Positions 1 through 64,000 of a stretch of DNA of 64,000 nucleotides are shown piece by piece. This stretch comes from Candidatus Marinacidobacterales bacterium. Lineage in GTDB: Bacteria > Acidobacteriota > Vicinamibacteria > Marinacidobacterales > SMYC01. Position numbers and translations under genes: made by a program. A model generated the notes under the pieces. The model saw nothing but the letters and a program-made list of their open reading frames with translations, ran no database searches and was not told where the DNA came from. Every line of letters starts with the position of its first letter. The first letter of the stretch is position 1. The stretch spans positions 5,888,001-5,952,000 of the forward strand of contig OZ250169.1 of the NCBI GenBank assembly GCA_965237955.1. Direction: 5' to 3'.

Positions 1-996
1 CATCTGGCGCAAGCAAAGTCGAATCGCGGCGCGCGGGGTCGGAAGCGGGATTTTCCGGATGCCGAACGATTGGTGAAGCGTTTGGTGGCGCAGGAGCTGA
101 CTCTAAGCTTCGTTCCCGAGCCGGAGCAGCGCCTGTGGCGAACGGTGATGCGCCGCAAGTACCAGTTCACGCGTAACCGGGTTCAGCTCCAAAACCGCCT
201 AGAGTCGTTGCTGGAGGAAGCGCATCTAAAGTTGTCGAGCCTGGTGTCGGATCTTCTGGGGCTGAGTGCGCGGCGGATGTTGCAAGCCTTGGCGGACGGG
301 GAAACGGAGCCGGCCCGCTTGGCGGAGTTGGCCGACCGTCGATTGCGTGCCACGCCCGAGCAGTTGTGCGATGCGCTCGGCGCGTGTGCCGATCTCAACC
401 CCGTCTATCGGAAGCTCGTGCAAATGACGCTCGAGGAATTACGATTGCTCGAAGAGCAGAGCGCGCAACTCGATGAAGAGATGGCGCATCTGCTCGGCGA
501 GCATCAAGCAGCTGTGCAACGACTCGCTGAAGTGCCTGGGCTCGGCGTGGATTCGGCGCAGCAGATCATCGCGGAAGTCGGGGCGAGCGCCGAGACGTTT
601 CCGTCGGCCAAGCACCTCGCGTCCTGGGTGGGCGTGTGCCCCGGAGAGCACGAAAGCGCCGGCAAAAGCTACAGCCATCGCTCGCCCAAAGGCAGTCGGC
701 CGATGCGCCGCCTCCTCAATCAAGCCGCCAACGCGGCCGTCAAGACCAAAGGGAGTTTCTTCCAGCTCGTGTACCGGCGGTTGGTTCCACGCCTGGGGCA
801 CGCGCAAGCCATCTGGGCCGTTGCCCATCGGTTGTGTCGTTTAATCTGGAAGATTCTCCACCAGGGCGTTGACTATGAGGAACGTGGCCCCGACGTTAGC
901 CGCGCGCGCTCCAAACGACGCATTGCCAATATGATCCGCGACCTGCGCAAACTCGGATATCACATCGAGCCTTCTCTACGGGGAGATCCAGCATGA
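1..996 (+). CDS. IS110-family transposase (5' end outside window)
   Basis: Frame is open from base 1. Motifs VPGLG..SAQQIIAEVG, F.SAKHLASWVGVCPG..ESAGK and AIWAVAHRL are typical of the IS110 C-terminal (Tnp_20) domain. Confidence 0.92.
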   Translation, partial: HLAQAKSNRGARGRKRDFPDAERLVKRLVAQELTLSFVPEPEQRLWRTVMRRKYQFTRNRVQLQNRLESLLEEAHLKLSSLVSDLLGLSARRMLQALADGETEPARLAELADRRLRATPEQLCDALGACADLNPVYRKLVQMTLEELRLLEEQSAQLDEEMAHLLGEHQAAVQRLAEVPGLGVDSAQQIIAEVGASAETFPSAKHLASWVGVCPGEHESAGKSYSHRSPKGSRPMRRLLNQAANAAVKTKGSFFQLVYRRLVPRLGHAQAIWAVAHRLCRLIWKILHQGVDYEERGPDVSRARSKRRIANMIRDLRKLGYHIEPSLRGDPA

Positions 997-1061
997 CGAT
1001 AGATGTTTTTCGATCCTGGTTCGACGAGCTCGAACGCCTCGTCCCTACGCGATAAAGCACA

Positions 1062-1625
1062 CTAATGAATCCGCGGCTCGATCGGCAACGCCGCGACGAT
1101 GTTTGCCTCCACGGTTGCGAGCTCACTCAGCCGCTCGTCCACCGCTTCCGGATCGTCGTACAAGCAAGCGAGCTCGCGGAAGAGCGCCGCGTGTCGTGAC
1201 TCGGCCTTGGCGAGGTCTCCGTAAAATCGCTTCAGGTCGGGCGCTTCCAGGTGCGTTGCGAGAAGCTCGAGTCGCTCGTGCGAGCGGGCCTCGATGAGTC
1301 CGAACAAAAGCAGTCGATCGGTGAGCCGCCCTTGGTTGGCTCGGGCCAGGGCCATGAGCTTCTGCGCGTAGGGGTCGCCCTGGTCGCGACCGAGGGCCAA
1401 CCCGCGCTGCACGATCCGTTCATAGACGGCGCGGAAATGCTGAAGCTCCTCGACCGCGAGCGCGCTCATGCGCCGGACGAGCTCTTCAAACTCCGGATAA
1501 CCCACGACGAGCGACATCGCGGAGGCCGCCGCCTTTTTCTCGCAGTGAGCGTGGTCGACGAGGACGGCATCCATGCTCGATGTCGCGACGTCGATCCAAC
1601 GCGGCGTCGTCTCGGAAACAATCAC
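1062..1625 (-). CDS. miaE: tRNA-(ms2io6A37) hydroxylase MiaE
   Basis: DHAHCEKKAA, EELQHF, LIEARSHER, AESRH and the C-terminal PRIH are the di-iron ferritin-like MiaE motifs. Confidence 0.88.
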   Translation of the reverse strand: MIVSETTPRWIDVATSSMDAVLVDHAHCEKKAAASAMSLVVGYPEFEELVRRMSALAVEELQHFRAVYERIVQRGLALGRDQGDPYAQKLMALARANQGRLTDRLLLFGLIEARSHERLELLATHLEAPDLKRFYGDLAKAESRHAALFRELACLYDDPEAVDERLSELATVEANIVAALPIEPRIH

Positions 1626-1685
1626 GAGGCCATTGTAATCGCCGTCGGTTGTTCGCTATCATGTTTTGGAGGAGAACTGAGACCC

Positions 1686-2174
1686 ATGTTCCGAGTCGCT
1701 CTTTTGGTCGCCACCGTCGTCGTGCAGGTTCCGCGCGGCACGTCCGAGATCACGCTCAATGACACTACCTTGTCCGTCGAGTACGGACGTCCCTTGCTAA
1801 AGGGCCGTGACATGCTCGGGCAGGCGCCCGTCGGAACCGTGTGGCGTTTGGGTGCGGATCAGTCCACGACGATGTCGGTGACCGGCTCCGCGATTTTCAT
1901 AAATATGGTGGTCGCGAAAGGGGAGTACAGCTTGTTCCTGAAACGGACTTCCGAAACGCGGTGGTCGCTGATCGTGAACAAGCAGACCGGGCAGTGGGGA
2001 ACAGAGCATGACCCGCAACAAGATCTGCTCGGCATTCCCCTGAAGTGGGAAAAGCAAGACGATCCCGTAGAGCAGCTCACCATCGAGCTGACCGAGGAGA
2101 CCGAGGAGACCGGAATCCTGTCAATCGCGTGGGGACAGGAAGTCTTGAAGCAGCGCTTTCGACTCAGCCCGTGA
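1686..2174 (+). CDS. DUF2911-domain exported protein
   Basis: VEYGRP..KGR, VWRLGAD..TT and NKQTGQWGT motifs. ATG at 1686 follows GGAGGAG; the longer 1251 start overlaps miaE. Confidence 0.75.
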   Translation: MFRVALLVATVVVQVPRGTSEITLNDTTLSVEYGRPLLKGRDMLGQAPVGTVWRLGADQSTTMSVTGSAIFINMVVAKGEYSLFLKRTSETRWSLIVNKQTGQWGTEHDPQQDLLGIPLKWEKQDDPVEQLTIELTEETEETGILSIAWGQEVLKQRFRLSP

Positions 2175-3125
2175 AAATGCCCCGGAGCCAGTTGAAGGTA
2201 GGTGGCGGCTCCAGTCATCGTTACTCTAGCTGACCTTCTCCTCACGAACAACGCTTTTGCCTAGGGCAAGTTCCTCGAGCTTGGCTTCTAAGATGGGCAG
2301 CGATTCGAAACACGGAACGCGCCTGAAGTTCTTCTCGGTTGCGAGCAAGGCGGAGGCGGCCCATCGCAGAACCATGGAGCCAGCTTTCCAGTTGGTCACT
2401 CGTCGAGTTCGACCTCTGGTACCGCTCCTCGGGAAGGTAGCCGTGTACGTTCCTCTCCTTGTGCTTTCTACATCGCTGCACCTTGTTGCGAGAGCCGAAC
2501 ACCGCATCGATGGCCCGGCGCAACGCTTGCGAACCGTCGATCACGAACAGACACGGCCGCTCGGGATTCAAGCCCCGCTCGACCAAGTCTTCGAGCAGTG
2601 CCGTGGTAACGACTTTGTTTTCGCTTGCTCTTTCCCGAAGACCAAGAACGTGCTTGCAACCCTCAGAATCCACACCAATTACAGCGATGGCGTGGTATTC
2701 GCTGAACACGATCCCGTCCAGGTAGACGAACGAGGATGTCCCACGCGTCGAGCCGTCGCTCCATCAGCTCCTTCAGCGTTTCCGCGCTGCCTTCGACGAA
2801 GTGACGGCTGGCCTCGCTCTTGCTCACTCCAACCGTCTCGGCCATCTTCGGCAGAACCTCGGCGTACTTCCGTGTCGATAGACCCAGCATCAACACCTCC
2901 CAGATCCGCTGGCTCAACCGTGGCGAGCCGCGCATCGCCTCGTACGCCGGAACCGGAACTTCCCTTCCTTCGCCCTTGCCTTTTTTCCTCAGGCGCGGCT
3001 TGCGCACACGGAGCTGACGTTCCGAAAGGCTGACCACCCCATCCTGGTGGCCGTGCCAGCGAACTTCTGAACTTTCTCGCCCCGGGTGTTTCTCGCCCGC
3101 AACGTTCCTCGCCGACAGTTCCAGA

Positions 3126-4880
3126 GGGAGTAACCTGAATGTTGTGTCCGGCTCTGATAATGAGAACGACGTTTCAGCGAGAGCGACGACCACGAAGGGG
3201 CCACGATCTCGCCTAGCAAGAGCGGGGCCGCGAAGCGGTCCCGCCCAAAGTCAACCCGGAGCGAGAGCGGAGCGCGCCGCGAAGTGCGTTCGGCGACGGT
3301 GGACGGCGTCGGCTCAGGAGGATTGGTACGCGAGCCCGATTTCGTTGGATATCTCGGAATTGGCGACGGGGCTCGAAACCGACGCTCTCATTTGCCCCAG
3401 GAGGCGTTTTCTCGAAGCGACCCAACCCTCAGCACCCCCCTTTTTGGTTAACTTACGGGGAGCCTCTCGTAACCTGCCCGTTAGCGAATTGGAAGTTTCC
3501 GATGCGTCGGTGTGTGACGACGACGGAGATACACTGCGTGAAGCGCCTCGCGAGCGCGAGGAAAATGAAAAGCCCCAGGGTAGCCGCCCTGGGGCAAGGA
3601 CCCGTTTACTTGAAAGGAACAAGCAATGCCTTCAGATCCCAAAACCAACGTATCACAAAATTCGCTCTCCGAGTCTCTCGACAACGAAATCGACCGCCTA
3701 CTCAGCGCCGGCCTCGAGAACTTCAGCGTTCGAGAGCTCTTGGGAATGATGCTCTCCGCCGCGGGGCAAGCCGAGCGCCACGCTTACCTTGCCGAGGCCA
3801 CCGGCGACAAAGGTAACGGAGGCTATGACCGCTCGTTGAATGTCGGCTCCATCCCCGTCGACATCCGCGTGCCCAGAACGCGCAGTGGTCAGTTTCGACC
3901 GAACTCACTCCCTCCGGCCTACGAGCGCGGATACTCCGACGAGGTCCAGTCCCTTCTCTTCGGAGTGCTTTGCTCCTCTCGCTCTGTAAACGCCGCGAAA
4001 ACAGCGCTCAGAAAGATGGGCGTCAACGCCTCCCCCGATGAGCTTGACACCGTCGCCTCAGGCTTCATCGAGGAGCTCGAGCTCGTCAACTCACGACCCA
4101 TCGACCCCGACATGCTCGCCATCTTCTTCGATGGTAAGTATGTCGAAATCAAAGAAGACGAGCGTCTTCGGCCTGCTTGTATCTACCTCGTTACCGGCCT
4201 GCACCGCGACGGCAGAAAGAAAGTCCTGGGCTGTTTCATAAAACACCAACGAGAAAACCTCGAGGGTTGGAAAACTGTCCTTCGCTCTCTCGTTGAACGG
4301 GGCCTCAGACGCGTCATGATCGTCATCCACGACGACTTCTCGGGTTTGCTCGGCGTCACCAAGGGAATGTTTCCCAACTCCGATATCCAGCTGTGTACCG
4401 TTCACATGCTCCGGAACGCCAAAACTCATCTCAGCAAGCAGGACGCCTCTGAGTTCACCAAGAGGTTCCGCTCCATCAAAACCGCTTGGAGCGCCGAAGT
4501 CGCCGCTTCTCAATTCGAGGAGCTTTGTGACCGCTTCGAAAAATCCTCCCCCTCCTTCGTCAAGGAATACGAAAGAAACAACCGCACTACATCGCCTTCC
4601 TCAAATACCCCGACGGCGTCCGACGTTCTCTGTCAACGACCAACGCCGTCGAAGCCATCAACAAACAACTCGAGATTCTGCGTCGTAACAGCGGTGGATA
4701 CTTCCATTCCGAGGAGACCGCGAAACTTAAACTCGGCATTGTCGTCACCTCCCTCGAATCCGGCAAATGGCACCGAGTCACCGCAACCGTCAAGGGCGCG
4801 CTCGACCAATTCAACGCCATGTTCGAGACCCGATTCGAGGCAGAATGATGCCCGCGGACACAACATTATTGACAAGTGCC
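3126..4880 (+). mobile_element. Inner IS256-family element (1755 bp)
   Basis: 8-bp TSD GTTCCAGA at 3118-3125 and 4881-4888. IRs share AATGTTGTGTCCG / CGGACACAACATT. Confidence 0.9.
3626..4848 (+). pseudogene. IS256-family transposase with one frameshift near 4567
   Basis: NGGYDR, VPRTRSGQFRP, DDFSGL and QLCTVH motifs. One added A at ~4567 restores ...YPDGVRRSLSTTNAVEAINK...FEAE* ending at 4848. Confidence 0.85.
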
Positions 4881-5243
4881 GTTCCAGAACGGCCTCGATC
4901 GTCGCCCGGCCCGCTTCGTCGATCACTTCGTCGAGCGCCTTCTCCGCCCTCTCGATGCTTTCCACGAACGGTGGGAGAACTTGCCCCTCCTTCACAAGAA
5001 ACTCTTTCAGCCCTGAACTATTCTTCCGGTCAATGATTTGGTACTTTCCCATCGTGGTGGCTCCTTTCTTTGTTTTTCCCTGGCCGGATTCTAATTGAAC
5101 CCGGCTTAAGGAGCCGCCACGGCTAACCTTCAACTACCACTGGGCATCTCCCAAGCGAAGCCCGCGCCACAAACGTCGATCGAGCTCCGTCCAGACAGGA
5201 GTCGAAACAATTTGCATCGTCGTCCTGTTGATATTAGTAAGCA

Positions 5244-5255
5244 AATTAGCTAATT
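5244..5255. promoter_or_regulatory. Palindrome, possible ArsR-type operator
   Basis: Perfect palindrome AATTAGCTAATT in an AT-rich tract ~20 nt upstream of an operon encoding an ArsR regulator. Confidence 0.4.
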
Positions 5256-5275
5256 ATATCGGCCAGGAGGATCTC

Positions 5276-5590
5276 ATGTCGAAGTCGTCGGGTCCAGTTC
5301 GCGTGTTGTGTATCTATCGAGTGAAAGACGGTAAAGAAGGTGAGTTTCGGCAGCTTCTCGAGAAGCATTGGCCAACGTTGAACAGCATCGGCCTCGTCAC
5401 GTCCGAGCCCGCCCGCTGGTATCTATCCAAAGACAAGAAGGGACGAAAGTGTTTCGTCGAGCTCTTCGAGTGGAGAGACGCCAAGGCGCCGCAGACCGCA
5501 CACGAGCTTCCCGAAGTGATGGCGGTGTGGGAACCGATGGGTACGCTCGTGGATGACATGGAATTCCTCGATCTGGAAACGCTTGGCTAA
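5276..5590 (+). CDS. Small hypothetical protein, possible dimeric alpha-beta barrel (ABM-like)
   Basis: ATG after AGGAGG. YRVKDGKEGEF...FVELFEW pattern. Confidence 0.6.
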   Translation: MSKSSGPVRVLCIYRVKDGKEGEFRQLLEKHWPTLNSIGLVTSEPARWYLSKDKKGRKCFVELFEWRDAKAPQTAHELPEVMAVWEPMGTLVDDMEFLDLETLG

Positions 5591-5942
5591 CAAAAAAGAC
5601 CCTACGAAAAAACGCCATGACGCGCGCCGGCGTCTCGAGGAGTTGGACGACGTCGTTGCCGCACTGGCGCACGCTTCGCGGCGCCAGATTCTTCTCGTGG
5701 TGCATTTTCGTGGCGGCGAGATGACGGCGGGGGAGATCGCGAGCCGCTTCGAATGCACCTGGCCTACCATCAGCCGGCATCTTCGCGTGTTGGAGGACTC
5801 CGGCCTCCTCGTGCAGGAGAAGCGCGGTCGCACGCGCAATTACCGCATCGACCAAGACAAGCTGGACGTCGTGCGCGAGTGGGTCGAGTGGTTCGATGGA
5901 GACAAACGTGGCGGGAAAAACAAGCAGCGCGCGCAAGTGTGA
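5583..5942 (+). CDS. ArsR/SmtB-family transcriptional regulator
   Basis: [32 protein letters not shown] and GRTRNYRI winged helix-turn-helix. Confidence 0.9.
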
Positions 5943-6315
5943 AACGGCTCTCCGAAAGTATGCTCTCGGTTTTCCGGAGACTCACGAAGATTTCCCGTGG
6001 GGCGAACGCGTTGTCAAAGTCGGCAAGAAAGTATTCGTTTTCATGGGTCGCCCCGACGGTCGGCTCACGCTCTCGGTGAAGCTTCCTGAATCGCAAACGG
6101 TGGCGCTCATGCTTCGGTTCGCCGAGCCCACGGGCTACGGGCTCGGCAGGAGCTGCTGGGTGACCGCACGTTTCGGTGCAAACGAAAAACAGCCCGAAGA
6201 CTTGCTCCGCGAGTGGATCGAAGAAAGCTACCGCGCGGTTGCGCCCAAGAAACTCGTGGGAACACTTTTGGGCGAAACGCCACGCCCAAGAAAAGCCGCG
6301 AAATCGAAGAAGTAG
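5896..6315 (+). CDS. MmcQ/YjbR-family DNA-binding protein
   Basis: [27 protein letters not shown] and [14 protein letters not shown] motifs. Confidence 0.88.
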
Positions 6316-6397
6316 TCTTGGTAGCTGCGCAGCAGACACCTCTCGAACGCCGCGCAGAAACCGCGCATAATACCGCTCGTCCGAAGAGAGGAGAGTT

Positions 6398-8098
6398 ATG
6401 CGACGAACGTGGTTGATATTAGGGATGCTCTGGATTCTTTCTACGGAGCTCGTGGATGCGCAGTCCGGGAGCACCGACGAACGCCTGTCCACCCCACAAA
6501 GCGCGGTGGACAATTTTCTGAAGTGGCAATTACCGCCGACGGTCGACATGGATATTGCCTCCGAGGCCATGGGTATCAACCCGAGTATGTCGACAGAGCG
6601 GCGCCGTGAGTTGGCACGTGAGCTCAAGGCGGTCTTGGACGCTCGAGGTCTCTTCGTGCACCTGGACGCAATTCCGGCCGACCGCGACTACGTCGACACA
6701 TCGAGCGGGCAGAGTCGCTATCAACTCTTTCCCGTGCGTCTTCCCGAGGTCGCCGTCGTCAAGGTAGGAGACCGGTGGCTTTTTTCTCAACCAACGCTGG
6801 TCGCGGTGCCGGAGCTGTATGACGAGACCTTCAGTGCGGCCGCTCAATATCTCATCGGTCTGTTGCCGGCTGTCTTTCAGATGCGACTTCTCGGGATCGC
6901 TCTGTGGCAATACGCCGGGGTGTTCCTGGTGCTCCTCATCGCGTTTGTGATGAGGCAGCTCTCGGAGTTCTTTCTGAGGAAGTTTGCGAACTGGCTGATC
7001 AAACGGACACCGCCGACGTGGGACGAGAACATCGTGCTCCAATCGGTCAAGCCCGTCAGCTTCCTCCTGTTCACGCTCGTCATTCGTTTTTTCTACGCGG
7101 ACCTGCAACTACCGGTGGGCATGAACGCCGCGATCAAATTTGCCCTCGAGGTGATGATCGCGGGCAGCCTCTTGTGGCTGGCGTTCATGCTCGTGGACTT
7201 CTTGTGCGACCACCTGCGACAGATCACGGCGAAAACGGACACGAAGCTCGACGACCAGCTGATCCCGCTGTTGCGGAAGGCGTTGAAAGTGTTCGCCTTC
7301 ACCATCGGCGCTCTCGTGCTCGTTCAGAGCTTCGGATACTCGATTAGCTCGCTCCTCGCAGGGCTTGGGATTGGCGGCGTCGCGGTCGCTCTCGCTGCTC
7401 AAGATACGATCGCGAACTTCTTCGGCTCGGTGATGATCTTCGCGGACAAGCCGTTCCAGGTCGGTGATTGGATCGTCACCGGTAGTGTGGAGGGTACCGT
7501 CGAGGAAGTCGGGTTTCGTTCCACCCGCATCCGCACGTTCTACAACTCGGTGATCAGCGTGCCGAACTCGAAGCTCGCGAACTCCGACGTCGACAACCTG
7601 GGAATGCGCCGATACCGGCGCATCAAGGAAGTGCTCAATCTGACCTACAGCACCACCGCTCAGCAAATGCAGGCGTTCGTCGAGGGCATCCGCGCGATCA
7701 TCCAGGCGAACCGCTACATGCGAAAAAATTTCTATGAAATCCACTTCAACGGTTACGGCAGCTCGTCGCTGAACGTTCTCGTGTACTGCTTCCTGGAAGT
7801 CGGCAGCTGGAGCGATGAGCTTCGCGAGAAACATAACTTTTTCCTCGAGATTCTTCGGCTAGCCGAGGAGCTCGGGGTCGAGTTCGCGTTTCCGACACAA
7901 ACAGTGCACGTCGACAGCTTCTATGGGGATAAGCCTCGCGTCGTCGGAGAGAAACGCTCCAGCGAGAAGCTGGCCGAGACCGTCGCCTCGTTCGGGCCCG
8001 ACGGAGGGTTGTCGCGACCCCACGGGCCCGAGCTGATGCTCGATGGAAAGAAGCTCGATTACTCGCCCCACGGGGCGGCGACACGGGGGGCGGTATGA
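6398..8098 (+). CDS. MscS-family mechanosensitive channel with periplasmic N-terminal domain
   Basis: Signal peptide, several TM helices, GLGIGGVAVALAAQDT, DKPFQVGDWI, GTVEEVGFRST and FAFPTQT. Confidence 0.92.
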   Translation: MRRTWLILGMLWILSTELVDAQSGSTDERLSTPQSAVDNFLKWQLPPTVDMDIASEAMGINPSMSTERRRELARELKAVLDARGLFVHLDAIPADRDYVDTSSGQSRYQLFPVRLPEVAVVKVGDRWLFSQPTLVAVPELYDETFSAAAQYLIGLLPAVFQMRLLGIALWQYAGVFLVLLIAFVMRQLSEFFLRKFANWLIKRTPPTWDENIVLQSVKPVSFLLFTLVIRFFYADLQLPVGMNAAIKFALEVMIAGSLLWLAFMLVDFLCDHLRQITAKTDTKLDDQLIPLLRKALKVFAFTIGALVLVQSFGYSISSLLAGLGIGGVAVALAAQDTIANFFGSVMIFADKPFQVGDWIVTGSVEGTVEEVGFRSTRIRTFYNSVISVPNSKLANSDVDNLGMRRYRRIKEVLNLTYSTTAQQMQAFVEGIRAIIQANRYMRKNFYEIHFNGYGSSSLNVLVYCFLEVGSWSDELREKHNFFLEILRLAEELGVEFAFPTQTVHVDSFYGDKPRVVGEKRSSEKLAETVASFGPDGGLSRPHGPELMLDGKKLDYSPHGAATRGAV

Positions 8099-8467
8099 GA
8101 CGGATTCAAACGGACACGCGCCGTCGCCGGCCACTATGCGCAAGGTGTATCACACGGAGGCTTCCTTTTTGTTTCGGGGCAGCTCCCTATCGACCCGAAA
8201 ACAGGAGAGAAGAAAACCGGTGCCATCGAAGAACAAACGCGGCAGGTGCTCGAGAACGTGCTCGCGGTCGTTGTAGCTTCGGGCGGGGACAAATCGCATA
8301 TCGTCAAGACGACCGTCTACGTTTCCGACATCGAGCTGTGGGGGCGCGTCAACGAAGTCTATGCGGAGTTCTTCGGTCTCTACCGGCCGGCGAGAGCGAT
8401 TGTGCCCGTCAAAGAGCTCCATCACGGCTTTCAGATCGAGATCGAAGCCGTCGCCGCGCTCCCGTGA
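8095..8467 (+). pseudogene. RidA/YjgF-family enamine deaminase, frameshifted near the 5' end
   Basis: GHYAQG...FVSGQLPIDP...EEQTRQVLEN...RPARAIV...IEIEAVA is in a different frame from the ATG at 8095. May be an assembly indel. Confidence 0.8.
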
Positions 8468-10317
8468 TCAACGTCGTCGAAACGCGTGGAGTCGTGGCCC
8501 GATTTTCGATCCGAGCTCTTCGATCGAGTAACGCATGGGTCGCCGCCAGTTGGGGCGCTCGTCCGTGGTTCCGGGGACGTTGACGGGCTCGGGCTCGAGC
8601 CAGAGATCTTCGACCGCGACACTGACGAGATCGGCGGAGCTCTTCATGAGCCGAGAGAGGGATTTGTCGAGCGCCTCTAGCGCTTGTTCGTCTCCGTCGC
8701 TGAATGCGGCAAACGTGGGCGTGTCGTGGGTGTTCAAGCTTGCGACCGAGTCCGGGGAAATGGGAGCGTTCGGTGTGAGCTGCAGGACGTGGAGCCCGCG
8801 TAGACCGTGCCGCACCATCTTTTCGTTGACGATGTCGGGCACGATTCCCAGGTTTTCACCCACGAGCTCGCACCGAGCGCGGTGGGACTCGATGCTAGCG
8901 ATCGCATAGAGCTCATCGGCGGGGTAGTGAACATAGACGCCGTCGGCAACTTCGGCGCCGTTCGGGATCCAGAACTGCCGATGGAGTCCCATGACGTGAT
9001 CGATGCGTAGCGTGCCGGCGTGCCGCATCGCGTGACGGAACGCGAGCCGCAAGTAACGGTGTCCCTGTTGTCGACTCTTGTGCGGGAGCACGGGCGGGGA
9101 GCTCCAATTTTGTCCTCCTGGAAACGCGGCATCGGGCGGGGCTCCGACGGTAACGTCGGCGGCGAAAAGCGTCTGCTCACGCCAGGTGTCGTAACCGTGG
9201 CGATGCACGCCGAGAGGGAGGTCGAGGTGGAGGTCGATCCCTCGATTGGAGAGAGCTGCGATCTGCTCCTCGGCGATCAGCTGGTTGTAAAGATGATAGA
9301 GCACTTCATCCGCGTCGACGTCTTTCTCTTCGAGGAGACCGCTTCGGTGGGGCTCGGGCCACCGGTTCCAGGGCGCGCCGTTCAGGGTCGTCGCGGCCCG
9401 AAAGCGTGCGTAGTCGAGGACCAAGGGAAAGCGTCGTTGAAACGCTTCGAGCGCGTCAGTATTTCTCTCCATCCGCACGAGCGCTCGGCGATGAGACGCA
9501 TCGAGTGCATGGTAGTCGAGCGGCGTCCTCGGTGGAGACTTAGCGGACTTCCCGGTATCTATGAAAAGCTCGTTCCAGAAGAGTCGGCTCGCCGGCGAGT
9601 ACGGGCTCGGCTCGTTCGGAAACGCTGCTAGAAACGGGAGAGTGGATACGAACCCCCCGCCGTGATCTCGCGTCAAACGCATCAGCTTGTCGAGGTCGGA
9701 GAAGTTTCCTATCCCATCCGAGTCGCGGGAGTGTAAGGCGTAGATAGGAGCGAGCCCCACCGTTTTGCCGCGCTCAGGTCTCGAAAGGATCGCGTTGGTG
9801 CCCGTAGGATCAACGCTTCGTAGTTCGCGCCACCGACCGACACGGACAAGCGGTGATATCCATGGGGGAGAGACGGAAGTGGCCGCCGGGTGGTGATGAA
9901 CTTCTCGCCTTCGACTTCCCGAGCTCGAAGCACCGTTCGTGCGCTCGGCGACCAGTCGCGCACGTCGCCGTTTTCGAGATGAAGCGTCGCCTCGAGACTG
10001 CGCGAGCCGAGCTCCGCTGGAAGCGTCATTTGGACGCCGTCGACCCCGTCGTCCCAAAGTGCTATGACCGGAGGGAGAACGCTTCGGGTGAGTGCGAGCC
10101 GGCGGGCCCGCAACGCATCGCCCGCATCACCGATGCGCTCTAGCGGCGCGCCCAGCGATCGAAGCACCGCGAGGATGCTGTTCGGGTTGCATTCGATACG
10201 CTTTTGGTCGACGTCGATGTAGCTGGTTTGAACGCCGTAGCTAGCCGCGAGTTTTCGAAGCATCGGTTGGTTCCAAATCTGGCAGGCGCATCGAAAGTCG
10301 GTCGCCGAGGAGCTCAT
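8468..10317 (-). pseudogene. malQ: 4-alpha-glucanotransferase (GH77), frameshift near 9755
   Basis: N-part (LAASYGVQTSYID...KRWG) and C-part (APIYALHS..GIGNFSDL, SPYSPASR, GAPPD, LRIDHVMG, GENLG, THDTPT) are in different frames. Confidence 0.88.
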
Positions 10318-10548
10318 AGAGACGCGTGTGGGTGCCCTCTCGAAAGAGGTAGGCGTCTTGCTCTCCGAAGACGGCCTTCGCCATGCCCGAATGCTAGGCG
10401 AAGAACACGAGGTCGAGAAACGGCAAATTTGGCGTCATGGTCATCCGCAGGGCGAAGTCTTATCACACGCTCTCGCTGCTGGCGAGTTGACAGCGAACGC
10501 GCGGAGAGGGAGACTCAATGTTTACAGCGTTTTTGGAGGTATGTCTAG

Positions 10549-11316
10549 GTGAAGCGCGCGGAACGACATCATTTGAAGCAGGACGAGTTCGTCCACTGGC
10601 TGGACAAAGCGATGGCATGGGGTATGGACAACCAGCGGAACATCGTCAATGCCACTCTGGTGGTTATCGGTGCCGGACTCCTGTTGGGCGGGCTCTACAT
10701 CTATCGATCGCGCCAAGCGGCCACGGCGGACGCGCTTTTGACAGCGGCGCTCAAGCAGTACCACGGGGTCGTGGTCTCTGGGACCGGCGCGGCGCCAGGC
10801 AATGACGTCCCCACGTTCGAAAGCGCTGACGAGAGGTACCGAACGTCGCTCGCGGCGTTCGAGGCCGTGGCCGACGGGTACACCGCCTATGGCGCCGGCC
10901 GCCACGCGCGCTACTACGTCGGTCTCTGTCACACCGGCCTGTCCGAGCTCGACGCGGCGGAAGAGTCGCTCGAAGCGGTCCGTAGCGGCAACCGCGATCT
11001 CTTGTACTATCTCGCGACGCGCGCGCTCGCAGCGGTGAAACTCGAGCGAGGCGATCCCGCCGGCGCGGCGGAGCTCTACCGCACGCTCGTCGAAGATGCC
11101 GACCGACGCGGCCGCGGCAAGACGCCCCTTCCCAAGGATTATCTTTTGTTCGAGCTTGCCAAGACCGAGGAACGCGCGGGAAACTTGGAACAGGCGCAGC
11201 AGTACTACGAGCGCATGCTCGCGGAGCATCCCGCCTCTCAGCTCCGTGGCGACGCGATGACGCGAAGCGAGACCCTCGCACTCGCGGCAGAAGGCGACAC
11301 CAATACCAGTGATTGA
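10549..11316 (+). CDS. Membrane-anchored TPR protein (YfgM-like)
   Basis: MKRAERHHLKQDEF N-terminus, one TM helix, then TPR-like helices. Confidence 0.75.
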   Translation: MKRAERHHLKQDEFVHWLDKAMAWGMDNQRNIVNATLVVIGAGLLLGGLYIYRSRQAATADALLTAALKQYHGVVVSGTGAAPGNDVPTFESADERYRTSLAAFEAVADGYTAYGAGRHARYYVGLCHTGLSELDAAEESLEAVRSGNRDLLYYLATRALAAVKLERGDPAGAAELYRTLVEDADRRGRGKTPLPKDYLLFELAKTEERAGNLEQAQQYYERMLAEHPASQLRGDAMTRSETLALAAEGDTNTSD

Positions 11317-13159
11317 GACCGACCCCCCGGAGAATCCGGGCGAGTACCGCGAGGCATCCTCAACGGTTGGCTCACCGGTTGGTCCACCGGCTAGTCCACC
11401 GCCACCGCCCGTTCGGAGGTCGAGCTGGGGCTTGTGGCTCTTCATCTTCGCTCTCGGACTCGTCGTTTTGTTCACGTCCATGTTTTTCGCGGTCTTCCGT
11501 GGAATGCGGACCACCGTACCTGCTGTCGGCCGAGGCTCGGCGATCACCATCGACCTCGCGCGCCGGTATGCCGAAGATCCACTCTACGCGAGAGGGCCGT
11601 TCGTCGAGACCAAGGACGTCACCTTCCGCGATCTGCTCTACGGCATCCGAGCGGCGAAAGACGATGCCCGTATCGACCATCTGTTCTTGCACGTGCGGGG
11701 CACGACCTTGGGCTGGGCCAATACGTTCGAGCTCCGCTCCAAGTTGGTGGACTTCAAGTCCAACGGGAAGCCGGTCATCGCGTTCATCGAGTACGCCGGC
11801 AACCGGGACTATGTGCTCGCATCGGCTGCTGATGAGGTCTACTTGCACCCGCGGAGCGCCATCGACCTTCGTGGGGTTCGCGCGGAGCTCCTGTTCATGA
11901 AGTCAACGCTCGAAAAGTTAGGCGTCGAAGCCGAGTTCGAGCGCTTTGGTGCCTACAAAGGGGCGCCTGAAATGTTCTTGCGCGAGAACATGAGCGATGA
12001 GGCCCGTGAAGCGATCACCGCCGTCGTCGACACAATCCACGGCGCGTTGGTAGACGCGGTGGCCGAGGGGCGCGATCTGCCGAGAGACGATGTGGAGGCG
12101 TTGGTCGCGCAGGGTCCGTTCACCGCTGAGCAAGCGAAGACGTTTGGCCTCGTCGATGACCTGAAATATATCGACGAGGTACGGCAAGGGATGTCTTCCG
12201 ACGGCGACGACGAGCCGAGCTTCATCGCGGTTGCCAACTATCGACAGGCGATCGGAACCGCATCCGGGTTCACGACGAAGGGGCGCATTGCGCTCGTTTA
12301 CGGCGTCGGTGCCATCGTCGGTGGCGGCAGCAGCGAAGACGCGGTATTCGGACGGGTGATGGGCTCCGACACGATTGCCAAAGCGTTCAAGACCGTGCGC
12401 GAAGACGACTCCATCGATGCCGTCGTGTTTCGCATCGACAGCCCGGGGGGGAGCGATGTGGCGTCCGACGTGATTTGGCGCGAGGCGAAGCTCACCGGTG
12501 AAGAAAAACCCGTGATCGTCTCGATGGCGAACGTGGCGGCCTCGGGTGGGTATTGGATCGCAATGGCGTCGGACACCATCGTCGCCGAGCCGACGACGCT
12601 CACTGGCTCGATTGGCATCTACGGCGGCAAGTTCAACATGTCGGGCTTGTACGAGAAGCTCGGATTCAGTCGAGACGGTGTTTCCAGCGCTCCGAACGCG
12701 GACTTTTTCAGCGACAACCGCAGCTTTACCGACGAAGAGCGCGCCCGCTTCCGGCACATGCTCGAATCCGGGTATCAGGCGTTTCTCGAACGCGTTGCTG
12801 AAGCGCGCGGGATGACGACGGAGCAAGTGCACGCGGTTGCCCAGGGTCGTGTGTGGTCGGGACAGATGGCGCTCGAGCACGGACTCGTCGACGAGCTCGG
12901 GGGCTTGGAACGAGCTATTGCCCTCGCGAAGGAAAAGGCCGGCTTCGAAGCTTCGGATCGCTTCGAGCTCGTTGTCTACCCCGAAAAGAAGAGTATCTTC
13001 GAAGCGTTGTTCACGAGTCTGATGCAGAGCCGCTCGTCTGTGAGCCTACCGTTGGAGACGCTACGACCGAGGGAGCTTCTCGAACGCTCGCCACTACTGG
13101 AAAGCCTGATGCGCGGGGAAACGCACGCGCTCATGCCGTTCCAGATCGAGTTGCGCTAG
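11309..13159 (+). CDS. sppA: Signal peptide peptidase SppA (protease IV, long form)
   Basis: RIDSPGGS, SMANVAASGGYWIA, TGSIGIYG and AQGRVWSG motifs. Confidence 0.93.
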   Translation: MIETDPPENPGEYREASSTVGSPVGPPASPPPPPVRRSSWGLWLFIFALGLVVLFTSMFFAVFRGMRTTVPAVGRGSAITIDLARRYAEDPLYARGPFVETKDVTFRDLLYGIRAAKDDARIDHLFLHVRGTTLGWANTFELRSKLVDFKSNGKPVIAFIEYAGNRDYVLASAADEVYLHPRSAIDLRGVRAELLFMKSTLEKLGVEAEFERFGAYKGAPEMFLRENMSDEAREAITAVVDTIHGALVDAVAEGRDLPRDDVEALVAQGPFTAEQAKTFGLVDDLKYIDEVRQGMSSDGDDEPSFIAVANYRQAIGTASGFTTKGRIALVYGVGAIVGGGSSEDAVFGRVMGSDTIAKAFKTVREDDSIDAVVFRIDSPGGSDVASDVIWREAKLTGEEKPVIVSMANVAASGGYWIAMASDTIVAEPTTLTGSIGIYGGKFNMSGLYEKLGFSRDGVSSAPNADFFSDNRSFTDEERARFRHMLESGYQAFLERVAEARGMTTEQVHAVAQGRVWSGQMALEHGLVDELGGLERAIALAKEKAGFEASDRFELVVYPEKKSIFEALFTSLMQSRSSVSLPLETLRPRELLERSPLLESLMRGETHALMPFQIELR

Positions 13160-13170
13160 CACTAAAACGA

Positions 13171-13258
13171 AACGCAAAGGCGCCAAGACGCGAAGGCGCA
13201 AAGCACTGAACTCCACTCCTTTTTCCTTTGCGTCTCTGCGCCTCGGCGCCTTTGCGTT
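13171..13258. repeat. REP-like inverted repeat of ~8-nt CGCAAAGG/A units between convergent sppA and mutS
   Basis: 33-nt arms at 13171-13203 and 13226-13258 are imperfect reverse complements. Confidence 0.75.
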
Positions 13259-13271
13259 CTTCCGCGTTGTT

Positions 13272-15956
13272 CTAGTCGCTCGAGTCGAGGCGTTTGCGGA
13301 GGTCGGTGAGGAGCTGCAGCGCCTCGATCGGTGTCATCGTGTCCGGGTCGAGCCGCCGGATCTCGGAGACGATGCGTTCTTCCGCGTCGGCGAAAAGAGA
13401 CATCTGCCGGGCGCCGGCCGCAGGAGAGCTGTCCCTGGTGACACGGGGCCGTCCTTCGAGATCGAACTCGGTCTTCTCGAGATTGACGAGAATCTCGCGC
13501 GCGCGGCGGATGAGAGATGGGGGAAGTCCGGCGAGGCGCGCGACCTGAATCCCGTAGCTTCGATCGGAGCCGCCTTCGAGCACTTTCCGTAAGAAGACGA
13601 TGTCGTCCTGCCATTCGCGCGCGGACACGTGGCAGTTCACGACGCCGGCAAGCTCGCCCGCGAGGTCGGTAAGCTCATGGTAGTGGGTCGCGAAGATCGT
13701 TTTGGACTGCAGCCGCTTCTCGGTGGCGATGTACTCGGCGACCGACCACGCCAGCGAGAGCCCGTCATAGGTTGCGGTGCCTCTTCCAATTTCGTCGAGC
13801 AGGATGAGGCTTCTCCGGGTCGCGTGGTGGAGGATATGCGCGGTCTCCTGCATCTCCACCATGAAGGTGGAACGGCCGCGAAAGAGATTGTCGGAAGCGC
13901 CGACGCGCGTGAAGATACGGTCGACGATCGGGACTTTCGCCTCGGCTGCAGGCACGAACGAGCCCATGTGGGCGAGAAGCACGATGAGCGCGGTCTGACG
14001 CAAATACGTCGATTTTCCGCCCATGTTGGGCCCGGTGAGGATGACGAGGTGGCGTTCGTCGTCGAGGACGAGATCGTTCGGCACGAACGGCTCTTGGCTC
14101 GTCGCTTCGACCACGGGGTGCCGGGCGTCTTTGACTTCGAGCTCGAACCCATCGTGGAGACGCGGTTTGGTGAAGTTGGCGGCGGTGGCGACGTCGGCGA
14201 GGCTCGCGAGCACGTCGAGGGTCGCGACGGCTCGGGCGGTCGACCGGATGCGGGCGGCGTGTCGTTTCACGCGCTCGTTCAACGCGTCGAAGATCTCCCG
14301 CTCGAGCACTTGAATACGCTCTTCCGCGCCCAAGATCTTTTCTTCGTACTCCTTCAGCTCGGGGGTGATGAATCGTTCCGCGCCGACGAGTGTTTGTTTA
14401 CGGATGTAATCGTCGGGGACGGCGTCGAGCTTCGACTTGGTGACTTCGAGGTAGTAGCCGAAGACTTTGTTGAACCGAATCTTCAGGGAGCTGATGCCGG
14501 TACGGTCGCGCTCACGTTTTTCGATCTCGGCGATCGTGCCCTTGCCCTCGGATCGCAGCCGGCGGAGCTCATCGAGCTCGTCGGAGACCTTCTCCCGGAT
14601 CGCGCCCCCGTCCTTGAGCGCGGCCGGCGGCTCTGCGACCAGGGTCTTCTCGATGTCGTCGCGAGCGTCCCCGACAGGATCGAGCGCCTCGTCGAGCTCG
14701 CCGAGGATGGACGCGTTCGCGTTCGAAGTGAGCACCCGTAGCGCGGGAATTTTCGTGAGTGATGCAGCCAGCCCGGTAAACTCTCGCGGGCCGGCGGATC
14801 CGAGGGTGATGCGCGACAAAAGGCGCTCGAGGTCGAGCACGTCTTTCAGGATCTCGCGCATCTTGGCGCGCGCGATGATGTCGAACGCGAGCTCTTCCAC
14901 GCCGTCTAGCCGCTTGCCAATCGCATGGACGTCGACGAGCGGACGGAGGATCCAGCTCCTCAATGCCCGTGCCCCCATGGAGGTCGTCGTCCGGTCGAGA
15001 ACTTCGATGAGGCTTCCTTGCCGTCCGCCTTCGGCCAGCGAGCGCGTCAGCTCCAGATTTCTCTGGGTGACCGGATCGAGGATCAGATAGTCGGCTTCTT
15101 CGAGGCAGCGGATGCTCGAGATGTGGACGAGCTCTCCTCGCTGTGTTTCTTCGAGGTATTGGAGTGCCGCACCCGCCGCGCCTATTGCGAGAGGTTTGTC
15201 CTCGAGTCCGTAGCCTTCGAGCGAGAGCGTGCCGAACTGCCGCAGGAGGAGACTTCGCGAAGCTTCGTGCTCGAAACGCCAAGGGTCGCGCTCGGTCGTG
15301 ACCGGCAAATCGCCTTCGGGTCCGAGCCCTTCGAAGATGTCGTCTGGTAGTGCCGTGCCATCGGGATGCAAGACCTCGCGCGGCCGGTACGTCGAGAGCG
15401 TCTCGGAAATCTTTTGCCAGCGATCATCGGAGTCGAACTGGAACGCGACTAAATCTCCGGTGGACAAATCGGCGAGTGCGGCCCCGACGGAATCCTTGCC
15501 TGTCGCTATCGCCATGAGATAGCTCGGCTCTTTGGCGTCGAGATAGCCTTGATGGAGGTACGTCGACGGCGTCACTACGCGTACCACTTCACGTTTGACG
15601 ATGCCCTTCGCGTGCTTGGCGTCTTCGACTTGATCGCAGATGGCGACTTTGAAACCGCGGCGGATGAGGCGAGAGACGTAGGTGTCCGCCGCGTGATAGG
15701 GGATGCCGCACATCGGGATCGCCGACCCCGACGAGTCTTTCTGGCGTGAGGTCAGGGTCAGCTCGAGCGCGCGCGCCGCGGTGAGCGCGTCGTCGTAGAA
15801 CATCTCGTAGAAATCACCCATGCGGAAAAACAGAATCGCATCAGAGACTTGCTGCTTGATGTCGTGGTATTGCCGCATCGCGGGCGTGGTTGATTTAGGG
15901 GATTTCGAGGATTTCTCCTGCACGCGGCCCGTCGATGTTGCCATGGTCGCGCGCAT
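13272..15956 (-). CDS. mutS: DNA mismatch repair protein MutS
   Basis: TPAMRQY, FFRMGDFYEMF, TGPNMGGKSTYLRQ, DEIGRGT and ATHYHEL motifs. Confidence 0.97.
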   Translation of the reverse strand: MRATMATSTGRVQEKSSKSPKSTTPAMRQYHDIKQQVSDAILFFRMGDFYEMFYDDALTAARALELTLTSRQKDSSGSAIPMCGIPYHAADTYVSRLIRRGFKVAICDQVEDAKHAKGIVKREVVRVVTPSTYLHQGYLDAKEPSYLMAIATGKDSVGAALADLSTGDLVAFQFDSDDRWQKISETLSTYRPREVLHPDGTALPDDIFEGLGPEGDLPVTTERDPWRFEHEASRSLLLRQFGTLSLEGYGLEDKPLAIGAAGAALQYLEETQRGELVHISSIRCLEEADYLILDPVTQRNLELTRSLAEGGRQGSLIEVLDRTTTSMGARALRSWILRPLVDVHAIGKRLDGVEELAFDIIARAKMREILKDVLDLERLLSRITLGSAGPREFTGLAASLTKIPALRVLTSNANASILGELDEALDPVGDARDDIEKTLVAEPPAALKDGGAIREKVSDELDELRRLRSEGKGTIAEIEKRERDRTGISSLKIRFNKVFGYYLEVTKSKLDAVPDDYIRKQTLVGAERFITPELKEYEEKILGAEERIQVLEREIFDALNERVKRHAARIRSTARAVATLDVLASLADVATAANFTKPRLHDGFELEVKDARHPVVEATSQEPFVPNDLVLDDERHLVILTGPNMGGKSTYLRQTALIVLLAHMGSFVPAAEAKVPIVDRIFTRVGASDNLFRGRSTFMVEMQETAHILHHATRRSLILLDEIGRGTATYDGLSLAWSVAEYIATEKRLQSKTIFATHYHELTDLAGELAGVVNCHVSAREWQDDIVFLRKVLEGGSDRSYGIQVARLAGLPPSLIRRAREILVNLEKTEFDLEGRPRVTRDSSPAAGARQMSLFADAEERIVSEIRRLDPDTMTPIEALQLLTDLRKRLDSSD

Positions 15957-15998
15957 TGTACCGCGGGCCGTGATCGGAGGTAAGATCGCGCATCATCG

Positions 15999-16724
15999 AT
16001 GCTTGTTCTCGCCGTGGATACGACCACGACCACGACCGCGACCGGTGCCCATGGAAGCTTGGCCCTTTTGGACGACCAAACGCTTCGTGGAGTCATGGCC
16101 TTTCGCACCGCTCAACCGCGACACGCGGAGACTCTCTTGCCTTCAGTGGACTACTTGCTCGCTCAGGTCGAAGCAAAGCTCGACGACGTGCAGGGCTTCG
16201 CGGTCGCGGTGGGCCCCGGCTCGTTCACTGGGCTCCGCATCGGTATCGCCGCAGTGGAAGGCCTCGCGTACACGCTCGAGCGGCCGGCGGTCGGGGTGTC
16301 GACGCTCGATGCGACCGCCTTTCGCTATCGTCACCGTCGCGGCCTGCTCGTTGCGCTCATCGAGGCGTACCGTGGGGAAGTGTACGGTGCGTCCTATCGA
16401 TCCGACGGCGAATCGATCGAGCCCGCGAGTGAGCCAACGTGCATGCCTCCGAAAGATTTCCTCGACTCGCTCGTGGAGCCTCCCGAGCTCGTCGCCGGGA
16501 GCGCGACCGTCAGGTACCGCGACGTCCTGGATGCCCACCTTCCCGAGAGCGTGACCCTTGCGGAGCCGTCGTTGTTCATCGCCGAGGAAGTCGCGCGCCT
16601 CGGTGCGTGCAAGCTCGAAGCCGGGGAGCGTGCGCCGCTCGGAGGACTCGACGCTCTCTATATTCGCCCGTCCGAAACCGGGCGCAACCGTGCTAAGAAG
16701 CCTAATAAGGAAGCCGGGGAGTGA
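15999..16724 (+). CDS. tsaB: t6A biosynthesis protein TsaB
   Basis: LAVDT, HAETLLP, GPGSFTGLRIG and a C-terminal LYIRP. Confidence 0.93.
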   Translation: MLVLAVDTTTTTTATGAHGSLALLDDQTLRGVMAFRTAQPRHAETLLPSVDYLLAQVEAKLDDVQGFAVAVGPGSFTGLRIGIAAVEGLAYTLERPAVGVSTLDATAFRYRHRRGLLVALIEAYRGEVYGASYRSDGESIEPASEPTCMPPKDFLDSLVEPPELVAGSATVRYRDVLDAHLPESVTLAEPSLFIAEEVARLGACKLEAGERAPLGGLDALYIRPSETGRNRAKKPNKEAGE

Positions 16725-17197
16725 GCACCATCGACCTGCTCACGCGCTACGCTTTGTGGCGCATGGAAGAAGCTCACCTCGATGAGGTTCTGGCGATCGA
16801 GCGCATGAGCTACACCAACCCTTGGGTCATGGACGCGTTTCGGCACGAGGTCGATCAAAACGCGTTCTCTCGCCCGCGCGTCGCGGTGACGGTAGAAGAA
16901 CCACACGCGGTCGTCGGGTATTGCGTCTCCTGGCTCGTCTTCGAGCAGGTGCACATTCAAAACGTGGCGGTCCACCAGCGGCACCGACGCTTCGGCCTTG
17001 CGCGACACTTGCTCGGGTGCGCATTTGAGGATGGTCTGGATGCCGGCGCCCGCTCTGCACAACTCGAGGTGCGCGCGAGCAACGCGATGGCATTGAAGCT
17101 CTACGCATCCCTAGGCTTCCGCGTCGCCGGCGAGCGGAAGAGCTACTACTCCCGCCCCCGAGAGGACGCAGTGCTTCTGCATAAAGAGCTGGATTAG
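16721..17197 (+). CDS. rimI: Ribosomal-protein alanine N-acetyltransferase RimI
   Basis: GNAT fold with NVAV, LEVRASN and RKSYY..PREDA. Follows tsaB as usual. Confidence 0.9.
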   Translation: MSTIDLLTRYALWRMEEAHLDEVLAIERMSYTNPWVMDAFRHEVDQNAFSRPRVAVTVEEPHAVVGYCVSWLVFEQVHIQNVAVHQRHRRFGLARHLLGCAFEDGLDAGARSAQLEVRASNAMALKLYASLGFRVAGERKSYYSRPREDAVLLHKELD

Positions 17198-17312
17198 ATG
17201 TCGGCATTCAGCATCCAGCGTCCAGCATCCGGAAGCGTTGAGCTCGGGGCGGTGCCGTGGCGCTTGGTCCTTGTTTCGTTTCTTGGGGCGAATGGGAACT
17301 GAAGAGACCTCG

Positions 17313-19160
17313 ATGACGTTGCGACGCGGGTTTTTGTTGCTTTGCGGTGGGCTTGTCGTGGTTGGTGTTCTTCGGCCGGCTCTCCCGGAACCTGTTCGGG
17401 TTCATTGGACGGCGCTGGTCACGGCATTCGCCGTGGGGGCGGCGCTCGTTCAGCTCTTGCGCGCGCGAGGCCGCCGCGACTACCAGGGCTATCTGGTTGC
17501 GCTCCTGCCGCTCGTGCTCGCTGCGCTCTACCTTCAGCCGCAACGAGTCGCGAGCGACGGCATCTTCTACTACGCACCGCTGCACTCGGTCATCGTCGAC
17601 GGTGACCTGGACTTCGAGAACGAGTACCGTGTCCTCGGCGCGCGTCCGGGCTACTTCCAACGCACCGAGACCGGCCGGCTGCCGAACAACTACAGCATCG
17701 GCCCGGCACTTCTCTGGACCCCGTTTTTTCTCGTCGCTCATATCCTCGGTCATTTGGGACTCTATCGACCAACGGGGTTCGGTTATCCCTACTTCACCGC
17801 GGTGGCAACGGGAACGGTGCTCGTCGGGTTCTTGGGTGTCGTTTGGATGTTTCGTTTCGTGCGTGCGTACTTCCGGCCGTCGACCGCGTTCGTTGCCGCA
17901 CTCTTGGTTTGGCTCGCGAGCTTTCATGTCTGGTACATGGTGTTCGAGCCGTCGATGTCACACGCGATGGCGATGGCGAGCGTGGCCGCGTTTCTCCTGG
18001 TGACGCACGAAGGCACGCGTGGGGCGAAAGCATTCGCACTCATGGGAGCGCTCGGTGGTGTCGTCGCGCTGATTCGCTGGCAAAACGTGCTGTTCCTTCC
18101 GACCGCTCTCGCCGTCAGTTGGGCGCGCCACGACCGCCCGAAAACGCTCGAGCTCGCGTCGGGTGCCGTGGCGTTCGTCGTCGTGTTCTCACCGCAGCTC
18201 CTCTACTGGAACGCGCTCTACGGAAGCCCCGTGCTCGTGCCGCAAGGTGGAGGCTACGTCGACTGGTCACAGCCGGAGCTCGAAGCCGTCCTGTTCTCGT
18301 CACGCCATGGCCTCTTGTCGTGGGCGCCCTTTTTGTGGCTCGGTATCGCCGGCTTCCCCGGATTCGTCCGCCGCGCCCCGGCTCTGGGTGGTTCGCTTTT
18401 GCTCGCGACCCTCGCTGCCTGGTACGTCAACGCTTCGGTGTTCGACTGGTGGGCGGGCGCTTCGTTCGGCTCGCGTCGATTCGACGCGGCGTTGCCGGCG
18501 TTCGCGCTCGGCGTCGCCGTCTCGCTGGATTGGATCGTTTCCCGCGTCCGCCGCCGACCGCTCGCGACGACGCTCGTTCTTCTGACGCCGTTTCTGCTCT
18601 GGAACGCGATGTTGATGGGCGTTTATTTCCGAGGCGCCGTTCCGCCGGACGGTCCGGCATCGTTCCGGCAGGTGGCGGCGGACGGTATCGAGCTCGTCTA
18701 CTCCCGTACCGGATACCCGCCCTCGTGGCCGGCGGCGTGGCGGCAGGGGCGAGTGTGGTCGGCCTATGACCTTGCTGGCTCGTTGTCGCTGTCCAACAAC
18801 GTGGACATCCGGATGGGGGACACCGACGCGCTCTACCTCGGCCGTGGATGGTCGCTCCCGAACCGCGGTCGCGACAAAACGTCCCGATCGGTTCTGGAAG
18901 GGCAAGCGGAGCTGTTCGTGGCATTGAGCGAGCCGGCCCCGTACACCATCACGCTCGACGGACGTCCCGGCTCACGGGTGGAGCTGGTCTTGAACGGCGC
19001 CTCGCTCGGCGACGCGGAATTGGACCTCGCGGGCCGGTTCGAGGTGTCGGTTCCAGGCGAGCGAATCGTTATGGGCGTCAATAGGTTGATCTTCATAAAG
19101 AAAACACGAGAACGGTTCGTGTTGTCACGCGTGCGCTGGACGCGGCCGGGCGAGGGATAG
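17313..19160 (+). CDS. Polytopic membrane protein, probable GT-C glycosyltransferase
   Basis: SDGIFYY...DGDLDFENE acidic first loop, many TM helices and WWAGASFGSRRF. Confidence 0.6.
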   Translation: MTLRRGFLLLCGGLVVVGVLRPALPEPVRVHWTALVTAFAVGAALVQLLRARGRRDYQGYLVALLPLVLAALYLQPQRVASDGIFYYAPLHSVIVDGDLDFENEYRVLGARPGYFQRTETGRLPNNYSIGPALLWTPFFLVAHILGHLGLYRPTGFGYPYFTAVATGTVLVGFLGVVWMFRFVRAYFRPSTAFVAALLVWLASFHVWYMVFEPSMSHAMAMASVAAFLLVTHEGTRGAKAFALMGALGGVVALIRWQNVLFLPTALAVSWARHDRPKTLELASGAVAFVVVFSPQLLYWNALYGSPVLVPQGGGYVDWSQPELEAVLFSSRHGLLSWAPFLWLGIAGFPGFVRRAPALGGSLLLATLAAWYVNASVFDWWAGASFGSRRFDAALPAFALGVAVSLDWIVSRVRRRPLATTLVLLTPFLLWNAMLMGVYFRGAVPPDGPASFRQVAADGIELVYSRTGYPPSWPAAWRQGRVWSAYDLAGSLSLSNNVDIRMGDTDALYLGRGWSLPNRGRDKTSRSVLEGQAELFVALSEPAPYTITLDGRPGSRVELVLNGASLGDAELDLAGRFEVSVPGERIVMGVNRLIFIKKTRERFVLSRVRWTRPGEG

Positions 19161-19240
19161 TTCTGTTGCAGCGGTCGCGGGTCTATGATATTTTTGATGA
19201 AGACCTGGTCAGAAAACCCGACTATCAGGAGGGAACCTTG

Positions 19241-19456
19241 ATGGAGAACAGCGTGCTCAATGCCCAGGATCTTCTCATGCGAGAGTGCGAAGAGTTTCAG
19301 CAATTATCTCAACGCCATCGCGAGCTCGATGCACGATTGAGCGCTCTCACGGAGAAGCTGTTCTTGAGCGATGAAGAAAAGATCGAAGAAGTCACCATCA
19401 AGAAAAAGAAACTCGTCATCAAAGACCGGATGGCTTTCATGATTCGAAGCCACTGA
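19241..19456 (+). CDS. YdcH/DUF465-family coiled-coil protein
   Basis: HRELD..L and KKKKL.IKDRM. ATG follows AGGAGG. Confidence 0.8.
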   Translation: MENSVLNAQDLLMRECEEFQQLSQRHRELDARLSALTEKLFLSDEEKIEEVTIKKKKLVIKDRMAFMIRSH

Positions 19457-19498
19457 GCGTCGAAGTCCCGAACAACCACTGCCGGAGCCATCGAGCCC

Positions 19499-20116
19499 AT
19501 GAGAATCGCGCGGGAAGGTTTCGGCTACATCGGCGTCCTATCACTCCTCGGCGTCGCCGCAGTTGCGTTCCCGGCGACCCGTCTTCTCACGGTCCCGCTG
19601 TTCGTGCTCGCAGGGTTCGTCACTTACTTCTTTCGCGACCCGACGCGCGTACCGCCCGACGATGAGAAGCTGCTGGTTTCACCCGGCGACGGGAAAGTCG
19701 TCTATACCGGTCCCGGTGAGCGCGACCCGTCGCGAACGCAAGTGAGTATTTTTCTGTCGATCTTCGATGTCCACATAAACCGCTCGCCGCTCGCCGCGGT
19801 CGTCCGCAAGATTCAATACACGCCAGGCCGATTCTTGGCCGCCTACAAGCCGGAGTCGGGAACCAAGAACGAACAGAACGAGATCGAGCTCGCCGACGGT
19901 GAGTTCTCGGTCACCGTACGACAAATCGCTGGAGTCGTCGCGCGACGCATCGTTTGCGTTATCCACGAGAACGACAGCCTCGAGCGCGGGCAGCGGTTCG
20001 GGCTCATTCAGTTCGGCTCGCGGATTGAGGTCATGCTTCCGAGCGACACGAAGCTTCGTGTTAAGGTAGGAGACAGAGTCAAGGGTGGGGAAACGGTCAT
20101 CGCGGAACGACCGTGA
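19499..20116 (+). CDS. psd: Phosphatidylserine decarboxylase proenzyme
   Basis: FFRDP, SPGDG, IFLSIFDVHINRSP, RQIAG and the FGSR cleavage motif. Confidence 0.93.
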   Translation: MRIAREGFGYIGVLSLLGVAAVAFPATRLLTVPLFVLAGFVTYFFRDPTRVPPDDEKLLVSPGDGKVVYTGPGERDPSRTQVSIFLSIFDVHINRSPLAAVVRKIQYTPGRFLAAYKPESGTKNEQNEIELADGEFSVTVRQIAGVVARRIVCVIHENDSLERGQRFGLIQFGSRIEVMLPSDTKLRVKVGDRVKGGETVIAERP

Positions 20117-20138
20117 AACTCAAAAGCGCAAGGCGACC

Positions 20139-20906
20139 ATGAAACGCGGAAACGCCAAGCTCCGGCGTCGCGGCATCTATCTTCTCCCGAGCGCCTTCAC
20201 CGTCGCGAACATCTTCTGCGGCTTCTATTCGACCATCAGCAGCATTCGAGGCGATCTCGCGTTCGCCGCTATTTTGATCGGCGTCGCGATCGTGCTGGAT
20301 ACGCTCGACGGCCGCGTCGCCCGCATGGCGAACGCTAGCAGCGAGTTCGGCAAGGAGTTCGACTCGCTCGCCGATCAAGTCTCGTTCGGGGTGGCCCCTA
20401 TGGTGCTCGCCTTCCAATGGGGCCTCAGCCTGTGGCCGCGCCTGGGGTGGCTCGTGGGCTTCCTTTTCGTGATTTGCGGTGCCATGAGGCTTGCTAGATT
20501 CAACATTCAGCAGTCGGCTACCGACAAGCGCTTCTTCGTGGGCCTTCCTATCCCGGCTGCAGCCGCCGTTGTAGCGGCGCTGGTGTACAGATTCCCCGAG
20601 CCCATGACCTCGCAGGCGGAGGCGTTACCGGTTCTCGGCTTGGTGACCGCGCTATCGTTTCTGATGGTGAGCAAGCTGCGCTACTACAGCTTCAAGGATT
20701 TCGACATCAAGAAGCGTCACCCGAGCTTGATGATTCTATTCCTTGCGCTTGTCATCGTCGCGGTGTTCACGCATCCGCAGGCAATGCTGCTCATCATGGC
20801 GTCGGTGTACCTTGCGAGCGGCCTCGTGCTCAAAGTGTGGTCCCGGTTCTCCCCGCCGAAAGTAGCGACATCAGCGGACGCGCCCGCGGACGTCAAGGAT
20901 CTATGA
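20139..20906 (+). CDS. pssA: CDP-diacylglycerol--serine O-phosphatidyltransferase
   Basis: DTLDGRVAR...FGKEFDSLAD CDP-alcohol phosphotransferase motif, RLARFN and GLPIP. Confidence 0.93.
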   Translation: MKRGNAKLRRRGIYLLPSAFTVANIFCGFYSTISSIRGDLAFAAILIGVAIVLDTLDGRVARMANASSEFGKEFDSLADQVSFGVAPMVLAFQWGLSLWPRLGWLVGFLFVICGAMRLARFNIQQSATDKRFFVGLPIPAAAAVVAALVYRFPEPMTSQAEALPVLGLVTALSFLMVSKLRYYSFKDFDIKKRHPSLMILFLALVIVAVFTHPQAMLLIMASVYLASGLVLKVWSRFSPPKVATSADAPADVKDL

Positions 20907-21895
20907 GAGGGTATCGGGTTGGTGTCGTCAACCCGCAAACCCCATTCGGAGGCCGAGTCCGGGAGCTTCTTTCGGAGCAGCACCTTCCGGTCATCGAGCT
21001 GAAGCTCTTCGCGAGCGAGACCGATGGCGAGGCCACCCTCGCTCAGTTTCACGACGAAGTCGTCGTGACACAGCCGATCGACGCTGACCTGTTTCCACAC
21101 CTCGACGTTCTCTTTTTCGCCGGAGGGGACACCGATCTCATGAATCGCATCGCGATGGAGGCTTCTGGTGACGACGTGCTCACGTTCGTCGAAGGTGCCC
21201 TCGCCCTCGACGCGCCGGTGATGGTGCCGGGAATACAGGACGCCGAGCTTCTATCGGAGCGGCTCGTTGCCGTTCCGAGGATGGCGTCTTACCTCGTCGG
21301 AGCGGCGTTGCACCGCGTGCATGCGTCGCTCGGAGTCGCGCGCGCGAACGCCACCGTCCTCCTTCCGGCCGGAGAGCGCGGCGCTCCGGGAGCGCAAGAG
21401 CTCCACGAGCAAGCCGTCAGCATTTTGAGCTTCAAGTCACCGCCGACGGATATCTTCGGCGAGCAGATCGCGTTCAACGTGAACCTTGCCGGAGCTGGCG
21501 CTGGCCCGAAATCTGCGGCGCTCGCCCAGACGGTGGCGATGGAAGCCGCGCGCCTCGCCGAGCTCGATAGCGTCACGATAAACCTGGTCCGAGTGCCGGT
21601 GTTCCACGGCTACGCCGCTTCCATTTGGGTCGAGCTCGATGAGCCGGCGGAGCAGCGCGCGATCGTCGCCGCGTTCCGTGAGCCGCCGTTCACCATCGAG
21701 ACGGCTCGGACGGCCAAAACTCCGTCGCCGGTGAGCGTGGCCGAGTCGAACCGAATCCACATTGGCGGTATCCGCCGCCCTTTGGAGGTGTCTTCGGTGT
21801 CGCGTCCTGGTTTCTGGCTCTGGGCCGTCGCTGACACCACCGCCTACGACCCCGCCCTCGCCGCCGTCGAACTGGCCAAGACCGCGCTAGCCTGA
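20903..21895 (+). CDS. Aspartate-semialdehyde dehydrogenase-like protein (Usg-like, divergent)
   Basis: IAFNV, RVPVFHGY and LWAVAD motifs are present, but the GATG and catalytic NC motifs are not recognisable. Confidence 0.75.
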   Translation: MRGYRVGVVNPQTPFGGRVRELLSEQHLPVIELKLFASETDGEATLAQFHDEVVVTQPIDADLFPHLDVLFFAGGDTDLMNRIAMEASGDDVLTFVEGALALDAPVMVPGIQDAELLSERLVAVPRMASYLVGAALHRVHASLGVARANATVLLPAGERGAPGAQELHEQAVSILSFKSPPTDIFGEQIAFNVNLAGAGAGPKSAALAQTVAMEAARLAELDSVTINLVRVPVFHGYAASIWVELDEPAEQRAIVAAFREPPFTIETARTAKTPSPVSVAESNRIHIGGIRRPLEVSSVSRPGFWLWAVADTTAYDPALAAVELAKTALA

Positions 21896-21972
21896 GGCCG
21901 TAACCGTCCGCCGATGGCTGAAGCCGCCCAAAACTACTAGCGCCCGTAAGCTGCTTTCGAGCAAAAAAGCTC

Positions 21973-22133
21973 AACGCAAAGTCGCAAAGACGCTAAGTGA
22001 GCGCCTCCGGCGCGGATTCGCGTCAGTCTCTTCGGCGTCATTCTAGGCCCGTCTTCCGTCCTGCGTTCTGGAGATTCCTGCTTTTCCGATGAAATGGCTC
22101 TTTGCGCCTTTGCGCCTTCGCGTCTTTGCGTTG
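21973..22133. repeat. Second REP-like CGCAAAG inverted repeat
   Basis: AACGCAAAGTCGCAAAGACGCTAAG ... CTTTGCGCCTTTGCGCCTTCGCGTCTTTGCGTT, between convergent genes. Confidence 0.7.
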
Positions 22134-22193
22134 GTTTTTTCTAGTTGGCATCGCGCTGCCAAGTTAGAGCTTGCCCGCCCATGGGGAACGAGC

Positions 22194-22221
22194 TGATGGC
22201 TGATGGCCGACGGCCGATGGC
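22194..22221. repeat. Heptamer tandem repeat (TGATGGC-type, 4 units)
   Basis: TGATGGC TGATGGC CGACGGC CGATGGC, just past the kinase stop codon. Confidence 0.7.
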
Positions 22222-22228
22222 GGATCTA

Positions 22229-25200
22229 TTAAACGGGCAGCCGCATGCGAACCGTCGTGCCTTTACCGGGCTCACTTTCGAGGACGATCGAGCCGCCGTG
22301 GTCTTCGACGACCTTTTTCGCGATCGCGAGGCCTAGCCCGGTCCCGGCGGCGCGCGTCGAGAAGTAAGGCTCGAAGATTCGCTCTTTGAGCTCGGGCTCG
22401 ATGCCGACACCGGTATCGGCGACGGCGACCTCGACGAAACGCGCTCCATTCGAGCTCTCGTGTATCACCTTTACATCGACACTGCCCTCACCGTTGACCG
22501 CGTGGAGCGCGTTTTCCACTAAGTTCAAGAGCGTTCGCTTCAGAAGCCGAGCGTCGGCGCGCAACAGCGGAAGGTCATCGGCAATGTCGACGCTGACGCG
22601 AACACCGTCGGGCGGCGCTTGTACATAAGGCGCCACCGTTTCACGCACGAGCTCTTCGATGTCGGTCGGCTCTGGTCTCAACGGCTCGGGGGATGCGAAC
22701 GTGGAGAACTCCATCGAGATCTGTCGGAGTGCTTTCACCTGCTGCAGGATCGTCTCGGTACACTCGTCGAGAACTTTCTCGAAATCCACATTGGGATCGT
22801 CATGGACGCGCAGCAGATGCTCCGCGGCGAGCTGGATGGGGGTCAGAGGGTTTTTCACTTCGTGGGCGACCTGGCGAGCCATCTCCGCCCACGCCTCGAG
22901 CTTCTTGGTGCGTTCGAGATCGGAACGTTGACGTTTCAAATCCGCCGCCATTTGGGTAAAGCTCGCGAACAGCGCTCCGATCTCGTCCTTCGACGCGGTT
23001 TCCAGCGAAACGTCGAGATCTCCCTCGGCAACGCGATGCGTCGCATCGGTGAGCGTGTTGATGGGCTCCGAGATCCGACGGGCGAGGGAGTAAGCGAGCG
23101 CCGCCGCGGCGAGGGAGAAACAAAACGCGGTGAGAAACAACGTTTGATTCATCGACGAGACGCGGAGATCGATTTCGGGGTTCTGGCTCGCCAGCGGTAG
23201 CGCGAGAATCCCAGGCTCTCGACGCCGCTCGATCGAGATCGGCACCGAGACAACGAGATACTCGAACGACCCCACCGACTCTCGATGGATGGAGTGGGTA
23301 CGCTGCTCGAGGACGAGGTCGCGGTACGCAATAGGCGCGACGCGCGTTCGCAAGAGTCCGCTTCCGAAAAGCTCCGGCTTGCTCGTCGCCACGAGCTCTC
23401 CGCTGGCATAGAGATCGACGTCGACCCCGGCGAGACTCCCCACCCATTCGAGAACCGCGTCCGTCACCGTTCGGTCACCGCGCTCTTCGGCGTCGCCGCG
23501 CTGGGAGCGTAGCAAGTCGTTGACGAAGCGTTCGACGACTTGGGCTCTCGCCATGCCCTCCTGTTCGATGTCTCGTACGAGCTGTTGGATGACGATACCG
23601 CGAATCAGAAACGCCAGCGAAGCGATGGGAACGAGGGCGATGAGAACGAACGCGACATAGAGCTTTCCGTGGAAGCTGGTGCCGACGCCCGCCCAGAGCT
23701 CTCTCGGCGATACCCCGTGCTCGCTTCCCGAGGCTCCGAGAACCAACGCCACCCCGAGCGCGAACAGCGTGACTCCCGCCGCGAGAACTGCCCACGCGGC
23801 GAGCTCGGCAGCGTAGGTGAGGACGCCGGTTTTCACGTAGGACAGCACGAACGTGTGGGTACCGTCGTGAAAAAGATAAGCTTCATGATTCTGTCCGCCC
23901 CGGGAATACGCCCACCACACCGGCGCTCGTCTCGCTTCGTCGACGATCTGCTCATCCAGTTGCAAAACGCCACCCGTCGATTGAAAGACTGAGGTTCCGT
24001 CCGGCTCGAGAACGAACAGGGACAGCTCGCGGTAGGGAAAGCGGAACGGCGCGTCCACGCCGGCGGTTGAAAAAAGATACAAGTATGGGTTGGTCGTGGA
24101 GATGAACGGAAGATTTCGCCAATCGGCTGCCAATCGCACGCGGATCTCCCAGCTCGCGGCTTTTTGACCTGGCGGACCTGGCGGACCACGGATGGCGCGC
24201 CGTGCGAGGAGCACGCCCGGATGTTTCGGATCGTTGTCGATGGACTCTTCCTCGAGAATCCATTCGTCGGGCGCGGGAGCTTTGGATGGGTCAATCGCGG
24301 GTGTCGGCAAGCTGAGGGCAAACCGCGACACGATTCGCGACGTCTCGTCGACGATCTCGATCGACGAGCTCAAGGACGAAGTAACGAGATCGGTCCCCAC
24401 CCAAATTTGAAAAGCGACGTCGTCGCGGTCGAGCACGCCGAGACGGCCGTCGGCCTCCATGCGATCGATGGCGCGTGCGGTCTCGACGACGGCGTACAAC
24501 CGGGAGCTCCCGAGCTCGAGGACGATGGGCGCCACCGTCGTTTCGATGAAGTCCTGTACGGTTGTGTCCTCGAACCGGGCGATCGCGGGATAAAAAGAGA
24601 CGACGGCGGACACGGTGACGAGCCCCGCGGTGCTCAACCGCACGTAAAGCCCTGAGCTCCGCCAGCGTTTCTCGAGAATCGATTGGCGCAGCGAGAAAAC
24701 GCGCACGACCGCGAAGGCTGGTAGGGCGAGCAGCACGTGATCGGTGAGTCCGAATTCTCGAGCCACGAAGTAGCCGATCGAGACCACCGCGACATCGATT
24801 GCGATCACGCGCGCGGGCGCGGCCTGTCGAACGAGGCCAATTATGACGACCGATATCGTGACCGACGCCAGAAAGAGCAGCACGAGGCCGAGTTGGAGCG
24901 CGAATCGCGGTGCGTCGAGGGGGAAGATGCTCATCGTGGAGAGCGCGAGACTGGAGTTCAGCCACGCGTCGAGAATGACTTCGTCGGTGGCGACGAGAAC
25001 GGCGAGCACTGCACCGGACGCGACGGAAGCGGAGGCAAGCGTGAACCGCTCCGGCAATTTCCGTTTCCCGACGGCATTCGCGCTGGAGTTCGCGCTGGAA
25101 TTCGCAATGATAAGCGCGGACGTCAGAAGCGCCGCGGCGGTGAGCAGAAAGTCGATGGGAGAGCGCGCGAGACCGAAAAAGAGCGACGAGGCGTAATATG

Positions 25201-26338
25201 TCGGGTTGTCGGCATCTAGGCCGAGGCTCAATGGAAAATCGGTGAAGAACACGACGAAGCGTGCTCCCCAGATGAAGAAGAGCCGCGGGAGCGCGTTCGG
25301 CACGCTACCAACGAGCCAAAACAACGCAGCCAGCGCGGCGACGACGAGGGAAGTGGCCGCCGCGAGTTTGTAGCGCCGGCGCGCTTCGAGACGTGCGATA
25401 GCGGGCGCCTCTCCTGCGATCGACGATATCCCGAAAAGCTCGCCGCTGTCGCTCCGGAGCGCGAAGTAGAGTCTCGGGGCGTCCTCGGTACCGCCCCAGA
25501 AGGCATCTCCCTCCGCCTCGACGAGCGACGTGAGCTCGGATGCGTCGTCCCCGAACATACGAAACTCGGTCTCGGTACTCCGTCCGAGCCATGAGGAAAG
25601 GGCGTCATAGTCTTCGAGGTAACGGTTTTGGAGCCGTCGGTCCGCGATGAGAGGGATCTCGACAGAAACGAAACCGCGACGACTGAGTAGCGGCTCGAGC
25701 GCGACGAGATACGTGTAGACACCTTGCTCGATCACGAAGAGCCCCGACTCCGGCACTCGCTCTAATTGGTCGAGGACCTCGGAAAGCGAAACGTTGTCGC
25801 CGCTCCACGCGAGCGGCCGGCGTAGCGCGTCGTATAGCGTCGTGCCGGGAGCTCCACGCGGATGGGCGCTCGGCAACGGAAAACGAGCCAGGGCGTCGAA
25901 GGCCCCGCTCGAGTAGTCTTGGGCGTCTGAGCCTTCGACCGCGATCGCGATGGGATAAGCACGTGCAAGCTGGCGCGCGCTGTCACGAGCGTTTCTGCAA
26001 AGTGACACGAACCGCGTCGTGGCACGGGTCGAGATGCGTTCTGAAGCGCTCTCCTGCGCAGCTTTCCACTCGACAGCCGAGCGGTTCAACACCGAGCCGT
26101 AGCCGAGGATGCCGAGAGCGAGCGCCATGACGGCGCCCGCGACGAGCATCGTCGCGATAGTCTTTCCGGACGAGCCAAGGCGCTTGTGCGCTGCCACCAG
26201 AGTCAGTGTCGCTGCCGCGATGAGGAACCACGCGAGCGCCGTGCCGAGCAGCGCAAAGTTCTCGTGAACGTCTGCGACGACGAGGGCGAAGACGGCGACC
26301 ACGAGCGTGCCTACGAGAAGGCGGGAGAGGAATAGCAT
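22229..26338 (-). CDS. Large multi-TM sensor histidine kinase (HAMP-HisKA-HATPase)
   Basis: EMARQVAHEVKNPLTPI, NLVENA, DTGVGI and GTGLGL motifs. Start set at ATG 26338 to avoid overlap with the upstream gene. Confidence 0.92.
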   Translation of the reverse strand: MLFLSRLLVGTLVVAVFALVVADVHENFALLGTALAWFLIAAATLTLVAAHKRLGSSGKTIATMLVAGAVMALALGILGYGSVLNRSAVEWKAAQESASERISTRATTRFVSLCRNARDSARQLARAYPIAIAVEGSDAQDYSSGAFDALARFPLPSAHPRGAPGTTLYDALRRPLAWSGDNVSLSEVLDQLERVPESGLFVIEQGVYTYLVALEPLLSRRGFVSVEIPLIADRRLQNRYLEDYDALSSWLGRSTETEFRMFGDDASELTSLVEAEGDAFWGGTEDAPRLYFALRSDSGELFGISSIAGEAPAIARLEARRRYKLAAATSLVVAALAALFWLVGSVPNALPRLFFIWGARFVVFFTDFPLSLGLDADNPTYYASSLFFGLARSPIDFLLTAAALLTSALIIANSSANSSANAVGKRKLPERFTLASASVASGAVLAVLVATDEVILDAWLNSSLALSTMSIFPLDAPRFALQLGLVLLFLASVTISVVIIGLVRQAAPARVIAIDVAVVSIGYFVAREFGLTDHVLLALPAFAVVRVFSLRQSILEKRWRSSGLYVRLSTAGLVTVSAVVSFYPAIARFEDTTVQDFIETTVAPIVLELGSSRLYAVVETARAIDRMEADGRLGVLDRDDVAFQIWVGTDLVTSSLSSSIEIVDETSRIVSRFALSLPTPAIDPSKAPAPDEWILEEESIDNDPKHPGVLLARRAIRGPPGPPGQKAASWEIRVRLAADWRNLPFISTTNPYLYLFSTAGVDAPFRFPYRELSLFVLEPDGTSVFQSTGGVLQLDEQIVDEARRAPVWWAYSRGGQNHEAYLFHDGTHTFVLSYVKTGVLTYAAELAAWAVLAAGVTLFALGVALVLGASGSEHGVSPRELWAGVGTSFHGKLYVAFVLIALVPIASLAFLIRGIVIQQLVRDIEQEGMARAQVVERFVNDLLRSQRGDAEERGDRTVTDAVLEWVGSLAGVDVDLYASGELVATSKPELFGSGLLRTRVAPIAYRDLVLEQRTHSIHRESVGSFEYLVVSVPISIERRREPGILALPLASQNPEIDLRVSSMNQTLFLTAFCFSLAAAALAYSLARRISEPINTLTDATHRVAEGDLDVSLETASKDEIGALFASFTQMAADLKRQRSDLERTKKLEAWAEMARQVAHEVKNPLTPIQLAAEHLLRVHDDPNVDFEKVLDECTETILQQVKALRQISMEFSTFASPEPLRPEPTDIEELVRETVAPYVQAPPDGVRVSVDIADDLPLLRADARLLKRTLLNLVENALHAVNGEGSVDVKVIHESSNGARFVEVAVADTGVGIEPELKERIFEPYFSTRAAGTGLGLAIAKKVVEDHGGSIVLESEPGKGTTVRMRLPV

Positions 26339-26390
26339 CCAATAGAACCCGGGCCCTTTTGGAGAGCGTAACGCGGGAAAGTGCTCGAGT

Positions 26391-26966
26391 CTATCGAGAA
26401 GCGGCGCGGATTCCGTAGATCCGCCAAGCACTCTTGCCTTTTTCGAGCTTGAACTGGAGCCGCTCGGTGACGAGCTCATCCGTGTCGAGAACGACGAACG
26501 TCCAATCGGCGCGAAAAGTTGTACTCCCGGCGTGACGCCCGACGTCTGTCGAGTCATAGATGAACGCGCGGGTCTCGACTTCACGGAAGAGGCGGCCGAA
26601 GATGTGGCGTACTTGTCCCGGCCCGTAGTGCCCTCGCTGGCTGTCGTCGATCTCGAGCGAGAGATAGATTTTTCGTTTCCCGGTTACCAGACAGGCTTCC
26701 AACTCATCGGCGTCCTCGTTGTGGAACGACCTTCCCACGCGGTCGATGGTCGCGTCGACGAGGACATCCGTTTCGAGGTCCCTTTTGTCTTCGAGCTCTT
26801 TCTCACGAGTCGACGTCCGGGACTTCAAGTACACCGGTGGCTGCTGGATCCCGAACGGGCTCTCCTGCTCATGGACGCCAATCTGTGCGGAAACGGAACC
26901 GGCGAGCGCGCCGAGTACGCCGAGTACGCCGAGTACGAGTGTCACGAGAAAAGGCTGTCTTGCCAT
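26391..26966 (-). CDS. Exported hypothetical protein, possible NTF2-like fold
   Basis: Signal peptide ending SVSA-Q, followed by beta-strand-rich sequence ending WRIYGIR. Confidence 0.6.
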   Translation of the reverse strand: MARQPFLVTLVLGVLGVLGALAGSVSAQIGVHEQESPFGIQQPPVYLKSRTSTREKELEDKRDLETDVLVDATIDRVGRSFHNEDADELEACLVTGKRKIYLSLEIDDSQRGHYGPGQVRHIFGRLFREVETRAFIYDSTDVGRHAGSTTFRADWTFVVLDTDELVTERLQFKLEKGKSAWRIYGIRAASR

Positions 26967-27111
26967 AAGGTTAGTCCATGTTAGCTTTCGCCCCTCGACG
27001 GTGTCAAAGGGTTGTCTCATCGCCTAGATAGTGCACGTTCCATACCAGCTCAACTCGCCATGAACAGGGGGTTTCCGCTCGAAAGCGCCGTCGAGAGAGG
27101 ACAACTGTGGG

Positions 27112-28734
27112 TCAGAAGGGGACAGACCCGTCCGAAGTGGGTGGTCGGCCGCGAGGGGCCGCTCCTTCGGCGTCGTCGTCCCCTTCGCCTTCGAGCTGCT
27201 CCGTCTCCTCGGCCCCGGTCGGTGCCGGCTGAGCGACCTTGTGCCCCAACAGGAGCACCTCGCCGCTGCGAAGCGCCATCGCGATGCGGGAGCGCTCGAA
27301 CCATTCCGGTTCGGCCGGTTCGGCCGGTTCGGCCGGTTCGGCCGGTTCGGCCGGAAGCTCGAGTGTCGTGGCCGCATCGTCCGCCGTTTCGTCGTCCGCC
27401 GACAACTCCTCGCGCGTGGCGATATCCAATGCTTCGGCTCCGTCCAGTTCTTCTGGACCTAAAATCTCGGGATCGAGCTCGCTCAAGGGGTCTTCGTCCT
27501 CGACGTCGGCGTCCGCGTCGCGCTCGATGACTTCGGCTTCGGCCGCGAGCTCATCGGGACTGGGTTTGGCCAAAAAGAAAGATGGCGGGACCACAATCTC
27601 GCCGGGAGCCACGTATCGTTTCCCCGGCTGTCCTCTCGCGGGGTTGATCTCCACCAGCACGCCGTCGTACGTGCCCACCAGGAGTCTATTTCTGACGCGC
27701 ATCGGGCTCGTTGCCGGGCGACCGGGTAGGTTGGCACGCCAGTGCTCGTCGCCCGTCGTCGCGTTGAACGCAAACAGCGTGTTCGCCCACGACGCCAGGT
27801 AGAGTCTCTTGCCTTCGACTAGCACCGCGCTCCGTATCGCGGCGCCCGTCGACCAGCGGAATGTCACTTTTCCGCTGCGGGCGTCGAGGCTATAGAGCTC
27901 CCCGGTATCGTCACCGATGTAGACCCGCGCGTCGTCTTGGTCGAACGCCGCCGGCGCATAGAATTCGGCTCGGCCCGTGAACGTCCATCGGAGCGTTCCC
28001 GCCGGAAGATCCAGCGCGGTAAGCGTCTGGCTTCCTCCCGAGACCACGAGCAAAGAATCGGTGCTCGCTAGTGCCAGGGGTGTCTCACCCGTCGCTGTTT
28101 GGAAGACCACTTCCTTTGTTCGAGCGTCGTAGGCGACGATGTCTCCCGAGGGCGTCGCGAAGAACACGATGTCGTTCGGTCCGCGGATCGGAGGCAGAGC
28201 GAGCTCGAAAGGCAGTCGCGCCTCTTGTTGGATGTGTCCGGTGAGCCCGTCGACGAGAAGTACGTGCCCGGATGGCTCCGATAGGACGACGGTGAAGGTA
28301 TCGGTCTTACCGCGAACGAGAGGCCCGGCCTGGAACACCAAAGGTTCGTGCAGCGCTTCTCCCGGGAGGCCGAGCTTCCATGCGAACTCTCCGGTAGCCG
28401 CGTCGTGTCCCTCGACGAAGCCGGAGCTTCCGACGACGAGCAGGTGGGTTCCGTAGAGGAGCGCTTTGGGACGGTCTCTCGGGGTGAAGTCGAGGCGTGT
28501 CAGCTCCGCGACCGGAAGCAACCCGTCCGGAGGCTTTTTGCGAGGAGGAGGGGTGGGGGCCTTGATCTCCTCTTTGTCTGCTAGAGATGCGGCATGGCTT
28601 TCTTGAGGTTTGGCTTGAGGTTTGGCTTGGGGTTCGTCGGCCTGGGGTTCACTGGGCTTCGGCGTCTGGACGGCGGTGCTCGCCCTGATGACGATGGTCA
28701 AGACGAGGACGAGAGCAGCCACGGGTATCGGCAT
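27112..28734 (-). CDS. PQQ-like beta-propeller protein (BamB-like) with acidic low-complexity tail
   Basis: Repeated A.D..TG...W motifs, a signal peptide and PAE tandem repeats. Confidence 0.82.
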   Translation of the reverse strand: MPIPVAALVLVLTIVIRASTAVQTPKPSEPQADEPQAKPQAKPQESHAASLADKEEIKAPTPPPRKKPPDGLLPVAELTRLDFTPRDRPKALLYGTHLLVVGSSGFVEGHDAATGEFAWKLGLPGEALHEPLVFQAGPLVRGKTDTFTVVLSEPSGHVLLVDGLTGHIQQEARLPFELALPPIRGPNDIVFFATPSGDIVAYDARTKEVVFQTATGETPLALASTDSLLVVSGGSQTLTALDLPAGTLRWTFTGRAEFYAPAAFDQDDARVYIGDDTGELYSLDARSGKVTFRWSTGAAIRSAVLVEGKRLYLASWANTLFAFNATTGDEHWRANLPGRPATSPMRVRNRLLVGTYDGVLVEINPARGQPGKRYVAPGEIVVPPSFFLAKPSPDELAAEAEVIERDADADVEDEDPLSELDPEILGPEELDGAEALDIATREELSADDETADDAATTLELPAEPAEPAEPAEPAEPEWFERSRIAMALRSGEVLLLGHKVAQPAPTGAEETEQLEGEGDDDAEGAAPRGRPPTSDGSVPF

Positions 28735-28840
28735 TGTCTCTCAAAAGCACAATATGTGGGTAGTTGAAATCACCGGCACTCCAGGTCTTGTGATCGCGGT
28801 GCCGTCGCAGCTATAATGCCTCTCCTGCGGGCGAAAACTC

Positions 28841-30379
28841 ATGGCGCACGATACCATCCTCATTTTAGATTTCGGCTCCCAGTACACCCAGCTCATCGCG
28901 CGGCGCCTGCGCGAGCTCTCCGTCTATTGCGAGATCTTGCCGTTTTCGACGTCGCCCGCGGCGCTCGAGCGAGACAACGTGCGCGGCATCATCCTCTCGG
29001 GCGGTCCGGAAAGCGTGTATGCGGATGGCGCTCCTCATTGCGAGGACGCGGTGTTCGACCTTCCGGTTCCGACACTCGGCGTGTGCTATGGCATGCAGCT
29101 CATGGCGAAAGCTCTCGGGAGCGATGTGCGACCGGCCGACCATCGCGAGTATGGCCACGCCGTCATTGCATGCAGCAACGGTAGCCTGCTGTTCAAGGAT
29201 GTGAACCGGGAGCTACGGGTGTGGGCGTCGCACGGCGATCGCATCGAGAGTTTGCCGGAGGGGTTTCATTTGACTGCGAGCTCGGACGCTGCGCCGGTCG
29301 CGGCGTTCGAAGACAGCCGTCGCGGGCACTACGGCGTCCAGTTTCACCCCGAGGTCGCCCACACCGAGCAAGGCACGCAGATACTGAAGAACTTCGCTTA
29401 CGAGATCTGCGGGGTGCGCGGTGATTGGAGCATGAGCTCCTACGCGGACGAAGCCATCGCCGATATTCGAGAGCGCGTCGGAAGCGCGAGCGTCGTGTGC
29501 GCGCTTTCGGGTGGTGTCGACTCCTCGGTCACCGCGACGCTGGTACACCGCGCGGTCGGGGACCAGCTGACTTGCATTTTCGTCGACAACGGAGTGCTCC
29601 GAAAAAACGAAGCGGCGCAGGTGATGGAACGCTTCTCGAAGAAAATGGAGCTCAACGTCATCGCTGTCGACGCCTGTGATCGGTTTCTCGACAAGCTCCG
29701 AGACGTGAGCGACCCCGAAGAGAAGCGGAGGATTATCGGTCGAGAGTTCATCGATATCTTCAGCGAAGAGGCGGAAAAGATTCCCGACTCACGATTCCTC
29801 GCGCAAGGTACGCTCTACCCGGACGTGATCGAGAGCGTGTCGGTAAAAGGCCCGTCTCATGTCATCAAGAGCCACCACAACGTCGGGGGCCTCCCTGAGG
29901 ATCTACAGTTCGAGCTGATCGAGCCGCTGCGCGAGCTCTTCAAAGACGAAGTGCGCTCACTCGGGCTCGAGCTCGGGCTCGACGAAGAGCTCTTGTTCCG
30001 GCAGCCGTTTCCTGGCCCGGGGCTCGCTATCCGCGTTCTCGGCGCGGTCACGCGCGAGCAGCTCGATCTACTTCGCGAAGCGGACGACATTTTGGTGTCG
30101 GAGATCAAAGCAGCCGGTCTGTACCGCAAGGTGTGGCAATCGTTCACGGTGTTGCTGCCGATACGGACGGTTGGCGTGATGGGCGATGCGCGCACGTATG
30201 AACGCGTGGTGGCGATCCGCGCCGTGGAAAGCCGTGATGGAATGACCGCCGACTGGGCGAAGCTGCCACCGGAGCTACTCGAGCGCATCTCGAGCCGCAT
30301 CATTGGAGAAGTGCGAGGCATCAACCGCGTCGTCTACGACATCTCGTCGAAACCACCCTCGACGATCGAATGGGAGTGA
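28841..30379 (+). CDS. guaA: GMP synthase (glutamine-hydrolysing)
   Basis: [38 protein letters not shown] and KPPSTIEWE motifs. Confidence 0.98.
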
Positions 30380-30397
30380 TGATCGTGTACTTGGTGC

Positions 30398-30518
30398 GCC
30401 ATCGGCCATCGGCCATCAGCCATCAGCCATCAAACGGCGGCGATGTGCCGTGGATGCGCGCTGATGGCCGATGGCTGATGGCTGATGGCGCCTCGTCAGG
30501 ACGATCATGGCTGATGGC
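30398..30518. repeat. Inverted heptamer arrays (GCCATCR x5 / YGATGGC x4-5)
   Basis: Five units at 30398-30432 face complementary units at 30462-30489, with extra copies to 30518. Confidence 0.8.
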
Positions 30519-30541
30519 GCACTCCTGATAGGGTCCCTCTC

Positions 30542-33500
30542 GTGAGCCTCCGCCCATTCGTCCATCTTCACAACCATAGCGACTTTTCGCTCCTCGACGG
30601 AGCGAGCCGCATCGAGCAAATGGTCGATCTCGCGGCACGCTACGAGATGCCGGCTCTGGCGCTCACCGATCACGGCAACATGTTCGGTGCCATCAATTTC
30701 TACAAAGCGGCAAAAAAGCGGGGTGTCAAGCCGATCCTCGGCTGCGAAATCTACGTCGCGCCCGGTTCTCGCTTCGAGAAATCGCCGAACAACGGCAGCA
30801 TCGCCGACACGAACAACCATCTAGTCCTTCTCGCGGAGACGACGGCGGGCTATCGCAACCTCGTGAAGCTCGTGTCGAAAGGGTTTCTCGAAGGCTTCTA
30901 CTACAAGCCTCGCATCGACAAAGAGCTTCTGGCCGAACACTCGGAGGGGCTCATCGGGCTTTCCGCGTGTCTGAAAGGAGAAGTCCCGCAAGCGGCGCTC
31001 CGCGGTGATGACCAAAAGGCGCTACACGCCACCGGCGTCTACCGCGACATTCTCGGAGAGAACAATTTCTTCCTCGAGATTCAGGATCACAACCTCGGAC
31101 TTCAGGACGAGAAAACCGTCAACACCAGCTTGATGGCTTTGGCGAAGAAAGAAGGCATCAACACCGTCGCCACGAACGACTGCCACTACATCTCGCGCGC
31201 GGACGCCGAGGCGCACGACATTCTCCTGTGCATCGGGACCGGTAAAAAGACTGCGGACGAGCACCGGATGCGCTATCCCGGTGATCAGTTCTACTTCAAG
31301 TCGTCGGAGGAGATGTTCGATTTGTTCCAGGGATACCAGGAGGCCTACGACAACACCTCCGCCATCGCCGAGCGCGTGAACGTCGATCTAGACCGTGAAG
31401 GTTTCCAGTTGCCGCGATTCGATGTGCCGGTCGGCACCACGGTCGAGAGCTACTTCGAGCAGGTCGTGTCGGATGGTTTCGATGCGCGGTGGCGGCTTCA
31501 TCGCGCGACCATCGAGTCTCACGGGCGGTTCACGAAGGCTGATTACGAAGCGCGTCTCAAGCGCGAGATCGCGATCATCCACGATATGGGCTTCCCGAGC
31601 TACTTCCTCATTACTTGGGACTTCGTCCGTTTCGCCCGAGACCAGGGTATTCCCGTCGGGCCAGGACGCGGCTCCGCAGCGGGCAGTCTCGTGGCCTACA
31701 GCCTGCGCATCACCGACATCGACCCTCTCGAGCACGACCTCCTCTTCGAGCGATTCTTGAATCCCGCGCGGGTGACGATGCCCGACATCGACATCGACTT
31801 TTGCGAAGCGCGCCGGGGTGAAGTGATCGACTACGTCACCGAGAAGTATGGTCGCGAGAACGTCGCGCAGATCATCACCTTCGGGACGATGAAGGCGCGC
31901 GCCGTCATCCGCGACGTCGGGCGCGTCCTCGATATTCCCTACGCCGACGTCGACCGCATCGCGAAGATGATCCCCGCCACTCTCGACGCGACTCTGGAAA
32001 AAGCGCTCGAGGAAGTGCCCCAGCTCCAGGAGGCGATCGCGAGCGAGCCTGGAATCAAGAGCCTGGTCGAAGCGGCAAAACGTCTCGAAGGCGTCAGCCG
32101 GCATGCGTCGACCCATGCGGCAGGGGTCGTCATCGCGCCCGAACCTCTGATGGAGTACTTGCCACTTTATCGGGGGAGCAAGGGAGAAATCACGACGCAG
32201 TACGACATGCGCAGCTGCGAGGACATCGGTCTTCTCAAGATGGATTTCCTCGGCTTGCGTACGCTGACGCTGATCGACAACTGCGTGAAGATGCTCGACC
32301 GCCAGTCCGGGGTCACCGTCGAGCTCGACACGCTGCCCGTCGACGATGTCAAGACATATGAGCTGTTCGCCCGCGGAGACGCGTTCGGTGTCTTTCAGTT
32401 CGAGAGTGAGGGGATGCGCGACATCCTGCGGCGCTTCAAGCCGGACAAACTAAACGACCTGACCGCTCTCAATGCTCTCTATCGCCCTGGGCCGATTCGG
32501 AGTGGGATGATCGACGATTTCATCAAGCGGAAGTGGGGGAAAGTTGCCGTTCGCTATGAGCTTCCCGAGCTGAAGGAGATCCTGGAAGACACGTTGGGCG
32601 TCATCGTCTATCAGGAACAGGTGATGCAGATCGCCTCGAAGCTCGCCGGCTTCAGTTTGGGCGAGGCCGACATGCTCCGTCGCGCGATGGGCAAGAAGAA
32701 AGCGGACGTGATGCAGGCACAGCGCGACAAGTTCATGAAAGGCGCGCTTGCGAACAAAGTTCCGGAGAAAAAGGCAGCCAAGATCTTCGACCTCATGGAG
32801 CACTTCGCCGGGTACGGGTTCAACCGTTCGCACTCGGCCGCGTACGCGCTGCTCGCGTACCAAACGGCGTATTTGAAAGCGAATTATCCCGTGTTTTTCA
32901 TGTCGGCGCTTCTAACGTCGGAAAGACAGAACACCGACAAAGTCGTTCAGTACTTGAACGCGTGTCGCGACATGGGGATCGACGTGTTACCGCCGGACAT
33001 AAACGAAAGCGAGCTCGACTTTGCGGTGGTGGGTGACAAGATACGTTTCGGCCTCGCGGCAGTGAAAAACGTCGGGGAGTCGGCGATCGAATCGATACTC
33101 GCAGCACGTAAGAGAGTCGGACGGTTCGAATCGCCCGCGGATCTCTGCGAAGATGTCGACCTTCGTCTCGTCAACAAGCGCGTGCTCGAAAGCCTCGTCA
33201 AATCGGGAAGCTTCGATTCGTTCGGCGCGAAGCGGGCGCAGCTCATGGCGATTGCCGACCGCGCTCTCGACTACGGCCAACAGGCTCAACGAGAGCGCGA
33301 AAGCGGGCAAGGAAGCCTCTTCGGGGACATGGGCGGTGTGCGGAGAAGTCCTGAGCTCGATCGCTTGCCTGATATTCCCGAATGGAGCGACAGCGAGGTT
33401 CTCGCATCGGAGAGAGCGACGCTAGGGTTCTTCTTGAGCGGCCACCCGTTGGACGGCTACCAGGACGAGATCGCGAGCTACACGACCTGTGATACGCGCT

Positions 33501-34045
33501 CGCTGCCGGACAAAGGGGAAGAGGGCGAGGTCGCCATCGCCGGCCTCATCGCGAGCATTCGAACACTGCGCACCCGAAAAGGCGATGCGATGGCCGTCTT
33601 CCGTCTCGAGGATCAACACGGCGATGCCGAAGTCGTGGTGTTTCCGGACCTCTACCGCGAAAGCTTCGGACTTCTCAGCAACGATGTGGCAGTCCTTGTT
33701 AAAGGCAAACCCGAAGCCGGAGAAGATGTCGGCAAGGTCTTGGCATCGAAGATGGTCCCCCTCGACGAGGTCAAGCAACGCGAGGCTGGCTCGATGACGG
33801 TGCGCATTCCTCTCGACTCGTTTTTCGAAGACACGCTGCCGCATTTGCGCGAGCTTCTCGAGCATCACAAAGGGGAGTGCGATCTTCGTTTCGAGCTCAT
33901 GCGCGGCGAGTATAAAGTTCTGTTCCGGCCGCATCCGTTCCTGCGCGTCGAGCCGTCGGCGGAGCTCGTCCAAAGCCTCGAAGCGATGTGCGGGGAGGGG
34001 ACGGTCGCGCTTTCGCGCCAGCGCCTCGAGGTCCTCCATCCGTAG
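30542..34045 (+). CDS. dnaE: DNA polymerase III alpha subunit
   Basis: PHP motif HLHNHSDFSLLDG, GPGRGSAAGS, PDIDIDF and GYGFNRSHS. Confidence 0.97.
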   Translation: MSLRPFVHLHNHSDFSLLDGASRIEQMVDLAARYEMPALALTDHGNMFGAINFYKAAKKRGVKPILGCEIYVAPGSRFEKSPNNGSIADTNNHLVLLAETTAGYRNLVKLVSKGFLEGFYYKPRIDKELLAEHSEGLIGLSACLKGEVPQAALRGDDQKALHATGVYRDILGENNFFLEIQDHNLGLQDEKTVNTSLMALAKKEGINTVATNDCHYISRADAEAHDILLCIGTGKKTADEHRMRYPGDQFYFKSSEEMFDLFQGYQEAYDNTSAIAERVNVDLDREGFQLPRFDVPVGTTVESYFEQVVSDGFDARWRLHRATIESHGRFTKADYEARLKREIAIIHDMGFPSYFLITWDFVRFARDQGIPVGPGRGSAAGSLVAYSLRITDIDPLEHDLLFERFLNPARVTMPDIDIDFCEARRGEVIDYVTEKYGRENVAQIITFGTMKARAVIRDVGRVLDIPYADVDRIAKMIPATLDATLEKALEEVPQLQEAIASEPGIKSLVEAAKRLEGVSRHASTHAAGVVIAPEPLMEYLPLYRGSKGEITTQYDMRSCEDIGLLKMDFLGLRTLTLIDNCVKMLDRQSGVTVELDTLPVDDVKTYELFARGDAFGVFQFESEGMRDILRRFKPDKLNDLTALNALYRPGPIRSGMIDDFIKRKWGKVAVRYELPELKEILEDTLGVIVYQEQVMQIASKLAGFSLGEADMLRRAMGKKKADVMQAQRDKFMKGALANKVPEKKAAKIFDLMEHFAGYGFNRSHSAAYALLAYQTAYLKANYPVFFMSALLTSERQNTDKVVQYLNACRDMGIDVLPPDINESELDFAVVGDKIRFGLAAVKNVGESAIESILAARKRVGRFESPADLCEDVDLRLVNKRVLESLVKSGSFDSFGAKRAQLMAIADRALDYGQQAQRERESGQGSLFGDMGGVRRSPELDRLPDIPEWSDSEVLASERATLGFFLSGHPLDGYQDEIASYTTCDTRSLPDKGEEGEVAIAGLIASIRTLRTRKGDAMAVFRLEDQHGDAEVVVFPDLYRESFGLLSNDVAVLVKGKPEAGEDVGKVLASKMVPLDEVKQREAGSMTVRIPLDSFFEDTLPHLRELLEHHKGECDLRFELMRGEYKVLFRPHPFLRVEPSAELVQSLEAMCGEGTVALSRQRLEVLHP

Positions 34046-34108
34046 CGAAGAAAAGACTCACCGGTACTATTGGTAGCATTTCGGGATGGAGGAGGTTGAT
34101 CTAACCTT

Positions 34109-34150
34109 AGGGTCCGGGCAAGAATGGGTAGTTATTCTTGCCCGGGCCCT
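34109..34150. terminator. Strong hairpin between dnaE and accA
   Basis: AGGGTCCGGGCAAGAAT-N8-ATTCTTGCCCGGGCCCT gives 17 bp with one G-U pair. There is no U-tract, so the terminator role is uncertain. Confidence 0.4.
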
Positions 34151-34280
34151 TAGCACACACGCTGGATGACACTTTTGGCGGGCAGGAATTGTGGAGCGGG
34201 AAGGTTTTTGGGCAGGGGCAGGGGGTGTGCGCTACGTTGTAGAGCACACTGACTGACACTTTTGCTACACTGAGCCCGTC

Positions 34281-35249
34281 ATGGCCACAGAGACCCTAGA
34301 TTTCGAAGCGCCGCTCGCTGCTCTCCAGAAGGAAATCGAATCGCTCACCGGCTATCCGGAGGACACCGGCAAAGAGCGGGAAATCGCACGGCTTCAAACG
34401 AAGCTCGATGCGATGCGGCGCGAGATCTACGCGAAGCTGACGCCGTGGCAGAGAGTGCAAGTTGCCCGGCATTCGCAACGCCCGTATGCGCTCGATTTCA
34501 TCGAGCATCTGTTCACGGATTACCTCGAGATCAAAGGGGATCGCCGCTTCGGCGAAGACCCGGCCGTTGTTTCCGGCATGGCTTGGTTCCACGACGAGCC
34601 CGTCGTCGTCATCGGCCACCAAAAGGGCCGTGACACGAAGCAAAAGATTCGCCGGAACTTCGGGATGGCACGACCGGAAGGCTATCGAAAGGCTTTGCGG
34701 GTGATGAAGATGGCGGAAAAGTTCTCGCGGCCGATCTTCTGCTTCGTCGACACACCGGGCGCTTATCCCGGCATTGACGCGGAAGAGCGCGGGCAAGCGG
34801 AGGCGATCGCCGTGAACATCCGTGAAATGGCACGCATCAGAGTTCCCATCATCGTGACCATCACCGGCGAGGGGGGGAGCGGCGGTGCCCTCGCGATCGC
34901 CGTAGGCGACGAGATCCTCATGATGGAGCACGCCATATACTCGGTAATCTCACCGGAAGGTTGTGCGGCGATCTTGTGGAAGGACGCGGGTCGTGCCAAG
35001 GAAGCGGCCGACGGGCTGCGACTGACCGCACCGGATCTTCTCGAGCTCGGGCTGGTGGATCGCATCGTGCCTGAGCCGGTCGGCGGGGCTCATACCGCGC
35101 ATCAACCGGCCGCCCAAATGCTCAACAAGTATCTCGTCGAAGCGCTCGAGCGTTCGCTACGCCTGAGTCCCGAAGAGCGTGTACGGGCGCGCTACGACAA
35201 ATTTCGCCGCATGGGAGAGGTAGGTCTCGATACGACCGACGCATCATGA
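34281..35249 (+). CDS. accA: Acetyl-CoA carboxylase carboxyltransferase alpha
   Basis: GHQKGRDTK, NFGM..PEGYRKA, DTPGAYPG and GEGGSGGALA motifs. Confidence 0.97.
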   Translation: MATETLDFEAPLAALQKEIESLTGYPEDTGKEREIARLQTKLDAMRREIYAKLTPWQRVQVARHSQRPYALDFIEHLFTDYLEIKGDRRFGEDPAVVSGMAWFHDEPVVVIGHQKGRDTKQKIRRNFGMARPEGYRKALRVMKMAEKFSRPIFCFVDTPGAYPGIDAEERGQAEAIAVNIREMARIRVPIIVTITGEGGSGGALAIAVGDEILMMEHAIYSVISPEGCAAILWKDAGRAKEAADGLRLTAPDLLELGLVDRIVPEPVGGAHTAHQPAAQMLNKYLVEALERSLRLSPEERVRARYDKFRRMGEVGLDTTDAS

Positions 35250-37261
35250 ACGTCGGACAGATACGCTTCGTCAAGCGCGCTCTGTTTGCGCTCTTTCTCG
35301 GTTGCGGTGCGTACGTTGGCTACCACCTGTGGGAGGGCGTGCGCAGTCGCGGGCGGTCGAGTACCGACGTTGTCGAAAAACCGGAGAACCCGACCTCGCG
35401 TGGAGTCGAGCTCGAGCAGCTCGATTCCGAAGGGCGCACCGCTTGGACCCTGACGGCGGCGGAAAGTGTTGGGCGCACCGAATCCGGACAGCAATTCCGG
35501 GACGTCGAGATCCGGTTCAACGCCGGCGAAGACGAAACCCCGATCGTGGTCACCGCTGACGCCTGTGAGATTGGTGCGAACCGCACGGTCCATTTGGAAG
35601 GAAACGTCGTCGTCCACGACGACACCACGGTCCGCCTCGAGGCGAATACCCTCGAGTTCGGGCGGTTTCCGGATCGCGTGTGGAGCACCGAGCCGGTTCA
35701 GTACGAAAAAAAGGGCCTCACCGGCGAGGCCGGCAGCATGCACTACGTCATCAAGCGCGGCGAGCTCGATTTCGGCGACGGCGTCCGGATGACGCTTCAG
35801 GAAGATGGCGCGGCGCCGGTGCGCATCGTAAGCGACATCGCACACATGCGGCGGAACCTTCACTGGGTCCAATACGTCGACGATGTCCGGGTTCGTCAGG
35901 AGAACCGGACCCTGCACGCGAATGACCTCCAACTGTTTCTCGACGACGAGAACCAGGAAATCACGCGAGTCGAAGCCTACGAGAACGTCGAGCTGCGGAT
36001 GTGGGTGACGGCGGATGCTTCCGGCGACGAGTCGGAAGACTCCGAGCGCGTGTTCACTTCAGAGCCTGGGTTGAAACGGCTGGTGACTGACAGGCTCGAG
36101 ATGCTGTTTCGTCCCGGCGGCGAGAATCTCGAGCGCGTCCGTGCCCGTGAAGGCGGGACATTGATCATGCGGCTGCCGCGGAATGCGGTAGAGGGGTACG
36201 ACAAGCGTCTCGAAGGAAACACGCTCGCGTTCGACTTCAACGAGGACGGGCAGCTCACGACTCTCCGGGGACGGGGCGGCGTCAAGCTCATCCTGACCCC
36301 ACGAGACCCCGACGGCGGTGACAGGAAAATCGTGACCGCGCGTCAGCTCGAGAGCGACTTCGACCCCGAGACGGGGGAGCTCATCGAAGCCCGGTGCGTG
36401 CGCTCGGTCGAATTCGTGCACGGCAACGTGCGCGCTACGTCGGATCGGGGCGTGCTCCGTTCTTCCGATTCGCTTCTAACCCTCACCGGAACTCCCCGCC
36501 TGTGGGACCCCCGTGCCAACCTCGAAGCCGAGAGGATCGAGATGAACATCGCGCGCGGCGACGTCGAGGGCTACGGCGACGTGCGCTCGTCGTCTCTCGA
36601 CGACTCTGGCGGAGCGGCCCTGTTCCCGTCAGCGAAAAACGAGCCGGTGTACTTCGTCGCGGATCATCTCGCTTACGACCGTGGTGAAGACATCGCGGTG
36701 TACACGGGCTCTGCGCGCGGATTTCAGGGGCGGAATCGGGTCGAGGCAGAAACGATCCAAATCTACCAGCGGGAAGGCGATTTGATCGCCGGTGGTGGTG
36801 TGCGCACCGTGTTCTTGCAAAAACTCGTCGAAGACGATACCTCGGGCGAGCTGGCGCCGAAACCGACGGTGACGCGCGCGGCGACGCTTCACTATCGCGC
36901 GGCCCGGGAAGTCCTCGAGTACCGAGAAGACGTTCACATGCGCTCCGAGGACATGACGCTTCACGGTGCGAGCATCGATGTGACCCTCGTGAGCGGTGGG
37001 GGAGGCGTTCGCGAAATCTACGCCGAAGGTGGTGTCGAGATCGAGACGGTCGACGGCAAGGCGGCCGGCGAACATGCAAAATACTTGCCGGAAGACAGAA
37101 GCATGACCATAACTGGAGAGAACGCGTGGCTCGAAAATGCCGGTAAACTCACGGAAGGCAAGCAATTGACATTTTTTCTCAGCGATGATAGGATTTTCGT
37201 CGACGGTCAGGAGCAACACCGGACCAAGACAACGTATTCTTCGAGTCCTCGCCCTTTCTGA
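35246..37261 (+). CDS. LptC/LptA(OstA)-like multi-jellyroll LPS transport protein
   Basis: One N-terminal TM helix, then long beta-strand repeats. Lies directly upstream of lptB. Confidence 0.75.
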
Positions 37262-37986
37262 TGCAGGTTCTGCGGGGCCGGTCGCTCGCCAAGTCCTTTC
37301 GCAAGAAAAAGGTGGTCGACAATGTCAATGTCGAAGTGTGCGCGGGCGAGGTCGTGGGGTTGCTCGGACCGAACGGCGCCGGTAAGACCACGACGTTTCA
37401 TATGGTTGTTGGGTTGACGGAGCCCGATGCGGGCAGCGTTTTCCTGAACGAGCAAGAAATTACGTCGCATCCGATGTACCTACGGGCACGGAGCGGCATT
37501 AGTTATCTGCCGCAGGAGCCGTCGATTTTTCGAAAGCTGACGGTCGAAGAGAACGTACTAGCGATTCTAGAGACGCTTCCGTTGAAGCCGGACGAAAAGC
37601 GGCGGAGGCTTAACGAAGTTCTGGAGGAGCTTGGACTTGCTGACAAAGCTCGTTCTCGAGGCTACACCCTCTCTGGGGGCGAGCGCCGTCGCGCGGAAAT
37701 CACCCGAGCCCTCGTCACCTCTCCCTCCTTTATGCTCCTCGACGAGCCGTTCGCGGGCATCGATCCCATCGCGGTCGGCGACATCCAACGAATCATCCAA
37801 CACCTCAAAAACAGAGGGATCGGCATCCTCATCACGGATCACAGCGTCCGAGAAACACTCAAGATCACGGATAGAGCTTATATAATGAACGATGGGAAGA
37901 TTCTCTGCTCGGGTACGCCCGAGGAGCTCGCGGATAACGAAGTCGTCCGCCGTGTTTACTTTGGAGAAGACTTCAAGCTGGATTGA
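37261..37986 (+). CDS. lptB: LPS export ABC ATPase LptB
   Basis: [36 protein letters not shown] and ITDH motifs. Confidence 0.96.
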
Positions 37987-38029
37987 TTCTCGAAGAGACT
38001 ACCAACAGGATTGTGACGGATACAATCTA

Positions 38030-39212
38030 GTCCCATGGAACAGAAAAAGCTAGACAACACCGGCCCTTCTGTGATCTGCTAAATGCATGAAACACAAGGG
38101 CCGGCGAAAAGCCGAATTGAAGCTGTCGTCTCAAGAAAGCGAAGCGCTGACGCGACTGGCGCGACGCAGCCGTAGTTCGCCGCACCAAGCCTTCCGAGCG
38201 AAGATCGTGCTGGATTGCGCGGCGGGTCTGACGAATATGGAAGTTGCTAGGAAGATGCACACCATGAGGAGCACGGTGGGCAAGTGGCGAAGACGCTTTG
38301 TAGAACAACGAATGGAAGGGTTGTACGACGAACCTCGGCCGGGAGCGGCTCGCAAAATCGGCGATGACCAGATCGAGGAAGTCGTGACCAAGACGCTGGA
38401 GACGACTCCAAAGGGGAGAACCCATTGGAGTACGCGCTCGATGGCCAAGCATCTTGGGCTGAGTCATTCGACGATTGGACGTATTTGGCGAACGTTCGGG
38501 CTTCAACCGCACCGCTCGGAATCGTTTCGTCTCTCGCAAGACCCACAACTGGTCGAAAAAGTACGCGACGTTGTTGGCCTGTATATGAACCCACCGGATA
38601 ACGCGGTCGTCCTGTGCGTCGACGAGAAATCGCAGATTCAAGCGCTCGAGCGTGCTCAACCTGTCCTGCCCATGAGCTTGGGCCAGCCCGAGCGACAAAC
38701 CCACGACTACATTCGGCATGGAACGACTGACCTGTTTGCCGCACTCGACGCCGCAACAGGTGAAGTCTTCGGAAAGTGCTACGCGCGACATCGAGCGCTA
38801 GAGTTCAAGAAGTTCCTCGCTGAGATCGAAGCAGCCGTTCCCAGCGAGTTGGACATCCACGTCGTGCTCGACAATCTCGCCACGCACAAGACACCGGCGA
38901 TCAAACGCTGGCTTTCCAAGCGACCTCGGTTCCACTTTCACTTCACACCGACACACGCCTCTTGGCTCAACTTCGCTGAGCGCTTCTTTGGCTTGCTCAC
39001 CGAACACGCCTTGCGACGAGGCTCGCACACGAGCGTGCCTCAGCTCCGCGTTGCGATACAAGACTATCTCGATGCTCACAACGAGAACCCAAAGCCGTTC
39101 AAGTGGACGAAATCCGCCGACCAAATCCTCGAAACCATCGCTCGGTTCGCCCAGCGAACGCTCGATACACATGGCAAATCGAATTTGGACAGTAATTAAA
39201 GATCCAGGGGAC
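38030..39212 (+). mobile_element. IS630-family element, copy 1
   Basis: IRs GTCCCATGGA / TCCAGGGGAC with CTAG on both sides (TA duplication). Confidence 0.93.
38087..39199 (+). CDS. IS630 transposase
   Basis: HTH region plus DDE motifs VDEK, VLDN..THK and SWLN..ER. Confidence 0.95.
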
Positions 39213-39221
39213 TAGAGCGCC

Positions 39222-40751
39222 GTGCAACAGAAGCTAACACTTCAAACCAAACTCCAGCAGAAGCTCATCCTCACGCCGTCGCTTCAGCAGGCGATCAAGC
39301 TCCTTCCCATGTCCACGCTCGAGCTCGCGGACATGCTGCAGCAGGAGATCACCGAGAACCCCCTGCTTGAGGAAGAGCTCGAGCGCGAGCGGTCGGAAAC
39401 GCCGGAATCCTCTGACGCACCGACGGAAGGGTCCGAAGGGTCCGAAGAGAGCTCCACCGCCGAAGCCACAAGTGAGGCACAAAGCGTTGAATATGCACCC
39501 AAACCCGAGCCGGAACCGGAACCGGAACCGAAGTCCGACGACTCCCTGAACGAGATCGATTTCGAGTCGTTCTTCAGCGACTACCTCGATGAGGGCTATC
39601 GTCCGCGAACCAGCTACGAAGTTCCCGAGCATCCGCCGATCGAGAACACCCTTTCGGCAACGGCATCGTTGGCCGATCATCTCGACTGGCAGCTCCGGAT
39701 GACGACGATGGACGACAAGTCGCGAGAGATCGGTGAGGCGATCATCGGCAATATCGATGAGCACGGCTACCTCCAAGCCTCCATCGAAGAGCTTTGCGGG
39801 ATGGGCCAATATTCACCAGACGACGTGGCAGGCGCGCTCGCTATCGTTCAAGGATTCGATCCCGTCGGCGTGGGCGCGCGCGATCTGAAAGAGTGCTTGC
39901 TCTTGCAGATCGCCAAGTTGGAGCTCGGCGAAACGCCTCTCGATGCCATGGTGTCGAATCACTTGGATCACCTTCAGAACCATCGCTTCAACGAGATCGC
40001 CAAAGCGATGAAACTCCCTCTGGAGGAAGTCATTCATCACTGCGAGATCATTCGCCGACTGGATCCTCAGCCGGGATCGAAGTTCGTCACCGAGAAAAGC
40101 CATTACGTCACTCCCGACGTCTACGTCGTCAAAGTGGACGGCAAGTACGAAATCGTACTCAACGAGGACCGGCTACCTCAGCTTCGTATCAGCTCCGTGT
40201 ATCAGCGCATGCTCGAGAACAAATCCGACGAGAACCAGGCGACACGAGAGTACGTCAAAGACAAGCTGAGAAGCGCCCTGTGGCTTATCAAGTCGGTGGA
40301 CCAGCGCCAAAAAACAATTTACAAAGTCGCGAACAGCATCGTACGCCAACAGCAGGAGTTTCTCGACGACGGCGTCGAGCACTTGAGGCCCCTGGTGTTG
40401 CGCGACGTGGCCATCGATATCGGGATGCACGAATCGACCGTATCCCGCGTGGTCGCCAACAAGTACATCCACACACCCCAGGGCGTGTGCCAAATGAAGT
40501 ACTTCTTTCATAGCGGTATTGCGAGCATAGGCGGGGATCATGTCTCGTCGGTTACGATCAAACAGCGCATCAAGAAAATCGTGGAAGAGGAGAACCCCAA
40601 GAAACCTCTCTCCGATTCCAAAATCGTCAGAATCCTCGAAGATGAAGGGCTCGTTCTCGCTCGACGCACGATCGCGAAATATCGGGAAGAGCTGCGAATC
40701 CCCCCCTCGAATCAGCGGAAAAATCTCTACAGCAGCCCCTTCGCCTCGTGA
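39222..40751 (+). CDS. rpoN: RNA polymerase sigma-54
   Basis: Q-rich region I, HESTVSR and the RpoN box ARRTIAKYRE. Confidence 0.97.
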   Translation: MQQKLTLQTKLQQKLILTPSLQQAIKLLPMSTLELADMLQQEITENPLLEEELERERSETPESSDAPTEGSEGSEESSTAEATSEAQSVEYAPKPEPEPEPEPKSDDSLNEIDFESFFSDYLDEGYRPRTSYEVPEHPPIENTLSATASLADHLDWQLRMTTMDDKSREIGEAIIGNIDEHGYLQASIEELCGMGQYSPDDVAGALAIVQGFDPVGVGARDLKECLLLQIAKLELGETPLDAMVSNHLDHLQNHRFNEIAKAMKLPLEEVIHHCEIIRRLDPQPGSKFVTEKSHYVTPDVYVVKVDGKYEIVLNEDRLPQLRISSVYQRMLENKSDENQATREYVKDKLRSALWLIKSVDQRQKTIYKVANSIVRQQQEFLDDGVEHLRPLVLRDVAIDIGMHESTVSRVVANKYIHTPQGVCQMKYFFHSGIASIGGDHVSSVTIKQRIKKIVEEENPKKPLSDSKIVRILEDEGLVLARRTIAKYREELRIPPSNQRKNLYSSPFAS

Positions 40752-40814
40752 ACGGCCCCGTCGCCGCGCGCGGTCACGTTATCCTCTCCTTCTTTCTTAC
40801 CCTTGGAGTGTGAC

Positions 40815-41360
40815 ATGTTGATTCAGATCACTGCTCGACACGTCGAGGTGCCTGCGAAACTCAAGTTGTACATCGAGTCCAGGGTGGAGAAACTCGATAA
40901 GTTCATCGACGGTATTACCGACGTTCACGTAACACTCTCAGCCGAGAAGTATCGACAGATCGCGGAGCTGAATGTCCACAGTCGTGGCAACGTTTACCTT
41001 TCGGCGACCGAGGCCTCGGAAGATTTGAAGTCCTCCGTGAGTCAAGCCATCGAGAAGATCGAAGGTCAAGCGAAGAAACATCGTGCGAAGAAGATCGACA
41101 AGAAACGCCGACGGACGAGCCGTGTCGATGGCGAGGGCACCTTCAACGTGATTGCCAGCGAACCCGGGGTGAATGCCGGCGTGACACAGGTGATCGAGAG
41201 TAGGCGGTTCGTGATCAAGCCGCTTACCGTCGAAGAGGCGGTGATGGAGATTGAAGAAGAGCGTGCCGAATTTCTCGTTTTCCGTAATGCGGCGAGCTCT
41301 CGCACCAACGTTCTTTATCGGCGACCGGACGGCAATTTCGGTCTAATCGATCCTGAGTAG
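40815..41360 (+). CDS. hpf: Ribosome hibernation promoting factor (long form)
   Basis: IQITARHVEV N-domain and KPLTVEEA...FLVFRN...VLYRR.DGNFGLI C-domain. Confidence 0.92.
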   Translation: MLIQITARHVEVPAKLKLYIESRVEKLDKFIDGITDVHVTLSAEKYRQIAELNVHSRGNVYLSATEASEDLKSSVSQAIEKIEGQAKKHRAKKIDKKRRRTSRVDGEGTFNVIASEPGVNAGVTQVIESRRFVIKPLTVEEAVMEIEEERAEFLVFRNAASSRTNVLYRRPDGNFGLIDPE

Positions 41361-41377
41361 GCCGGAGTAAGTCCATC

Positions 41378-42256
41378 ATGACGAAACTCGAAGGCGCGCG
41401 ATTCGTCTTCATCACCGGCCTGTCGGGCTCCGGAAAAACCCTTGCGATGAAAGCGTTGGAAGATGCGGTTTTTTTCTGTATCGACAACCTTCCGGTTAAG
41501 CTCATCCTTCCGTTCGGCGAGCTCACCGCGAAGGGTGGTGAAAATATCGACCGTGTTGCCATCGTCACCGATATTCGAGAGCGCCACTTCGTGAAAGAGT
41601 TTCCCGAAGTCCATCAACGGCTTCAGGAACGAGGTTTCTCCACCACCGTCATGTTCCTGTTAGCGCGGAACGACGTCCTGGTGCGTCGTTTCAGCGAAAG
41701 CCGCCGCCCTCACCCGCTGCAAGCCGAAGGCAGCTCGCTCGAAGAAGCGGTGAAGGCGGAGGAGCGGGAGCTCGCGCCGATCCGGAGACTCGCGGACCGC
41801 GTTCTCGACACGTCGGACTTGACGGTGCACGAGCTCCGCCGCCACGTTCTCGAGAGTTTCGTCGAGAGCGAGCGCAGTCACGGGCCAGCGATCCACGTCG
41901 TCTCGTTCGGTTACAAGTTCGGTGTGCCGACCGGCGCTGATCTCGTGTTTGACGTACGTTTCTTGCCCAATCCATACTTCGAAGCTGGTCTGAGGGAGAA
42001 GGACGGCAACGATCCCGAAGTCGAAGCCTTCCTGTTCGCACATGAACAGACTGAGGAGCTTCTCGACCGGCTCGAAGCTTTTCTCGGCTACCTGTTGCCG
42101 CAATACGCGAACGAGGGTAAAAGCAATCTCACGATTGCGATCGGGTGCACCGGCGGCAAACATCGGTCGGTTGCGATGTCCAATCACATCGGGGAGAGGC
42201 TTCGTGCGAACCACGATCGCGTACGCGTGTCCCATCGAGACATGGAGAACGACTGA
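41378..42256 (+). CDS. rapZ: RNase adapter RapZ
   Basis: ITGLSGSGKT, CIDNLP, SFGYKFG, DVRFLPNPY and GCTGGKHRS motifs. Confidence 0.95.
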   Translation: MTKLEGARFVFITGLSGSGKTLAMKALEDAVFFCIDNLPVKLILPFGELTAKGGENIDRVAIVTDIRERHFVKEFPEVHQRLQERGFSTTVMFLLARNDVLVRRFSESRRPHPLQAEGSSLEEAVKAEERELAPIRRLADRVLDTSDLTVHELRRHVLESFVESERSHGPAIHVVSFGYKFGVPTGADLVFDVRFLPNPYFEAGLREKDGNDPEVEAFLFAHEQTEELLDRLEAFLGYLLPQYANEGKSNLTIAIGCTGGKHRSVAMSNHIGERLRANHDRVRVSHRDMEND

Positions 42257-42694
42257 GTGATCGGTATCGTCGTTGTTACCCATGGTCAACTGGCTCGGGA
42301 GCTTGTCGCTGCCGCAGAGATGATCGTAGGAGAGATTCCGAACGTCACCGCTGTCTCCATCGGGTGGCACGAGAGCCCTGACGACGCCCAGCGGGAGATC
42401 GCTGACGCTATCGGCCGGGCGGAGTCGGGTAAAGGCACGGTGGTGCTCACGGATATGTTCGGGGGCACGCCGTCGAACCTGAGCATGACGTTCCTAGAGA
42501 AAGGGCGCGTCGAAGTCGTCACCGGCGTGAATCTTCCGATCTTGATCCGCCTCGCCAGCCTCCGCGAAGAAGAAGAGGGCGACGACCTTCTCGAGCTTGC
42601 CACCGAAGCGGCACGCGAAGGCAAAGACAGCATTTACTTGGCCGGGAATTTGCTCGCTCGCAAGGAGGACACGAAGGAGGACAAAGGTGGTTGA
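42257..42694 (+). CDS. PTS mannose-type EIIA
   Basis: VVVTHG, LTDMFGGTPSN and GVNLP motifs. Confidence 0.92.
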   Translation: MIGIVVVTHGQLARELVAAAEMIVGEIPNVTAVSIGWHESPDDAQREIADAIGRAESGKGTVVLTDMFGGTPSNLSMTFLEKGRVEVVTGVNLPILIRLASLREEEEGDDLLELATEAAREGKDSIYLAGNLLARKEDTKEDKGG

Positions 42695-42962
42695 GGGTCG
42701 TGTCGAGATCAGCAACGTCTTAGGCCTTCACGCCAGAGCGGCTGCTCGGTTCGTTCGTACCGCCACCAAGTACCGCGCCAGCGTCACGGTCTCGAAGGAC
42801 GGTACAACGACGGACGGAAAGAGCATCCTCGGAATCCTGTTTCTCGCCGCCGCAATAGGCAGCGAGATCACTATCGCCGCCGACGGGGAAGACGAGAACG
42901 AGGCACTGAAGGCGCTCGTGGAACTGGTTGCCGACGGGCTGGGTGAAAAGGATCAGGTTTGA
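42687..42962 (+). CDS. ptsH: Phosphocarrier HPr
   Basis: GLHARAAA (His15) and DGKSILG (Ser46). Confidence 0.92.
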   Translation: MVEGRVEISNVLGLHARAAARFVRTATKYRASVTVSKDGTTTDGKSILGILFLAAAIGSEITIAADGEDENEALKALVELVADGLGEKDQV

Positions 42963-44752
42963 GCGTGAGCGTTCCGTCCTCGTCGACCTCGGGCGGCAAA
43001 GGCTCTCCCAAGCCCGGCGTCTTGCATGGGATCGGCGTTGCGCCCGGTGTCGTCATCGCGCGCGCTCTCGTTTTCCAACATCAGGAGATTCCGTTCTTCC
43101 GCGTTCCGTTGCTGCGGCAAGAAGTGAAGCTCGAGGTTGCGCGTGTCGAGCAAGGCAAGGAGTTGACCCGAAAACAGCTCGGCGCTATCAAAGCGCGCAC
43201 CGTCGATGCCCTCGGCGAAGACCACGGTTACATCTTCGATGCCCAGATTTTGATGCTCGAAGACCCGCTCCTCATTGGTCGTATCGAAGAGATCATCCGA
43301 GAGCAACGCGTGAACGCAGAGTGGGCTGTCAAAATCACACTCGAAGAGCTGGCTTCGGTGTTCGATCGGGTTCGCGACGACTACTTTCGCGCGCGGCGCG
43401 GTGACATTTTCGACGTCGCCGATCGACTCGTGCGCAACATCGCAGGTGCGCCTCATCACACGCTAGAGAAATTGGAGAAGGACTACATTCTCCTCGCAGA
43501 AAACGTCCGCCCGTCGGACACCGCTCAGCTCGACTGGGAACACACCGCGGGGCTCGCAATGGAGGTCGGGAGCCGCACCTACCACACCGCTATCATTGCG
43601 CGCTCGCTCGGCATCCCGTGCGTCGTCGGTGTGAGCGACCTGATGCAAAAAGTCGACCACGGCGCGCCACTCGTGCTCGATGGTAGCGAGGGCATCATCG
43701 TTGTCAACCCGGACCGCGCGACCCTCAGGGAGTATCGCGCCAAAAAGAGGCGGCAGAAGGTCCGAGGACAGAAACTCGAACACCTCCGCGAGCTTCCGGC
43801 GGAGACCAAAGACGGTTTTCGTTTACTCGTCCAAGCGAATATCGAGTTCCCCGAAGAGTGCACGACCGCGAAGAAAAGTGGCTCGGAAGGGATCGGCCTG
43901 TTCCGCTCAGAGTGGTTTCTGACGCGGAGCGGAGGCGCATTCCCGAGCGAAGAGGAGCAATACCTCGTGTACCGTAGGATCGCCGAGGAAATGAAGCCGT
44001 GGTCGGTGGTCGTGCGGGCTTTCGACCTCTCCGCCGAACAGTTGGGGGACGATGTCGGCGAGTCGGAATCGAACCCCGCGTTGGGGCTTCGGGCGATTCG
44101 CCTTTTATTGAAACACCGCGACTTGTTCAAAGAGCAGCTCCGTGCCTTGCTGCGGGCGCGCGCGCATGGCAATGTGAAAGTCATGTTCCCGATGATTAGC
44201 GGCGTCGGGGAATTTCGCGACGCGCTCGAGGCCGTCGACGAGGCGAAGCACGAGCTTCGCCGTGATGGGCTCGAGTTCGGCGAAGATCTGCCGTGTGGCA
44301 TCACGCTCGAAGTTCCGTCCGCGGCGGCAACGGCCGACCTCCTCGCGAAGGAGGCCGCGTTTTTCAGTATCGGCACCAACGACCTCATCCAATACCTGAT
44401 TGGCGTGGACAGAGGCAACGACCAGGTGTCGTACTTGTACGAGCCTCTGCACCCGGCCGTGCTCAGAACCCTGCGTTTCGTCATCGACTCGGCGCACCAC
44501 GCGGGCATCAAAGTGGGAATGTGTGGCGAGATGGCGGCGGATCCACTGCTCGTGGCGCTTCTTGTCGGCTTCGGCCTCGATGAGCTATCGATGAACGCGG
44601 TCTCGATCCCAACGGTGAAAAACATCATCCGTCACCTCTCGGCGAGCGAAGCCCGCGCGATCGGTCAACGGGCGCTGGAGCTCGCAACCATCAAGGAAGT
44701 GTCCGCCTTCCTCGGCGAGGAGTTGCGCAAACTGGTGCCCTCTGAGCGATAG
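42959..44752 (+). CDS. ptsI: PTS enzyme I
   Basis: RTYHTAI (phospho-His), GIGLFRSE, NPALGLR, SIGTNDL and CGEMA motifs. Confidence 0.95.
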   Translation: MSVSVPSSSTSGGKGSPKPGVLHGIGVAPGVVIARALVFQHQEIPFFRVPLLRQEVKLEVARVEQGKELTRKQLGAIKARTVDALGEDHGYIFDAQILMLEDPLLIGRIEEIIREQRVNAEWAVKITLEELASVFDRVRDDYFRARRGDIFDVADRLVRNIAGAPHHTLEKLEKDYILLAENVRPSDTAQLDWEHTAGLAMEVGSRTYHTAIIARSLGIPCVVGVSDLMQKVDHGAPLVLDGSEGIIVVNPDRATLREYRAKKRRQKVRGQKLEHLRELPAETKDGFRLLVQANIEFPEECTTAKKSGSEGIGLFRSEWFLTRSGGAFPSEEEQYLVYRRIAEEMKPWSVVVRAFDLSAEQLGDDVGESESNPALGLRAIRLLLKHRDLFKEQLRALLRARAHGNVKVMFPMISGVGEFRDALEAVDEAKHELRRDGLEFGEDLPCGITLEVPSAAATADLLAKEAAFFSIGTNDLIQYLIGVDRGNDQVSYLYEPLHPAVLRTLRFVIDSAHHAGIKVGMCGEMAADPLLVALLVGFGLDELSMNAVSIPTVKNIIRHLSASEARAIGQRALELATIKEVSAFLGEELRKLVPSER

Positions 44753-44798
44753 TTCCGGGCGAAGGGTGTCGGCGAGGTGTTCTGACGAGGACGCGCTA

Positions 44799-45981
44799 GT
44801 CCCATGGAACAGAAAAAGCTAGACAACACCGGCCCTTCTGTGATCTGCTAAATGCATGAAACACAAGGGCCGGCGAAAAGCCGAATTGAAGCTGTCGTCT
44901 CAAGAAAGCGAAGCGCTGACGCGACTGGCGCGACGCAGCCGTAGTTCGCCGCACCAAGCCTTCCGAGCGAAGATCGTGCTGGATTGCGCGGCGGGTCTGA
45001 CGAATATGGAAGTTGCTAGGAAGATGCACACCATGAGGAGCACGGTGGGCAAGTGGCGAAGACGCTTTGTAGAACAACGAATGGAAGGGTTGTACGACGA
45101 ACCTCGGCCGGGAGCGGCTCGCAAAATCGGCGATGACCAGATCGAGGAAGTCGTGACCAAGACGCTGGAGACGACTCCAAAGGGGAGAACCCATTGGAGT
45201 ACGCGCTCGATGGCCAAGCATCTTGGGCTGAGTCATTCGACGATTGGACGTATTTGGCGAACGTTCGGGCTTCAACCGCACCGCTCGGAATCGTTTCGTC
45301 TCTCGCAAGACCCACAACTGGTCGAAAAAGTACGCGACGTTGTTGGCCTGTATATGAACCCACCGGATAACGCGGTCGTCCTGTGCGTCGACGAGAAATC
45401 GCAGATTCAAGCGCTCGAGCGTGCTCAACCTGTCCTGCCCATGAGCTTGGGCCAGCCCGAGCGACAAACCCACGACTACATTCGGCATGGAACGACTGAC
45501 CTGTTTGCCGCACTCGACGCCGCAACAGGTGAAGTCTTCGGAAAGTGCTACGCGCGACATCGAGCGCTAGAGTTCAAGAAGTTCCTCGCTGAGATCGAAG
45601 CAGCCGTTCCCAGCGAGTTGGACATCCACGTCGTGCTCGACAATCTCGCCACGCACAAGACACCGGCGATCAAACGCTGGCTTTCCAAGCGACCTCGGTT
45701 CCACTTTCACTTCACACCGACACACGCCTCTTGGCTCAACTTCGCTGAGCGCTTCTTTGGCTTGCTCACCGAACACGCCTTGCGACGAGGCTCGCACACG
45801 AGCGTGCCTCAGCTCCGCGTTGCGATACAAGACTATCTCGATGCTCACAACGAGAACCCAAAGCCGTTCAAGTGGACGAAATCCGCCGACCAAATCCTCG
45901 AAACCATCGCTCGGTTCGCCCAGCGAACGCTCGATACACATGGCAAATCGAATTTGGACAGTAATTAAAGATCCAGGGGAC
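44799..45981 (+). mobile_element. IS630-family element, copy 2
   Basis: Same IRs and CTAG flanks as copy 1, and an identical transposase protein. Confidence 0.93.
44856..45968 (+). CDS. IS630 transposase
   Basis: Protein identical to 38087-39199. Confidence 0.95.
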
Positions 45982-45997
45982 TAGGTAACGTACGACG

Positions 45998-46807
45998 ATG
46001 AAATCTATTTTGATAGCGGCTCTACTGCTCGGGGCCGTACCGAAGACTCTCGAGCCGCAGACTCTGGAGCTCGATCGCGACCGGCTCGAGCGCAACGAGG
46101 ACCTTTCCGAATCGCTCGCGAATCAACTGTTGGCGATGTCGGTCGCGGTGCGGCGCCAAGATCTGACCGAGGTCGCATCGAGCTTCCCTGCCACCGACCC
46201 ATTGGAAGCAACTCCGTTTCCGGAGCAGCCCGGACCCGACGCGCTCGTCGTGAAGTGGATCGAGCGCCACGAGTGGAATCTCGATACGGAGGCGAGTACG
46301 ATGCCGGCTTCCGAGCTCTTGAGCAGTCTCGAAGCGTTTCTCGGTCATTTCGAGAGCATCGATGACGTCCGCTTCAAGGTCAAGAACGCCGAGTTCGAGC
46401 CGAAGGAACCAGCCACTGGAAGGGCCAAGATCTTCTTCGTTCTTGTTGGGCGAAATCACGACGGCGAGCGCGAGTGGGTCCGTGGATGGAGCGACGTGCG
46501 TGCCACGCAACGACCCGACGAGACGTGGCGCATCGACTACTGGCGGTGGAGCGAGCTCGACTCGATGATGTCGACGCGCGATCTCTTCTCCGAGATCACC
46601 GAGCCCCTCGGAATGTGGGAAGACGTGCCACGGTTCGGCGATCCTCCGAACGATGGTTTCGTGGCGCATGGGGCCGCTGTTGCCGACGTCGATCTCGATG
46701 GACGGCTCGACGTGTTCACGAGCGGGGTAATGGCAAACCGGTTGTTCCTCAATCGCGGCGGCGGCAAACCGTTCGAAGATGTTTCCGAGGAGACGCTCGT
46801 TTTCTTG
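45998..46807 (+). pseudogene. 5' part of secreted FG-GAP/ASPIC-UnbV/redoxin protein, interrupted by the IS1595 element
   Basis: Signal peptide and first FG-GAP repeat (ADVDLDGRLD). Joins in frame to 54033 across TSD TTTTCTTG: ETLVFL|TRRGTGTIFLDYDNDGD. Confidence 0.9.
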
Positions 46808-46877
46808 GGGAATTATATACTATACTACACGCCAGTCCGCCGGACCTGTGCTACGATTGGTACAGGGTACAGCTTTA

Positions 46878-47180
46878 ATGACGGACGATCAAAAAGGACA
46901 GGAAATCGGGAGCCGCACGATTCGGCTAAGTTCCATACGAAGCGAACTGACTGTCGCTCGCAACGAACGAGATACGGCACTTGGCCGCCTTCGTCGCGCC
47001 GGGGAACAGGCCGACGACTACTTGAAAAGACATGCGAATGATTGCGAATGGCCCACGCCTTCGGAGATTAGATCTCTAATCTCTCGTGTGATCAAGTTGG
47101 ACCAAGAAGCACACAAGATCATTTCCGAACTGCGAGGACTAGGCGCTGACGCCGACCTGTTCAAGATGAATGGCGACTAG
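46878..47180 (+). CDS. Cargo hypothetical helical protein (100 aa)
   Basis: ORF with coiled-coil-like composition just inside the left IR. No family recognised. Confidence 0.55.
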   Translation: MTDDQKGQEIGSRTIRLSSIRSELTVARNERDTALGRLRRAGEQADDYLKRHANDCEWPTPSEIRSLISRVIKLDQEAHKIISELRGLGADADLFKMNGD

Positions 47181-47374
47181 CTTTTCGTCCTAGTCGGCTT
47201 CTTCAAATACCGCCACCCGCCTGGTGGAACCCTCGGACTTGTCAGCACCGCTCTGGCGATATTCTCCGGGGTGTCTGGGATCAGGTCCGGCATCGGCTTC
47301 GCAGGACGGCCACGCCCTCGCTTTGCCTTCGGTTCCTTCTCCTTCGTGGTCGCTCCTTTTTCCACTTCTTTCAT
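47177..47374 (-). CDS. Small basic protein with AT-hook-like motif
   Basis: KRGRGRP followed by IPDTPENIARAVL. Its ATG lies directly after the stop of the upstream gene. Confidence 0.65.
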   Translation of the reverse strand: MKEVEKGATTKEKEPKAKRGRGRPAKPMPDLIPDTPENIARAVLTSPRVPPGGWRYLKKPTRTKS

Positions 47375-47791
47375 GTCATTGAACCAGAAGTGCCCTCGCT
47401 ATACCAATGACAGCTGTCTTTGCTTCCGATTGTGACATCCCAGTTTCTTGCCGCGCAACCAGATAGGCGGACCACCATTCGGAGCACTTCATTGTGTCCA
47501 ACCCAAGAGCCGACACCTGGCTTGTAATCGAGAACAGATTGTTAGAAAGCGCTAAGAGCCCTTCTTCTGACCCGAGCCCGGCCTTTTTCATATCATTCCA
47601 AGAGAAGACCAGCATATCGGATGCCTTCATTGGAGTTCCGATATCGTTGCACATACGTACGAACCGTGGAACTAGAAACTCAAATCGGGTTCGCGTGGTT
47701 ACTGATTCACTTCTTTGCGGTTGCGCAAGTGTCGTCAACATCTCCGGAACGCTTCGCTTTTGGCTTGCATCAGATACAGCTGAAGACCCTA

Positions 47792-48974
47792 GCCCCCTGG
47801 ATCTTTAATTACTGTCCAAATTCGATTTGCCATGTGTATCGAGCGTTCGCTGGGCGAACCGAGCGATGGTTTCGAGGATTTGGTCGGCGGATTTCGTCCA
47901 CTTGAACGGCTTTGGGTTCTCGTTGTGAGCATCGAGATAGTCTTGTATCGCAACGCGGAGCTGAGGCACGCTCGTGTGCGAGCCTCGTCGCAAGGCGTGT
48001 TCGGTGAGCAAGCCAAAGAAGCGCTCAGCGAAGTTGAGCCAAGAGGCGTGTGTCGGTGTGAAGTGAAAGTGGAACCGAGGTCGCTTGGAAAGCCAGCATT
48101 TGATCGCCGGTGTCTTGTGCGTGGCGAGATTGTCGAGCACGACGTGGATGTCCAACTCGCTGGGAACGGCTGCTTCGATCTCAGCGAGGAACTTCTTGAA
48201 CTCTAGCGCTCGATGTCGCGCGTAGCACTTTCCGAAGACTTCACCTGTTGCGGCGTCGAGTGCGGCAAACAGGTCAGTCGTTCCATGCCGAATGTAGTCG
48301 TGGGTTTGTCGCTCGGGCTGGCCCAAGCTCATGGGCAGGACAGGTTGAGCACGCTCGAGCGCTTGAATCTGCGATTTCTCGTCGACGCACAGGACGACCG
48401 CGTTATCCGGTGGGTTCATATACAGGCCAACAACGTCGCGTACTTTTTCGACCAGTTGTGGGTCTTGCGAGAGACGAAACGATTCCGAGCGGTGCGGTTG
48501 AAGCCCGAACGTTCGCCAAATACGTCCAATCGTCGAATGACTCAGCCCAAGATGCTTGGCCATCGAGCGCGTACTCCAATGGGTTCTCCCCTTTGGAGTC
48601 GTCTCCAGCGTCTTGGTCACGACTTCCTCGATCTGGTCATCGCCGATTTTGCGAGCCGCTCCCGGCCGAGGTTCGTCGTACAACCCTTCCATTCGTTGTT
48701 CTACAAAGCGTCTTCGCCACTTGCCCACCGTGCTCCTCATGGTGTGCATCTTCCTAGCAACTTCCATATTCGTCAGACCCGCCGCGCAATCCAGCACGAT
48801 CTTCGCTCGGAAGGCTTGGTGCGGCGAACTACGGCTGCGTCGCGCCAGTCGCGTCAGCGCTTCGCTTTCTTGAGACGACAGCTTCAATTCGGCTTTTCGC
48901 CGGCCCTTGTGTTTCATGCATTTAGCAGATCACAGAAGGGCCGGTGTTGTCTAGCTTTTTCTGTTCCATGGGAC
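47792..48974 (-). mobile_element. IS630-family element, copy 3 (inverted)
   Basis: CTAG flanks at 47789-47792 and 48974-48977. One substitution in an IR and an R-to-C change in the transposase relative to copies 1 and 2. Confidence 0.93.
47805..48917 (-). CDS. IS630 transposase
   Basis: Same protein as copies 1 and 2 except AIKCWL instead of AIKRWL. Confidence 0.95.
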
Positions 48975-49400
48975 TAGTCCAACTGTAACAAGAATCACAA
49001 AAGACAGTATCGGTCGGAACATTGGGATGTTTGGCCTTTCCCCCACCCTGGCGGGCACCATCGATTAGGTGCCGTCGGGCCGGTTGCCAGGACGACCGGC
49101 GTTTGGCATGCGCAGAGTACACGCAACTTGCGCGCGCGTGTCCAGATAATTCTAGGGCATCAGCGGATTTCCAGCAGGACCTGGAAATGCAGTAGAATAG
49201 AGCCTGAAAAAGGAAACGCCCCTCGTTGGACGTCGCATGGTCTTTTCTTCCGTTACTCGTTCTTCAAGAACGGCAGACAAGTAGAGCAATGGCTTTGTTT
49301 CTGGGCTTTCTGCGCATTCCTGAGCCGGTCTAGCACCTTAGAATATTGCGGGGTGTCGTTGTACAACCAGAATCCAAATAGACGTAAGGAGAACAAAATC

Positions 49401-49703
49401 ATGGGTATTTTGAGTCAGTGGTGGATGCTGGCTGAAGCGATTGTGCGCTACGAGCGAGACGACCCTGGCGCTTACGAACTTGGCGATTCGAACAAATACA
49501 CCGTCTATGTTGGAAGCTCTGGTAAGGTTAAGAACCGTTTAGGCGATCACATTGATGCTCCAACGGATAGCTGTATCGGAAGCAAGGCGCGTTACTACCG
49601 CGTCGAGTACTGCTCTAACTACGAGCAGCGGGAGAGGGAGCTATACGATGAGCACGTTAGGTCGTATGGACAACCACCAGAATGCAACGCTGTCAGGCCA
49701 TGA
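49401..49703 (+). CDS. Stand-alone GIY-YIG nuclease-like protein
   Basis: PGAYEL...VYVGSS...NRL.DH...ERE L...P.CN matches the GIY-YIG motif order. RBS AAGGAG precedes ATG 49401. Confidence 0.72.
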   Translation: MGILSQWWMLAEAIVRYERDDPGAYELGDSNKYTVYVGSSGKVKNRLGDHIDAPTDSCIGSKARYYRVEYCSNYEQRERELYDEHVRSYGQPPECNAVRP

Positions 49704-49941
49704 TCGGGTCGTCGGCCTTGCAGACGTCGCGGGCACTCTCGACCGACTCTCGTATCTTCCCCGCATCTTCGCTGCGCCCTACGCCCCGGCCCCAGCCGTC
49801 GTAATAGCCATCCGGCGTGAAATAGTGGTCGAGGTTTGGGTCCTGGATTTGGTTGAGCAAGCTTCCATTGACGCAGATCATATTCCCGCTGAGCGTCAGA
49901 GTCTCGACGCTGCCGTCTTCCCGTAGAACCTTCACCTTCAT
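49693..49941 (-). CDS. Cargo hypothetical protein (82 aa)
   Basis: GGAGG RBS upstream. Lies downstream of the IS1595 transposase in the same orientation. Confidence 0.55.
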   Translation of the reverse strand: MKVKVLREDGSVETLTLSGNMICVNGSLLNQIQDPNLDHYFTPDGYYDGWGRGVGRSEDAGKIRESVESARDVCKADDPIMA

Positions 49942-50348
49942 GGACTGAGCCCTCCGATTTAAGGTACACTTAACCTGAAGGCTCGAGTGGGATAGGTCGG
50001 GAAACTTGGCCCGCGAGCTTTTGCTGCCTACTTCTATTTTGCAGCTACCACTTTAGCTGTGAGATCCTTGTAGCGCAAGCGCTTCCCGTCCATGCCTCGA
50101 ACCATCGCGGCCATCTGGTCGATGGTGTCGGCGGTTCGGACATTGTGGCGGCCGGAGAACTCGTCCACGTAGCGGTGAAGGTGCTTCGGGCTCATTCGGT
50201 GGTAGGTGCCGTAGTAGCCGCGCTTGAGCATGGCCCAAAAGCTCTCGATGCCGTTCGTGTGCGCCATGCCGTTCACGTACTCGCTCACGGAGTGGCGGAC
50301 CGTCTCGTGGTTCGGCAGGCCCGCGTAGCCTGCGTATTCCGGGGCATC

Positions 50349-50490
50349 GTGAACGCAGATTCCAGCCGAAGGTGAACATCCATTCCAAAGCACCGTGAAC
50401 ACGGATTCCGGGGATCGTGAACATCGATTCCGGGGAAGGTGAACACGGATTCCAGGCAACGTGAACGCCGGTTCCGGCATCGCGAACGCT
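50349..50490 (+). repeat. IS21 subterminal repeat array
   Basis: Six GTGAAC-N3-(G/C)(A/G)TTCC-like units at 22-23 nt spacing, as expected for IS21 transposase-binding sites. Confidence 0.85.
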
Positions 50491-50550
50491 CATCGATAGC
50501 ACGTTTCAAGGCAACTCTAGGTCGTACCCGGAAGGAGGACGATCTAGGAA

Positions 50551-52107
50551 ATGGCAGCTAAGAGGTTATCGATGAGAAAAACACGAGAGGTTCTAAGGTT
50601 AAAGTACGAGCTGGGTTTTACTCACCGCATGATCGCAAAGGCACTTCGCGTGGCGGTTGGAACGGTGAGTGAGTACCTGGCCAAGGCGAAGAAGGGTGGT
50701 CTGAGCTGGCCGCTCCCGGAGGAGCTGAGCGACGGGGAGCTGGAGGCAGGGCTGTTTCCGCCGCCGGGCTCGTCTGGCGCACGGCCGGGTCTGGACTATG
50801 CCCACATCCACGAGGAGCTGAGGCGTCACCGAGAGCTGACGTTGCTGCAGCTGTGGGTGGAGTACGCGGAGAATAAGCCGGGAGCGTACGGCTACAGCCG
50901 TTATTGCGAGCTGTACGGTCAGTGGAAGAAGAAGCTGAACCCGACGATGCGTCAACGGCATCGAGCAGGCGAGAAGACATTCGTCGATTTTTCGGGGAAG
51001 AAGCCTCACATCGTCGATCCGAAAACGGGAGAGCTCGTCGAAATGGAGCTGTTCGTCGGGACGTTGGGCGCGAGCAGTTACACCTACGTCGAAGCGACAC
51101 TGAACCAGTCGCTGGAATCGTGGGCGAAGGCCCATAAGGGGATGTCGGATTACTTCGGTGGCAGTACGGAGATCTGGGTTCCGGACAACTTGAAGAGCGG
51201 CGTGGATTTGGTGGACCGTTACGAGCCAGGGATCAACCGGACGTACGAAGAGCTGGCGACGCATTACGGTGCGGTTGTGGTCCCGGCTCGGGTGTTCAAG
51301 CCGAAAGACAAAGCGAAGGTGGAGTCGGCAGTGCAGGTGGCGCAGCGCTGGATCCTGGCGGTGCTTCGTCATCGCACGTTCTTCAGCCTGGCGGAACTGA
51401 ACGAAGCCATCTGGGAGAAGTTAGAGGTCCTGAATGCGCGTCCGATGCAGAAGCTCGGTGTGAGTCGGCGGGAGTTGTACGAAAGGCTAGACCGGCCCGT
51501 ACTGAAACCGCTACCGCAGGAGAGCTACGAGTTATCGACGTGGAAGCGGTGCAGAGTGAACATCGACTACCACGTGGAGGTGGAGAACAACTTGTACAGC
51601 GTTCCCTATCAGCTCATTCACGAGAAAGTCGAGGCACGGGTGACGGCCTCGGTGGTGGAGGTCCTGTTCAAGGGAAAGCGCGTCGCGTCGCATCCCCGCA
51701 AGAAAGGAAAGGGGCACTACTCCACGAACCCGGAGCATATGCCACGTTCGCATCGGGAGCACCTGGAGTGGACGCCGTCGCGGCTGCTCCACTGGGCGGA
51801 GCAGTCAGGTCGCGCCACGGGAAGGCTGGTTGCGGGGATTCTAGAGAGTCGGCCTCACCCGGAGCAGGGATTTCGCTCTTGCCTGGGAGTCATGCGACTA
51901 GGCAGCCGCTGGGGCAGTGAGCGTCTCGAGGCCGCTTGCGCACGAGCGGAAGCTTTGAGCTCTTACAGCTATCGCACGGTGAAAAACATTCTCTCGGCTG
52001 GTCTGGATCGTGTGGTGCTCGAATCGGACGCCGAAGCGAAACCGCGAGAGGAGCACGAGAACATCCGAGGCGCGGATCACTACGAAGGAGGAGAGTCCCG
52101 ATGCTGA
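50551..52107 (+). CDS. istA: IS21 transposase IstA
   Basis: FVDFSG, VPDNLKS, KPKDKAKVE and YSVPY motifs. Confidence 0.95.
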   Translation: MAAKRLSMRKTREVLRLKYELGFTHRMIAKALRVAVGTVSEYLAKAKKGGLSWPLPEELSDGELEAGLFPPPGSSGARPGLDYAHIHEELRRHRELTLLQLWVEYAENKPGAYGYSRYCELYGQWKKKLNPTMRQRHRAGEKTFVDFSGKKPHIVDPKTGELVEMELFVGTLGASSYTYVEATLNQSLESWAKAHKGMSDYFGGSTEIWVPDNLKSGVDLVDRYEPGINRTYEELATHYGAVVVPARVFKPKDKAKVESAVQVAQRWILAVLRHRTFFSLAELNEAIWEKLEVLNARPMQKLGVSRRELYERLDRPVLKPLPQESYELSTWKRCRVNIDYHVEVENNLYSVPYQLIHEKVEARVTASVVEVLFKGKRVASHPRKKGKGHYSTNPEHMPRSHREHLEWTPSRLLHWAEQSGRATGRLVAGILESRPHPEQGFRSCLGVMRLGSRWGSERLEAACARAEALSSYSYRTVKNILSAGLDRVVLESDAEAKPREEHENIRGADHYEGGESRC

Positions 52108-52859
52108 CACCCGAAACGATAGAAAAGATGAACGCCATGAAGTTGTTCGGCTTGGTGTCCGCGTTCGAAACCCAGTTGAGCTCGAGCGAATACAAGGAGC
52201 TGAGCTTCGAGGAACGTGTGGGACTCCTGGTCGATGCCGAGTGGACCGCCCGCGAACAGCGTAAGCTTTCTCGACGACTGCGAGCGGCAAAGCTCCGCTA
52301 TCCGGCATGTTTGGAGAACGTGAACTTCCAAGCGCCTCGAGGCTTAAACCGCGAACAGATCTTGAGCCTGGGCAACTGCCGCTTTGTCGGTGAGCGCCAT
52401 AACCTGCTCATCACCGGCCCGACGGGGATTGGCAAATCGTTCTTGGCTTGCGCCTTCGTGGAGCGGGCCTGTCGTCGCGGCTTCACCGGATGCTACGTGC
52501 GAGCACCGCGCTTGCTCCACGAGCTCGCGGTCGCTCGTGGTGATGGTTCCTACGCCCGGCTTTTGACGAAACTCGCCAAGCTGGACTTACTGGCTATCGA
52601 TGATTGGCTGCTTCACCCGCTGAAAGAATCGGAGAGACGGGATCTAATGGAGGTCATCGAAGACCGCGCCGAGCGTGGCTCCACACTCATCGCGACCCAG
52701 ATTCCGCTCAAGCAGTGGCACGAAGCGATTGGCGACCCAAACCAGGCAGACGCTATCTGCGATCGCATTCTCCACAGCGCGCACCGCATCACTCTCAAAG
52801 GAGCTTCTCTGAGAAAGACCAAGGCTGCGCCAAAGGCATTTGACAACGCCGATGCATGA
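52101..52859 (+). CDS. istB: IS21 helper ATPase IstB
   Basis: GPTGIGKS Walker A, LLAIDDW and ADAICDRI. ATG overlaps the istA stop. Confidence 0.95.
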   Translation: MLTPETIEKMNAMKLFGLVSAFETQLSSSEYKELSFEERVGLLVDAEWTAREQRKLSRRLRAAKLRYPACLENVNFQAPRGLNREQILSLGNCRFVGERHNLLITGPTGIGKSFLACAFVERACRRGFTGCYVRAPRLLHELAVARGDGSYARLLTKLAKLDLLAIDDWLLHPLKESERRDLMEVIEDRAERGSTLIATQIPLKQWHEAIGDPNQADAICDRILHSAHRITLKGASLRKTKAAPKAFDNADA

Positions 52860-53965
52860 GCGAGCGAGGGACCACAGCGTCGATGCGATAAAAACGGGTG
52901 AAACCGCCAAACCCGGGGTACCAGACGATGCGGCGCCAAAACGACGCGCGAGAATGCCTCAGGAAGCGTCTTCTCGAGCCAGGCCATACCCCAGCAACCC
53001 CCCGAAACCAGCCCCACATCGCCCGGGGTTCGGCCGCGGCAGGTCGCTGCCTACGGGAGCGGGAAGGTCGCTTCGCGTCTTTCCTTACGCCCGCTCCCTC
53101 CGGCACCGACCTGCCGCCCCTTGCTACACAACACGCAGGTAAGATAGGTTCACGTTTTCAATCAGTGGAAAGGAGGTCACCCAACACTTCATCGCTTCGA
53201 TGAGCGTTCGGCTTCACCGGATTCGCTGTTCAGCTTGCTCTGGATTCGGCGTTCACGATGGCTGGAATACGCAGCGTAGCCTCGATGATCGTCGGTGTAC
53301 ACCTTTGCGCCAGGTTCGGTGCGCTGCACCACGAAGCCCTTGAGCGTGTCGCCGTCCGTACTCTCGATGACCTCGGCGCTGACGCGGTTCGTCTGGCGGT
53401 CCTTCGCGCCGATGACGGCGGTCTTGCCGACGGTGCCGCGTCCCTTGATGACTTGCTCGCGTTTGTGCGCGTGCATGTTCTTGGCTTTGCCACCGATGAA
53501 GGTTTCGTCTATCTCAACCGGCCCGCTGAACGGAAGCCCATCGCGGCCCCATGACTCGCGGATACGATGCGCCAGGTGCCACGCTGTTTTCTGCGTGACC
53601 TCAATGTCTCGGTGGAGCTTCATGCTGGAGGCTCCTTTCAAGTTGGTCGAGAGAAGGTAGAACGCGATCGCCCACTTCTGCAATCCTAGGTTTGACGCTT
53701 CTATGGGCGTCCCCGTTCTGACGCTGAAGTACTTCCGGCAGGCCCCGCAGTAGTAAGGCATCGGCCTGCGATTCTTTCTCGCTTTGACGCGCTCACTGGT
53801 GTCACAGTACGGGCAGGTTACGCCATTGGGCCAGCGAGTCTCAACGAACCAACGTTCGGCAGCGGCATCGTCGGGAAACATGCGGGTGAGTCCTACGAGC
53901 GAAAGACCTTTGCGGTAGTGTTTGCCAGGTGCTGTGTGCGCCATCCGTGTGCCTCCAATAATGGA

Positions 53966-53994
53966 AGCGTACTACACATAACCTGGCCTGTCAA
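53966..53994 (-). promoter_or_regulatory. Sigma70-type promoter of the IS1595 transposase
   Basis: TTGACA-N17-TACGCT on the minus strand, then GGAGG and ATG at 53944. Confidence 0.6.
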
Positions 53995-54032
53995 GCCTTT
54001 TGTGTAGTATCGTATATAATTCCCTTTTCTTG

Positions 54033-55949
54033 ACCCGGCGGGGAACCGGTACGATTTTTCTCGACTACGACAACGATGGCGATCGGGACATCTTCATGGC
54101 GGCGGTGGGAGAGCAGATACTTCTCCAAAACCAGCTTCGACCGGAAGGCCGCCTGGAGTTTATCGATGTGTCGGCCGAAGTGGGAGTCGACCATCGTGCG
54201 GTCGGGTTCAGCCCGGTCGCTGCGGATGTCAACGGAGACGGCCACACCGATATCTACGTTTGCTCCTACAACCTCTATGGCCAAATCATGCCGAACTCAT
54301 GGAGCCGCGCGACAAACGGCACGCCGAACTTGTTGTTCATCAACCAGGGCGACGGTACGTTTCGTGAGGAAGCGCGGACGTGGGGGGCGGCGGACGCTCG
54401 TTGGAGCTACGCCGGCGCGTTCGCGGACGTCGACGGTGACGGGCGGCAAGATCTCTACGTGGCGAACGATTTCGGCGAGAACGCGCTTTTCATGAACCGG
54501 GTTGACCACTTCGAAGACGAGGCGAGCGCCCGCGGTGTCGTGGATCCCGGCAACGGCATGGGGGTGTCGTTTGGCGACTACGACAACGACGGCGACCTGG
54601 ACTTGCACGTGACCAACATGTCGTCGACGGCCGGAAATCGAATCCTCGCCCGACTCATGCCCGAGGCGAGCGCCGACGACGCGGTGTTGAAAAAGCTCGC
54701 CGCGGGCAATTCGCTCTTCGAGAACAACGGTGACGGGACGTTCCAAAACGTTGCTGAGTCTGCTGGCGGTTTCGGCGCGGGGTGGGCGTACGGCGGCGGG
54801 TTCGTCGATTTCGACAACGATGGATGGGAGGATACCTACTCGGTGAACGGATTCGTTTCCGGCAAGACGATGAAGGACACGTGAAGCCTTTTCTGGCGCC
54901 ACGTCGTGGCGTCCGCGAGCGAGCAGGAGGCGGCCGGCAATCGCTCCTACCAGAACGAGCACATGGCTCAGCTTTTCGACGAAGGCATGTCGTTCAGCGG
55001 GTTCGAGCGCAACAACCTCTACCTCGCTCGCGGAGACGGTACCTACGTGGACATCTCGGGCGTCTCCGGACTGGACTCCATCACCGATGGACGCGGACTG
55101 GCGTTCGGAGATTTGGACAACGACGGCGATCTGGACGTGGTGATAACGCCGGTGCAAGAGGTCGCACGGCTGGTCTATCGCAACAACGTCGGGCAGGACA
55201 ACGCGTTCGTCCGCATGACGGTCAAGGGAACGCAATCGGCGAGTGATGCGTTCGGAACCGTATTGCGTCTGGAGACGGAGTTGGGTACGCAGACGCAGAT
55301 CAAAGCCGGAGGTCGCGGATTTCTGTCCTTCAGCGATCCACGGGTTCTCTTCGGCGTGGGGACCGTGAATGCGGAGCCTTATCGTCTCACCGTGCTTTGG
55401 CCTTCCGGCCTCGAGGAGAGCTACGACGTTCGCGCCGGCGACAGCGTTCTCGTGACCGAGAACGAGGGTATGGAGCGCATCAAAGAGAAACCTTTCGAGC
55501 TTCCCGATCCGGAGACGGCGTCTGAGAGAATTCTTCGCACGTTGAACCTCGAACAAGGCGCGCCCTTTCCCACCCTCGCCGGTGTGGGAGCCATGGGAGA
55601 CTCCGGACGGCGGACGCTTCTGAACATCTGGGCGACGTGGTGCGTGCCTTGCTCGGTAGAGATGCCCGAGCTCGAGCGCGCCTATCCTGCGCTGCAAGCG
55701 GCGGGGATCGATCTCATCGGCCTCAGTGTCGACACCGCGCCGGAAGGCGTGCCCGGCTATCTGGAGGCGAAAGGGATCACGTACCCGAACTTCGTCGTTG
55801 CCGAAGACGATTTCCCCAAGATCTTCAAGGGCGACGCGCTCACGGTTCCGCTCACGGTACTCCTCGACGAAGCGGGTCTCGTGGTAGAAGCGTATTCGGG
55901 CTGGAGTACTGACACCCGCGCCAAGATCGACGCTTTAGCGCAACAATAA
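54033..55949 (+). pseudogene. 3' part of the FG-GAP/ASPIC-UnbV/TlpA-like protein, with an in-frame TGA at 54882-54884
   Basis: Multiple DxDxDG repeats, SFSGFERN, ASPIC-like (VLFGVG..VLWPSG) and WATWCVPC. ORFs 54000-54884 and 54906-55949 share one frame with no other stop between them. Confidence 0.88.
54882..54913 (+). promoter_or_regulatory. Candidate bacterial SECIS element
   Basis: TGA, 10 nt, then stem GGCGCCAC / loop GTC / GTGGCGTC. The loop starts with G after an 18-nt spacer from the TGA. Confidence 0.55.
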
Positions 55950-56716
55950 ATGCTCGGCTCGCGACGCGAGTCGCACCGACTCACGGCCGCTATGTGCAAG
56001 CAGAAGCCTTTGGTCATCGGCCGCAAGCCTTTTGGCAGAATCGCCATCGCCAACTCGGATGCCGGCGCTTCGGCCACTACCAAATAGGCCATCGACCAAG
56101 CATGGCGTGCGGTACGGGAAACGTTGAGCTCCTAGAATCAAGCAGAGCCTGGGCGCGCTAGTTGGTCCCGATGCGATATAGTCTTTTTTTAATGTCGGGC
56201 AAGCAGGTTTTTCTCAGCTATTCCCTCGAGGATATCGAAATGGCTCGGCACGTGGTTCGTGCCATCGAAGCTCGCGGTTGGCCCATTTCCTGGGAGCGGT
56301 ACGACGACCCCGACGCGATTGCAACCCTTGCGCTCCGTGAAGCGCTGACCGCTTCCGATTGCGTCGTCGTGCTGTGGTCGGCGCATTCGGTCGACTCCGA
56401 AGCGATTCGTGAGGAGGCGAGCTCCGCGAGAAGTCGAGGTGCTCTCGTCCAGGGGACGCTCGACGATGCCGCGGTACCCATGCCGTTCGTGCTCGACGAG
56501 CCGACCCCTCTCACCGATGAGTGGAGTGTGACGACGTTGGTGCAGCAGATCGCGCGCGTTCTCCACGACGAGGCCACTACGCTTTCGAGAGAATCGCAGG
56601 AGCGGACGCCGAACGCCGAAGTACGACTCGAAGCGCGTGTGCTCGATATTGCGGAACAGCATGCCGACGCCGGTGAGCTCGACAAAGCCATCACCGCCTA
56701 CGAGCGCTGGATCGAG

Positions 56717-58281
56717 TGTTTCGGTTCAGCTGGAACATGACAGTCCTGAAGTTAAAATACGCACATGGAAAAAGGAGCTGTCATGAGCAAAGGTCGTCGT
56801 CGTCACACTGCGGAGCAAAAGGCAGAGCTGTTGCGCCAGCACGTTGCCGAGAAAAAGCCGGTCTCGGAGGTATGCAACGAGGCAGAAATCCAGCCGAGCC
56901 TGTTCTACACATGGCAAAGGGAGCTATTGGCTGGAGCCCATACGGTGTTTTCGTTCCGTCGTGCGCCGAGCCGTGAGAAGGAGCTAGAGGAGAAGCTCTC
57001 CCGTCTCGAGGCGAAGGTGGCCCGTAAGGATCAGATCATCGCTGAGGTGACCGAAGAGTACGTGACACTCAAAAAAAAACTTGGGGAAGCCTGAGTGGTG
57101 CCTGGATTCCCCATGACCGTCGTGACGAGGTTGTCGACTTCGTGAACACAATCGCCACCAAGACCCAGCTTCCGGTCCAGCAGATCGTTCAGTGGTGCGG
57201 GATCGCTCGGGGCAAGTTCTACGACTGGCGCAAGCGGTACGGGAAGGTGAATGAGCACAACGGCCTGGTGCCGCGGGATCACTGGATCGAAGAATGGGAG
57301 CGCCAGTCCGTGATCGACTACTTCGACTGCCACCCACTGGACGGGTATCGCCGACTCACGTTCATGATGCTGGACGAAGACGTGGTGGCAGTTAGCCCCT
57401 CGACGACGTACCGGGTGTTGTCGAAGGCGGGTCGTCTGGACCGTTGGAACCCGAAGCCGTCGAAGAAGGGAACGGGCTTCGTTCAGCCGCTGCGAGCGCA
57501 CCAGCACTGGCACACGGATATCTCGTACTTGAACCTGGGTGGGACGTTCTACTACCTCTGCTCGTTTCTGGATGGTGCGAGCCGCGCGGTGGTTCACTGG
57601 GAGATTCGTGAGTCGATGACGGAAGCGGATGTGGAGTGCATCTTGGAGCGAGCAAAGGAGCGGTACCCCGATGCGCGGCCTCGAATCATCTCGGACAACG
57701 GTCCGCAGTACATCGCGAAGGACTTCAAGGCATTCATCCGCATCTCAGGGATGACGCACGTGAGGACCGCGCCGTACTACTCGCAATCGAACGGGAAGAT
57801 CGAGCGTTGGCACAAGACGATAAAATCGGACGCCCTGCGTCCTGCCAGCCCCACGAGCCTCGAAGAGGCTCGCCGCTTGATGGAACGATTCGTCGAATAT
57901 TACAACGGGGTTCGCCTGCACAGCGCGATCGGCTACATTGCGCCGCTGGACTTCATGGATGGCAAGGCCACCCAGATCTGGTCGGAGCGAGACCGCAAAC
58001 TCGAGCAGGCTCGGAAGCTGCGGCGTGAGCGCCGTGCGAACAAGGTGCCCGCATGAACACTCTGATCCCAGGAGCCCCACTCCGTTCCCTCTCGCCCACA
58101 AGCATTGAGTACCAGAGAGCGCAGGGGGCGTCAAGGGCGGCGAAGCCGGCGCGCGCAGCGCGCTTTACCCTTGACGCCCCCGAGCACTCTGGTACGATCC
58201 CTGGGGCGATAGGGGACATCCTGCCGCCGGGCGTTGCGTTAACGTCCAACCTCGCTGTCATCTTCACGCTGAACCAATACA
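56717..58281 (+). mobile_element. IS3-family element (1565 bp)
   Basis: IRs TGTTTCGGTTCAGCTGGAACATGACAG / CTGTCATCTTCACGCTGAACCAATACA, 4-bp TSD CGAG, and an orfA/orfB layout. Confidence 0.92.
56783..58056 (+). CDS. IS3 transposase OrfAB (probable programmed -1 frameshift at the A9 run, ~57071-57079)
   Basis: OrfA HTH ends LKKKLGEA. OrfB integrase core has WHTDISY, ISDNG and NGKIERW. Confidence 0.9.
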
Positions 58282-59075
58282 CGAGGAGAAAGCCGATGAC
58301 ATGAAGGCGGTGCGCCGGCTGGGCGATCTCTACCTCGCGTCGGATCGCGATCAAGACGCCGCAGCCCAATACGAGCACGTTGCCGAGCACTACGCAACCG
58401 CCGGGTTTCTCGTGCCCGCGATCGAGACTTACAAGCGCATGGTCGAGCTCACACCTGACAACGAGGCGTTTTCCGCTCGTCTCGCCGCGCTCGTCGAGGA
58501 GAAGGAGCTCCAAACGACGAATACTCAACGGGCGATGTCCTCCGTCCAATTCACTCTCACCGCGCCGCCGTACGTGAGAGCCGGAGAAACCTTCTCCCTC
58601 GACGTGTGGGCGCATCGTGAAGACGACCGCGCCGAGGTAACGAAGCGTCTCGATGAAGGCTACGGGCGCGACAAGTCCGAGGCGGTCGCGGGACCTGCCC
58701 TCACCGCCCGGGTGCACATCGATGGCCTCGACATCAGAAGCTCCGAGATGAGTCTGAGGTGGGACCGGGGCCTCGGGACGGGAACGTTTCAGGTCTCAAC
58801 TACGGCAGCGACCGTTCCCGGAGCACGTACCGGCGTCGTTGGCATCTACTTTCTCGGACTCCAAATCGCGCGGATCCACTTTCTAGTCCCGATCGGGGAT
58901 AGGACCGCTCCTCGCGAAATCATCCCGTCCCGCCAGGACCGCCACACACGTGCCTTGGCCTGTTTCGCCCCCGAGGATCGCGACGCCGTCGAAGCTCGCA
59001 TCCGCTCCTTCGAGCAAGCGGCTCCGGGGGTCGATGTGTCTCTCGACGCCATCGAGCTGCGCGGGAGGGAAAATG

Positions 59076-59624
59076 GGCTGTCCGTGGACTCTTCACCAAC
59101 GAAGCGGGCCTCGGAAGCGCCCCGATCGTACATGCGGCGGCGGTAACCGATCACCCGGTGCGTCAAGCCTTGTACGGTATCTTCGAAGTGTTCATCGACA
59201 CGTTCGTGGTCTGCGTCGCTACCGGTCTCGTGATTTTGACGACCGGTGCGTGGGAGGAAGGCCTCACCGGCGCCGCGCTCTCGGCGAGAGGGTTCGAGCT
59301 GGGACTTCCGGGAGCGTGGGGTCACGGCATCGTGACAATAGGTGTGCTCCTGTTTGCGTTCTCGACGCTGATCGGGTGGTCGTTCTACGGTGAGACTGCC
59401 GCCGTGTACCTGCTCGGCCGCAAGGCCGTGCTTCCGTATCGACTCCTGTGGAAATAGGGGCCATTTGGATCGGTGCGACCGGAAGCCTGCAGCTCGTGTG
59501 GCAGGTCTCGGACACGCTCAACGGGTTGATGGCAGTGCCAAACCTGATCGCGATTCTCGGCTCGTTGGCATTGATCCGAAAGCTCATCAAGGAGTTCTTC
59601 AGCGGGGCGTACTCTCGCTCATGA
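59076..59624 (+). pseudogene. Alanine/glycine:cation symporter (AgcS) 3' remnant
   Basis: RGLFTNEAGLGSAPI, EVFIDT, FAFSTLIGWSFYGE and NGLMAVPNL. The 5' half is absent and there is a frameshift near 59452. Confidence 0.85.
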
Positions 59625-59683
59625 TGTCGGTGAGGAAGATGAAGAGGAAGTCGACACAAACAGAATCGTGAGGAGTACCTTTT

Positions 59684-60484
59684 TCACGAGGAACCTTCTT
59701 TCGTTGGGCGCGGTTGCCTGTGCTCTCCGAGGATCCAGCTGGGTTTCGGCTCCCACTCGAGACCGAACTTCGTTCGTGCCGATTGTAAAACTCGCGAGAC
59801 GGCCTCCTCCGGCGAGTCCGTGATGGTGAGACGATCGACGTCTTCCTGGTCGATCGTCCCTTCGCGAACCATTTTCTCCTCGAGCAACTTGATAAGCGGG
59901 CGCCAGTAGTCTTCACCCATGATGACGATAGGGAAGTCTTTCATCTTGCCGGTTTGAATCAAGGTGGCTGTCTCGAAAATCTCGTCCATCGTTCCGAAGC
60001 CTCCCGGAAGCACGATGAACGCATAGGAGTACTTCACCAGCATGACCTTGCGGACGAAGAAGTAGTGAAACTCCACCATGACGTCGAGATACGGGTTGCC
60101 CGCCTGCTGTGAGGTAGCTGGATGCTGCAGCCGACCGAGTTCCCGCCACCTTCCTTGGCACCCCGATTTTGCGGCCTCCATGATGCCAGGGCCGCCTCCG
60201 GTCATGGTCGTGAAGCCCGTGCGGGCTAACCGTTCACCGACCTTCCGGGCCATTTGATACTAGCGGTGGGTCTCGTCGAAGCGCGCCGATCCGAAAACCG
60301 TGACCGCCGGGCCCACGAAGTGGAGCGTCCGAAAACAGCGAATGAACTCCCACGCGATGCGAAGGGTGCGGACGAACTCGGAGCGTCGGGATTCGGGGCC
60401 GGCGAGGAAGCGGCCTTCTTCGACCGTCCCCGAGCCCCGCTCGAACAAATCTTCGGGATGGCGTTTCGGTGCAGGTTCGTTCAT
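59684..60484 (-). pseudogene. LOG-family nucleotide phosphoribohydrolase
   Basis: VTVFGSAR, TGGGPGIMEA, FFVRKVML and PGGFGTMDE motifs. Carries an in-frame TAG at 60260-60262 and an apparently scrambled segment from compensating frameshifts. Confidence 0.85.
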
Positions 60485-60531
60485 GATGGTGTGCTCGACG
60501 AGAGTATCATGCCAATTTCGTGGAGGTAGCT

Positions 60532-61275
60532 TTGACGACGAACGTGGTGCTTTACGAATCCAAGAACAACATAGCTGTCATCACCCTGAATCGCCCCGAA
60601 AAGCTCAACGCGATGAACGACGATATGTGGGGAGCTCTCGAGGCCACGTGGCGCCGTTTCAACAACAGTGAAGATAAAGTCGCCATTATCACCGCGGCGG
60701 GGGACAAGGCGTTTTGCGTCGGCGCCGACTTGTCGAGCCCGTCTCTCGACGTGTGGCGCGCGATTCCCGGTCATATCGTCGACGTCGAAAAGCCGATCGT
60801 GGCGGCGGTGTTCGGACATTGTCTCGGCGGCGGGTTAGGGTTGGTGCAATTCGCCGACATTTGCGTCGCGGCCGAGGGGGCTCGGTTCGCGTTTCCGGAA
60901 GCGAAGGTGGGGCTCGCCATCGGGGCCGCGAGCTCGTTGGTGGCGCGCATCCCCCACAAGATCGCGATGGAGCTCATGCTGACGGGTGACCCGATCTCGG
61001 CGGAGCGCGCGTACGAGGCAGGTCTCATCAACAAAGTCGTTCCCCGCGATGAGCTGATGCCGACAGCCACGGCCTACGCGGAACGTATCGTCGAGAACGC
61101 GCCGCTTGTCCTCGGTATGCTCAAGCGCTACGCCCATGAAGTCATGCCCAAAGGGCCGGTCGAGACGTCCGCGCTCTGGCGGCGCGGTCCCGAAATGATC
61201 TTTTCGAGCCGGGACGCCGAAGAGGGAGTTGCCGCGTTTCGAGAGAAGCGGAAACCGAAGTTCATCGGCATCTAA
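60532..61275 (+). CDS. Enoyl-CoA hydratase/isomerase family protein
   Basis: ITLNRPEKLNA, AFCVGADL, KPIVAAV.G.CLGGG, FPEAKVG and AFREKRKP motifs. Confidence 0.93.
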   Translation: MTTNVVLYESKNNIAVITLNRPEKLNAMNDDMWGALEATWRRFNNSEDKVAIITAAGDKAFCVGADLSSPSLDVWRAIPGHIVDVEKPIVAAVFGHCLGGGLGLVQFADICVAAEGARFAFPEAKVGLAIGAASSLVARIPHKIAMELMLTGDPISAERAYEAGLINKVVPRDELMPTATAYAERIVENAPLVLGMLKRYAHEVMPKGPVETSALWRRGPEMIFSSRDAEEGVAAFREKRKPKFIGI

Positions 61276-61278
61276 CGG

Positions 61279-62187
61279 CTATTGCAGGAGGATGGCGACG
61301 CCGGCGATGGCGAGGACCGTCCCCGCGACGGCGCGAAACGTGATCGGCTCCCGGAACACGACCCGTCCGATCGGCAGAAGGAAAAGAGGCGTCAGACTCA
61401 TTAGCGTCGACGCCACGCCCAGCGGAGCGCGCTCGATGGCGACGAGGGACAACCATACGCCGGCAATCGGACCGGCGAGCGCGCCGAGGACGGTGAGAGC
61501 CGAAGCCTCTCGGTTGTGGATCCACATATGAAGGGTCTGTCGAGCGCGTCCGGAAAGCGCCGTCACCAGCCACACGGCCGTGGCGGCCGCTAGGAGGCGG
61601 ATCCAGTTCGCCGCCTGGGTTGAAGCGCCTTGGCTCAAGCCCACCTTCGCGGTGACGAGACCAAGGGCCTGGCCGAAGGCACCACCGAGCGCGAACAGAA
61701 GCTCCCAACCGCGTCCCTGGTGGTCATGACCACTGCTTTGGGCGGCTCGTTTTTTCGGAGCGGTCACGACCCAGGCCACGCCGAAAAGCGTCACCGCAAT
61801 GCCGGATATCTCGAAGCTCGACAGTGTTTCACTGAGAAAGACCCAGCCGAGACCTGCCGCGATCGCAGGCACCAGCGCGAAAATGAGCATCGACAGCGCG
61901 GGCCCAATCAAGACGTAAGCACGGAACAGAAGGTCATCGCCGAAGGCCAGCCCGATGATGCCTGAGGCGGCGAGCCACATCCATACGGAGTTCGACAGAC
62001 CGGCGGGGATGAGCTCGCCTCGCGTCACCCAGTAGATCACGATCGCGATGAGCGCCGCCACGAGCAGGCGCGAGCGGTTGACCGCGGACGCCCCTGCGCG
62101 GCGCCCGGCTATCGCAAAGAGTGTGGACGAGATCGCGAAAAACACGGCCGTCCCGATGGCCGCGATCTCGCCCGTCAAGGATTCCAA
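61279..62187 (-). CDS. DMT/EamA-family transporter
   Basis: About ten hydrophobic helices in two EamA-like halves. Confidence 0.85.
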   Translation of the reverse strand: MESLTGEIAAIGTAVFFAISSTLFAIAGRRAGASAVNRSRLLVAALIAIVIYWVTRGELIPAGLSNSVWMWLAASGIIGLAFGDDLLFRAYVLIGPALSMLIFALVPAIAAGLGWVFLSETLSSFEISGIAVTLFGVAWVVTAPKKRAAQSSGHDHQGRGWELLFALGGAFGQALGLVTAKVGLSQGASTQAANWIRLLAAATAVWLVTALSGRARQTLHMWIHNREASALTVLGALAGPIAGVWLSLVAIERAPLGVASTLMSLTPLFLLPIGRVVFREPITFRAVAGTVLAIAGVAILLQ

Positions 62188-62335
62188 ATTGTCGAGCTCT
62201 TCAGCGGACTATGGGAGGCAATTTGGAAGAAGTGGAGCATAGGCGCCATGGTAGGATACAGCACACTGGAGGATACCGCTTCCCGCCCTCACAGGCCCGA
62301 TGAGACTCGCCCCCCGCGTACTGGCTTGGGGAGTG

Positions 62336-64000
62336 TCAATGAAAATCGCGACTCTTGATACGATTAGGTTCGAGAGAGAGCTTCGGCTTCCATAGCTCGT
62401 CCACGACGATGTGGACTACGCTCTGCTCGGATTGAACCTTACCCGTGGCGCCGAGAAAAGGCGTTGTCTTGGCAAGGACGGCGTACTCTTGAAACTTCTT
62501 GGGCCAGACGACGAGGTTCACGAAACCGGTTTCGTCTTCGAGGGTCATGAATGTCACTCCGGAAGCCGTGCCCGGACGCTGGCGGCAAATGACGAGTCCG
62601 GCGAAGCGCACCCGACGACCATTGCGCATCCCGGCAACGGTTCTGGCATCAGGCAATTTCTGCGCTTTCAGAACTTCGCGCAAGGGCGCTAGGGGATGTC
62701 CGTGCGTGCTGTGAGACGACGCGTCGTAGTCCCAGGCGATGGTCTCGAAGGCGTCGAGCTCGGGGAACGAGACATCGGTCTCGGGAACGGATAGAAATGT
62801 GTCAGGATCGTCCTTCCTGAGTCCTCGTGCTTTCCAAAGAGCGGAGCGGCGCGTCGCCTCGAATCCCTGGAACGCACCCGCCTCCGCAAGCGCGGTGAGC
62901 GCTTTCTCGTCGAGGCGGGTTCGCTTCGAGAAATCTTCCATCGACGCGAACGGACTTTCATGCCGCGCTTTCTCGATGCCCTCCCAATCACCTTCGCCAA
63001 GACCCTTGACGTAGCGGAGCCCCATGCGCACCGCTTCACCTATCATCGTGCAATCCCAATCGCTCGTGCGGACGTCGACGGGGAAGTAGTGGACGCCTCG
63101 TCTCTTGCCGTCGTCGATGATCGTCGCGGGAGAGTAGAAGCCCATGGGCTGTGCGTTCAAGAGCGCGCAGATAAACTCTGCCGGGTAGTGACAGAGAAGA
63201 TAGGAAGCTGCATAGCTGATGAGGGCGAAGCTCGCCGCGTGGCTTTCGGGAAAACCATATTCGCCGAAGCCCGTGATCTGCTGGAACACCCGCTCGGCGA
63301 ACTCGATCGCGATGCCTTTGGCTTGCATGCGGGTCACGAGTCTCTCGCGGTGGCGTTCGATGCGACCCGTTCGTCTCCATGCGGCCATGTCGCGACGAAG
63401 TTGATCGGCTTCGCCGGGAGTGTAGTCGGCGGCGACGACCGCGAGGCGCATGACTTGTTCTTGAAAGAGCGGGATGCCCAGTGTCTTTTCGAGAACGGGT
63501 CTCAAGAGCTCGTGAGGGTAGGTGATGGGCTCTTCACCGTTTCTCCGGCGCAAGTAGGGATGCACCATGCCACCGGTGATGGGACCGGGACGGACGATGC
63601 TGACTTCGATGACGAGGTCGTAATAGTGACGAGGCTTCAGACGCGGGAGCATCGCCATTTGCGCCCGGCTCTCGATTTGAAAAACCCCGACCGTTTCCGA
63701 GCGGCAGATCATGTCGAAGGTCGCTTCGTCGTCCGGGGGGATCGTCGCCATGGAAAGCTCGATGCCCCGATGTTCCTGGAGGAGCCGAAAGCAGAGATCG
63801 AGCTGGGTGAGGGCACCGAGACCCAGCAAATCGACTTTGAACAGACCGAGCGCTTCGATGTCGTCCTTGTCCCATTGGATGACAGTGCGATCTTCCATGG
63901 TGGCGTTTTCAATCGGTACCAGCTGGTACACGGGCTCTTGGCCCAGCAGGAAACCGCCGGGATGGATCGACAGATGCCGCGGGAAATCGAGGATGGTGTT
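62336..64000 (-). CDS. dnaE2: Error-prone DNA polymerase DnaE2 (5' part outside window)
   Basis: [41 protein letters not shown] and the diagnostic C-terminal SRDFH. Confidence 0.96.

Follow-up and report, generated by a model that had tools for sequence, protein, structure and literature searches.

We have analysed a window of 64,000 nucleotides from Candidatus Marinacidobacterales bacterium (contig OZ250169.1; all coordinates are those of this stretch) and find a transposon-interrupted gene whose only internal UGA is, with high probability, decoded as selenocysteine (Sec). At the DNA level the evidence is a conserved UGA, a covarying hairpin and the Sec machinery of the hosts. On balance we favour the complete reading, that of a Sec-decoded exported propeller protein in which Sec would act as a redox nucleophile reset by the protein's own CxxC motif, the copy analysed here being broken by a transposon. 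The gene belongs to a widespread family of predicted exported bacterial propeller proteins, each of which is split into two genes in the databases.

Reconstruction of the interrupted gene

The gene is present as two arms separated by a nested insertion, with a further insertion sequence immediately upstream:

45998-46807, + strand: 5' arm of the gene, 270 codons (signal-like N-terminus, NTF2/SnoaL-like domain, first FG-GAP repeat)
46800-46807, + strand: target duplication, left copy, 8 bp, TTTTCTTG
46808-54024, no strand assigned: IS1595-family element interrupting the gene, with 23-nt terminal inverted repeats and cargo ORFs
about 47788-48980, - strand: IS630-family element lying within the IS1595 element; the genome has 41 near-full copies
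50343-53271, + strand: IS21-family element (istA, istB), which divides the IS1595 transposase in two; the genome has 38 near-full copies
54025-54032, + strand: target duplication, right copy, 8 bp, TTTTCTTG
54033-55949, + strand: 3' arm of the gene (FG-GAP repeats 2-7, helical insertions, UnbV_ASPIC and redoxin domains)
44796-45985, + strand: second IS630 copy, separated by 12 nt from the start codon that follows

IS1595-family elements encode a Zn-ribbon and ISXO2-like DDE transposase, are bounded by terminal inverted repeats and generate an 8-bp duplication, and the element at 46808-54024 possesses this transposase, inverted repeats and duplication. The insertion is 7.2 kb long, its IS1595-family part is single-copy in the genome and the transposase halves match IS1595 Pfam models. 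An initial annotation of the sequence had correctly recognised an IS1595 insertion from which removal would restore a frame of ~908 codons but had missed the nested IS630 and IS21 elements. The arms, joined in frame after removal of the insertion, yield 908 codons, and align end to end with residues 23-274 and 275-918 of an intact homologue (L050). An empty-site allele was also found, contig 25 of run X6 joining 45981-46799 directly to 54025-54600 with 10 differences in ~1400 nt; the second IS630 copy is not in the aligned stretch of this allele. The site is empty in a near-identical strain, whereas the copy analysed here is, as originally described, disrupted; interrupted at codon 270, it is unable to make the protein. 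The single stop within the 908-codon frame is the TGA at 54882-54884, codon 554, in the context GKTMKDT*SLFWRHVV, in agreement with its earlier placement at about residue 554.

Conservation of the internal TGA

The TGA is unchanged in contigs of runs X1, X2 and X5, no other letter being listed at 54882-54884 among the aligned run contigs, and the X1 contig covers 54575-55014 with 0 differences (X1 may be the source sample). When 401 genomes of the phylum were searched, 45 of the 46 closest matches had TGA at the same codon. In a tabulation of the codon at the DT*SLFWR position across homologues, 119 of 134 non-redundant loci had TGA in this column, including homologues with as little as about 33% identity. 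Of the 401 sampled genomes, 60 contain a TGA-bearing member, and others are found in records labelled Planctomycetota, Gemmatimonadota and Latescibacterota. Nine loci (L190-L198), each with one TGA, were unmatched by the motif and are excluded from every count. Neither TAA nor TAG was detected at the Sec column in the homologous loci compared, and the sole exception to conservation of frame is locus L187, with a frameshift just upstream of the site. The residues flanking the site, D-x-U-S-x-F-W-R, are strongly conserved.

Selenocysteine machinery of the hosts

Sec machinery was found here and in all 60 TGA-bearing genomes: selA, selB, selD and tRNA-Sec are all present in this genome, selA is encoded by 56 of the 60, and the remaining 4 have selB and tRNA-Sec. 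Named TGA genomes other than the samples encode selA in 5 of 5 cases. Four genomes of one genus that have neither selA nor selB contain stop-free relatives only, and among the 60 TGA-bearing genomes no TGA version was found in a genome without Sec machinery. Co-occurrence has little power here, however, because selA is present in 300 of the 401 genomes of the phylum. Within one genus, selA adjoins the family gene (G021) or lies two genes on (G175).

A conserved SECIS-like hairpin follows the TGA

54882-54884, + strand: in-frame TGA, predicted as selenocysteine 554; FG-GAP repeat 6 precedes it and repeat 7 follows
54895-54913, + strand: bacterial SECIS-like hairpin, core 54897-54901/54907-54911, G at 54903

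The bacterial SECIS model specifies a loop of 3-9 nt, a stem of 4-16 bp, a G in the first two loop places and a spacing of 16-37 nt (PMC13188914). With a loop of 3-5 nt, a stem of 5-8 bp, G as first loop base and a spacing of 17-18 nt, the hairpin lies within this model, and its geometry matches that of the genome's own FdhA-like UHGP site. For this copy the features initially proposed, an 8-bp stem, an 18-nt spacer and a loop starting with G, stand, but the conserved core is just 5 bp, the 54902:54906 pair being formed in only 55 of 119 loci. The G at 54903 is invariant in all 119 TGA loci, and all five core pairs form in 98 of these 119 versus 1 of 15 non-TGA loci with a similar peptide. In every one of the 122 in-register loci, the third base of the Arg codon can pair with the base that opens codon +9 (C:G 72, U:A 39, G:U 9, A:U 1, G:C 1), compensation altering the amino acid at codon +9 (Ala, Thr, Ser, Pro). 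At codon +8 the third base is G in 117/117 (0 bits), whereas 15 four-fold sites further upstream have 1.27-1.9 bits.

Covariation across the hairpin was 0.216 versus 0.104 in shuffled alignments, with 0 of 500 shuffles as high, and the hairpin was recovered by ViennaRNA alifold from 94 in-register rows. An RNAalifold run on an 80-row alignment, by contrast, predicted no consensus pairs. Folding energy was -7.5 kcal/mol or lower in 95 of 95 TGA windows but also in 13 of 15 non-TGA windows. Because the single-sequence folding z-score is -0.09 and this genome contains 189 TGA sites, each lying between long frames, with a hairpin of the same geometry, no weight is placed on the lone hairpin. Conservation and covariation lift it above chance; the covarying pair goes back to few events, the genomes being related. 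As in bacterial SelB/SECIS genes of the formate dehydrogenase type, the hairpin is within the ORF, its loop begins 17-18 nt after an in-frame UGA with G in the first two loop bases, and the host has selA/B/C/D (PMC13188914). By established SelB/SECIS biology, SelB would bind the hairpin and Sec would be inserted.

These observations bear on two other readings, in which the TGA would truly terminate the first of two cooperating genes or would be translated as Trp or Cys independently of the Sec pathway; we regard both as very improbable. Databases do hold the halves separately, with 91 matches ending at the site, and an in-frame GTG occurs 7 or 8 codons after the TGA in 115 of 122 loci. However, TAA and TAG are never used at the site, yet at their real 3' ends 87 of 117 of these genes use one or the other (TAG 59, TGA 30, TAA 28), and the GTG lies inside the hairpin with no Shine-Dalgarno-like word upstream, as first noted for this copy and now seen across loci. 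The six or seven codons from the stop to the GTG are conserved as protein, TGG is absent from the site in all 155 loci, and all 60 TGA-bearing genomes show Sec machinery. A true stop would also cut off the seventh repeat of the propeller from the first six in the predicted model. A further reading, in which this genome is decaying and rich in IS elements and the TGA is its own nonsense mutation or an error of assembly, might be suggested by the presence of two IS types in ~80 copies and by a second FG-GAP gene of the same genome (L013), which has a nonsense TGA elsewhere in the gene and lacks such a hairpin. This explanation is refuted by conservation of the TGA, which is not unique to the assembly, being found at the same codon in more than 100 other genomes and in contigs of independent runs.

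Domain organisation and predicted structure

The protein has the signal-like N-terminus, FG-GAP repeats, ASPIC-UnbV region and WCVPC redoxin listed at the outset, but an NTF2-like N-terminal domain had been missed. The N-terminus is hydrophobic and signal-like over about residues 1-20, a hydrophobic stretch shared by 105 of 106 full-length members, and is followed by an NTF2/SnoaL-like domain (about 46061-46582; only unnamed clusters were matched in the ESM Atlas), an FG-GAP propeller of seven repeats (PF13517, E 1e-36), a UnbV_ASPIC domain (about 55248-55424; PF07593, E 4e-10) and a redoxin domain (about 55605-55928) containing the following motif:

55629-55652, + strand: WATWCVPC motif of a TlpA/ResA-like domain, Cys807 at 55641 and Cys810 at 55650

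In the predicted structure the NTF2-like domain and an FG-GAP propeller resembling that of CRTAC1 are joined to UnbV and to a CxxC domain of the TlpA/ResA type, with Sec 554 as first residue of a helix inserted in the propeller. As initially suggested, it would be a lone Sec outside any UxxC motif, in a predicted exported propeller protein; the CxxC lies ~250 residues downstream. Seven DxDxDG motifs are conserved, and their loops would bind calcium. Conserved polar residues of the propeller (model numbering) are R375, W376, N397, D398, R455, D534, S572, D604 and R606. Cys apart from the CxxC is absent in 62 of 106 full-length members, and a DsbD-type protein is encoded in the genome.

Coupling of Sec to the CxxC motif and proposed function

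The CxxC is present in 126 of 130 complete TGA loci versus 3 of 20 non-TGA loci, and on a thinned tree in 63 of 66 Sec rows versus 8 of 41 Sec-less rows, with several separate losses. Three TGA members lack it (L163, L166, L189), and three close relatives (P0004-P0006) keep it although V, L or S replaces Sec there. Among the 41 Sec-less rows only 5 have Cys at the site, R, S, E, D, A and others being commoner, so that the usual Sec/Cys criterion finds little support in this family. Cys is encoded by TGT/TGC in L161 and L162 and occurs in protein rows P0007, P0015 and P0017, to none of which an identical locus was found among those collected. The initial view overlooked that Sec-less relatives mostly do not have Cys. 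On the broader proposal given below, Sec appears to be ancestral in the family, and a usual inability of Cys to replace it would explain why Cys-guided searches missed these proteins.

Repeated joint loss lends support to the initial suggestion that the CxxC may recycle Sec; a Sec-CxxC redox relay is somewhat more likely than not. The protein, predicted to be exported via its signal peptide and to fold as NTF2-like domain, propeller, UnbV and TlpA-like domain with Sec starting a helix in an inserted cap, would bind an oxidised extracytoplasmic substrate in the propeller or the NTF2-like pocket. Sec would reduce this substrate and, once oxidised, would itself be reduced by the CxxC with electrons from DsbD. 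We tentatively suggest a substrate of the peroxide, sulfoxide or halamine type, although this class is doubtful. The broader proposal, that these are multi-phylum exported selenoenzymes in which the lone propeller Sec is the catalytic centre of an extracytoplasmic reductase with a built-in thioredoxin, Sec being ancestral and Cys rarely substituting, stands at about even chances.

Two other roles for an inserted Sec must be weighed against this relay. In selenium-gated readthrough, the side chain would matter little, and through the UGA and hairpin production of the whole propeller with its redoxin tail would depend on selenium supply. The variety of residues tolerated at the site by stop-free relatives, so seldom Cys, and the retention of CxxC without Sec or Cys in P0004-P0006 are in its favour, yet joint loss of Sec and CxxC on separate branches is needless for a regulatory codon, and the flanking residues are strongly conserved; we consider it unlikely. 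Alternatively, Sec could be essential but serve to bind a soft metal or metalloid, or act as covalent nucleophile in a transfer or cleavage reaction, while the CxxC would only keep it reduced outside the cytoplasm. This would also account for the joint loss, is in keeping with the absence of a resolving Cys near Sec, and agrees with a bound small ligand as suggested by the NTF2-like pocket and the conserved polar residues. Those residues are, however, equally conserved in Sec-less rows, and metal-resistance or pathway genes do not recur near the 99 TGA loci surveyed, leaving this role rather improbable.

Relation to known systems

The family is not among the 119 listed in a 2026 catalogue (PMC13188914, Table 1), consistent with the initial remark that it was not known as a classical selenoprotein family, and no NCBIfam selenoprotein model covered the Sec region in the 7 proteins scanned. 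In contrast to SelB/SECIS-decoded genes of the formate dehydrogenase type, Sec lies here outside UxxC/CxxU or metal-binding motifs and the Sec-less relatives mostly lack Cys. Sec would be placed on a beta-propeller outside any known motif, and the family departs from the common expectation that Cys homologues of selenoproteins are abundant.

The FG-GAP propeller and UnbV_ASPIC domain are shared with murine CRTAC1 (PDB 9etn), which aligns with the predicted model with Z 39.7 and rmsd 2.4 over 449 residues at 24% identity (Foldseek E 4e-30; HMM E 5e-52) but lacks the NTF2-like domain, the Sec-bearing helical cap and the C-terminal redoxin. Literature searches found neither Sec nor enzyme activity in the CRTAC1/ASPIC-UnbV family. 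One residue and one CxxC now provide a handle on the function of its bacterial members; if the proposal is true, it would be the first enzyme function for this fold, and these proteins would be among the commoner selenoproteins of Acidobacteriota. TPRs are present in some clades of the family.

The WxxWCxxC redoxin is shared with TlpA/ResA/DsbE thioredoxins, the best PDB matches being ResA and TlpA (E 3e-24 and 9e-22), but is fused here as a C-terminal domain, and scores are below the NCBIfam cut-offs (56.8 bits vs 170 for ResA, 54 vs 230 for TlpA). Known ResA-like selenoproteins (WAxxUGC) have Sec in the thioredoxin motif rather than about 250 residues upstream. For SOQ1, the thioredoxin domain is reported to supply another redox site, which has methionine sulfoxide reductase activity (10.1101/2021.03.16.435614, 10.1101/2024.11.01.621559, PMC6107167). 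SOQ1/NHLRC2, as described there, combine a thioredoxin-like domain and a propeller in one chain with a redox motif at the interface, but the propeller is NHL rather than FG-GAP, the domain order differs and Sec is not mentioned; Pfam detected no NHL repeats in the present protein, only FG-GAP. The likeness may indicate how the mechanism works and does not imply kinship. A resemblance of U-S-x-F-W to the GCFW motif of MsrA was dropped, as the spacing differs.

Gene neighbourhood and RNA runs

RNA runs X18 and X19 yielded short contigs only. Neighbourhood clustering of 99 TGA loci revealed no conserved operon and no pointer to the substrate. An FG-GAP/TPR family lies near 24 of these 99 loci, and a vanadium-haloperoxidase-like gene near 10 Pyrinomonadaceae-type loci; in 6 closely related cases the gene for PTS enzyme I lies upstream.

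Gene structure and interrupting element

The TGA feature at codon 554 of the FG-GAP/UnbV_ASPIC/redoxin gene is real and very probably represents the selenocysteine (Sec) codon of an uncatalogued, widespread family; the gene copy in the window is itself dead. It is split as follows.

45998-46807, left gene arm
46808-54024, insertion interrupting the gene, with 23-nt inverted repeats and target duplication TTTTCTTG
54033-55949, right gene arm, in frame with the left

As proposed in the initial annotation, removal of this IS1595-family element leaves one frame of 908 codons whose single internal stop is the TGA at 54882-54884. The element contains IS630, IS21 and cargo ORFs. Both arms align over their full length to L050, a homologue that is intact, at 62% and 75% identity. 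In one contig of sequencing run X6, 46799 is joined directly to 54025, indicating a near-identical strain with an uninterrupted gene. The TGA is supported outside the assembly, as contigs of run X1 span both the left junction and the TGA unchanged, with the TGA covered in runs X2 and X5 as well. The nearest named loci carry Acidobacteriota, Ca. Marinacidobacterales labels at 84-87% identity, suggesting that the host belongs to this phylum.

The insertion is nested at three levels, a single-copy IS1595-family element with cargo having IS630 and IS21 inside, and distantly related elements whose ends are similar occur near host genome positions 1023418, 2525674 and 7073990. The host genome shows IS expansion, with near-full copies of IS630 (41) and IS21 (38). 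One cargo ORF (49401-49703, +) has a DUF7508 match (E 4e-7) and a weak one to GIY-YIG (E 0.003); those at 47376-47741 (-), 46779-47180 and 49693-49941 (-) gave zero Pfam matches in the frames scanned. Upstream, ORF sequences identify an rpoN, hpf, rapZ, PTS EIIA, HPr and enzyme I cluster (39222-44752, +). Downstream, a TIR-domain gene (56162-56740, +; PF13676, E 5e-11), which looks interrupted, has on its 3' side what resembles an IS3-type element (56765-58056) and then, at 58301, a TPR-like remainder. A second FG-GAP gene with an apparent nonsense TGA is present in the host genome (L013, about 5162240).

Codon usage at the predicted Sec site

When the codon was tabulated across homologues, as the initial annotation had suggested, TGA occupied the column in 119 of 134 non-redundant loci (five further stop-free loci, not picked up by the motif, joined the set later), and TAA, TAG or TGG was not seen at the site among the loci examined. 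By contrast, the 117 complete genes terminate in TAG (59), TGA (30) or TAA (28). In a 401-genome phylum sample, one TGA is found in 45 of 46 best matches, the sole exception having TCC and lacking the redoxin domain; a 151-genome order sample gave one TGA in 11/11 matches. A second sample produced matches in 49/168 genomes with TGA in 51 of the 61 places listed; of 30 loci fetched, 21 have it in the shared column and the other nine were left unplaced. The TGA column is also kept in paralogous clades of 33-46% identity with TPR tails. Since 91 database matches end at the site, the family is routinely split in the protein database. At locus L187, TGA and hairpin are intact with a frameshift just upstream, reflecting a pseudogene or assembly error.

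The codon would be decoded by the known mechanism, in a structural setting that is new. No FG-GAP, CRTAC1, UnbV or propeller family appears in Table 1 of PMC13188914, which holds 119 selenoprotein families, and the family is not named in the portions consulted of deep-Sep (PMC12013277) or of BSepDB (PMC13326102), the species table of its supplement included. PMC3174227, in the part consulted, lists an ASPIC/UnbV paralog and nothing further. No report turned up in a search of openly accessible literature, though one may exist elsewhere, and NCBIfam 20.0 has zero models over the Sec region.

Hairpin constraint and Sec machinery

The SECIS-like hairpin initially annotated at 54895-54913 is unremarkable taken alone; what sets it apart is pairing across loci and wobble constraint. 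Its geometry fits the consensus bSECIS model as described in section 5 of PMC13188914. The five core pairs (54897-54901/54907-54911) are all formed in 98/119 TGA loci versus 1/15 non-TGA loci. Of 134 TGA loci, 122 align to the window without gaps, and the Arg codon third base pairs with the codon +9 first base in 122/122 of these, through five pair types, the compensating change at codon +9 altering the amino acid. The codon +8 wobble base is G in 117/117, compared with 1.27-1.9 bits at 15 upstream four-fold sites. For covariation, which the initial annotation had proposed to test, the score over 80 rows is 0.216 versus 0.104 shuffled (0/500) and exceeds all slid controls, with two-sided variation in two pairs only and relatedness inflating such counts; the RNAalifold tool gave no consensus on the same rows but alifold found a consensus hairpin on 94 in-register rows. 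Among metagenome contigs, 54860-54914 is the standout short stretch for DNA-level sharing with other organisms.

SelA, SelB and SelD of the host genome all exceed curated cut-offs and tRNA-Sec is present, as is an FdhA-like gene whose UHGP site has a hairpin of matching geometry. The 230-residue region around the site is matched in 88/401 phylum genomes, 60 with a TGA-bearing match (the window's genome included) and 28 with stop-free matches only (G049 and G152, one per group, are used in these tallies alone, and G024 in the selA total alone). TGA-bearing genomes do not lack the machinery: selA is present in 56/60 and the remaining 4 have selB and tRNA-Sec. Both selA and selB are absent from 4 stop-free-only genomes, all of one genus, and the power of this co-occurrence test is limited because selA occurs in 300/401 genomes.

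In genome G021, selA lies directly downstream of the selenoprotein gene, and in G175 it is found two genes further along (L199:7940-9340; L200:10340-11767). ARAGORN also reported two unusual host tRNAs, one of undetermined anticodon (C1 7889963-7890053, -) and a tRNA-Cys(ACA) (C1 1295353-1295426, -). A TGA at C1 1577016 (+) separates 403- and 419-codon frames (VAKKP*MDKLR, 7-bp hairpin), which may represent either two genes or a further recoding site.

Protein architecture and proposed function

Pfam identifies FG-GAP repeats, UnbV_ASPIC and redoxin domains. AlphaFold2 predicts a fold for L050 minus its signal peptide (pLDDT 95.3, pTM 0.93; 120-row alignment, Sec entered as Cys), the propeller and UnbV of the model matching murine CRTAC1 (Z 39.7, rmsd 2.4 over 449 residues; E 4e-30). 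The N-terminal domain folded alone weakly resembles NTF2/SnoaL (best E 5e-5, TM about 0.5). In the model, Sec536 opens helix 536-547, which lies within a segment inserted between repeats 6 and 7, and a real stop would therefore leave an unfinished propeller. A simple hydropathy scan of 106 full-length members shows a hydrophobic stretch at the N-terminus in 105 and an internal membrane-like segment in none; in 62/106 the mature part has no cysteines beyond those of the CxxC.

A downstream W..CxxC is found in 126/130 complete TGA loci versus 3/20 non-TGA. In a rapidly built tree, with 107 rows kept from 171 after thinning at 82% identity, Sec rows are dispersed, requiring 13 changes, 9 forced by strong branches, and CxxC occurs in 63/66 Sec rows versus 8/41 others. 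Several separate Sec losses coincide with redoxin loss (for instance database proteins P0015 and P0017 beside L134, and locus L120 beside the studied gene's clade). Some database proteins derive from short contigs, but the redoxin-less ones stop at 750-815 residues, just past UnbV. Against a strict link, P0004-P0006 retain CxxC with V, L or S at the site, and L163, L166 and L189 have TGA without CxxC. Cys occupies the site in just 5/41 Sec-less rows.

The sequences themselves show the TGA codon, a hairpin under constraint, Sec machinery, domain order and joint loss of Sec and CxxC. By established SelB/SECIS biology, UGA would be decoded as Sec via the hairpin. The protein, predicted to be exported and to adopt the modelled fold, would employ Sec as the nucleophile of an extracytoplasmic reductase. 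The fused TlpA/ResA-like CxxC may reset Sec through a putative contact, with electrons from DsbD; a PF02683 protein fitting the DsbD role is present in the host genome. SOQ1, as far as described in the portion consulted, offers a functional analogy: a propeller protein in which a thioredoxin domain supplies a second redox site. The rivals are selenium-gated readthrough and a reading in which Sec serves as a ligand or acts covalently.

A consistent pathway was not found among gene neighbours. The selenoprotein gene has a vanadium-haloperoxidase-like gene (DUF6851, VCPO_2nd) as its immediate neighbour in 10 Pyrinomonadaceae-type loci (e.g. L116:6831-8420), possibly hinting at halogen-oxidant chemistry. 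The enzyme I gene precedes the selenoprotein gene in six close relatives.
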